Under the pieces are notes generated by a model that did not search any database, had not been told where the DNA came from, and worked only from the letters and a program-made list of their open reading frames with translations. From positions 1-26,748 of the forward strand of contig CAVVEU010000018.1 of NCBI GenBank assembly GCA_963747235.1: a DNA stretch of 26,748 nucleotides, given 5' to 3'. Below, piece after piece: positions 1 through 26,748 of this stretch. The DNA is from an uncultured Candidatus Rokubacteria bacterium (lineage in GTDB: Bacteria > Methylomirabilota > Methylomirabilia > Rokubacteriales > CSP1-6). Positions within the stretch are counted from its first letter, which is position 1. Every line of letters begins with the position of its first letter. A program made the translations under genes and the position numbers.

Positions 1-260
1 ACCACGACCAAGCACAGGGTCAGCAACCACAACGCGGCATTGGCCGCGGCAGCGACCGCGATCCCGGCCGTGGAGGCCGGCGCGGAGCGAAACGGCCCGC
101 CCAGGGCCAGCCACCAGACGGCCACGCCGGGCTCCACGAACCTGGACAGCGGGTTCCTGAACGCCGACGGCATGGCCGTGACCGAGCCGAGCAAGGCCAG
201 CGCCGACGCGCTGGCGATTACCAGGGCCACCGCGGCCGCGAGCCATCGCCGAGGGGTCAG
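1..260 (-). CDS. Hypothetical membrane protein, partial (runs off the window edge; start codon uncertain)
   Basis: Manual translation of the minus frame from 260: LTPRRWLAAAVALVIASASALALLGSV...VAVWWLALGG...AAANAALWLLTLCLVV. It is open to position 1, has hydrophobic segments and is co-oriented with its neighbours. No ATG is seen, only CTG. Confidence 0.45.
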   Translation of the reverse strand, partial: MTPRRWLAAAVALVIASASALALLGSVTAMPSAFRNPLSRFVEPGVAVWWLALGGPFRSAPASTAGIAVAAAANAALWLLTLCLVV

Positions 261-282
261 AGCGCGCTCGCGGCTGATCTGT

Positions 283-714
283 CTAGCGCTTGGGCTGGGG
301 CGCAGCCCACGGCTTGCCCGTGGTCGCCGCCTGGAAGGACCGGCCGATCGGGCCGGCCTTCGGATTCGCGCCGAAGCGGTTCGCTCCGGCCGCGCTGTCC
401 TGCGCGAGAAAGACGAGCAGAATGATCGCGCCCACCACGGGGACGAACGCGATGAGGAGCCACCACCCGGTCCGGCCGGTATCGTGAAGCCGGCGGACGG
501 TCACGGAGAACGAGGGGATCAGGAGCGCCAGCGCCAGGATGCCGGTGAACATGCCGATGCTGTAGGTGCGGTCGAACGTTCCGGCCATCACGTCCACGAT
601 GGCGGCCACTCCGTAGAAGATCAGGTAGAACAGCCCGAAGTACCAGTACTCGCCGCGACGCGAGCGCCCGGAGAAGACGGCGTAGTTCCTGAGAGCGGTC
701 ATGAACCAGTTCAT
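283..714 (-). CDS. DUF805 (YhaH/YhaI-like) inner membrane protein
   Basis: MNWFMTALRNYAVFSGRSRRGEYW...SVTVRRLHDTGRTGWW...GANRFGANPK matches typical DUF805 motifs. GGAGG SD precedes the ATG at 714. Confidence 0.9.
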   Translation of the reverse strand: MNWFMTALRNYAVFSGRSRRGEYWYFGLFYLIFYGVAAIVDVMAGTFDRTYSIGMFTGILALALLIPSFSVTVRRLHDTGRTGWWLLIAFVPVVGAIILLVFLAQDSAAGANRFGANPKAGPIGRSFQAATTGKPWAAPQPKR

Positions 715-914
715 GTGCCCCTCCTGGTCGTGGTGGTGGCCCGAGTGGATGTGGCGGGAGCGGACTCCGGGGACGCGTGGTGGCGCATGGTCCCGTGGGG
801 TATTCCCAGTCTTGCACGGGCCCGAATTTCCCCGGACGGGGGATTGTGGGAGCGGGCGGGAGCCTCTTCCCAGACCACCCGCCTCAGCGGCCGGCCGGGA
901 GCCCGAGCAGGAGG

Positions 915-1442
915 CTAGACGCCGAGGTCGCGGTAGTAGAACGTCGTGCGGCAGAGCCCGCCCTGCGGTAGCAGGGCGTAGCCCGGGATCACCCCCACCG
1001 GCACCCAGCCCTGCCGCTCGTACAGGCGCTCGGCGTCCTCGCTGGCGGTGTCGAGCACCAGGAGCGTCTTGCCGCAGTCGCGCGCGGTCTCCTCGGCGGC
1101 CCGCATGAGCGCCGCGCCCAGGCCCTGGCGGCGCGCGCGGCGATGCACCAGCATCTTCGACAGGTCGGCGCGGTGCGGCTGGTTCTCGGGCTGGTCGAGC
1201 ACGAGCTGCACGGTGCCGCACACGCCGCGCGCGTCCTCGGCCACCAGCAGCGCGCGCTCGCCGGCGGCCACGTCCTGCGCCACCCGGCGCCAGAACGCCA
1301 CCGCGCGGTCGCGGCTCAGCGGGAGCATGAAGCTCACCGACGCCCCGCCCTCGACGCAGTCGATCAGCACATCGGCGAGCTCCTCGATCTGCCGGTCATC
1401 AACCGTGTGCAGGCGTCGCGGCGACCCGGTGGGTGTCATCAT
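915..1442 (-). CDS. GNAT family N-acetyltransferase (Ttr-like)
   Basis: LIDCVEGGASVSFM, HRADLSKMLVHRRARRQGLG (acetyl-CoA motif A) and LLVLDT. The start overlaps the stop of the upstream regulator. Confidence 0.9.
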   Translation of the reverse strand: MMTPTGSPRRLHTVDDRQIEELADVLIDCVEGGASVSFMLPLSRDRAVAFWRRVAQDVAAGERALLVAEDARGVCGTVQLVLDQPENQPHRADLSKMLVHRRARRQGLGAALMRAAEETARDCGKTLLVLDTASEDAERLYERQGWVPVGVIPGYALLPQGGLCRTTFYYRDLGV

Positions 1443-2041
1443 CGTCTCGCGGGAGTGTCGGACGCGATCACCACCGCGTAGCGCGCGGGCTTTCGCGTCG
1501 GGTTGTGGAACATCGTCGGGCGATCGAGCTGCATGGCCAGGCAATCGCCTTCGCGGAGCCGGTGGCGCTCCCCTCCGAGGGTGATGTCGATCGCGCCCTC
1601 GAGCACCCACACCTGCTGGTGCACGAGCCGGTCGCGGGCGCCGGTCTCGAACGCCACGCGCCCGCCGGGCGGGAACCCTACCTCGACGATCTGCATGGGC
1701 TGCGGCACGCCCGGCGGGGAGACGTTGCGCCGCCGGTATCCCGAGGCAGGATCCTGCCACTCCGGCTGGTCTGCACGCCGGGCCACCGGGCCGCTGGGCG
1801 CCGGAGTCGCGGCGGCCGGCGCATCGAATAGCGAGGCCAGCATCACGCCCAAGCCCGCGGCGAGCTTCTCCAGCACCACCGCGGTGGGGCTGCTCTCCCC
1901 ACGCTCGATGAGCGAGATCATCGAGCGGCTGACACCGCTCCGGCCGGCCAGGGCATCCAGCGAGAGGCCTTGCGCCGCGCGCAGGTCGCGTACCCGCTCG
2001 GCGATGCGCTGGTTCAGGTCGGATGCGAGTGATTCCTCCAT
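1439..2041 (-). CDS. XRE-family HTH transcriptional regulator with C-terminal cupin domain
   Basis: LSLDALAGRSGVSRSMISLIERGESSPT HTH plus cupin QQVWVLEGAIDITLGGERHRLREGDCL. Start placed at ATG 2041 from promoter geometry; 2062 is the alternative. Confidence 0.9.
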   Translation of the reverse strand: MEESLASDLNQRIAERVRDLRAAQGLSLDALAGRSGVSRSMISLIERGESSPTAVVLEKLAAGLGVMLASLFDAPAAATPAPSGPVARRADQPEWQDPASGYRRRNVSPPGVPQPMQIVEVGFPPGGRVAFETGARDRLVHQQVWVLEGAIDITLGGERHRLREGDCLAMQLDRPTMFHNPTRKPARYAVVIASDTPARR

Positions 2042-2079
2042 GATGGACACACTATCCATCATGCTGGATGGGTCGTCAA
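2039..2079 (-). promoter_or_regulatory. Putative sigma70 promoter with overlapping inverted-repeat operator for the XRE-GNAT pair
   Basis: Minus strand TTGACG-17nt-GATAGT. Perfect inverted repeat CATGATGGA-N7-TCCATCATG at 2039-2063. Confidence 0.6.
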
Positions 2080-2089
2080 GGCCCTCCGG

Positions 2090-2908
2090 CTACCGCTCGA
2101 TGGTGACCACGTGCGCCTGCATCTTGCCGTCCACGGCACCGCGACCGAACCGCCGGCCGATCGCGTCCGCGGCGGCCTCGGTCGCTTCCTCGAGCCGGGA
2201 CGCGTCCCGCGCCTCGATCTCGCTCCGCAGCGGCGTCCCCTGGCAGAAGGCAATCGCCGGATCCCGGTGTGATTTGGCCCGGCTCCGCGCGGCCACGGTG
2301 ACGATCTCGGGGGGCGCGACGAAGCCGCCGCCGGCGAGATCATGCGCGATCCTCGCCGGCGCGTGATAGCCGTGGGGCGTCCGCGCGAGGAAGCGCGGTG
2401 GATCCTCGGGAAACAGCGGGGCGAGGGCCGCGGTCACCGTCTCCGCGAACTCGTTCTCCTCGATGCGATCCCACACATTGAAGATCAGCGCGCCCTCCGG
2501 ACGCAGCACGCGATGCGCCTCCGACAGCGCCTTGGCCTTGTCGGGAAAGAACATGACCCCGAACTGGCACACCACCGCGTCGAACGCGCCGTCCGGGAAG
2601 GGCAGCTGCATCGCGTCCGCCTGACGCCATTCCACGGGCCGCCGGGTCCCGAGCGCGGCCGCTTGATCGAGCATCGGCTGGTTGAGATCGGTGGCCACGA
2701 TCGAGACACGCTCCGGCAGCGCCGAGGCCAGCGCGCGCGTCACCACCCCGGTGCCGGCGGCCACCTCCAGCACGCGGCCGGGAGACCGCGCCGCGAGCCG
2801 GCTCACCAGGTCCACCGCGTACGGCTCGAAGAGCAACGGGACGAGGTACGCCTCGTAGAACTTCGGGATCGACCCCGCGAAGACCTTGTCCGGACCGGGA
2901 CTGCTCAT
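2090..2908 (-). CDS. Class I SAM-dependent methyltransferase (UbiE/COQ5-like fold)
   Basis: VLEVAAGTG motif I, ADAMQLPFPDGAFDAVVCQFGVMFFPD, RVLRPEG. Confidence 0.9.
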   Translation of the reverse strand: MSSPGPDKVFAGSIPKFYEAYLVPLLFEPYAVDLVSRLAARSPGRVLEVAAGTGVVTRALASALPERVSIVATDLNQPMLDQAAALGTRRPVEWRQADAMQLPFPDGAFDAVVCQFGVMFFPDKAKALSEAHRVLRPEGALIFNVWDRIEENEFAETVTAALAPLFPEDPPRFLARTPHGYHAPARIAHDLAGGGFVAPPEIVTVAARSRAKSHRDPAIAFCQGTPLRSEIEARDASRLEEATEAAADAIGRRFGRGAVDGKMQAHVVTIER

Positions 2909-2929
2909 GGTGTCGCCTCACGAAGCCGC

Positions 2930-3174
2930 TTAGTGCCAGTCATGCTTGCCCCATCGGCATTCCGCCTCGCCGCGCTCGAGCATCGCGTCGAGCTGCGGAT
3001 CATCGCCATGCTCCTGATCCTTCGTATCCGCTCCTCGGGCTGCGACGATCCATAGGCTCGCCCCTTCCTCCGACCCAGGAAGACCGCCGCGACACTGCTC
3101 TCGAGCCTCGTGAACAGATGCTGGTGGTATCGCATGATCATATACGCGATCGCAATGTCGTCGTCGTATTCCAT
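2930..3174 (-). pseudogene. Probable frameshifted relic of a hypothetical protein
   Basis: An ATG frame (MEYDDDIAIAYMIMRYHQHLFTRLE...) and a second frame ending ...DDPQLDAMLERGEAECRWGKHDWH* each look protein-like and together fill the gap. Confidence 0.4.
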
Positions 3175-3176
3175 TC

Positions 3177-3995
3177 CTATCGCGATGTTCCCGCGCGCGC
3201 CTCGACGACCACCGCATTCGCCGGCCCTCTCCATGGGTCGGCCCCGCCCACTCTCGCGAGAGCCGCGGCCACCTTCTCGATCACATCCTCCAGCGAGGCG
3301 CCCCGCTTCTCGAGCAATAGCGAACGCGGGCTTCCCCGGATCTGTCCCATCGCGATCCGCCGGGCGCTGATCCCGTCAACCTGGATCCGCCGCCTCTCGA
3401 TTCGCTCTTCCCGGAACCCCGCCTCATGGAGCAACTGCCGTAGCGACCTCGGATCGTGCATCTCGTACGGCGTTCTGAACCGCACCTCCGAGTCCCCGGG
3501 GAAGAGCCCCTCGACGACCTCGGCGTTGATGACCGCGGCCGGGTTGTCCTCGATGCGGTCCCAGACATTGAACAGGAAGGTGCCGCCATCCTTCAGCACC
3601 CGCCGCGCCTCCCTGAATGCCGCCCGCTTGTCCGGGACGAACATCAAGCCGAACGCGCACACCACCGCGCGGAACTCGCCCGCCTCGAATGGCAGGTGGC
3701 CCGCGTCCGCCTCGCGCCACTCGATACCCGGGCAATCGCTCAGCTTCTTGCTCGCGTACTCCAGCATCGCCCGGCTGACGTCGCTGGCGACCAGCCGGCG
3801 GGCGCTCTCGATGCGCTCCCGCAGGCGGCGGGTCACGAGACCGGTTCCGCACGCGATCTCGAGCACGTCACCCGCCACGCAATCAGGCAATCGCCCCACC
3901 AGATCCGCGCCGAACGCGTCGAACCATGCCCGCCCCAGGCAGCTATCGTAGTATTCCGGAATCGTTCCGCCATAGTCCGCCCGGGTATCCACCAT
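3177..3995 (-). CDS. Class I SAM-dependent methyltransferase, paralogue of 2090-2908
   Basis: YGGTIPEYYD, VLEIACGTG, ADAGHLPF, VVCAFGLMFVPD, FNVWDRIEDN. Start taken at ATG 3995. Confidence 0.9.
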   Translation of the reverse strand: MVDTRADYGGTIPEYYDSCLGRAWFDAFGADLVGRLPDCVAGDVLEIACGTGLVTRRLRERIESARRLVASDVSRAMLEYASKKLSDCPGIEWREADAGHLPFEAGEFRAVVCAFGLMFVPDKRAAFREARRVLKDGGTFLFNVWDRIEDNPAAVINAEVVEGLFPGDSEVRFRTPYEMHDPRSLRQLLHEAGFREERIERRRIQVDGISARRIAMGQIRGSPRSLLLEKRGASLEDVIEKVAAALARVGGADPWRGPANAVVVEARAGTSR

Positions 3996-4006
3996 GGCCC
4001 GACGCT

Positions 4007-4147
4007 TCAGTCCTGAACCGTGAACGAGTCCATGATGGTGTCGACGTGAGGCGCGGCGGCGGTCCACAAATCCAGATACGTCTCCGCATCGAGCCCGAGC
4101 CGTCCGAATCCGCGGATCTCGCGCCCCACATTCTTCTCCTCGCTCAT
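4007..4147 (-). CDS. Small hypothetical ORF (46 aa) or gene remnant
   Basis: Manual translation MSEEKNVGREIRGFGRLGLDAETYLDLWTAAAPHVDTIMDSFTVQD*. It fills the gap between co-oriented genes and is below the ORF-track cutoff. Confidence 0.35.
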   Translation of the reverse strand: MSEEKNVGREIRGFGRLGLDAETYLDLWTAAAPHVDTIMDSFTVQD

Positions 4148-4152
4148 CAGGC

Positions 4153-5226
4153 TTACTGAACGAGGTGGTCGGCCCGCCGCAGCAGGGCGGGCGGAATCGT
4201 GAGGCCGAGCGCCCCGGCGGTCTTCAGGTTGATCGCCAGCTCGAACTTGGTCGGCGGCTCCACGGGAAGGTCTGCGGGGCTCGCCCCGGCGAGGATCCGG
4301 TGGACGTAGGTGGCGGCACGGCGATACAGATCGCGACGGTCGGTGCCGTACGACATGAGCCCTCCGGCGTCCACGAACTCCCGGAGCCCATAGATGGCCG
4401 GCAGCCGGCTCATCGCCGCGAACTCCAAGACCCGAGCCCGGTACGTGAACGTCAGCTGGTCTTCCACCGCGATGAGCGCGTCGATCTGGCCGAGGAGTGC
4501 GGTCTCGAACAGCTGCTCGAACGGCTCAAATCTCTGCCCCTCGAGCCGCTTGAGCTGTACTCCCATGGCCCGGGCCATCACCTCCGTGTCTCTCACGATC
4601 AGCGGAGCGTAGAGGTCACCGGGATTCCAGAGGAGGCCGATCCGCGATGCTCCCGGCACCGCCTCCCGGAGGAGCTGCATCCGCCTGCCCCCCAGCTCGG
4701 GCGGGGCCATGATGTGCAGCCCGGTGACATTCCCTCCCGGTCGGGCCAGGCTGGCCACGATGCCCTCGAGAACGGGGTCGCCACTCGACGCCATCACGAT
4801 CGGAATCGTCCGGGTGATCTGCCTGGCGGTCAGCGTCGCCGGTGTTCCCCTGGTCACGATCACGTCCACCTTGAGGCGGACCAGGTCGTTTGCGAGATCC
4901 GAGAACCGCTCCGGGCGGCCATTCGCCGAGCGGTACTCGATCACCACGTTCTGCCCCTCGACGTATCCGAGCTCGGCCAGACCCCGGCGGAAAGCGCCGA
5001 GGTTCGCGGTGTTCGCCGCCTCATCCGCGATCTCGAGCACACCGATTCGGTACAGCTTCCCCGCCTGCTGCGCTTCGATGGCGAGCGGCGCCGCGAACAT
5101 GAGCATCGCCGCGACACAATGCATCGTGATAAAGGTCGGGCGAACATTCATGATCGCGGCGACGGTACCGCGCCGAGCTGGCGAAGGGCCGACAGATGGG
5201 ACAGCATCCCGCACCATCGTCATCAA
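4153..5226 (-). CDS. ABC transporter substrate-binding protein (ABC_sub_bind-type); true start probably further downstream
   Basis: AQQAGKLYRIGVL, LGYVEGQNVVIEYR, IPIVMA, SLARPGGNVTG, AGGLMSYG, DLPVEPPTKFELAINLKTAGALGLTIP. Confidence 0.9.
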   Translation of the reverse strand: MMTMVRDAVPSVGPSPARRGTVAAIMNVRPTFITMHCVAAMLMFAAPLAIEAQQAGKLYRIGVLEIADEAANTANLGAFRRGLAELGYVEGQNVVIEYRSANGRPERFSDLANDLVRLKVDVIVTRGTPATLTARQITRTIPIVMASSGDPVLEGIVASLARPGGNVTGLHIMAPPELGGRRMQLLREAVPGASRIGLLWNPGDLYAPLIVRDTEVMARAMGVQLKRLEGQRFEPFEQLFETALLGQIDALIAVEDQLTFTYRARVLEFAAMSRLPAIYGLREFVDAGGLMSYGTDRRDLYRRAATYVHRILAGASPADLPVEPPTKFELAINLKTAGALGLTIPPALLRRADHLVQ

Positions 5227-5720
5227 CCCCGCTCATGACGAATGACGTTGAACCTCTCGTCCGCCGCGGGCGCTTGGAAGTACGCGGTGACGGCGTCGAA
5301 CTCGGCCTCCGTGGTCCAGGCGGAGCCGGCGGGCACCCCTTGGCTTCTCTGCCTCAGCTGGCGCTTGCAGAGACCATCGGGCACGTCGATGAAATGCAGC
5401 TCGTGCTCGACGCTCGCGCCTTCGAAGAGCTCTCGAAACCACTGACGCTGCGCTCGGGTGTTGCCGGGAAAGTCCAGGACGACCGACACTCCGCTCGCCA
5501 GAAGATCCCGGATATGAAGCGACACGGCCGCTCTGAGTCGAGCAGAGCACTTGACGAAGTCTTGAATGGTTGAAATCTCCCCGGGATACAATGCATCGAG
5601 CAACTCGTCCTGCACGAGGAGGACGGCGTTCCTCGTCCGAGCCAACTCCCTCGCGTGCGTCGACTTCCCGGCGGCCATTTTCCCGCACATGAAGTATAGC
5701 CTAGCCCGATCCTCTCTCAT
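5223..5720 (-). CDS. P-loop NTPase / predicted kinase (AAA_33-like)
   Basis: Walker A CGKMAAGKST, then VSVVLDFPGNTRAQRQWFR. Confidence 0.85.
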   Translation of the reverse strand: MREDRARLYFMCGKMAAGKSTHARELARTRNAVLLVQDELLDALYPGEISTIQDFVKCSARLRAAVSLHIRDLLASGVSVVLDFPGNTRAQRQWFRELFEGASVEHELHFIDVPDGLCKRQLRQRSQGVPAGSAWTTEAEFDAVTAYFQAPAADERFNVIRHERG

Positions 5721-5760
5721 CTTGCCCCATCGCTCGCCACCCGAGCCCTCGATGAACCGA

Positions 5761-6174
5761 TCAGTGATGTGCCAGATCCAGGAACGGCGTGTCCGGATCA
5801 CTGACGTAGAAGATCATGACTCGCATGAGCTCGGTGCCGCGATTGTAGCCCGTCATCTTCACTTGCGGCGGCTCCACTATCGCTTGCCCTGCCTTGGCCG
5901 TGACCGGAGCGCGGCCCTCCATTTCCAACGTGAACGTCCCTTTCAGGACGTAGACGGTCACCGGGAATCGGTGGGTATGGAACGGCGTGGCCTCGCCAGG
6001 CTTGACGGCCGCCACGAGGACCCGCACCTCTTGCTTCTCTCCCCTGGGCATGCCCTGCACGATCTCGCGAAGGACCGGCGGCGGCGGACTTGCTGGACTC
6101 CGCTCTTGCGCCATCGAACCCGACGGAACGGCCGCAATCATCAGGGCAAGACCGATACCGATCCCACTACGCAT
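5761..6174 (-). CDS. Secreted cupin domain protein
   Basis: N-terminal signal-like segment, then TPFHTHRFPVTVYVLKGTFTLE cupin motif. Confidence 0.85.
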   Translation of the reverse strand: MRSGIGIGLALMIAAVPSGSMAQERSPASPPPPVLREIVQGMPRGEKQEVRVLVAAVKPGEATPFHTHRFPVTVYVLKGTFTLEMEGRAPVTAKAGQAIVEPPQVKMTGYNRGTELMRVMIFYVSDPDTPFLDLAHH

Positions 6175-6197
6175 CCCGTGTTCTCCTCTCGAAGTAC

Positions 6198-6668
6198 TCA
6201 GACTTTCACGTGCTCGATCCCGACGATGCGCGCAGACACGGAGCGTCCGGTGACCGTAAGCTCACCCACCGAGATGGGTAGCTTGAAGCGACGCGGACCG
6301 GCGCTGCCCGGGTTCACATACAGAATCCCATTCCTCCGCTCGACCAACGGCTTGTGCGAATGGCCTGACACGACGACCTGAACGCCTGCGGCATCGGGGT
6401 CCACGGCGAGCTGCGCGAGATCGTGGATCACATAGACGACGACTTCACCGATCTGGCAGCGCTCGGTCTCGCGGAGGCGCGACGCCCACGACCCGTGGTC
6501 GTTGTTGCCTCGCACTGCGGTAACCGGCGCGATGGCCGAGAGCGCCTCGAGGACGCCGCCATCGCAGATATCGCCGCCGTGAATGATGTGGTCGCTGCCC
6601 TCGAGAAACGCGACTGCCTCGGGACGCAGGAGCCCGTGGGTGTCCGAAATGAGGCCGACGCGAAGCAT
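6198..6668 (-). CDS. Metallophosphoesterase (YfcE/MJ0936 family)
   Basis: ISDTHG, HGGDI, VRGNND, SGHSHKP, NPGSAGPRRF. Confidence 0.92.
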   Translation of the reverse strand: MLRVGLISDTHGLLRPEAVAFLEGSDHIIHGGDICDGGVLEALSAIAPVTAVRGNNDHGSWASRLRETERCQIGEVVVYVIHDLAQLAVDPDAAGVQVVVSGHSHKPLVERRNGILYVNPGSAGPRRFKLPISVGELTVTGRSVSARIVGIEHVKV

Positions 6669-6682
6669 GGCCACGCTACCGC

Positions 6683-7057
6683 CTACTCCTCTCCTCGTGG
6701 TCCCTCGTCCGATTTGTTCGGTGACGTCCAGCCTCGCTTCCTTTGCCACATTGATAGGGTGGACATCTGCGAGCGCCCGAATAATCCCCACCGATTTATG
6801 CTGATGCTCTTGGAACGAAGATCAATGCGGACGATGGATGCGGGTTCCCTTCTGAACATGTATGCGCCACCGCATATGTTCCCCATGCCGATAATGACCA
6901 CGAGAATGGACTGCCACCCCGAGCTGAGCGCGGTCAGGCCCATGACAACTGCTACACCACCCCCTAACACAAAGAAGGAGTAGAACAACCAGAACACCGC
7001 CGGACCACACTCAGCGGCCAGGCCCAAGGGAGGCGTGTTGCCTCGCACCGCCATCAT
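6683..7057 (-). CDS. Hypothetical membrane protein (lower GC; possibly degraded)
   Basis: Two hydrophobic segments (VFWLFYSFFVLGGGVAVVMG; ILVVIIGMGNICGGAYMF) in a co-oriented ORF. Confidence 0.5.
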   Translation of the reverse strand: MMAVRGNTPPLGLAAECGPAVFWLFYSFFVLGGGVAVVMGLTALSSGWQSILVVIIGMGNICGGAYMFRREPASIVRIDLRSKSISINRWGLFGRSQMSTLSMWQRKRGWTSPNKSDEGPRGEE

Positions 7058-7090
7058 CCGGGTAACCGAGCGAAGGCTCGGGCCGGCGAG

Positions 7091-7531
7091 CTACGGCCGA
7101 CCGAACTCGACCTCACGGATCCTCGCTTCTCCGTTCTCTGACACGACGATGACGATGACGGCCTCGCTGTACGCCTCCCCCCCGATGCTGACATACGCCC
7201 AGCCAACGTCGGAGGGCTGCTTTCCCGGCCAGCTTGTCATGGTCTGGCCTATCTCGATCGGTCCAATGGCACCCCAGTCCCTGGGAACGATTGCCTCGAA
7301 TCCGGTCCTGAGCTCATCGACCGTGCGGTCCTGGCGGTATCCGTGAGACATCATTGCATAGGCCTTCGGATACTCGCGCGCGGCCAGGGATCTGGCGAAC
7401 TCCAGAGCGACCTGTCCGTGCTCACGTGTGCCTCCGGACGACGTCGTTGGCTCCTCCCTTGAACAGCCCATACCGAGGATGGCAGCCACGATGAGGGTGA
7501 CCGAGACGGATGAGAGAGCTCTCCTGGTCAC
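7091..7531 (-). CDS. Hypothetical lipoprotein
   Basis: Lipobox-like ILGMGC after a hydrophobic stretch. GTG 7531 chosen as the start; the ORF is open to 7639. Confidence 0.65.
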   Translation of the reverse strand: MTRRALSSVSVTLIVAAILGMGCSREEPTTSSGGTREHGQVALEFARSLAAREYPKAYAMMSHGYRQDRTVDELRTGFEAIVPRDWGAIGPIEIGQTMTSWPGKQPSDVGWAYVSIGGEAYSEAVIVIVVSENGEARIREVEFGRP

Positions 7532-7681
7532 CTTCGCGGGAAGCGAAGGGTCAGGTTGCGGGCTCACGCGAGCCTGCCCCCCGAGCGCAGCCTTCGCCGC
7601 GCGCAGGAACTCGACCAAGCCGGGCGGGCAGTCAGCCATCGCTTGGCCCCCTACTCGTCGAGCCCCGCCGGCGACATGACC

Positions 7682-8437
7682 CTACCTCCGAGGAATGGAG
7701 CGACGGAGCCAGTCCGCAAAACGAGTCGGACCGAGACGTGGATTGTCGCCAGGCGTCAGGCTCTTGTCGTTCACGGCTATGCCGAAATAGAGCGCCTTGG
7801 GATCGGTGACTACCGTGCGTGCGTCCCCGGTTGCGCTCAGGAATTGCCGCACGAGCTCGTCTTGGCGGATCGGTTCGGGACCGGCCAGATCGACCGTGCC
7901 GTTCAATGGCTCCGCGAGGGCGACTTCGGCCATGACGGCGGCGACGTCATCCGACACAATGGGCTGCATCAGAGCCGGTGGAAGCCGAACCGTCCGCCCT
8001 TCAGCCGCCGATTCGGCGATGCGGCCCACGAACTCGAAGAACTGGGTGGCGCGGACGATCGTGTAAGGAATGGGGGAGGCCTTGATCAGATTCTCCTGCG
8101 CCATCTTCGCGCGGAAATAGCCGCTCGCGAGCAGGCGGTCGGTGCCGACGACCGACAACGCCACGTGATGGCCGACGCCCGCGGCGGCTTCCGCGGCCAG
8201 GAGGTTGCGACCCGACGTCTCGAAGAACTCCAGGACGGCCTTGTCCTCCCAGGAGGGTGCATTCGCGACATCGACGACCACCTGAGCGCCGGCAAGCGCG
8301 GCCGCCAGTCCCTCTCGGGTTATGGTGTTAACGCCCGACGAGGGTGACGCGGGCACCACCTCATGGCCACGCTGACGAAGGTTGTTCACGAGTTTCTTCC
8401 CGATGAGTCCGGTGCCGCCAACTATCACGATTTTTAT
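7682..8437 (-). CDS. NmrA-like/SDR NAD(P)-binding oxidoreductase; expected start codon reads ATA
   Basis: (I)KIVIVGGTGLIG Rossmann motif, GYFRAKMAQE, IVRATQFFEF. GAGGAG SD precedes ATA at 8437-8435; in-frame GTG at 8428. Confidence 0.88.
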   Translation of the reverse strand: MKIVIVGGTGLIGKKLVNNLRQRGHEVVPASPSSGVNTITREGLAAALAGAQVVVDVANAPSWEDKAVLEFFETSGRNLLAAEAAAGVGHHVALSVVGTDRLLASGYFRAKMAQENLIKASPIPYTIVRATQFFEFVGRIAESAAEGRTVRLPPALMQPIVSDDVAAVMAEVALAEPLNGTVDLAGPEPIRQDELVRQFLSATGDARTVVTDPKALYFGIAVNDKSLTPGDNPRLGPTRFADWLRRSIPRR

Positions 8438-8580
8438 TTTCTTCTCCTCAGTCTTGGCCCGTCAGGTGCATTGAGGGGACTGTTGAGGGCGACCGCCTGG
8501 CGAACGAGCGCCTTGAAGGCGGACTCGTCAACTTCTTCTCCTTCGTGGATGTCGATCGCGCGGTGCACGTTTCCTCTCGA
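8434..8580 (-). pseudogene. 3' remnant of a DUF1801 (YdhG-like) gene
   Basis: GNVHRAIDIHEGEEVDESAFKALVRQAVALN resembles the C-terminus of DUF1801 proteins. The N-terminal part is absent. Confidence 0.7.
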
Positions 8581-8581
8581 C

Positions 8582-9694
8582 TCAACGCGATCGACATGAC
8601 CGCGGCTCAGCGCCCCTGGTGAGCGGGGCAACGCTCGGCCGTAACGTGCGGTTGAAGAATCCGACGATCTCACGATTCATCACCTCATGGAACGCGTCGC
8701 GATCGAAGCCGGCCGGGTCTCGCCCGCCTTCACCGACTACGATCTTCAGCGCCGTGGGAAAGCTCGTGACGAACGAGAAGTGCCCGGCACCCTTGACCAG
8801 AACGCATTCCGCCCGAGGCAGCGTCTTCGCCAGGCGCTCGCCATGATACGGCAGGCGCGTCAGGTCGTCCTTCTCCGCGGCGTAGACAAGCGCGGGAACC
8901 GTGACCCTTGCCAGCGCATCGTCCGTGAACCGCACCACGTTCGGCGCCAATAGGACAATGGACCGAACCCTCGGATCGCGGAGCTCCGGGAGGTGGCCGA
9001 CCTCGCGAGCGGCTTCCCGAGTGGCAGCACCCCCGTAGCCGCAGAACCTGGCGTCGTCGGGATGCTCGCGGCAATGCGCGGCCTCTGAGCCAGGACTGGG
9101 TCGGGCACCGGCGACTGCCAGCGCGGTGTAGCCACCATTCGAATGCCCCACTATCCCGATGCGCTCGCGCTCGATGTGCGGCCCGAGCTCTCCGTCGTCC
9201 AGCACCGCATCAACAACGCGGGACACTTGCTTCGGGCGGCCGACCCACACGCTGGCGCCGGATATGTCGTCGCCCTTCCCTCGCGGGTGGGTGGGCGCCG
9301 CGACGACGTAGCCTTGCAAGGCGAGCGCCATCGCCAGATCCCGGTGGAGCAAGGCCATGCCGCCGGCCCCATGCGAGACGACGATCACCCCGAAGGCCCC
9401 TGCCGCGACCGGCGCATCCTGGGCCACCGGCATCTCGAACGCTATACGCCGACAGACGATCGCCGGCAAGCGACACCGCGAGAGCGAGCCGGTCAAAAAG
9501 AGAGGAGCGGGCGCGGCGGGGGTGGGATACCAGAGAGCGACAGGGAATGACTCGCCAGTCACCGCGTCTTGCAGAGCGATCGTGCGGTAGCCGACGTTCC
9601 AAGACGGCGCGGCCGCCGCCGTCGGAGCGAAGCAGAAAAGCAGGACTGCCGACAGGAGGCACACGCGACACTTGAAGACTGCGGGCGACCTCAT
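8582..9694 (-). CDS. Secreted alpha/beta hydrolase (predicted dienelactone hydrolase family)
   Basis: Signal-like N-terminus, VALWYP, VVSHGAGG, nucleophile elbow GHSNGG, GAGHFSF. Confidence 0.88.
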   Translation of the reverse strand: MRSPAVFKCRVCLLSAVLLFCFAPTAAAAPSWNVGYRTIALQDAVTGESFPVALWYPTPAAPAPLFLTGSLSRCRLPAIVCRRIAFEMPVAQDAPVAAGAFGVIVVSHGAGGMALLHRDLAMALALQGYVVAAPTHPRGKGDDISGASVWVGRPKQVSRVVDAVLDDGELGPHIERERIGIVGHSNGGYTALAVAGARPSPGSEAAHCREHPDDARFCGYGGAATREAAREVGHLPELRDPRVRSIVLLAPNVVRFTDDALARVTVPALVYAAEKDDLTRLPYHGERLAKTLPRAECVLVKGAGHFSFVTSFPTALKIVVGEGGRDPAGFDRDAFHEVMNREIVGFFNRTLRPSVAPLTRGAEPRSCRSR

Positions 9695-9733
9695 CGCGGT
9701 ATTAGAAGCATCACCGACGACTGTGGTAGATAC

Positions 9734-9777
9734 CGGCACGCCGCTTGCGGCGCGTCCGCTGCAACGCGGTGCTAGGC
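9734..9777 (-). other. Degenerate half attC relic
   Basis: Minus strand GCCTAGC-accgcgttgcagcggac-gcgccgcaagcggcgtgc: mutated R'' (AAC to AGC), L'' and central hairpin. L'/R' are missing. Lies 18 nt after a stop codon. Confidence 0.6.
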
Positions 9778-9795
9778 GAGCCCAACGCAGCAACC

Positions 9796-10212
9796 TTATG
9801 GCTGACTCGCCCCGGACGCGTGCATATGGGTGAGCTTCCAAGCGTCATGCTCGCGGACGAACAAAAGCGTACGCCGCTGCAGGGGCAACTGGCGCCCGCC
9901 GATGGTTAGCTCAAGGGTAAATGTGACGAGTCCCACATCGCCGTAGCGCTCGGTCCGGATGTCGAGCGGTTTCAGGTTCAGGTACGGCGGCCCGGGTCTG
10001 CGTGCCCGCGCTTCCTCGAAGAATCGCCGCCAGCGCCCCTCGACTGCTACCTGTCCAGTAAGGCGCTCCGGCGTGTCGCCAAACGGGAAGAAGGCCGTCG
10101 CGGTGGACGCCCAGCTCGCCCGGAATGGCTCCCAGTCGAGATCGTCCAGCGCACGCAGAAATCGCTCAGCCGCCGAGCGAATTCCTGCGAGATCCTCAGG
10201 CGGACACATCAC
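9796..10212 (-). CDS. SnoaL-like / NTF2-fold protein (cassette gene)
   Basis: FLRALDDLDWEPFRASWA...RRTLLFVREHDAWKLTHMHAS. Confidence 0.85.
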   Translation of the reverse strand: MMCPPEDLAGIRSAAERFLRALDDLDWEPFRASWASTATAFFPFGDTPERLTGQVAVEGRWRRFFEEARARRPGPPYLNLKPLDIRTERYGDVGLVTFTLELTIGGRQLPLQRRTLLFVREHDAWKLTHMHASGASQP

Positions 10213-10345
10213 GATTCCGGAGGAGGCTTATGCGTTGAATAAAGTCGTTGCAGGCATTTTCGTATGTGGCCGTCGTAGTGCTCCTGCCAGTTGCAGCGGG
10301 ATCCGCATTGACGCAGATGTCGGTGACCGCCTCGCAGGCCACGGT

Positions 10346-10424
10346 GTCTGACCGCCGTTCACCTGCGGCGGACCAAGCGACCGCAAGGAGCGAGGCCGGC
10401 CTCAGGTCGAACGGCATGTTAGGC
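10346..10424 (-). other. attC site (79 bp; R' is GTCAGAC, non-canonical)
   Basis: R'' GCCTAAC overlaps the TAA of the upstream gene. Imperfect palindrome with arms gccgttc-acctg / caggt-c-gaacggc. Confidence 0.85.
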
Positions 10425-10898
10425 GCCACGTCTTGCGTCGGCCTGCTCATGGCGGCTCTCCACGAAGCGCCTCAGGTTGATGCCTTCGATGCGCATGTGC
10501 TCGCGCACAGCGTCAACCTCTCGCTTGTTCAGGCGGGCGGCGAGGGGACCAACTCGAAGGAAGATCTCGGCTATGAAGCGGTAGTGCCGGTCCGCTATCC
10601 TCTCAAGGCGAAAGACGAGACGAGGAAGGAAAAGCCGCATCAGCCAAGACGTCGGGGCAAACTCGATGCGCCCTCCGTCTTCGATGCGTGTGAACGCGAC
10701 GTTCTTCTTCAAGAGCTTCCCCGCGATCACTTCCTCGAAGTAGAACTCGTTTCCGACCACCAATCCCTTGCCGCGAGTCCAGCGGAAGACCTTGTGGTCT
10801 AGATGCCACCCGAGGTAGCGCGCATTGTCCATGCCTTCGAAAAAGTCGAAAACATCGGAAGGGGAGGCGTGCACCTCAATCACGTCTTGAAGGACCAT
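10419..10898 (-). CDS. SRPBCC/polyketide cyclase-like protein (cassette gene)
   Basis: VIEVHASPSDVFDFF...YLGWHLDH...VREHMRIEGINLRRFVE. The stop lies in an attC R''. Confidence 0.75.
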   Translation of the reverse strand: MVLQDVIEVHASPSDVFDFFEGMDNARYLGWHLDHKVFRWTRGKGLVVGNEFYFEEVIAGKLLKKNVAFTRIEDGGRIEFAPTSWLMRLFLPRLVFRLERIADRHYRFIAEIFLRVGPLAARLNKREVDAVREHMRIEGINLRRFVESRHEQADARRGA

Positions 10899-10920
10899 CG
10901 TCCGCTTCCCTGCGTTCTGG

Positions 10921-11358
10921 CTACCCGAGCTCTTGGGCGAGCCCGATGAGGATTCCTTCGGGCCCCCGGATGTAGCAGAGCCGGTACGTGTCTTCATACT
11001 GGACCACTTTGCCGACGAGCTCCGCGCCGCGTTTGCCGAGCCGGGCGAGCGTATCGTCGATGTCCTCCACGGTGAACATGACGCGTAGGTAACCGAGAGC
11101 GTTCACCGGGGCGCTGCGGTGATCGGCGACCACAGGCGGCGCGAGGAATCGGGACATCTCGAGCCGGCTGTGACCGTCCGGCGTACGCATCATGGCAATC
11201 TCGACGCGCATATCGCGCAATCCAGTGACGCCATCTGCCCAGTCTCCTTCGATTGGGGCACGCCCCTCAAGCTCAAGGCCAAGTTCGGCAAAGAACTCAA
11301 TGGCGGCATCGATGTCTTCTACCACGATGCCGACGTTGTCCATACGCTTGACCGTCAT
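10921..11358 (-). CDS. VOC/glyoxalase family protein (cassette gene)
   Basis: MDNVGIVVEDIDAAIEFFAELGL...YRLCYIRGPEGILIGLAQEL. Preceded by GTTAGAC and a GGGAG SD. Confidence 0.92.
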   Translation of the reverse strand: MTVKRMDNVGIVVEDIDAAIEFFAELGLELEGRAPIEGDWADGVTGLRDMRVEIAMMRTPDGHSRLEMSRFLAPPVVADHRSAPVNALGYLRVMFTVEDIDDTLARLGKRGAELVGKVVQYEDTYRLCYIRGPEGILIGLAQELG

Positions 11359-11372
11359 GATGTCTCCCTGGC

Positions 11373-11409
11373 GTCTAACGTGCCGCGTCAGCCGCGCCCG
11401 TCCGCGGGC
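11373..11409 (-). other. 3' half (hairpin, L', R' GTTAGAC) of an attC interrupted by the IS
   Basis: Plus strand gtctaac-gtgccgcgtcagccg-cgcccgtccgcgggc directly abuts the IS end. Confidence 0.75.
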
Positions 11410-11453
11410 GGATCTTCCCTCGGTTTTGTAGACACGGGTTCACGACCGAAGTT

Positions 11454-12336
11454 CTAGACGTGCTGCGCTTCATAGTCAACCGGGGAGCGGTAGCCGAGCG
11501 CCGAGTGCAACCGGACGCGGTTGTAGTACGGGATGTAGCGCCGGAGCAGCGGCGCGAGTTCGTGGCTCGCCAAGCTGACGCCGTGGACAACGTCCGTCTT
11601 CATCGAGTGGAAGAAGGACTCCATGTGCGCGTTGTCCGTGACCTCCCGGGGTCGGTTCATACTCTGGACGAATCCGAGGGTGGCCAAGCGGGCGCGGAAG
11701 GCGTACGCCGCGTACTCGCTGCCCCGGTCGGAGTGGAAGAGGAGCCCGGGCGGGGGACGCCGATTGACCACCGCGTGGTTGAGCGCGGCCAAGGTCAGCC
11801 CCGCCTCCTTATGGCGGCCCAGGCTCCACCCGACGACCCGCCGCGAGTAGCGATCCAGGACCACCGCGAGATAGCGCCACGCCGGCCCGACCTTCAGATA
11901 GGTAATCCCCCACCCAGACTTGAGCCGGCCCCGTGGCCAAGCGAGCGAGCTGGCGGTTGGGGATGCTGGTGAAGAAGGCGTGCAACCCCGGGATGGCTCG
12001 GTACAGCGTCACCGCGCGGGCGCGCAGCCCCGCCGCACGCATGAGCCGCGCGACCCGGCGCCGGCTGACCCGGGTGCCCGCCGCCCGGAGCGCCTGATGG
12101 ATCCGCGGGCTGCCATACGTCCCTCGACTGCCGTCGAAGATGGTGCCAATCGCGCGCAAGAGGTCCCGGTCCTGTCCCCGACGGGGGCTCTCGCCCCGGC
12201 CTCGCCACGCGTAGTAGCCCGCCCGCGTGACGCCGTAGAGCGCACAGAGCCGCTTCACCGTGAACCCCCCGCGCTGGCTCGCGATGAACGCGAAGATCTC
12301 GCGCTTCGTGCGGAACAGAACCGGATGGCTTTTTTT
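11454..12336 (-). pseudogene. IS3 OrfB DDE transposase with an extra frameshift near 11904
   Basis: TYGSPRI, QVWVGD/(I)TYLKV..WRYLAVVLDRYSRRVVGW, HSDRGSEY, DNAHMESFF, RLHSALGYRSP. The frame breaks at GGGGAT-TACC, consistent with a 2-nt loss. Confidence 0.85.
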
Positions 12337-12626
12337 AGGAGCGCATGCTCCTCCTGCAGTATCGCGTGCTCGCGCTCGAGGTCCTGCAGCCGCTTGATCT
12401 CGCGCACCCGCTGCCCCTCGCCGGCCCTTCGCCGGACCCGGCCTTTCAGTGTCCCGTCCCGGGCTTCCTTGCGCCAGCGCGACAGCATGAACGGATGGAG
12501 GTCCAGGGCGTCGGCCACCGTCTGCACCTGCACCCCCGGCATGCCGCTCAACTTCACCGCCGTCAACTTGAACTCCACACTGTAGTGGTGCACCTTCCGC
12601 GGCCCAATCGGTCTGCCCACCGACAC
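12255..12626 (-). CDS. IS3 OrfA (HTH) with programmed -1 frameshift motif AAAAAAAG at 12336-12329
   Basis: YSVEFKLTAVKL...VADALDLHPFMLSRWRK...ILQEEHALLKKA. Confidence 0.9.
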   Translation of the reverse strand: MSVGRPIGPRKVHHYSVEFKLTAVKLSGMPGVQVQTVADALDLHPFMLSRWRKEARDGTLKGRVRRRAGEGQRVREIKRLQDLEREHAILQEEHALLKKAIRFCSARSARSSRSSRASAGGSR

Positions 12627-12671
12627 CTCCCTGTGTTAGCCAGAAGTGTCTACTTTATCGAGGGAGGTCCA

Positions 12672-12697
12672 CGGTCCGTTGGAGCGGGATGTTGGGC
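12672..12697 (-). other. 5' half (R'' GCCCAAC, L'') of an attC interrupted by the IS
   Basis: Lies 9 nt after the SBP stop. R'' is complementary to the GTTGGGC that starts this cassette. Confidence 0.8.
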
Positions 12698-12706
12698 AGC
12701 GCGTAA

Positions 12707-13726
12707 TCACTCGATGACCCGGTCTACTCGGAGTAGGAGCGAGGGCGGGATCGTCTGGCCGAGCGCCTTCGCAGCCCGGAGGTTGATCGCCAACTCGAAC
12801 GTGGTCGGCTGCTGAATGGGGAGATCGGCGGGCCTCGCGCCTTTGAGGATCTTGTCGACGAAGGTTGCCGCCCGCCGGTGCTGATCGGAGTAGTTCGGGG
12901 CGTACGACATCAACCCTCCGGCCTCCACATACTCGCTATCGGGATACATCCCCGGCAGCCGGTGTCCTGCTGCGAGGCCGACGATCCGGGCTCGATGAGC
13001 ATTGGTAACAGCGTGCGGCAGCACGATGAGTCCTTGGGCGCGGCCCTTGATGAGGTTGGCGAAAGCCTGCTCGATCTCGTCGGGCCCGGCTATCGCGTGA
13101 AGCTGGGGCATTGCCTTCACCGCCTTGGCAGCGCCTTCGATCACTTGCCATAGCCTGCAGTTTTGATCGCTGCACGGATCAGAACTGAGGGGGTTGGCAG
13201 CTAGAGTTCGTGAGACGGTGAGAACGGCAACCCGATAGACCGTGGGCACCGCCTCCCTCAACAGCTCTACCCATTTCCGACTCACTTCGTCCGCGAGGCC
13301 GGTTATCCCAGTGATGTTTCCACCCGGCCGTGCGAGGCTGGCGGCGTAACCGTTCGCGACGGGATCCGCCACGGTGGCAAAGACGATCGGTATCGTTCGC
13401 GTCGCTCTCTGGAGAGCGGCGACGCCGGCGTTGTTATACGTGACAAGTACGTCAACCTTGAGCTGAGTGAGTTCCGCGGCGAGCGCTGGGAACCGGTCGG
13501 GCCTGCCTTCCGCCCAGCGGTAATCAATCGAAATGTTCTGGCCCTCCACGTAGCCGAGCTCCCGCAGGCCTTGCCGGAAGGATTCGAGCAGGCGTGCGCC
13601 CGCGGAAGCGGAAACAGGTCCCAGGTAACCAATCCGCCAGGTCTTCGTCGGCGGCTGCGCGGCGGCAACGAACGGCGCGGCCGTGACCGCGATGCTTGCG
13701 GCGAGAAATGCGCGACGGCTCGTCAC
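12707..13726 (-). CDS. ABC transporter substrate-binding protein (ABC_sub_bind-type) carried as an integron cassette
   Basis: Twin-Arg-like SRRAFL signal, LGYVEGQNISIDYR, SLARPGGNITG, AGGLMSY, DLPIQQPTTFELAINL. Confidence 0.92.
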   Translation of the reverse strand: MTSRRAFLAASIAVTAAPFVAAAQPPTKTWRIGYLGPVSASAGARLLESFRQGLRELGYVEGQNISIDYRWAEGRPDRFPALAAELTQLKVDVLVTYNNAGVAALQRATRTIPIVFATVADPVANGYAASLARPGGNITGITGLADEVSRKWVELLREAVPTVYRVAVLTVSRTLAANPLSSDPCSDQNCRLWQVIEGAAKAVKAMPQLHAIAGPDEIEQAFANLIKGRAQGLIVLPHAVTNAHRARIVGLAAGHRLPGMYPDSEYVEAGGLMSYAPNYSDQHRRAATFVDKILKGARPADLPIQQPTTFELAINLRAAKALGQTIPPSLLLRVDRVIE

Positions 13727-13764
13727 TCGATGACCCAGGCGCTCGTCAGTACCAGCACTTGTCT

Positions 13765-13834
13765 GCCCAACGTGTACGCTCAGCGGCCGGGGCGAGCACC
13801 GCGAGCCTCGGACCGCTGCAGCGGGATGTTGGGC
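13765..13834 (-). other. attC site (70 bp)
   Basis: R'' GCCCAAC ... R' GTTGGGC, arms cgct-cagcgg / ccgctg-c-agcg. Shares its core with the attC at 17480. Confidence 0.92.
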
Positions 13835-13838
13835 AGCA

Positions 13839-14140
13839 TCACTCGATCACGTGGTCCGCCTGCACTCGCAGCGACTGCGGGATCGTCAGTCCGAGGACCT
13901 TGGCGCTCTTGAGGTTGATCGTCAGTTCGAACTTCGTGGGTTGCTCGACCGGAAGATCGCCCGGTTTCGCGCCTTTCAAAATCCGATCCACGACCGCCGC
14001 CGTCCGCCTATTTAGCTCGACCGGATCAAACGTGTACGAGATCAAGCCACCAGCTATGACGTTCCGGGAGTTGCCCACCATGAGCGGGAGCCGGTGGTTA
14101 GCGGCGAGCTCACTGCTTCGCGTCTGAAAAGCCTGCTGCT
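13839..14140 (-). pseudogene. 3' fragment of an ABC substrate-binding protein gene
   Basis: ELAANHRLPLM...AGGLISY...DRILKGAKPGDLPVEQPTKFELTINLK...ADHVIE*. The 5' two-thirds is missing. Confidence 0.88.
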
Positions 14141-14167
14141 GCGGTCCGCTCCAGCGTGAAGTTAGGC
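14141..14167 (-). other. Truncated attC (R'' GCCTAAC and L'' only)
   Basis: Minus strand GCCTAAC-ttcacgctggagcggaccgc runs directly into the SBP fragment. Confidence 0.75.
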
Positions 14168-14176
14168 GCGGCGCTC

Positions 14177-14500
14177 CTATCCACCGGACGCCAGGAGCTC
14201 CTCTCGGGACGCGTCCCTAACCGATCCGGTGCGCCTGAATACAAGACCTTCCTCCTTATGGACGCTGCCTAGCCCAAGCAAGGTAGGCCTGGCGAGCTGG
14301 ACCGTGACCAAGATCTCATCCGACCGCAAGCCCTGTCTGAACGTCGTGAGCACGCACTTGCGGCCTCCAACCAGCGTCTCTTCCCCTTGTGTCTCAGGAA
14401 GCTCACTAGCCTGATCGAACGTCAGACTGCGCAGGGCTGCTATCCGTTCGCCGATCAGCGTCGCGACCTCCACGTCGTATCGCTCGCGATCCATGGCCAC
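14177..14500 (-). CDS. Hypothetical protein (cassette gene)
   Basis: 107-aa ORF that fills the space between GTTAGGC and the complementary R''. Confidence 0.8.
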   Translation of the reverse strand: MAMDRERYDVEVATLIGERIAALRSLTFDQASELPETQGEETLVGGRKCVLTTFRQGLRSDEILVTVQLARPTLLGLGSVHKEEGLVFRRTGSVRDASREELLASGG

Positions 14501-14506
14501 CTTGCT

Positions 14507-14563
14507 GCCTAACGCCGCGGTGAGCGGCGCGCGAAACGCGTCCGCTCTACTGCAAAGTTATCC
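14507..14563 (-). other. attC site (57 bp)
   Basis: R'' GGATAAC (contains the toxin TAA) ... R' GTTAGGC, with hairpin gagcgg-cgcgcgaaacgcg-tccgctc. Confidence 0.9.
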
Positions 14564-14855
14564 GTCCTTTCGCCGCCTCCACACACGAGGATCTCTGGCA
14601 CCGTGGAAGACGGCGTACACCACGATCTCGCCGGGCTCGATTTCGTAGAAGACCGCGTACGGAAATCGCCGCAGGAGCGCTCTGCGCATCGTCGGATCGA
14701 CCAGGGCGTAGGCTCCGGGATGGCGCCGGATCGACGCGAGGCAGGTGTCGACGGCCGCAAGGAAGTCCGAGGCGAGGCCGGGCGCCTGTCTGGTACCAGA
14801 GGTGGGCCTCGTCCAGATCAAGCTCAGCCTCCGGGGTGAGGCGCAGCCGCTTCAC
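14558..14855 (-). pseudogene. RelE/ParE-family toxin, frameshifted near 14790
   Basis: MKRLRLTPEAELDLDEAHLWY in one frame continues as RQAPGLASDFL...RRALLRRFPYAVFY...VYAVFHGARDP in another. Confidence 0.88.
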
Positions 14856-15070
14856 TTGCGACGTCGGAGCCTAGCACGTACCTGCGCCCAAGATCGCGCG
14901 GCAGAAGGATTACGCGCGTGCGCACGCCGCCGCCGCTCGAGTTCCTTACGTTGGGCGTCCGTGACCGGAACCGCCTCGGGTGTTTCAACGAGGCTGTCCC
15001 AGATTTCTTCGAGCAGCTGCAGCCGATCGGGAACACTGAGCCCTCGGATCTACTTGCGAACGGTGCTCAT
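14852..15070 (-). pseudogene. Addiction-module antitoxin (TIGR02574-like) with in-frame TAG at codon 7
   Basis: Manual translation MSTVRK*IRGLSVPDRLQLLEEIWDSLVETPEAVPVTDAQRKELERRRRAHARNPSAARSWAQVRARL. GTGA overlap with the toxin gene. Confidence 0.88.
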
Positions 15071-15076
15071 GACTGG

Positions 15077-15105
15077 ATTCTCTGCTTCTCGTTCTCTGGC
15101 CGCAA
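15077..15105 (-). promoter_or_regulatory. Putative cassette-internal promoter of the TA operon
   Basis: TTGCGG-17nt-GAGAAT-6nt-ATG. Confidence 0.4.
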
Positions 15106-15120
15106 GTCTTACGTCAGTAC

Positions 15121-15245
15121 GGATAACGTTTGAGCTGAGGGGCTCGCGCCGGTGTGGCGCTTGGCCCGCGAGGCGCTCGCTGTCATCATCGTTTCGCGGG
15201 CCAAGCGCCACACCGGCGCGAGTCCCCGCGAGCGAAGGGTTAGGC
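15121..15245 (-). other. attC site (125 bp)
   Basis: R'' GCCTAAC ... R' GTTATCC, with a long perfect stem ctcgcgccggtgtggcgcttggcccgcga / tcgcgggccaagcgccacaccggcgcgag. Confidence 0.95.
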
Positions 15246-15770
15246 ATCGCTGCGTCCGGCACGGCTGAGCGTGTAGTAGAGAAGCATTTGACCCGACTTG
15301 CCTTCAAACCAGCGGCTTGCGGTGTGGACTCGCGCTGCAACCTTGCGCGAGGCATCGTTCCTCGGGTCGACGATTGAGCCGACGAGCTGAGCACCCAGCG
15401 AACTGAACGCGTACTCCAATGAGGCGGCACCCGCTTCGCTTGCGTAACCGCGGTTCCGATGGTCGGGATGGATGTGCCAGCCCACTTCATGGATTCGCTG
15501 GTCTTCCACTATCTGGAGGGTGACTCCGGCGTCCCCGATGAACAGACCTGAGTCGAGTAGTTCTATGGCGAACAGGCCGAAACCGAACTCAGCGTAGTTG
15601 CGCAGGTTCCAGGCAACCCAGCGCTCCAGTGCTTCAGGCTGACTCAGCGTGGGGTAGAACTGCTGTGCGTACGGATCGCCAAAGACTGCCGCCAACTGTG
15701 CGGCGTCGGTCGGGACGAAATGCCGCAGACCTAGGCGGGGTGTGCAGAGGACGTACGCGGGGTCCGACAC
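15240..15770 (-). CDS. GNAT N-acetyltransferase, RimJ/RimL-like (cassette gene)
   Basis: TPRLGLR, FIGDAG, EVGWHIHPDHRNRGYASEA, PRNDASRKVAAR. Start set at GTG 15770, inside the cassette boundary. Confidence 0.9.
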   Translation of the reverse strand: MSDPAYVLCTPRLGLRHFVPTDAAQLAAVFGDPYAQQFYPTLSQPEALERWVAWNLRNYAEFGFGLFAIELLDSGLFIGDAGVTLQIVEDQRIHEVGWHIHPDHRNRGYASEAGAASLEYAFSSLGAQLVGSIVDPRNDASRKVAARVHTASRWFEGKSGQMLLYYTLSRAGRSDA

Positions 15771-15781
15771 TTGTTTGCGAT

Positions 15782-15841
15782 GCCTAACGCTCAGTATCAG
15801 CCGCGGCGCGGAGCGCCGGCAACTGCATGCTGAAGTTAGAC
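15782..15841 (-). other. attC site (60 bp)
   Basis: R'' GTCTAAC (contains TAA) ... R' GTTAGGC, central cggcgc-gga-gcgccg hairpin. Confidence 0.85.
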
Positions 15842-16339
15842 ATGCTCGCCACCACGACGCGATCCACAAAGCGACAAGAACTCGTCTCCTGTCATGATTC
15901 TTGTGGCGAACTCCGTCTCGAGCCGTTCACGCCGCCCACCTTCGATAAATCCCTTCCTGTCATTCGTCACAAAGATGTCGCGACCGTCACGGATGTGGGC
16001 GGACAGTATCATCGCGTCGCGAAGCTGCCGCCGCTCCCCGGCTGACAGCTTCGAACGCCGCTCTCGCGCCGGGAACGACCCGTTCGAAATGACCTGCAGG
16101 AGTCGCTCGAATGCGTCCGCCACAGGCCGCGCTCCGAGGGCGGCAACGCCAATCGCGCTCTCTCCCATCACAAATGGTTCTACGACGGCCCGATTGTTCT
16201 CGAACGCCGTTTGTACCCCTGACGACTCCAACTCCCGATCGGTGACCGTCGTATGAGCGAGCTCGAAGCCGGCCAGCCGTGCCGCATCGGCAACCCGCCC
16301 ATCGTCCACTGTGTTTGTGTCCAAAGTGACCGACACCAT
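15836..16339 (-). CDS. PIN-domain-like protein (cassette gene)
   Basis: N-terminal VTLDTN, VTDRE and C-terminal DAMIL...IFVTNDRKGF give the acidic pattern typical of PIN nucleases. Confidence 0.65.
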   Translation of the reverse strand: MVSVTLDTNTVDDGRVADAARLAGFELAHTTVTDRELESSGVQTAFENNRAVVEPFVMGESAIGVAALGARPVADAFERLLQVISNGSFPARERRSKLSAGERRQLRDAMILSAHIRDGRDIFVTNDRKGFIEGGRRERLETEFATRIMTGDEFLSLCGSRRGGEHV

Positions 16340-16340
16340 A

Positions 16341-16403
16341 GGATCACGTGGGCTTCAGCCGCCACGAGCGAAGCGAGTGGTCGGCTGCAAGCCCGAGTTA
16401 TCC
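16341..16403 (-). other. attC site (63 bp; R' is GTGATCC, non-canonical)
   Basis: R'' GGATAAC (contains TAA), arms gggctt-cagccg-ccac / gtgg-t-cggctg-c-aagccc with two extrahelical bases. Confidence 0.88.
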
Positions 16404-17393
16404 AGCGACGCAACCCGCGCCCGCAGCAAACGTCACCCTCGCGAAACGGTCCGTAGCCCGAATCAACTCCTCCGTGATGCCAGGATTGCTGGCCGCGTGC
16501 CCAGCATCGTTCACAACCACCAACTCCGAGCGAGGCCATAGGCGGTGCAGTTTCCACGCCGTAGCGAGCGGCGCCTGAAAATCGAAACGCCCGTTCACGA
16601 GCACCCCAGGAATGCCCGCAAGCCTATCCGCGTCACGCAAGACACTTCCATCGCCAAGCCACGCATTGTGACGAACGTAATGCGTGACCAGCCGCGCATA
16701 GGCCATGGCGAACGACGGATCACGGAACCGCGCTGCCAATCCAGACACAGGAGGCCAATCCGGTGTCGCGGACTCCCACAAGCACCAGGCAAGAGCAGCC
16801 CGCTCACGAATCACGGCATCCGAATCCTGCAACAAGCGGCAGTATGCCTCGACGATATCGCCGTCGCGATCGGCGACCGGCAAGGCGCTGCGGCGACACC
16901 CCCACTCTTCGGGGAAGAACGCGCCAAGACCGTCACGAAACAACCAGTCAAACTCCTCGCGCTGACCCGTCGTAACGCCAAACAGGATCAATTCCGTCAC
17001 ACGAGTCGGAAACCGCTCGGCATAGGCAAGCGCCAACGCGCTGCCCCATGACCCACCCAACACCAACCACCGCTCGACATTGAGGTGCACCCGCAGCCGC
17101 TCAATGTCGACGATCAGATTTTCAGTGGTGTTTCCCGACAACTCTGTCTCAGGGGAGCTCGCATGAGGCCGGCTCCGCCCACAACCACGTTGATCAAACA
17201 GCACAACGCGGTACGCAGCAGGATCGAACAACCTCCGATGCCACGGCGTGCACCCCGAACCGGGACCACCGTGTAGGACGACAGCAGGCTTGCCCCTGGG
17301 ATTGCCGCACACCTCCCAGTACACGAGATCACCGCCAGTGACCTCCAGCATGCCCTGCGCATACGGCTCGATCTCGGGATACAGGTCTGGCAT
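16398..17393 (-). CDS. pip: Proline iminopeptidase (cassette gene)
   Basis: LYPEIEPY, HGGPGSG, FDQRGCGRSRPHA, GGSWGS, GRFD, AGH. Confidence 0.93.
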   Translation of the reverse strand: MPDLYPEIEPYAQGMLEVTGGDLVYWEVCGNPRGKPAVVLHGGPGSGCTPWHRRLFDPAAYRVVLFDQRGCGRSRPHASSPETELSGNTTENLIVDIERLRVHLNVERWLVLGGSWGSALALAYAERFPTRVTELILFGVTTGQREEFDWLFRDGLGAFFPEEWGCRRSALPVADRDGDIVEAYCRLLQDSDAVIRERAALAWCLWESATPDWPPVSGLAARFRDPSFAMAYARLVTHYVRHNAWLGDGSVLRDADRLAGIPGVLVNGRFDFQAPLATAWKLHRLWPRSELVVVNDAGHAASNPGITEELIRATDRFARVTFAAGAGCVAG

Positions 17394-17479
17394 ACCTCGC
17401 CTATCTCAAGCCCACCATGAACTGCCCCGGCGCGCATTCACCGTGCGCACTCAAAGACACGAGACATAGCCGCACGACT

Positions 17480-17552
17480 GGATAACGGTCCCGCTCAGCA
17501 GCCGGAGGGCGAGCACCGCGAGCCCCCGGTCTGCTGCAGCGTTCAGTTCGAC
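17480..17552 (-). other. attC site of the first cassette (73 bp)
   Basis: R'' GTCGAAC ... R' GTTATCC, arms cgct-cagcag-ccgg / ccgg-t-ctgctg-c-agcg. Confidence 0.93.
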
Positions 17553-17570
17553 GGTGCCAGCTCGCACGGA

Positions 17571-17963
17571 TCATGCTCGCGGGAATACCTCCTCGAAGAA
17601 GTGCCGATCACCGGGGAAGGTCGGATCCAGCGTCGCGATCTCTTGGACGGTCACCCAGCGGGCATCACTGACCTCCCGCCGGTCAGGCCTGAGATCGTGG
17701 TTCTCCGCCTCCGCCAACCACCAATGCAGCGTGTGGGTCCCTCCTGCCGAGACGCTCTCCCAGACCTTCCGCACCGGTCGGATCGTTACGCCAACCTCTT
17801 CCTTCACCTCGCGAATGACAGCGGCCTCCTGTGTCTCATCGGGCTCCACCTTCCCGCTGGGCGGTGCCCACTTTCCGGGATCGGGTCCACTTGGTCCTCG
17901 CCGAATCATCAACACTAAGGGCCCACTCCGCACTACAGCAACGATGGCGTCAGGCAACACCAT
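17571..17963 (-). CDS. NUDIX hydrolase (first cassette)
   Basis: Nudix box GKVEPDETQEAAVIREVKEEVG. Confidence 0.92.
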   Translation of the reverse strand: MVLPDAIVAVVRSGPLVLMIRRGPSGPDPGKWAPPSGKVEPDETQEAAVIREVKEEVGVTIRPVRKVWESVSAGGTHTLHWWLAEAENHDLRPDRREVSDARWVTVQEIATLDPTFPGDRHFFEEVFPRA

Positions 17964-17978
17964 TCGTGCTACTCATCC

Positions 17979-18050
17979 GTCGAACTAGAAATATCCCGGT
18001 CTGCATATTTCGCCCTCGCGCGGGCTTGGTGCGGATAATCCGGCCGGGAT
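17979..18050 (-). other. Putative attI site (crossover G/TT at 17985/17984)
   Basis: Minus strand ...aaatatgcagaccgggatatttctaG/TTCGAC. GTTCGAC is the exact complement of the first cassette's R'' GTCGAAC. No attC hairpin precedes it. The upstream boundary is approximate. Confidence 0.75.
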
Positions 18051-18124
18051 GGCCGGGGCGATGTGGCGGGAGCGGCCTTGGGGGGACGCGTGGTTGGGCA
18101 TGGTCCCGGGGTGCGAGTTCAGTT

Positions 18125-19165
18125 TTACACAGACCTGGATACTTCTGGATGGGGGATTGTGAGGGCCCGGCCACTCATGGGGAGGGGGAGGCGGTCGGCG
18201 GGGCTGAGGACGCCGGCGGGGCCTCGGTTGAGGACGTGGGTGTAGATCATGGTGGTGGAGACGTCGCGGTGGCCGAGGAGCTGCTGGACGGTGCGGATGT
18301 CGGCGCCGTCTTCCAGCAGGTGGGTGGCGAAGGCGTGGCGGAAGGTGTGGCAGGTGGCGCGCTTGGGGATGTCCTTACTGCGCACGGCTTCCTTCACCGC
18401 GCGCTGCAGGACGGATTCGTGCAGGTGGTGGCGGCGGCGCTGGTTGGTCTCGCGGTGGAGGTAGGTGCGGGTGGCGGGGAAGATCCATTGCCAGACCCAC
18501 TCGCGGCCGGCGCGGGGATACTTGCGGGCCAGGGCCCAGGGCAGCTCCACCCAGCCCGCGCCGGCGCGGAGGTCGGCGGCGTGCTGGTCGCGCATGGTCT
18601 CGAGGTGCTTGGCGAGGTCGCGGCTGGCGGCGGCGGGCAGCATCGTCACGCGGTCCTTGTCGCCCTTGCCGGAGCGCACCGTGATCTGGTTGCGCGCGAA
18701 GTCCACGTCCTTCACGCGCAGGCGCAGGGCTTCGAGCAGCCGAAGGCCCGCGCCGTAGAGGAGCAGGGCCGCCAGGCGGGTCGGCCCGTCGAGCGCGTCG
18801 AGGACGGCCTGCACCTCCTCGCGGGTGAGCACGACCGGGATCCGTTCGCGGCTCTTGGCCCGCACGATCTCGTCGAGCCAGGGCAGCGCCTGCTCGAGGA
18901 CCTCGCGATAGAGAAAGAGCAGCGCGCTCAGGGCCTGGTTCTGGGTGGAGGCGGCCACGTTGCGCTGAATGGCCAGGTCGCTCAGGAAGCGCGTGACCTC
19001 GGCGGCGCCCATCTCGGCCGGATGGCGCTTGCCGTGGAACACGATGTAGCGCCGGATCCAGCCGACGTAGGCCTTCTCCGTGCGGAGGCTGCAGTGGCGG
19101 GTGCGCAGCGCGGCCCGCACGCGATCCAGCAGCCGCGGCGGGGGCGGAGCCTCGAGATGCGTCAT
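18125..19165 (-). CDS. intI: Integron integrase (tyrosine recombinase)
   Basis: [35 protein letters not shown], integron-specific insert [47 protein letters not shown]. Confidence 0.97.
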
Positions 19166-19171
19166 GAGGCC

Positions 19172-19199
19172 AGGCTACCCGGCGGGCCCGCGCGCGCAA
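19172..19199 (-). promoter_or_regulatory. Putative leaderless intI promoter
   Basis: TTGCGC-16nt-TAGCCT-6nt-ATG, with no SD. Confidence 0.45.
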
Positions 19200-19230
19200 G
19201 ACGTGGACACGGCGATACACGGGCGGTAGC

Positions 19231-20217
19231 ATGCAGAGCCGGATGCCCTTCGCCTACTTCCAGCGGCTCACGCGGCGGCAGCAGGCGATCTATCTCGAGA
19301 GCGACGGCCTCGTGACGATGCCGCTGCCGCAGGCGGGGCGGCTCCAGCCCGTCGTGACCGCGCTGGCCCGCGCGCTCGAGGGCGGCGATCGCGCCACCAC
19401 CGAGGCGGCGGCGCAGCGGCTGGTCGCGGGCCTGGCGCGTGCCCTGGGCGCCCCGCCGGTGCGCGTGACGGTCCTGGCCGCGCGGCCCCATGCGAAGTGG
19501 GGCGAGCTGCACGGCTTGTACGAATCACCCGGGCGCGGCCCGGAGCCGCCGCTGATCACGCTCTGGATGCGCACCGCGCGGCAGAAGCGCGTGGTGGCCT
19601 TCCGCACCTTCCTCCGCACGCTCCTCCACGAGGTCGGGCACCACGTGGACTATACTCTGCTGCGGCTGGGCGACTCCTTCCACACCCAGGGCTTCTACGC
19701 GCGGGAGTCGCACCTGTTCCATCAACTGGTCACCGACGGGGGCATTCTCATGGCAAGTCTCGAGGAGCAGATGGCGCGCATGGAGCGCGCGGCGGACGAC
19801 TACGCGGCCGCCATCAAGGGCGTGTCGGACGCCGCGCTCAGCAAGCGCCCGGACGACAAGAGCTGGTCGGCCAAGGAATCGCTGTGCCACGTGCGCGACA
19901 CCGAGGAGTCCTTCATGATCCGCTTCCAGACCATCATGGAGATGGACGAGCCGCGGTTCCTGCCGGGCGATCCCGACCGCTGGGCGACCGAGCGCCAGTA
20001 TCAGAGAAACGACGCGGGGGAGGCGCTGCAGGCCTTCCGCGTGCGGCGCGACGAGACCTTGAAGTTCCTGCGCGGGCTACGGCCGGAGCACCTCGATCGC
20101 GGCGGCGTGCACCCGACCCGCGGCCGCATGACCGTCAAGGACTTCGTGGGCCTCATGGCCTGGCACGACGACAACCACCTCGATCAGCTCAAGCGGGCGC
20201 TCGCGGGCAAGCCCTAG
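19231..20217 (+). CDS. Fusion of an HExxH-motif domain and a DinB/YfiT-like domain
   Basis: LLHEVGHHVD in the N-terminal half. KRPDDKSWSAKESLCHVRDTE...WHDDNHLDQL in the C-terminal half. Start may be ATG 19243. Confidence 0.8.
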   Translation: MQSRMPFAYFQRLTRRQQAIYLESDGLVTMPLPQAGRLQPVVTALARALEGGDRATTEAAAQRLVAGLARALGAPPVRVTVLAARPHAKWGELHGLYESPGRGPEPPLITLWMRTARQKRVVAFRTFLRTLLHEVGHHVDYTLLRLGDSFHTQGFYARESHLFHQLVTDGGILMASLEEQMARMERAADDYAAAIKGVSDAALSKRPDDKSWSAKESLCHVRDTEESFMIRFQTIMEMDEPRFLPGDPDRWATERQYQRNDAGEALQAFRVRRDETLKFLRGLRPEHLDRGGVHPTRGRMTVKDFVGLMAWHDDNHLDQLKRALAGKP

Positions 20218-20909
20218 CGCGCGCCCGCCTGGCGCAGGCGCGCCACCATCGCGGCGTGGCCGCGGGCCTGGGCCAGGGCCAGCGGCGTCCGGCCGTCGCG
20301 ATCGGGCAGGTTCACGTTCGCGCCCGCCTCGATCAGCGCGGTCAGCGTGTCGGTGTGGCGCGCGCCGCCGTCGCCGAGCACGACGGACTCGATCAGCGCG
20401 GTCCAGCCCAGATTGTTGACGTGGTCGAGCGGGGCGCCCGCGCCGATGAGCGTGCGCACCACCTCCGCGTGGCCCAGGTGCGCGGCCGCGATCAGCGCGG
20501 TGCCGTCGTAGCGGCTGGTCACGCTCCGCGCGCTCGCGCCCAGAGCCAGGGCGACGCGCAGGGTCGGCACGTCGTTGGCGACCGCCGCGATCGTCACGAT
20601 GTCGTACCGGTCTCGCTCCAGCGCGTTCGGGTCCGCACCCGCGGCCACCAGCGCCAGCATGGCCTCGTGGTGGCCGCCGTACGCGGCCACGTGCAGCGGC
20701 GTGCGGCCGTGGCCGTCGCGCCCGTCGGGCTTCCGGCCGCCCGCCACCAGCGCCTTGACCCGGGCCGCGTCGCCCTGCGCCGCGGCGGCGAAGAGCCCTG
20801 CGTACCCGGCCCTCTCCTCCGCCGACGGCGACACCTGCGCCGACGCCTCACCGAGGCCACCCACCAGGAGTGCGAGCGCCACCGCGCGGGCGAGCCCGCA
20901 CGCCCGCAT
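20214..20909 (-). CDS. Exported ankyrin repeat protein
   Basis: Signal-like N-terminus, then GRTPLHVAA, GTALIAAA, GWTALIE and GRTPLALA repeats. Confidence 0.92.
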   Translation of the reverse strand: MRACGLARAVALALLVGGLGEASAQVSPSAEERAGYAGLFAAAAQGDAARVKALVAGGRKPDGRDGHGRTPLHVAAYGGHHEAMLALVAAGADPNALERDRYDIVTIAAVANDVPTLRVALALGASARSVTSRYDGTALIAAAHLGHAEVVRTLIGAGAPLDHVNNLGWTALIESVVLGDGGARHTDTLTALIEAGANVNLPDRDGRTPLALAQARGHAAMVARLRQAGAR

Positions 20910-21241
20910 CAGGACGCCCCCGTTGCGGGTTCCCCCTCACCCGGCCCTCTCCCCCGCGACGGGGGAGGGGGAGCGAGAGCGGCGATGTGCTGGGCCGCCT
21001 CGGCCGAGGTGCGCACCGGGACGATCTCGAAGTGCGCGAGATCGCCCCACGCCTTCATCCACACGTCGAACAGCGACCGGTCCTCGGTGCGCATGAGCTG
21101 GAAGCAGCGGAAGTAGTCGAGATCCACCCAGCTATCCACGTACTCGAGGCCGGGCGGGAGCTGGCGGCCGCGCTCGCGGGCCCGCCGATAGATCTCGGGC
21201 GCCGCGCCCGCGTTGAAGTACTCGATGACCATGTAGAGCAT
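20909..21241 (-). CDS. DUF3303-like protein
   Basis: MLYMVIEYF...GRQLPPGLEYVDSWV...CFQLM...WGDLAHFEIVPV. Confidence 0.8.
   Translation of the reverse strand: MLYMVIEYFNAGAAPEIYRRARERGRQLPPGLEYVDSWVDLDYFRCFQLMRTEDRSLFDVWMKAWGDLAHFEIVPVRTSAEAAQHIAALAPPPPSRGRGPGEGEPATGAS
20933..20970 (+). repeat. REP-like palindromic repeat copy 1
   Basis: CCCCTCACCCggCCCTCTCCCCC-gcgac-GGGGGAGGGG. Confidence 0.8.
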
Positions 21242-21246
21242 GCGAC

Positions 21247-22209
21247 CTACGCGGCGACCGCCGCCTCCACCGTCGGCTGGTAGTGCGGGGCGTCGGGGAA
21301 GCCGATGGGGCGCACCGCGGGCAGCGTCACGCCGGCGGCGCGGTACTCGCCGACGAAGGCCGACACCGCGCGGAAGTCGCCGATGCCGCCCAGCGCGGCC
21401 ACGAGGCGGTCCGAGACCGCGTCCGGGCCCGGCGCGCGGTCGAAGGCCGCCACGTCGGCGGTGAAGCCGCTCTCCTCGAGCATCTTGCGGTAGAACGGCA
21501 GCACCAGGTAGCGCTGCAGCTCGGTGCGGAAGAGCGCGGTGGCCGCGGTGCGGTCCGCGGTCAGCGCCGCGGGCGCGGCGGCCACGATCTCGAAGCCATC
21601 GAGCGGCTTGCCCGCGCGGGCGCGGCCGCGCTTGATGGCGGGCACCGCGTGGTCGCGCACGTAGGCGGGCGCGGCCAGCCAGAGCACCACGCCGTCGGCG
21701 ATCTCGCCGGCCAGCTCCAGCATGCGCGGCGCCAGCCCGGCCAGCAGGATCGGCGGCGCGGGCGGGATCTTCGGCAGCCCGCTCTGCCAGTTCACGCGGA
21801 AGCGCGGGCCCTGATGCTGCACCCGGCCGGTCAGCGCGCCGCGCAGCACCGTCACGTACTCGCGCATGACCTCGAGCGGCTTGCCCATGTCCAGGCCCAT
21901 CGCGCCCTCCATCACCGGGCGATGGCTCACCCCGATGCCCAGGCGCAGGCGGCCGCCGCTCGTGTCGGAGAGCGTGAGGGCCTCCTGGGCCAGCACCACC
22001 GGATGCCGCGGGTAGATCGGGATGACGCCCGAGCCGAGGCCCGCGTGCGGGGCCACGTGCGCGTAGGCCGACAGCGTCAGCAGCGCGTCGCGGCCGATGC
22101 CGTGGGTAACCCAGAGGCTCTCATAGCCCAGCGCGTCGGCGCGACGCGCCAGCGCGATCGCGGGCGCCAGGTCGGCGCCGGGGCTCAGGAAGAGCGCGGT
22201 GCGCGCCAT
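21247..22209 (-). CDS. LLM-class flavin-dependent oxidoreductase
   Basis: ADALGYESLWV, GVIPIYPRHP, SGGRLRLGIGVSH, PRMLELAGEIADG. Start at ATG 22209. Confidence 0.92.
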   Translation of the reverse strand: MARTALFLSPGADLAPAIALARRADALGYESLWVTHGIGRDALLTLSAYAHVAPHAGLGSGVIPIYPRHPVVLAQEALTLSDTSGGRLRLGIGVSHRPVMEGAMGLDMGKPLEVMREYVTVLRGALTGRVQHQGPRFRVNWQSGLPKIPPAPPILLAGLAPRMLELAGEIADGVVLWLAAPAYVRDHAVPAIKRGRARAGKPLDGFEIVAAAPAALTADRTAATALFRTELQRYLVLPFYRKMLEESGFTADVAAFDRAPGPDAVSDRLVAALGGIGDFRAVSAFVGEYRAAGVTLPAVRPIGFPDAPHYQPTVEAAVAA

Positions 22210-22214
22210 CGCGG

Positions 22215-22847
22215 TCAGGCGCCCGCCGTCACGCCCAGCGCCGCGAGCTGGCCGCGCAGGTCGTGCCCCTGGTCCACGCGGTGGAGCACGCCCTGCATGC
22301 CGACGGCGCGGGCGGCGTCCACGTTCTTGTCCCAGTCGTCCACGAACACGCATGCCTCGGGCGGCAGGCCCAGGCGATCGGCGGCGAGGCGGAAGATCTC
22401 CGGCCGGGGCTTCGCCATGCCGACCTCCGCGGAGACCACGATGTCGTCGAAGCAGGAGTCCAGCCCCAGCTCGTTCTTCAACCGCGCGCGCAGCGAGAGA
22501 TCCGCGTTGCTCAGGACCGAGCAGCGGTACGGCGGCCGCAGCGCGCGCACCAGCGCGAGATTGGCGTCGATGGCCCGCTGGGCCCGCCGCCACTCGTCGT
22601 GCAGGCGCGGCAGCGCGCGGCCGGCGCGGCGCTCGAGCTCCCGGTGGGCGCCCTCCGCCCATTCGGCCGGATCGCCCTTGCCGCACTCGATGTCGGCCCA
22701 CGCCGGGCAGCGGTAGAGCGTCTCGAACACCGAGGACTTCGGGAGGCCGTGGGTGCGGTCCAGCTCCCGCGCGACATCCCAGCGCATGTCCCACAGGACG
22801 CCGCCGAAGTCGAAGACGACGGCGCGGAGGCTAGTAGCGGGGGCCAC
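22215..22847 (-). CDS. HAD-family phosphatase
   Basis: VVFDFGGVL, LSN, KPRPEIF, FVDD. Start uncertain (22847 or 22886). Confidence 0.9.
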   Translation of the reverse strand: MAPATSLRAVVFDFGGVLWDMRWDVARELDRTHGLPKSSVFETLYRCPAWADIECGKGDPAEWAEGAHRELERRAGRALPRLHDEWRRAQRAIDANLALVRALRPPYRCSVLSNADLSLRARLKNELGLDSCFDDIVVSAEVGMAKPRPEIFRLAADRLGLPPEACVFVDDWDKNVDAARAVGMQGVLHRVDQGHDLRGQLAALGVTAGA

Positions 22848-23097
22848 GCGGGGTCTGAGCGGGCTTGACCGAGCTGGGCGGCTCACGATCGCTCGTGAGC
22901 GGCACCCAGCCGCGCTGCTTCATGCACTGCTCGTCCAGCTCGCCCTTCTTGGGCGTGCACTCGTCGCGATCGCGCGTGAACTCACTCACCGTGTAGTTCG
23001 CGCCGGGCTTGTACCACTGACGATCTCGCTCGGAGCTGCAGCCAACCGGCAGGAGAGACGCGGCGAGGAGGAGCAGGAGGCAATACCGTCCCGTCAT
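22831..23097 (-). CDS. Small hypothetical lipoprotein
   Basis: MTGRYCLLLLLAASLLPVGC lipobox, then WYKPG...FTRDRDEC...CMKQRGW. Confidence 0.75.
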   Translation of the reverse strand: MTGRYCLLLLLAASLLPVGCSSERDRQWYKPGANYTVSEFTRDRDECTPKKGELDEQCMKQRGWVPLTSDREPPSSVKPAQTPRGPRY

Positions 23098-23100
23098 GCC

Positions 23101-23118
23101 CGGCATGGTACCATGCCG
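23101..23118. promoter_or_regulatory. Perfect 18-bp palindrome carrying an extended -10 (TGnTACCAT) on both strands
   Basis: CGGCATGGTACCATGCCG sits in the 28-bp gap between divergent genes. Confidence 0.6.
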
Positions 23119-23125
23119 CCCACGA

Positions 23126-24148
23126 ATGCTGGACACCACCATCGCCGGCAGCCTTCCGAAACCCGAGTGGCTGGCGCCGCCCAACACGCTGTGGGCGCCC
23201 TGGCGGCTCGAGGGTCGCGCGCTCGAGGAGGGCAAGCGCGACGCGGTGCTCCTGGCCCTGCGCGAGCAAGAGCAGGCGGGCATCGACATCGTCACCGACG
23301 GCGAGCAGACCCGGCGCCACTTCGTGTGGGGCTTCGTGGAGCACCTCGACGGCATCGACTTCTCGAAGATGATCACGATCGGCATCCGCGCCGATCGCTA
23401 CAAGGCCACCGTGCCGACGGTGACCGGGCCGGTGCGGCGCCGCGGCCCGATCCATGGTGAGGACGTGCGCTGGGCCCGGGCCAACACCGGGCGCCGGCTC
23501 AAGCTGACGATCCCGGGGCCGATGACCATCGTGGACACCATCCACGACGCGCACTACGGCAGCCGCGAGCGGCTCGCGATGGACCTCGCCCGGCTCATCA
23601 ACGAGGAAGCGCGCGAGCTGGAGGCGCTCGGCCTCGACATGCTCCAGCTCGACGAGCCCGCGTTCAATGTCTACATGGACGAGGTGCGCGACTGGGGCGT
23701 GGCCGCGCTCGACCGCGCGGTCGAAGGTCTGCGCTGCCGCACCGCGGTGCACATCTGCTACGGCTACGGCATCAAGGCCAACACCGACTGGAAGCAGACG
23801 CTGGGCGGCGAGTGGCGCCAGTACGAGCAGACCTTCCCGGCGCTGGCGCGAAGCCGCATCGGCGGCGTGTCGCTCGAGTGCGCGGGCTCGCGGGTGCCGA
23901 TCTCCCTCATCGGCCTGCTCGGCGACAAGGACGTGCTGGTGGGCGCGGTGGACGTGGCCACCGACGTGATCGAGACGCCCGAGCAGGTGGCCGCGGTGAT
24001 CCGCGCCGCGATGGCCCACGTGCCGGCCGAGCGCATCTTCCCCTGCACCAACTGCGGGATGGTGCCGCTGTCGCGCGCGGTGGCGCAGGCCAAGCTGCAG
24101 GCGCTCGGGGCGGGCGCGGCCCTCGTGCGCCGGGAGCTCGGCCGGTGA
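23126..24148 (+). CDS. metE: Cobalamin-independent methionine synthase-like protein, single-barrel (catalytic domain only)
   Basis: TTIAGSLPKP, DIVTDGEQTR, PGPMT, QLDEPA, Zn ligands HICYG and TNCG. Confidence 0.88.
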   Translation: MLDTTIAGSLPKPEWLAPPNTLWAPWRLEGRALEEGKRDAVLLALREQEQAGIDIVTDGEQTRRHFVWGFVEHLDGIDFSKMITIGIRADRYKATVPTVTGPVRRRGPIHGEDVRWARANTGRRLKLTIPGPMTIVDTIHDAHYGSRERLAMDLARLINEEARELEALGLDMLQLDEPAFNVYMDEVRDWGVAALDRAVEGLRCRTAVHICYGYGIKANTDWKQTLGGEWRQYEQTFPALARSRIGGVSLECAGSRVPISLIGLLGDKDVLVGAVDVATDVIETPEQVAAVIRAAMAHVPAERIFPCTNCGMVPLSRAVAQAKLQALGAGAALVRRELGR

Positions 24149-24792
24149 CGCAGGAGATGATCGCGTACTATGCCCAGCGCGCGGCCGAATACGAGCGCGT
24201 CTACGAGATGCCGCGGTGGCAGGACGACCTGGCGTGGATCCGCACGCGGCTGCCCGCCTTCTTCGCGGGCCGGCGCGTCTTCGAGGTGGCCTGCGGCACC
24301 GGCTACTGGACGCGCGTCGCGGCCGAGCGCGCGCAGCGCGTCCACGCGACCGACGTCAACGACGACACCCTCGCGCTCGCGCGCGCCAAGACCTACGCGG
24401 CTCCCGTCATCTTCGAGCGGCGCGACGCCTACGCGCCCGCCGCCGGGCCCGCGCGCCACGACGCGGGCCTCGCCGCCCTGTGGCTCTCCCACGTGGACCT
24501 GGCCCGAATGGACGCCTTCCTGCGCGCCTTCCACGGCCGCCTCGAGCCCGGCGCGGCCGTCTTCATGTTCGACGAGCGGGCCAGTCACGAGCGGCATACT
24601 CCACCGAGCCGCGTGGACGACGCGGGTAACCGGTACGAGATGCGCCGCCTTGCCAACGGCGAGCAGCGCTTCGAGATCGTCAAGAACCTCCTCGACCGCG
24701 ACGAGCTCACCCGTCGGCTCGCGCCGCACGCCACCGAGCTCGTGCACCGCGAGCTGCGCTGCTTCTGGGTGCTCGAATACCGCGTCGGCTGA
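24145..24792 (+). CDS. Class I SAM-dependent methyltransferase
   Basis: YYAQRAAEYERVY, EVACGTGYWT, WLSHV. GTGA overlap with metE. Confidence 0.9.
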   Translation: MTQEMIAYYAQRAAEYERVYEMPRWQDDLAWIRTRLPAFFAGRRVFEVACGTGYWTRVAAERAQRVHATDVNDDTLALARAKTYAAPVIFERRDAYAPAAGPARHDAGLAALWLSHVDLARMDAFLRAFHGRLEPGAAVFMFDERASHERHTPPSRVDDAGNRYEMRRLANGEQRFEIVKNLLDRDELTRRLAPHATELVHRELRCFWVLEYRVG

Positions 24793-25088
24793 TGCCGCGG
24801 CTCTTTGCCATCACGCGAACGCGAGGCCCGGCCTGGAAGGCCGAGCGCCCGATGGAAGAGCAGGCCGAATGGCGCGAGCACGCGGTCTTCATGAACGCGC
24901 TGCACCGTGACGGGTTCATCGTGCTCGGCGGGCCGCTCGACGGCACGCCCGACGTGCTCCTGATCGCGCGCGCGACCGACGAGGACGAGATCAGGGCGCG
25001 GCTTGCCGAGGATTGCTGGACCCGCAACGGCCTGCTGGCGATCAAGCAGATCGTTCCGTGGGCGGTACGCCTGGGCAACCTCGACTAG
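24792..25088 (+). CDS. YCII-related protein
   Basis: WREHAVFMNALHRDGFIVLGGPL...LAEDCW. TGATG coupling to the upstream gene. Confidence 0.75.
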   Translation: MPRLFAITRTRGPAWKAERPMEEQAEWREHAVFMNALHRDGFIVLGGPLDGTPDVLLIARATDEDEIRARLAEDCWTRNGLLAIKQIVPWAVRLGNLD

Positions 25089-26668
25089 GCGCGGCCCTTC
25101 GTCGTGAACTGGCGCTCGTAGAGGGCGCGCAGCTCCTCGAGCGTGGCGGCCTGGCCGGGGGCCTTGTCCTCCCGGAGGCGCGCGATGCGGGCGAAGCGCA
25201 GCGCGAGGCCGGAGGGGTAGGTCGGGCTCTTCTGGATCTCGTTGTACTCCACCTCGACGACCACCTCCGGACGCACCCGCACCGTGTAGCCGTCGTCCCC
25301 GATGCTCAGCGCCTGCAGCCGCTCGGTCATCAGGGTGAACTCGCGGTCGGTCAGCCCCTTGAAGGTCTTGCCCACCTCCGCCCAGTCCTCCCCGTCGCGC
25401 ACCGCCAGGTGGTAGTTCGAGAGCCAGCCCACGCGGCGGCCGGAGCCGCGATCCGCCGCGACGATCACGCAGTCCACGCTCTGCGCGGCCTTCAGCTTGA
25501 ACCAGCGCTTGCCGCGGCCGCCCGGCTCGTAGGCGCTGCGCGGGTCCTTGGCCATGACGCCCTCGTGGCCGGCGGCGAGGGCGCGGGCCATCAGCGCCTC
25601 GCCCTCCGCCGCGCTCGCGATCATCGCGCGCGCGGCGAGCCAGCGGCCGCCGGTCAGGCGCTCGAGCGCCTCCCGGCGCGCCGCATAGGGCTCGTCCAGC
25701 AGCGAGCGGCCGTCGGCCATCAGGCAGTCGAAGAGATGCAGCGTGAGCGGCAGCTCCGCGGCCGCCGCCTCCACACCGCGCACGCGGCGGAAGCGGCGCA
25801 TCAGCTCCTGGAAGGGCAGCGGGCGCCCGGCCGCGTCGAGGGCCACCACCTCGCCGTCCAGGATGAACGGGTCGCTTCCGAGATCGCGCCGCGCGATGGC
25901 CACGATGTCGGGCAGGCTCCGGGTGACGTCGGACATGCGGCGGCTCCAGATCGCCACGCGGTCGCCGTCGCGGTGGAGCTGGATGCGCGCGCCGTCGTAC
26001 TTGTACTCGATCGCGGAGGCGCCGCCATGGGCGGCCAGCGCCTCGCCCACGTCGCCCGCGATCTCGGCCAGCATCGGCAGCAGCGGCACGAACACGCGCG
26101 GCGCCGCGGCGGCCAGCGCCGCCGGCCCCTGCCCCAGCGCCAGCGCGGCCACCGTGGTGAGGTCGCCGGTCACCAGGGCCGCGCGGCGCACCGCCGCCGG
26201 CGCCACGCCGGCCGCCTCCGCGATGGCCTCCAGCACGAGCCCCTCGGAGAGGCCCATGCGCATCTCGCCGTAGATCACGCGCTGGAGGAGGTCGAGCTCC
26301 TCCGCCGACGCGCGCGCGGCCAGCTCGCCGAGCCGCGCATCCCGCACCTTCCGCGCCCCCGGCCCCGCCGCCGCAGCGACCGCGCCAAACGCCTCCGCCA
26401 CATCAGCCAGCGTCAGCTCCCCCCTCTCCCCTGTGGGGAGAGGGTAGGGTGAGGGGGTCGTCGCCCCCGGCGCGGGCAAGCCACGGACATTCAGCACGCG
26501 CGGATCCGAGGGCTGGAACGCGCGCCCGCTCAGATACGTGACGGCCAGGCGCAAGTCCTCAGGCGAGAGGCCGCGGAGGTACTCGGCAACCAGGCGTCGC
26601 TTCTCGAGCCGGCCCGGACTCGCGGCCACACGCGTGCGGAGAGCTGTGAGCTCGGCGAGCAATGCCAT
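25085..26668 (-). CDS. ATP-dependent DNA ligase (LigB/archaeal-like)
   Basis: EYKYDGARIQLH, ILDGEVV, FD, EGVMAK, WFKLK, ALRFAR..RLREDK. Start set at ATG 26668. Confidence 0.93.
   Translation of the reverse strand: MALLAELTALRTRVAASPGRLEKRRLVAEYLRGLSPEDLRLAVTYLSGRAFQPSDPRVLNVRGLPAPGATTPSPYPLPTGERGELTLADVAEAFGAVAAAAGPGARKVRDARLGELAARASAEELDLLQRVIYGEMRMGLSEGLVLEAIAEAAGVAPAAVRRAALVTGDLTTVAALALGQGPAALAAAAPRVFVPLLPMLAEIAGDVGEALAAHGGASAIEYKYDGARIQLHRDGDRVAIWSRRMSDVTRSLPDIVAIARRDLGSDPFILDGEVVALDAAGRPLPFQELMRRFRRVRGVEAAAAELPLTLHLFDCLMADGRSLLDEPYAARREALERLTGGRWLAARAMIASAAEGEALMARALAAGHEGVMAKDPRSAYEPGGRGKRWFKLKAAQSVDCVIVAADRGSGRRVGWLSNYHLAVRDGEDWAEVGKTFKGLTDREFTLMTERLQALSIGDDGYTVRVRPEVVVEVEYNEIQKSPTYPSGLALRFARIARLREDKAPGQAATLEELRALYERQFTTKGRA
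26422..26456 (-). repeat. REP-like palindromic repeat copy 2, inside the ligase CDS
   Basis: Minus strand CCCCTCACCCtaCCCTCTCCCC-aca-GGGGAGAGGG. Confidence 0.85.
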
Positions 26669-26702
26669 GCGCGCATTATCCCCCACGCCCCTCACCACCA
26701 CG

Positions 26703-26737
26703 CCCCTCACCCTGCCCTCTCCCCAGAGGGGAGAGGG
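26703..26737 (+). repeat. REP-like palindromic repeat copy 3
   Basis: CCCCTCACCCtgCCCTCTCCCC-aga-GGGGAGAGGG. Confidence 0.85.
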
Positions 26738-26748
26738 TTAGACCGGCA

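Follow-up and report, generated by a model that had tools for sequence, protein, structure and literature searches.

Are genes for ABC substrate-binding proteins (SBPs) carried as integron cassettes at this locus, and does the integron thereby enlarge the SBP repertoire of its host? A sequence-only reading had proposed both. The window, that is the whole stretch of DNA analysed, is an entire contig of 26.7 kb (26,748 nt), and its integron is read on the minus strand. The genome was reconstructed by binning (88% complete, 4.9% contamination), and it is the binning that links the contig to the rest of it.

The minus strand carries a real integron, consisting of an integrase, a candidate attI and nine cassettes reaching down to position 10346 (Table 1). 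IntI scored 457.8 bits against TIGR02249 (cut-off 265, model positions 1-315 covered), and matched Phage_integrase and Phage_int_SAM_4 in Pfam. The 164-nt spacer beside intI ends in GTTCGAC, the complement of the R'' GTCGAAC of cassette 1. Its surroundings (17980-18153, 174 nt) are 84% identical to a candidate attI without intI on contig C33, and they resemble the stretch preceding an SBP cassette in a relative, L114, described below. The same assembly has a second platform, on C33, that lacks intI.

Table 1. Features of the locus, in positions of the window; R1 is the local attC model described in the text.
Feature	Positions	Strand	Remarks
intI integron integrase	18128-19165	minus	same transcription direction as cassettes
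candidate attI region	17964-18127	minus	read from sequence; first cassette junction GTTCGAC near 17985
attC, cassette 1 (NUDIX gene 17571-17963, Pfam match)	17480-17552	minus	R1 80.8 bits, training sequence
attC, cassette 2 (alpha/beta hydrolase 16398-17393)	16341-16403	minus	R' GTGATCC
attC, cassette 3 (ORF 15836-16339, no family)	15782-15841	minus	R1 35.5 bits, outside training set; hairpin scans agree
long attC (125 nt), cassette 4 (GNAT acetyltransferase)	15121-15245	minus	33-nt inverted repeat, 97% complementarity
attC, cassette 5 (decayed ParE-type toxin pair 14561-15070)	14507-14563	minus	R1 22.5 bits, E 9e-4
partial attC, cassette 6 (ORF 14177-14500)	14129-14165	minus	R'' GCCTAAC and L'' arm only
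SBPtr, 3' fragment of second PF04392 SBP gene	13839-14111	minus	no start codon; 56.5 bits
intact attC of SBPtr, 70 nt	13765-13834	minus	R' GTTGGGC marks start of SBP1 cassette
SBP1, intact PF04392 substrate-binding protein, 339 aa	12707-13726	minus	128.1 bits, cut-off 25.9
R''-L'' arm of SBP1's own attC (GCCCAAC...)	12672-12697	minus	all that is left at SBP1 3' end; cut by IS
probable IS3-family element inside SBP1's attC	11409-12671	minus	HTH_Tnp_1, HTH_21 and rve matches
L'-R' side of attC before glyoxalase cassette	11373-11408	minus	R' GTTAGAC
last recognisable attC	10346-10424	minus	R' GTCAGAC; read from sequence; R1 only 13 bits
SBP3, third PF04392 gene	4153-5226	minus	152.3 bits; not a cassette by the tests made

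Rfam at gathering thresholds gave no attC hit. Because no consensus structure of use emerged when six attCs were aligned with MAFFT, a local model, R1, was built from three closely related local attCs with a hand-set structure. Reading the sequence yielded seven complete and two partial attCs. At E < 0.001, R1 recovered five of the seven complete ones; three of these five had not been used to build it, the attC of cassette 2 (33.9 bits, E 5.5e-7) among them. Together with the integrase, these sites bear out the claim of genuine cassettes in a genuine integron. The attCs fold with z values of -3.9 to -2.9, one being at -1.4. The long attC of cassette 4 is matched by R1 only partially (15 bits); it folds at -57.5 kcal/mol with AAC paired to GTT. 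In the SBP-type attCs, the bottom strand has an unpaired G and T, 6 nt apart, and unpaired bases of this kind are described in PMC5027507.

Some of the array is worn. The ParE_toxin match of cassette 5 (30.9 bits) covers profile positions 22-89 only. The attC of cassette 6 has lost its 3' half, its stump being fused to an SBP fragment, as read from the sequence. The last attC closes a two-gene cassette (glyoxalase, 10921-11358, and an ORF, 10422-10898), and beyond it the R1 scan recognised no attC in the distal low-GC stretch, from 10.3 down to 4.1 kb.

The sequence-only reading had placed a full SBP gene between GTTGGGC and a complementary GCCCAAC, and this was confirmed: on the plus strand GTTGGGC (12691-12697) and GCCCAAC (13765-13771) flank SBP1, a PF04392 gene whose product has a twin-arginine-type N-terminus (TSRRAFL). 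Read on the coding strand, the upper of these two sites corresponds to R' of the attC that precedes the gene (GTTGGGC), the lower one to SBP1's own R'' (GCCCAAC); the cassette start G|TTGGGC is complementary to the closing R''. One promoterless ORF, a G|TT crossover start and an attC of its own with matching R'' are what defines a cassette, and SBP1 is a single-gene integron cassette, eighth from attI, running from the G|TT point of the attC before it to its own attC.

Two attC hairpins had been proposed to flank the gene. The preceding one is intact, but SBP1's own attC is incomplete, being split after 26 nt by a probable IS3-family element. The arm that is left hardly differs from its counterpart in the intact attCs that follow SBP genes in three relatives (L114, L047 and L177). 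The element has imperfect terminal inverted repeats of about 26 bp, a target duplication that is not clean, and an orfB split into two frames; near 12330 its coding strand has seven consecutive A. No other copy was found in the assembly at E 1e-10. Beyond it, the segment 11373-11408 is presumably the other half of SBP1's attC, and is homologous to the L'-R' side of the attC preceding a 94%-identical glyoxalase cassette on C33. The two halves pair poorly, and a deletion or rearrangement beside the element may have taken place. The element inserted after the arrival of the cassette, and since it splits the attC, excision through that site should stop.

The second, truncated SBP with a related attC was also as claimed. 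SBPtr covers PF04392 profile positions 205-292 of 293. As it is only 58% identical to SBP1 (over 89 aa), it belongs to a different lineage. Its attC agrees with the remnant of SBP1's attC at 22 of 26 bases, and its fold has a z of -3.88, with none of 200 shuffles equally stable; the R1 score of 94.3 bits is circular, the site being a training sequence. A strict scan of both strands of the window for RYYYAAC...GTTRRRY with a hairpin found this attC as sole site, such scans missing attCs with R' GTG or GTC. Between the stump of the cassette 6 attC and the SBP homology there is no GTT-side arm; a deletion took away the 5' part of SBPtr plus the 3' half of the upstream attC. SBPtr is thus the remnant of a second, distinct SBP cassette.

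The third copy does belong to PF04392, as had been stated, but did not behave as a cassette. Downstream of SBP3 lies an 85-nt spacer without an AAC...GTT hairpin, the best R1 match there being 9.2 bits (E 5.6). SBP3 overlaps an upstream kinase-like AAA_33 gene (5223-5801) by 4 nt, and the tree places it apart from SBP1.

The association of SBP genes with attCs extends beyond this locus; limitation to one locus had been named as what would refute the cassette reading. SBP cassettes of the same attC type were found in seven of 160 relatives from other soil DNA, in which R1 matches directly adjoin the SBP gene (L047, L114, L116, L142, L118, L120 and L177). L114 carries an IntI 73% identical over 324 aa, followed by an attI-like stretch, an SBP cassette 79% identical to SBP1, first behind IntI, and an attC of 74 bits. 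In L177 an attC stands on either side of the SBP gene (52.5 and 56.8 bits). Intact versions of the SBP cassette occur in these two. The 5' boundary at GTTGGGCAGACAAGTG, or first-base variants of it, is common to 16 of 29 inspected relatives, with differing upstream DNA. Altogether the SBP cassettes span at least three SBP lineages, mutually only 45-67% identical. A shared cassette leader, CAGACAAGTG, was considered as proof of their common descent and dropped, since leaders like it also come after attCs of non-SBP cassettes in the window.

These comparisons bear on a reading in which the SBP genes are ordinary chromosomal genes near hairpins, the integron being mistaken or the contig foreign to the genome. 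The distal stretch devoid of recognisable attCs would fit it, as would a contig of only 26.7 kb placed in the genome by binning. However, IntI lies above a curated cut-off, the candidate attI is homologous to that of the second platform in the same assembly, 16 other contigs that differ upstream have the boundary at precisely the G|TT position, and L114 joins an IntI to an SBP cassette. Moreover, the DNA ligase encoded in the flank shares 80-90% identity with its counterparts in Methylomirabilota/Rokubacteria assemblies, and of 151 genomes of the order 61 have IntI homologues. These results contradict the reading, and we consider it extremely improbable.

Mobility may not be general among SBP1-type genes. 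Around the closest relatives of SBP1 (82-89%; L026, L106-L112, L115, L123), the DNA examined contained neither an R1 attC nor an IntI, so most copies may not be mobile now. A conserved element upstream of the closest orthologues looks like attI; no IntI was found within 2.5 kb upstream of it, and it had no match in the genome or in 80 IntI loci. Decay of SBP cassettes appears common, since SBPtr is a dead fragment and L047 also holds an internally deleted SBP mini-ORF. None of the 80 neighbourhoods of related IntI genes contained an SBP gene, so that such cargo is rare among integrons in general. In the titles, abstracts and some passages of the literature that were searched, neither cassettes for binding proteins nor integrons from this phylum were the subject of any paper.

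Does the integron account for the size of the family? The genome has 39 PF04392 matches, of which 24 are full length. R1 gave no match above 16.7 bits in the genome's 24 remaining SBP regions, which amount to 53,086 bases, and several copies sit in tandem clusters instead. The proposal that integron shuffling expands the family is thus not supported. The phylogeny of cassette and non-cassette copies went against it as well: SBP1 has no close paralogue in its own genome. In a quick tree, with SH-aLRT support only, SBP1 belongs to a clade of 15 rows (SH-aLRT 100), the 14 others all coming from other assemblies, and none of the genome's 23 other full-length copies falls within it. Matches at the level of SBP1 (E <= 1e-110) were present in two of 151 genomes of the order, this one included; the genus has 13 further genomes, and all of them lack such a match. 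SBP1 therefore did not arise by recent copying of a resident paralogue but arrived in cassette form. In 10 pairs of SBP1 with its orthologues, dN/dS was 0.21-0.35, indicating purifying selection on the protein.

An SBP cassette could also be incidental cargo, sampled by chance from an abundant family, silent deep in the array and decaying, in which case the integron would have no part in adapting uptake. PF04392 is among the most copied families in the host lineage, so that its genes might be sampled by chance, and the 39 matches in this genome point the same way. The SBP that L177 carries in a cassette shares 67% identity with C13:185896, a non-cassette gene in this genome, and non-cassette genes of Methylomirabilota-labelled assemblies (e.g. 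L027, L124) are interspersed in the SBP1 clade. The state of the cassettes is also consistent with it: of the two here, one survives only as a fragment and the attC of the other is broken, the L047 gene is internally deleted, and the 80 IntI neighbourhoods searched held no SBP. Yet the dN/dS values among cassette-borne orthologues indicate selection at the protein level, SBPs make up two of the nine cassettes in the array, and in L114 the SBP cassette stands first behind attI, a position that is usually the best expressed. We regard incidental cargo as somewhat unlikely.

What would such a protein do? The window has no permease or ABC ATPase gene, as the sequence-only reading had noted: no such family matched among 75 scanned ORFs (chosen from 171 of at least 60 aa). 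That the SBPs are orphans also stood, but not as a peculiarity of the cassettes. The genome has 103 matches to the PF02653 permease family, none of them within 5 kb of any of the 24 full-length PF04392 genes; the orphan state is therefore normal for the family here. A single PF04392 gene directly adjoins permease genes, those of a LivHMGF-like operon with its core at C5:59150-62450; being matched in two reading frames, this PF04392 gene looks broken. Since full-length members are already apart from permeases, a one-gene cassette could add an uptake specificity without bringing a transporter along. Exported SBP1 would bind a small solute and pass it to a transporter core encoded elsewhere. Its solved sequence relatives are 3lkv, 3lft and 6hni, and three PF04392 structures are described in PMC10443332 as binding L-Trp, L-Tyr or L-Phe.

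The protein might instead act alone, holding its ligand in the periplasm, or with a sensor, presenting it to a chemoreceptor or kinase. Such a role would suit a one-gene cassette and the absence of permeases near all 24 full-length members, and the abstracts of PMC10443332 and PMC9602780 report that solute-binding proteins stimulate signal-transduction receptors as well as transporters. Against this, solved and named members of the family belong to ABC uptake systems, and neither of the two long open frames checked proved to be fused to a signalling domain. One of these, an 864-aa frame on C33, proved to be two adjacent genes read through, HpaB then SBP, and was discarded as a sensor fusion. 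A stand-alone or sensor role appears quite unlikely.

We favour, as probable, a chromosomal integron with an incoming SBP1 cassette, whose exported binding protein would serve a resident transporter core. A broader version, in which integrons of Methylomirabilota/Rokubacteria-like soil bacteria keep diverse SBP cassettes, of at least three lineages and the same attC type, as plug-in modules for resident ABC cores and so shuffle uptake in addition to stress and resistance traits, is tentative and on balance unlikely. The mechanism is that of an ordinary integron with an uncommon cargo, and the PF04392 expansion owes little to it. Integron cassettes mostly carry short genes whose function is stand-alone or unknown; the SBP1 cassette offers a concrete case, open to test, in which an integron contributes a single component to a multi-part system, the other components being resident. 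If binding and uptake hold true, cassette shuffling would be tied to the nutrient range of an abundant uncultured soil phylum.

Compared with PF04392 importer binding proteins (TrpX, NF041285; PDB 3lkv, 3lft, 6hni), SBP1 has the same full-length domain match and export-type N-terminus. It differs in falling below the TrpX equivalog cut-off of 390 (112.1 bits, SBP3 reaching 138), in not lying beside a permease or ATPase gene, and in being carried in an integron cassette. Precedents for binding proteins apart from transporters come from families other than PF04392. HisJ and ArgT share one translocator, HisQMP2, and the 'Bug' binding-protein family of tripartite tricarboxylate transporters is large and orphan. 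As here, many genes for binding proteins lie apart from those for transporters. The binding protein alone adds specificity in these systems, and would do so in the case of SBP1, for which sharing of a transporter is only proposed. We know of no integron involved in either case.

There is a close likeness to sedentary chromosomal integrons such as those of Vibrio and Xanthomonas. They too combine a TIGR02249 IntI and an attI (here a candidate) with a series of cassettes of one gene each. Every cassette closes with an attC that has RYYYAAC/GTTRRRY ends and folds as an imperfect hairpin, the attCs of one array are alike, and the typical cargo is the same (acetyltransferases, glyoxalase, NUDIX, toxin pair, ORFs without family). 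In contrast, the host here is a Methylomirabilota/Rokubacteria-like soil bacterium, its assembly has the second platform without intI, and intI is codirectional with the cassettes, as in L114 and in Treponema-type integrons. Finally, the cargo here includes a 1-kb gene for an exported substrate-binding protein.

The SBP1 gene is a standard integron cassette and was acquired as such. As the sequence-only reading had it, this full binding-protein gene sits between GTTGGGC, the R' of the preceding attC, and GCCCAAC, its own R''. It belongs to an array of nine cassettes, read from the sequence on the minus strand, that follows an integron integrase gene with the same orientation as the genes downstream of it. 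The 164-nt spacer after intI (minus strand) ends in GTTCGAC, complementary to the R'' GTCGAAC closing the first cassette. In several cassettes the opening hexamer complements the cassette's own R'' (TTATCC/GGATAAC, TTAGGC/GCCTAAC, TTGGGC/GCCCAAC), as expected from recombination at G|TT.

Features of the integron in the window, and attC sites beside SBP genes at relatives' loci (L numbers; identities and R1 scores as recorded)
Feature	Position	Strand	Description
IntI ORF	18128-19165	-	NCBIfam TIGR02249 'integron integrase', 457.8 bits (cut-off 265)
Cassette 1			NUDIX
Cassette 2			alpha/beta hydrolase
Cassette 3			ORF, 167 aa
Cassette 4			GNAT acetyltransferase
Cassette 5			decayed ParE-type pair
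Cassette 6			ORF, 107 aa
Cassette 7, SBP fragment	13839-14111	-	PF04392 profile positions 205-292 of 293 only
Cassette 8, SBP1	12707-13726	-	339 aa; PF04392, 128.1 bits
IS3-family element	11409-12671		HTH_Tnp_1, HTH_21 and rve domains; adjoins 26-nt attC remnant
Cassette 9			two genes, including glyoxalase
Complete attCs (n = 7)	17480-17552, 16341-16403, 15782-15841, 15121-15245, 14507-14563, 13765-13834, 10346-10424		
L047			45% identity; attC 61.7 bits directly after stop
L114			79% identity; R1 74 bits after stop
L118			71% identity; R1 26.2 bits after stop
L120			70% identity; R1 80.9 bits directly before start
L116			74% identity; R1 40.3 bits before start
L142			R1 40.3 bits before start
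L177			46% identity; R1 52.5 bits before gene, 56.8 bits after

Because an Rfam search gave no match to the attCs of the window, a covariance model, R1, was built from three related attC sites with a hand-set structure. With filters off, R1 recovered five of the seven complete attCs at E < 0.001; three sites outside its building set were recovered (35.5, 33.9 and 22.5 bits), and the coding-strand orientation was strongly favoured (94 versus 35 bits, for example). It missed the 125-nt attC and the one with R' GTCAGAC, two of seven known sites, so its negatives are soft. Below position 10346 of the window, no attC was found by sequence reading or by R1. In intact relatives of SBP1's attC, the bottom strand of the R''-L'' arm carries an unpaired G and T six bases apart, the pattern described as usual for attC in PMC5027507. 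The SBP-type attCs compared (L114, L047, L177) show this G and T with 6-nt spacing; the window attCs at 13765-13834 and 17480-17552 have the 6-nt spacing too, with unpaired C and A or C and T instead of the usual pair.

SBP1's attC ends after 26 nt, the remnant being the R''-L'' arm. The adjoining element is probably an IS3-family insertion sequence, to judge from its domains, a seven-A run between its first two frames and terminal inverted repeats that are imperfect. Near 11860 its orfB breaks into two frames (ORFs 11809-12258 and 11454-11864), and no second copy was detected in the assembly at E 1e-10. Past the element lies an L'-R' arm that ends in GTTAGAC, followed by the glyoxalase cassette. 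A clean target duplication was looked for and not found, and the two flanking attC arms pair only moderately, so the IS may have a deletion next to it. With the IS in its attC, the SBP1 cassette should now be locked in place.

The truncated second SBP with its own attC, also reported from the first inspection, was borne out: the PF04392 match is partial, and its attC is intact, with a fold z-score of -3.88 and none of 200 shuffles as stable. On its 5' side the fragment directly abuts the opening ~37 nt of the cassette 6 attC; a single deletion therefore removed ~70% of the gene together with the 3' half of the cassette 6 attC. Judged by sequence, the fragment and SBP1 are different SBPs with similar attCs; at only 58% identity over 89 residues, they do not stem from a recent duplication. 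The third copy (4153-5226), a sound PF04392 gene at 152.3 bits that shares 4 nt with the AAA_33 gene upstream of it, is not counted as a cassette: the 85-nt spacer downstream holds no attC-like hairpin (R1 best 9.2 bits, E 5.6).

Both the fragment and the split attC of SBP1 favour the main rival reading, in which SBP cassettes incidentally sample a gene family that is very abundant in the host, and mostly decay. The selection signal opposes it. SBP1 encodes an intact product under selective constraint: dN/dS against ten relatives was 0.21-0.35, which at the sequence level indicates purifying selection. Its N-terminus, VTSRRAFLAASIAVTAAPFVAAAQ, shows by eye a twin-arginine-type export signal.

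Decay was seen elsewhere in the array. In toxin-antitoxin cassette 5 (14507-15125), the ParE_toxin match (30.9 bits) is confined to profile positions 22-89, its start lying in a different frame, and a small upstream ORF has, by eye, an in-frame TAG at its seventh codon; this cassette is decayed. Past the last attC, the low-GC segment 4100-10345 carries many small accessory-type genes and no recognisable attC, with a lone GTTGGGC near 9775 directly after a SnoaL gene, and may represent a degraded portion of the array. At L116, a homologue of the window hydrolase at 8582-9693 comes immediately after an SBP1-like gene.

A second integron platform, lacking intI, was found on contig C33 of the same genome (~234.2-237.1 kb; 8222-11090 of the fetched stretch L001). 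Its putative attI, last codons of intI included, is 84% identical to that of the window; at least two attCs belong to the platform, along with a glyoxalase cassette (94% identity to window 10920-11395), and a PF04392 gene lies on the opposite strand 2 kb past its last attC. A solitary R1 match (L001 2356-2422; 24.9 bits, E 2e-4) sits 6 kb from the nearest array, between pseudouridine synthase and short-chain dehydrogenase genes.

The genome holds 39 six-frame PF04392 matches, 24 counted as full length, with tandem groups of three (C29:44956-47749), four (C5:7065-10397) and two (C15:86501-88833). Outside the window, R1 without filters was run on 24 regions (53,086 bases) covering all matches except one in L001. 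The best match there (16.7 bits, E 0.047) lay inside a coding region, and the SBP of L001 had no adjoining R1 match. Within this genome, the integron is therefore the only place where attCs accompany the family, and the proposal that integron shuffling helps expand the family is unsupported.

No full-length copy of the 24 has any of the 103 PF02653 permease matches within 5 kb, so in this genome the family is normally not linked to a transporter; three of ten fragments do have one that close. The sole PF04392 gene immediately followed by transporter genes (two for permeases, two for ATPases) looks broken, since its match spans two frames. Exported SBP1 would bind a small solute and might pass it on to a transporter core whose genes lie elsewhere. 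L-Trp, L-Tyr or L-Phe is the ligand of three PF04392 proteins with solved structures (PMC10443332); SBP1 scores below the TrpX cut-off, so a TrpX-type ligand is not assignable to it. Since permease linkage is absent across the family in this genome, a cassette carrying a single gene could plausibly add a specificity.

A quick maximum-likelihood tree of 39 full-length proteins placed SBP1 in a clade of 15 rows (SH-aLRT 100). The other 14 all came from other assemblies, with none of the genome's own 23 other full-length copies, and attC-adjacent genes were interleaved with non-cassette genes of Methylomirabilota-labelled assemblies. When the best 14 candidates per genome were scored, matches at E <= 1e-110 occurred in two of 151 genomes of the order, its own included, and in none of the 13 other genomes of the genus. 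IntI homologues occurred in 61 of the 151 (58 of 148 without the unpublished positives G084, G056 and G032), often several per genome, many at contig ends or with an internal stop.

Among the relatives listed, at least 120 shared 62-97% identity with SBP1. Loci were fetched from species-representative genomes (80) and metagenomes (80), and at least seven of the 160 had an R1 attC directly beside the SBP gene; the association thus recurs elsewhere, and the confinement to one locus that the sequence-only reading had named as refuting its idea does not apply. Seven is a lower bound, because R1 misses some sites and was run without filters on only 34 metagenome and 12 of the 80 genome loci, the remainder having default filters. 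The arm remaining behind SBP1 differs little from the attCs that follow the SBP genes of L114, L047 and L177. At L114, an IntI in the same orientation (32-997; 73% identity to the window IntI over 324 residues) is present, and the SBP cassette is the first after an attI-like stretch resembling that of the window, a position that speaks against incidental sampling. The deleted SBP of L047 favours it: a mini-ORF (961-1071), an SBP-like signal peptide joined directly to an SBP C-terminal tail (…PPSLLLQADQVIQ), directly precedes the full gene, within one cassette, and resembles a tandem copy with an internal deletion. No PF04392 match was found at E 1e-6 in 80 neighbourhoods of related IntI genes (626,279 bases).

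Base-by-base comparison of 29 relatives gave 16 that become homologous to the window at one shared point, GTTGGGCAGACAAGTG with its first bases sometimes varied, the sequence upstream differing between groups. Of the other 13, eleven lacked the boundary (all but one <=67% identical), one was partial and one was not judgeable. The closest group (82-89% identical; L026, L106-L112, L115, L123) keeps the boundary behind a conserved element, with no R1 attC and no IntI within 2.5 kb; these may be cassettes inserted at another site type, or decayed ones. The element (~150 nt, repeated GTCAAC/GTCAGC words) ends exactly at GTTGGGC and has no match in the window's genome. Downstream, the contigs of the group are alike for ~55 nt and diverge after GGGGTC.

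The window is contig C18 in its entirety, from a 5.57-Mb genome bin of 42 contigs (88% complete, 4.9% contamination). G+C is ~0.71 for the genome's contigs versus 0.61-0.68 in the window at ~5-18 kb. For the ATP-dependent DNA ligase on the flank (25085-26710), the genes at 80-90% identity come from assemblies that mostly bear the label Methylomirabilota, Rokubacteria or Rokuibacteriota, which identifies the host as a soil bacterium of that group. At 26687-26745 lies a palindromic repeat (CCCTCTCCCC, 4 bases, GGGGAGAGGG), which is not a tRNA; with ~50 nt of context it recurs at 14 or more further genome sites (88-98% identity).

The original observation was largely right. In the partly accessible texts covered by our literature search, neither binding-protein cassettes nor integrons from this phylum were described. 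The mechanism is the same as that of sedentary chromosomal integrons, from which the integron described here differs in its host phylum, its codirectional intI and its cargo.

Follow-up and report, generated by a model that had tools for sequence, protein, structure and literature searches.

The 26,748 nucleotides of DNA from an uncultured Candidatus Rokubacteria bacterium that were analysed here (the window) most probably, at a probability of about 0.9, carry a sedentary chromosomal integron of the inverted (co-oriented) type, a new example of an established layout. An earlier note on this DNA had proposed such an integron, with attI located just 3' of intI, and the proposal is backed by family scoring of the integrase, attC covariance models, related genomes and one metagenome contig. 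The locus is a clean yet fairly ordinary gene-capture element, as the inverted layout is already known and is usual among the relatives of its recombinase.

The integrase gene and its surroundings

The intI gene was found on the minus strand, with 65 bp between its ATG and a divergent ORF of the backbone.

18125–19165, minus strand: intI, intact ORF of 346 aa
19166–19230: intI/DinB-like intergenic region, 65 bp, promoter-like hexamers on both strands, conserved in a five-genome alignment
19231–20217, plus strand: DinB_2 backbone gene (PF12867, domain C-terminal), syntenic genus-wide, with homology in 7 relatives

The heptamer GTTCGAC is located on the minus strand (17985 to 17979) 139 bp beyond the intI stop codon, and TGTGTAAAAC (minus strand, 18131 to 18122) overlaps this stop codon. 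The strand of intI, the 65-bp gap and the positions of GTTCGAC and TGTG-TAAAAC in the earlier note were each correct. The GC content is 0.70–0.78 in the backbone compared with 0.59–0.70 in 3177–10345.

The IntI translation matched TIGR02249 with 457.8 bits (cut-off 265) over profile positions 1–315 of 315, whereas XerC/D models scored far under their cut-offs, and Pfam identified Phage_int_SAM_4 and Phage_integrase domains. Residues 13–326 match V. cholerae IntI4 (PDB 2a3v; E 6.5e-87), with residues ~200–245 aligning gap-free to 2a3v in a stretch that Xer proteins do not have, and the catalytic R, H-x-x-R, H and Y were read by eye in the translation. These comparisons demonstrate the identity of the integrase: by sequence, it is an integron integrase of full length that includes the additional segment specific to IntI. 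IntI alone exceeded the TIGR02249 cut-off in this genome, a count that is uncertain as the metagenome-assembled genome (MAG) is 88% complete and 4.9% contaminated. The nearest named relatives of IntI are encoded by Acidobacteriota MAGs (72–74% identity), and the IntI of a Treponema MAG is 50% identical. As the host is itself a soil MAG with Acidobacteriota MAGs as the source of these nearest named relatives, the suggestion that it belongs to a poorly studied lineage is plausible.

The attC sites and the cassette array

Nine attC sites, six strong, two weak and one split by an insertion sequence (IS), were found downstream of intI on the same strand, and the eight strong and weak sites all lie on the minus strand from 17552 to 10346. 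The scores given are for two attC models, R1, which was trained on the attC sites of the window, and R2.

17571–17963, minus strand: cassette 1 gene, NUDIX hydrolase (PF00293, E 8.9e-23)
17480–17552, minus strand: attC1; R1 75.7 bits, R2 62.9 bits (plus strand 13.6 and 14.5 bits); fold z -3.16
16398–17393, minus strand: cassette 2 gene, alpha/beta hydrolase (PF00561, E 8.1e-27)
16341–16403, minus strand: attC2; R1 59.6 bits, R2 47.6 bits; fold z -5.23; R' is GTGATCC, not GTT
15782–15841, minus strand: attC3; R1 59.9 bits, R2 55.1 bits; R'' contains the stop codon of a 167-aa ORF (15836–16339)
15240–15869, minus strand: GNAT acetyltransferase gene (PF13302), preceding attC4
15121–15245, minus strand: attC4, long; R1 52.7 bits, R2 32.0 bits; 33-nt stem, 97% complementary (inverted repeat I1)
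14507–14563, minus strand: attC5; R1 51.2 bits, R2 47.3 bits; fold z -3.07
14073–14167, minus strand: attC6, weak/degenerate; R1 14.4 bits (E 0.095), R2 17.8 bits (E 0.06); R' is GGTGGGC
13765–13834, minus strand: attC7; R1 77.6 bits, R2 68.7 bits; fold z -3.88
11373–12697, minus strand: attC8, split by an IS3-type element; R'' GCCCAAC (12697 to 12691) and R' GTTAGAC (11379 to 11373), halves read by eye
12255–12626, 11809–12258 and 11454–11864: transposase ORFs inside attC8 (Pfam HTH_Tnp_1, HTH_21, rve)
10346–10424, minus strand: attC9, weak; R2 21.5 bits (E 0.011), R1 9.6 bits; R' is GTCAGAC
3177–10345, all genes on the minus strand: probable array continuation, lower GC, small accessory genes

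The models scored 32–78 bits on the minus strand versus 11–25 bits on the plus strand. As the attC sites of the window had served to train R1, the R1 scores there arise by construction, and independent support is provided solely by the hits in other genomes, where the attC models also recovered 21 and 80 sites beside intI. The consensus structure includes 14 pairs, with compensatory changes in 7 of them, and a bulge in the 5' arm. The hairpins folded better than shuffled sequences in all five sites tested (fold z -1.9 to -5.2), and when folded, the plus strand of the sites forms hairpins whose 3' arm has single-base bulges, in agreement with the bottom-strand layout, with extrahelical bases near L'', given in an excerpt of the published work. 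An energy-only scan for attC was abandoned as uninformative, since in DNA of 68% GC random pairs folded as well as the real sites.

Each R'' was compared with the R' of the previous site, and complementarity was 7/7 in six of the nine links (including that of attC6), 6/7 in two and 4/7 in one, the first five links being well formed except for the R' of attC2. As judged from alignment and folding, the sites display the features of attC, namely imperfect hairpins, R''/R' and L''/L' boxes, extrahelical bases and a cassette ORF before each, and their presence and polarity are demonstrated. The region 3177–10345, in which neither R1 nor R2 produced a match with E < 0.7, is probably a continuation of the cassette array. 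Part of the array may be frozen, because there are non-GTT cores (GTGATCC and GTCAGAC), one 4/7 link and an IS-split attC. On the 5' side of intI in the window, no attC was found with R2, and R1 returned only noise (best 14.8 bits, E 0.07).

The junction between constant and variable sequence

In four genomes of the same genus, blastn homology with the window was found to start at 17981 (G020 and G015) or 17977 (G014 and G016), with nothing to the left, and to extend through intI into the backbone. An alignment of eight genomes is conserved as far as CTAGTT and divergent beyond, and one X5 metagenome contig (a single contig of low depth) matches from 17983 rightwards and has 255 unlike letters leftwards. 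Metagenome coverage of the window was low and in fragments, with no joints reported. The G|TT junction and the homology break in the four relatives agree to within 8 bp, and the attI crossover was therefore assigned to G|TT (17985|17984). The prediction of constant sequence up to 17985 and variable sequence past it thus holds in the four same-genus genomes, and the position of the junction is demonstrated. GTTCGAC is, as had been noted, the exact complement of the first attC R'' (7/7 against GTCGAAC at 17552 to 17546), and at other loci the corresponding attI/attC complementarity of R'' and R' was 7/7 in three of five cases and 6/7 in the other two.

The intI gene and the same backbone genes were found together in five genomes (G020, G014, G015, G016 and G011) at 85–92% identity, with a looser match in G007, G002 and G019, demonstrating that the locus is conserved across the genus. 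Comparison of these sequences indicates that the platform keeps one genomic position genus-wide, on a replicon that is assumed from a 26.7-kb contig to be chromosomal. In related loci, 21 attC matches were found in 8 of 14, and 19 of the 21 are downstream of intI and on its strand. Cassette variation on the 5' side of intI, which had been named as evidence that would speak against the inverted layout, was sought in the three looser relatives. The extra DNA on this side includes an IS transposase, a carbonic-anhydrase-like gene and others on the strand of intI, and the best attC match in it scored 11.6 bits (E 0.62); the three relatives therefore differ by an IS and ordinary backbone genes without attC. 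A further genome, G036, has two weak attC matches (22–26 bits) 5' of intI, on intI's own strand.

These data also bear on a conventional reading of the locus, in which the 65 bp upstream of intI would contain attI and Pc, with an unrelated cluster of attC sites lacking an integrase (CALIN) as the downstream array. This arrangement is the general rule for well-studied integrons, and nothing more specific speaks for it. However, the 65 bp are conserved in five genomes, a syntenic backbone gene comes after them, the window has no attC match on that side, and the constant/variable junction is 3' of intI. A location of attI and Pc upstream of intI is contradicted by these observations, and the conventional reading is hardly credible.

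The first cassette is different in each of the four closest genomes, although the flanks are 86–91% identical, and the first cassette of G016 is homologous to the cassette at 9886–10341 in the window. That close relatives differ in their first cassette and share cassettes at shifted positions suggests indirectly that cassettes are excised and inserted by IntI. Alternatively, the platform could be a fossil that is laid out as described above, with an IntI that no longer moves cassettes and with differences between genomes that predate its silencing. Signs of decay consistent with this are the IS within one attC, two non-GTT cores and one degenerate site, a cassette containing only a gene fragment, a distal half without recognisable attC, and stop codons or fragmentation in some intI copies of the same genus. 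However, intI in the window is intact with a full-length profile score, the first links of the array are well formed, and the differing first cassettes between such similar flanks, the cassette shared at different positions in two genomes and the different junction sequence in the metagenome contig all argue against an inactive platform, which is considered unlikely.

The attI unit

Sequence conserved between the tail of intI and the crossover defines a unit of ~175 bp, which is favoured here as the attI of this integron.

17979–18153, minus strand: attI unit, ~175 bp, from a conserved 5' edge in the intI tail to the crossover heptamer
18125–18142, minus strand: block A, an inverted copy of block E with the 18-mer sequence GTATCCAGGTCTGTGTAA; overlaps the intI stop and contains the Pc candidate
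18060–18111, minus strand: central conserved block; a second, stand-alone partial copy is at 748–848
18033–18041, minus strand: block D, R'-like box GGATTATCC, conserved in the alignment, its function being inferred
17991–18008, minus strand: block E, near-palindromic 18-mer, consensus TTATCCAGACCTGGATAC, adjoining the crossover
17979–17985, minus strand: attI R box GTTCGAC, in which the crossover separates G (17985) from TT (17984–17983)

The unit is kept with the same two edges in five copies linked to intI and in five copies with no intI or a pseudo-intI. When block A, in which many alignment columns are invariant, is compared with the reverse complement of block E, 11–16 of 18 positions agree in each of the 10 full copies. 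The R'-like TTATCC and the inverted GGATAC of block E are candidate integrase-binding boxes, as they resemble the R' and R'' heptamers of the array (GTTATCC and GGATAAC).

The arrangement of blocks A and E raises the question of whether the 175-bp unit is instead a very long, folded, attC-like site, which would make intI resemble a cassette and place the true primary site elsewhere. Inverted repeats of 18 bp, complementary at 11–16 of 18 positions in 10 of 10 copies and paired by RNAalifold, flank the unit, which ends in a GTT heptamer as attC does and is found at several loci without intI. However, it was missed by both attC models with filters off, although a site of 125 nt was tolerated, and as single-stranded DNA it folded no better than shuffled sequences (z -0.98 and +0.49, compared with -1.9 to -5.2 for attC). 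The changes seen in the repeat arms are not compensatory, there is no AAC at the expected R'' position, and five aligned genomes have constant backbone 5' of intI. An attC fold of 17979–18050 had been raised as an objection to attI in this position; the region 17979–18125 neither folds in this way nor overlaps a match to R1 or R2 (R2 at E<=1). An attC-like identity of the unit is therefore very unlikely, and it continues to be treated here as attI.

An Rfam search of the window returned nothing at gathering thresholds, and at E<=1 only one chance miRNA match was obtained from three loci with copies of the attI unit. The central block was examined for a conserved fold as RNA or DNA, and RNAalifold predicted only short, weak stems; a tblastn search for an intI remnant near the partial copy at 748–848 gave only noise. 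A 38-codon ORF in the unit, ending at the TAG of CTAGTT, was rejected as coding sequence since its frame is broken by indels among relatives.

Proposed route of cassette capture and expression

The intact intI is oriented towards its own attI, with the crossover at G|TT, 139 bp past the intI stop, and captured cassettes follow attI on the same strand, each ending in an attC hairpin. The recombining (bottom) strand of attC would be the plus strand of the window. As in studied integrons, IntI is predicted to bind the TTATCC/GGATAC-type boxes of the ~175-bp unit and to exchange the bottom strand of the folded attC with attI at G|TT. It may also serve, in trans, a second array that is headed by attI and lacks intI, on contig C33 of the same genome.

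Transcription of cassette 1 would start at the intI promoter, as read-through, or at a putative promoter within the attI unit. No terminator was found between intI and attI. In RNA runs, at most 0.08 of the sampled words were present. In the 65 bp at 19166–19230, TGGACA-17-TAGCAT was found on the plus strand in a promoter scan, and TTGCGC-N16-18-TAGCCT was read by eye on the minus strand of the five-genome alignment. A scan of the minus strand from 17400 to 19400 with a sigma-70-like consensus, which may not be that of the host lineage, detected no promoter-like site. The earlier proposal of a Pc at TGTG-TAAAAC (~18122–18131) was therefore not upheld, and this motif is better read as an arm of the inverted repeat. 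As an extended -10 element the candidate was also rejected, since the spacing of the TG is wrong, relatives have TAACAC at this position, and there is no -35.

Arrays headed by the attI unit in the absence of intI

The attI unit also heads cassette arrays at a minimum of three loci where intI is not present, one elsewhere in the same genome and others in relatives. On contig C33 of the same genome, a copy of the unit that is 84% identical over 17980–18153 of the window is followed by two attC sites (63.6 and 40.1 bits), and a glyoxalase cassette in this array is 94% identical to 10920–11395 of the window. Nothing of intI was found on C33 past the last 8 codons. No intI is present within 5–10 kb of the attC sites on C33 or on contigs C23 and C47 of G020. 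Among the loci examined, L127 has two attC sites and an IntI match limited to 8 residues, L128 and L129 have two attC sites each and no IntI match, and L131 carries the attI unit without any attC match at E<=0.05. By sequence, the first three are CALINs (at least two attC sites with no integrase nearby). The C33, C23 and C47 arrays resemble CALINs in having attC without nearby intI, but differ in that they start with a full attI unit. This feature is invisible to IntegronFinder, because only the attI sites of classes 1–3 are annotated by this program.

In the intI-less arrays, the edges of the attI unit are intact and match those of the intI-linked copy, and one orthologous pair of such arrays has differing cassettes. 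The introduction of a preprint states that arrays without intI can be mobilised in trans, and there is an about even chance that one IntI serves several attI-unit platforms in trans in this genus. That the ~175-bp unit is itself a mobile module, with inverted 18-bp ends that let IntI treat it as a giant attC, is a speculative and improbable reading; if true, it would explain the copying of whole platforms to new loci with identical edges.

Distribution of the inverted layout

A 2007 review reportedly named the inverted integron-integrase group. The orientation of the array was surveyed at the 80 nearest IntI loci, which come from many phyla, and attC matches were found at 27. The cassettes are co-oriented and downstream of intI at 23 of these 27 informative loci, accounting for 74 of 80 attC matches, and the remaining four loci are canonical. 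The statement that co-oriented layouts are a minority therefore fails around this IntI, and the type has already been named in print. The inverted layout is thus established, and by survey count it is common in soil lineages.

In a quick maximum-likelihood tree of IntI with 92 rows, of which 56 have no layout call, and a root formed by one long Xer branch, the four canonical loci were all placed in a single clade of 16 rows (SH-aLRT 85) that contained none of the 31 co-oriented rows, so that one layout change would suffice. The co-oriented loci did not group as a separate clade, in line with an excerpt of PMC4889954, where the existing name inverted integron-integrase group is used for the co-oriented type and the group is reported to be paraphyletic.

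Relationship to known integrons and significance

Like the integron type of Treponema denticola, as described in excerpts of PMC3607928 and PMC4889954, the integron studied here is chromosomal and carries accessory genes of mixed function. The Treponema type belongs to another host lineage, whereas the nearest named IntI relatives here are from Acidobacteriota MAGs. According to an excerpt of PMC3607928, the Treponema attI could not be delimited, whereas here attI was delimited by comparison of ten copies.

The V. cholerae superintegron (IntI4/VchIntIA) has an integrase of the same family (E 6.5e-87 to 2a3v), a fixed chromosomal placement of the platform, which is seen here genus-wide, and similar attC hairpins, with R and L boxes, a spacer that is not paired and one arm carrying bulged bases. 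A further likeness to V. cholerae-type integrons is that the first six bases of each cassette complement its own R''. However, intI and attI are head-to-tail in this locus and back-to-back in classical sedentary integrons; the locus consequently lacks a shared, divergent Pint/Pc region, and transcription of intI enters attI. The attI1 of class 1 integrons is made up of a simple site (L-R) and direct repeats DR1 and DR2. The unit described here is similar in having several motifs resembling integrase boxes upstream of a GTT crossover heptamer, the nearest box being inverted, but has no sequence similarity to attI1. It is also longer, at ~175 bp, its outermost candidate box is an inverted copy ~130 bp away, and it includes a conserved central block of ~50 bp.

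To our knowledge, integrons outside Proteobacteria are represented mostly by computer annotations of intI and attC, and characterisation of their attI sites and promoters is essentially lacking, in the case of attI because there is one per genome. The ten natural copies, five with intI and five with none or a decayed one, delimit the functional attI unit to ~175 bp and reveal its internal repeats, making the unit a ready construct for the study of docking and cassette expression in a co-oriented integron. The general picture of integrons is unchanged by these findings, and what is new is the presence of an attI unit without intI at the head of other arrays. Integrase-less arrays can thus retain a complete docking site, which bears on whether CALINs still capture genes.

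The integron integrase

The window is one complete contig of 26.7 kb in a MAG of 5.57 Mb that is 88% complete. Its overall GC content is 68%, with a sharp compositional break at ~18000: to the right GC is 0.68–0.78, mostly >0.70, and long ORFs have a GC3 of 0.93–0.96, while ~3000–18000 has a GC of 0.59–0.70. The integrase gene was annotated as follows.

18125–19165, minus strand: intI, integron integrase, 346 aa, TIGR02249

Its identification as an integron integrase, proposed in an earlier note on this DNA, was confirmed by a score of 457.8 bits against NCBIfam model TIGR02249 (curated cut-off 265), with 315/315 profile positions covered; scores against the XerC, XerD and XerA models were far under the respective cut-offs. 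Pfam detected a SAM-like N-terminal domain and a catalytic domain. The nearest solved structure is the similar IntI4 of Vibrio cholerae (2a3v; E 6.5e-87, residues 13–326 aligned), and the nearest named relatives of the window IntI are from Acidobacteriota; going by these relatives alone, the host would probably be an acidobacterium. No other TIGR02249 match above the cut-off was found in the 88%-complete MAG.

attC sites and cassette polarity

On the minus strand 3' of intI, hairpin sites follow consecutive minus-strand genes. Six of them align as R''-spacer-L''...L'-spacer-R', and RNAalifold predicted 14 pairs for this alignment, with compensatory changes in seven and a one-base bulge on the 5' arm. 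A covariance model trained on these six sites (R1) scored them at 51–78 bits on the minus and 11–23 bits on the plus strand; as the scores arise by construction, they show the polarity of the sites and not their existence. Independent support comes from other genomes, where R1 matched 21 sites at 8 of 14 intI loci from the same genus, family and order, and 80 sites at 27 of 80 public loci that encode the nearest IntI relatives. A second model (R2), built from 74 of R1's sites in other genomes, recovered the six window sites at 32–69 bits. The following were also found.

10346–10424, minus strand: weak attC (R2 21.5 bits, E 0.011)
14073–14167, minus strand: weak attC (R2 17.8 bits, E 0.06)
12697 (R'' half) and 11379 (R' half), minus strand: ninth attC site, split by an IS3-type element, read by eye
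11454–12626: IS3-type element inside this attC; ORFs match HTH_Tnp_1, HTH_21 and rve, apparently frameshifted

Neither model recognised an attC below 10346 in the window, so 3177–10345 is no more than a candidate continuation of the array.

For five attC sites the plus strand was folded as single-stranded DNA, giving z values of -1.9 to -5.2, with the single-base bulges on the 3' arm. By the bottom-strand layout set out by Nivina et al., the bottom strand that recombines is here the plus strand, and the cassettes and intI share the minus strand as coding strand. Each R'' was also compared with the preceding R', and complementarity was 7/7 in six of nine links, 6/7 in two and 4/7 in one; the signature of cassette circles is present in the array.

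Two R' cores are not GTT, namely GTGATCC (16341–16347), after which the R'' of the next cassette matches at 4/7, and GTCAGAC (10346–10352). Recombination may have been lost at these junctions. The stem of attC4 (15139–15226; 33 nt, 97% complementary, 22-nt loop) is exceptionally long and far more perfect than that of the other sites.

Cassette content

The genes carried below attI are typical accessory cargo.

Minus strand: NUDIX hydrolase, alpha/beta hydrolase, 167-aa protein without family, GNAT acetyltransferase
Minus strand: ABC_sub_bind fragment and full copy, glyoxalase, SnoaL-like, second hydrolase
Minus strand: NmrA-like, metallophosphoesterase, cupin, AAA_33 kinase-like, methyltransferases
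14547–15036, minus strand: two small overlapping ORFs in one cassette (102 and 70 aa; no Pfam match)

By eye, the last pair looks like a toxin-antitoxin pair. Parts of 281–2912 gave 72–87% matches on different contigs of relatives, which suggests that this segment consists of backbone or widely shared genes.

All that the cassette at 13839–14081 contains of an ABC_sub_bind gene is its final ~80 codons, and it immediately follows the degenerate attC at 14073–14167. Full ABC_sub_bind genes occupy two other cassettes (12707–13726 and 4153–5226), and relatives carry dozens of copies, 64–75% similar, on many contigs. A SnoaL cassette is shared by the window and the related genome G016. Its 5' segment of 144 bp, with an RBS and a start resembling a signal peptide, has opposite orientations in the two (window 10198–10341, inverted relative to L032 13640–13784 of G016). 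One inversion end is within a few bases of the cassette boundary, and the junctions are not exactly at G|TT; an integrase-mediated inversion is possible.

Position of attI

The attI site had been placed just 3' of intI, with the array beginning at GTTCGAC (17985 to 17979) and with sequence expected to be constant up to ~17985 and variable beyond. Comparison with relatives upheld both points. In blastn searches of fetched loci, homology began at 17981 (G020 and G015) or 17977 (G014 and G016) and continued at 86–91% identity through intI, a DinB-like gene and further backbone. Left of 17977–17981, the only match to these loci was the first cassette of G016, which is homologous to the window cassette at 9886–10341. 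An alignment of eight same-genus genomes in the sense of intI shows conservation from the intI end to ...GATAyTTCTAGTT and unrelated sequence beyond, the edge heptamers being GTTCGAC, GTTCGGC (three genomes), GTTAGGC, GTTGGGC, GTTAG (contig end) and GTTAGCC. Among four thinly covered soil/sediment metagenome runs, contigs from two (X2 and X3) span the window's own junction, and a single contig from a run designated X5 matches from 17983 rightwards and extends on the cassette side by 255 letters that do not match. The GTTCGAC heptamer pairs with the R'' of attC1 at 7/7; of five other loci, three have an edge heptamer complementary to the R'' of the first detected attC at 7/7, and in two the complementarity is 6/7.

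An attC at 17979–18125 was ruled out, as neither model matched with filters off (E limits of 10 with R1 and 1 with R2) and the fold was no better than shuffles (z -0.98 and +0.49). The attC-like folding of 17979–18050 considered in the earlier note is thus absent.

In five relatives (G011:C29, G019:C68, G007:C12, G002:C179 and G005:C146) the contig ends ~45–900 bp from the 3' end of intI, as expected if assemblies break in variable, repeat-bearing arrays on that side.

The attI unit and its copies

Searches of relatives with the window's distal part as query brought up short matches to the attI region. A second full unit is present in this genome on contig C33 (G000:C33:236924–237072; L127 9919–10091), with 84% identity over window 17980–18153. 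Its array (L127 ~5000–9919) has two attC, of 63.6 and 40.1 bits, placed and oriented as expected. Also adjoining the unit are a low-GC stretch of ~5 kb and a glyoxalase cassette 94% identical to window 10920–11395. Past the last eight codons, no intI was found there. G020 carries two intI-less units, on C23 (L128 4867–5033) and C47, with two attC matches each, and G014:C272 (L131 4963–5127) has one with a degenerate core (ATG for GTT), where no attC was matched. The unit at G015:C267 (L130 404–615) adjoins intI fragments. In all intI-less or fragment copies, similarity to the window covers one interval, from ~17980–17986 to ~18150–18154. The C33 and G020:C47 loci are orthologous, 90% identical over 5.1 kb from the exact start of the unit into the backbone, with unrelated cassette sides; the C23 and C272 loci have nothing but the unit in common with other loci.

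Ten full copies together delimit a putative attI module of ~175 bp, the 5' edge of which is inside the poorly conserved C-terminal tail of the window intI ORF. Adjoining the crossover is block E, an 18-mer with consensus TTATCCAGACCTGGATAC, in which an R'-like TTATCC and an inverted GGATAC form a near-palindrome. Another box, GGATTATCC, is ~30 bp upstream of it. The 5' edge of the unit is taken up by block A, also an 18-mer (GTATCCAGGTCTGTGTAA); in each of the ten copies, 11–16 of its 18 positions agree with the reverse complement of block E. The boxes resemble the R'/R'' heptamers of the array (GTTATCC, GGATAAC), and on this likeness they may bind IntI. In this they would parallel L, R, DR1 and DR2 in attI1. 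A central block of ~50 bp (18060–18111) is highly conserved, with no Rfam match and no convincing consensus fold by RNAalifold.

Window 748–848 resembles the 5' two-thirds of the unit (74.5% over 102 nt), with the central block and a diverged block A but no core or crossover boxes. It ends ~35 nt upstream of the RBS and ATG of a DUF805 gene (~760 to 283, minus strand), and no intI remnant is beside it. This partial copy may be a relic, or else a regulatory module.

The 5' side of intI

Five genomes share a conserved spacer of 65 bp between intI and the divergently transcribed DinB-like gene. It includes promoter-like hexamers, TGGACA-17-TAGCAT from a consensus scan and, on the other strand and by eye, TTGCGC-N16-18-TAGCCT, ending 8–9 nt short of the intI start. 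In three genus members that are less closely related, 1.1–2.0 kb of extra DNA is present here, with a transposase-like ORF in G002 and a carbonic-anhydrase-like ORF and others on the strand of intI in G007 and G019 (read from translations). Cassettes 5' of intI in relatives would have spoken against the proposed architecture; with filters off, no attC was detected in this DNA (best 11.6 bits, E 0.62). Right of intI in the window, R2 had no match at E<=1 and R1 gave noise only (best 14.8 bits, a partial match).

In G036:C4, two weak attC-model matches (22–26 bits; L042 14109–14169 and 15514–15573) are 5' of intI on its strand. As G036 has several intI matches, they may be the tail of an adjacent co-oriented array. 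An ankyrin-repeat backbone gene (20214–20909) is present in G015 and G011, with a clean one-gene gap in G020, G014 and G016.

Cassette expression

A Pc promoter had been suggested at TGTGTAAAAC. This proposal was not sustained, as a consensus scan found no sigma-70-like promoter on the minus strand of 17400–19400 and the motif is the outer end of block A, where its conservation is explained by the inverted-repeat relationship of blocks A and E. The scan found no terminator between intI and attI either, so the window array could possibly be transcribed by read-through from the intI promoter. Read-through cannot serve the intI-less C33 array, because that array is flanked there by a divergent gene, as read by eye from the sequence. 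Either the attI unit holds a promoter that the scan does not recognise, or intI-less arrays are silent.

Layout among related integrons

The nearest 80 IntI loci were turned with intI on the plus strand and surveyed with R1 (E<=0.01). Of 80 matches, 74 were downstream on the plus strand in 23 loci (co-oriented) and six were upstream on the minus strand in four loci (canonical). No third configuration occurred among them, which speaks for the specificity of R1. The remaining 53 of the 80 loci had no match, many with a contig end near intI. The co-oriented loci are labelled Acidobacteriota, Gemmatimonadota, Planctomycetota (including the complete genome of Engelhardtia mirabilis), Eisenbacteria, Nitrospirota, Elusimicrobiota, Myxococcota, Bacteroidota and others; the canonical loci are from a Blastocatellia MAG, a betaproteobacterial MAG, a Methylomirabilis MAG and a filamentous cyanobacterium.

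A quick maximum-likelihood tree was built from 92 rows, 91 IntI and one Xer of this genome, leaving out L060, L079 and L117 (length), L033 and auto-loci L001–L028. A single clade of 16 rows (SH-aLRT 85) unites the four canonical loci with Proteobacteria and cyanobacteria, and none of the 31 co-oriented rows belongs to it, so one layout change is needed, on a tree rooted by one long branch and with 56 rows lacking a layout call.

The co-oriented (inverted) layout is described in passages of Cury et al. and Wu et al., and a passage of an archaeal-integron preprint has Spirochaetota IntIs 'generally in reverse orientation'. Given these descriptions and the R1 survey, the layout is of a known kind, and around the window IntI it is the rule, not the minority arrangement assumed in the earlier note, as 23 of the 27 attC-bearing loci are co-oriented. 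The assignment to a sedentary integron of the inverted type stands, with attC on the minus strand downstream of intI and most attC matches in relatives arranged likewise. This integron is a clean example of the inverted integron-integrase group from a soil lineage, and its architecture is not new. What it adds is an attI unit delimited by comparison, with inverted boxes at its ends, and integrase-less arrays in the genus that retain this unit.
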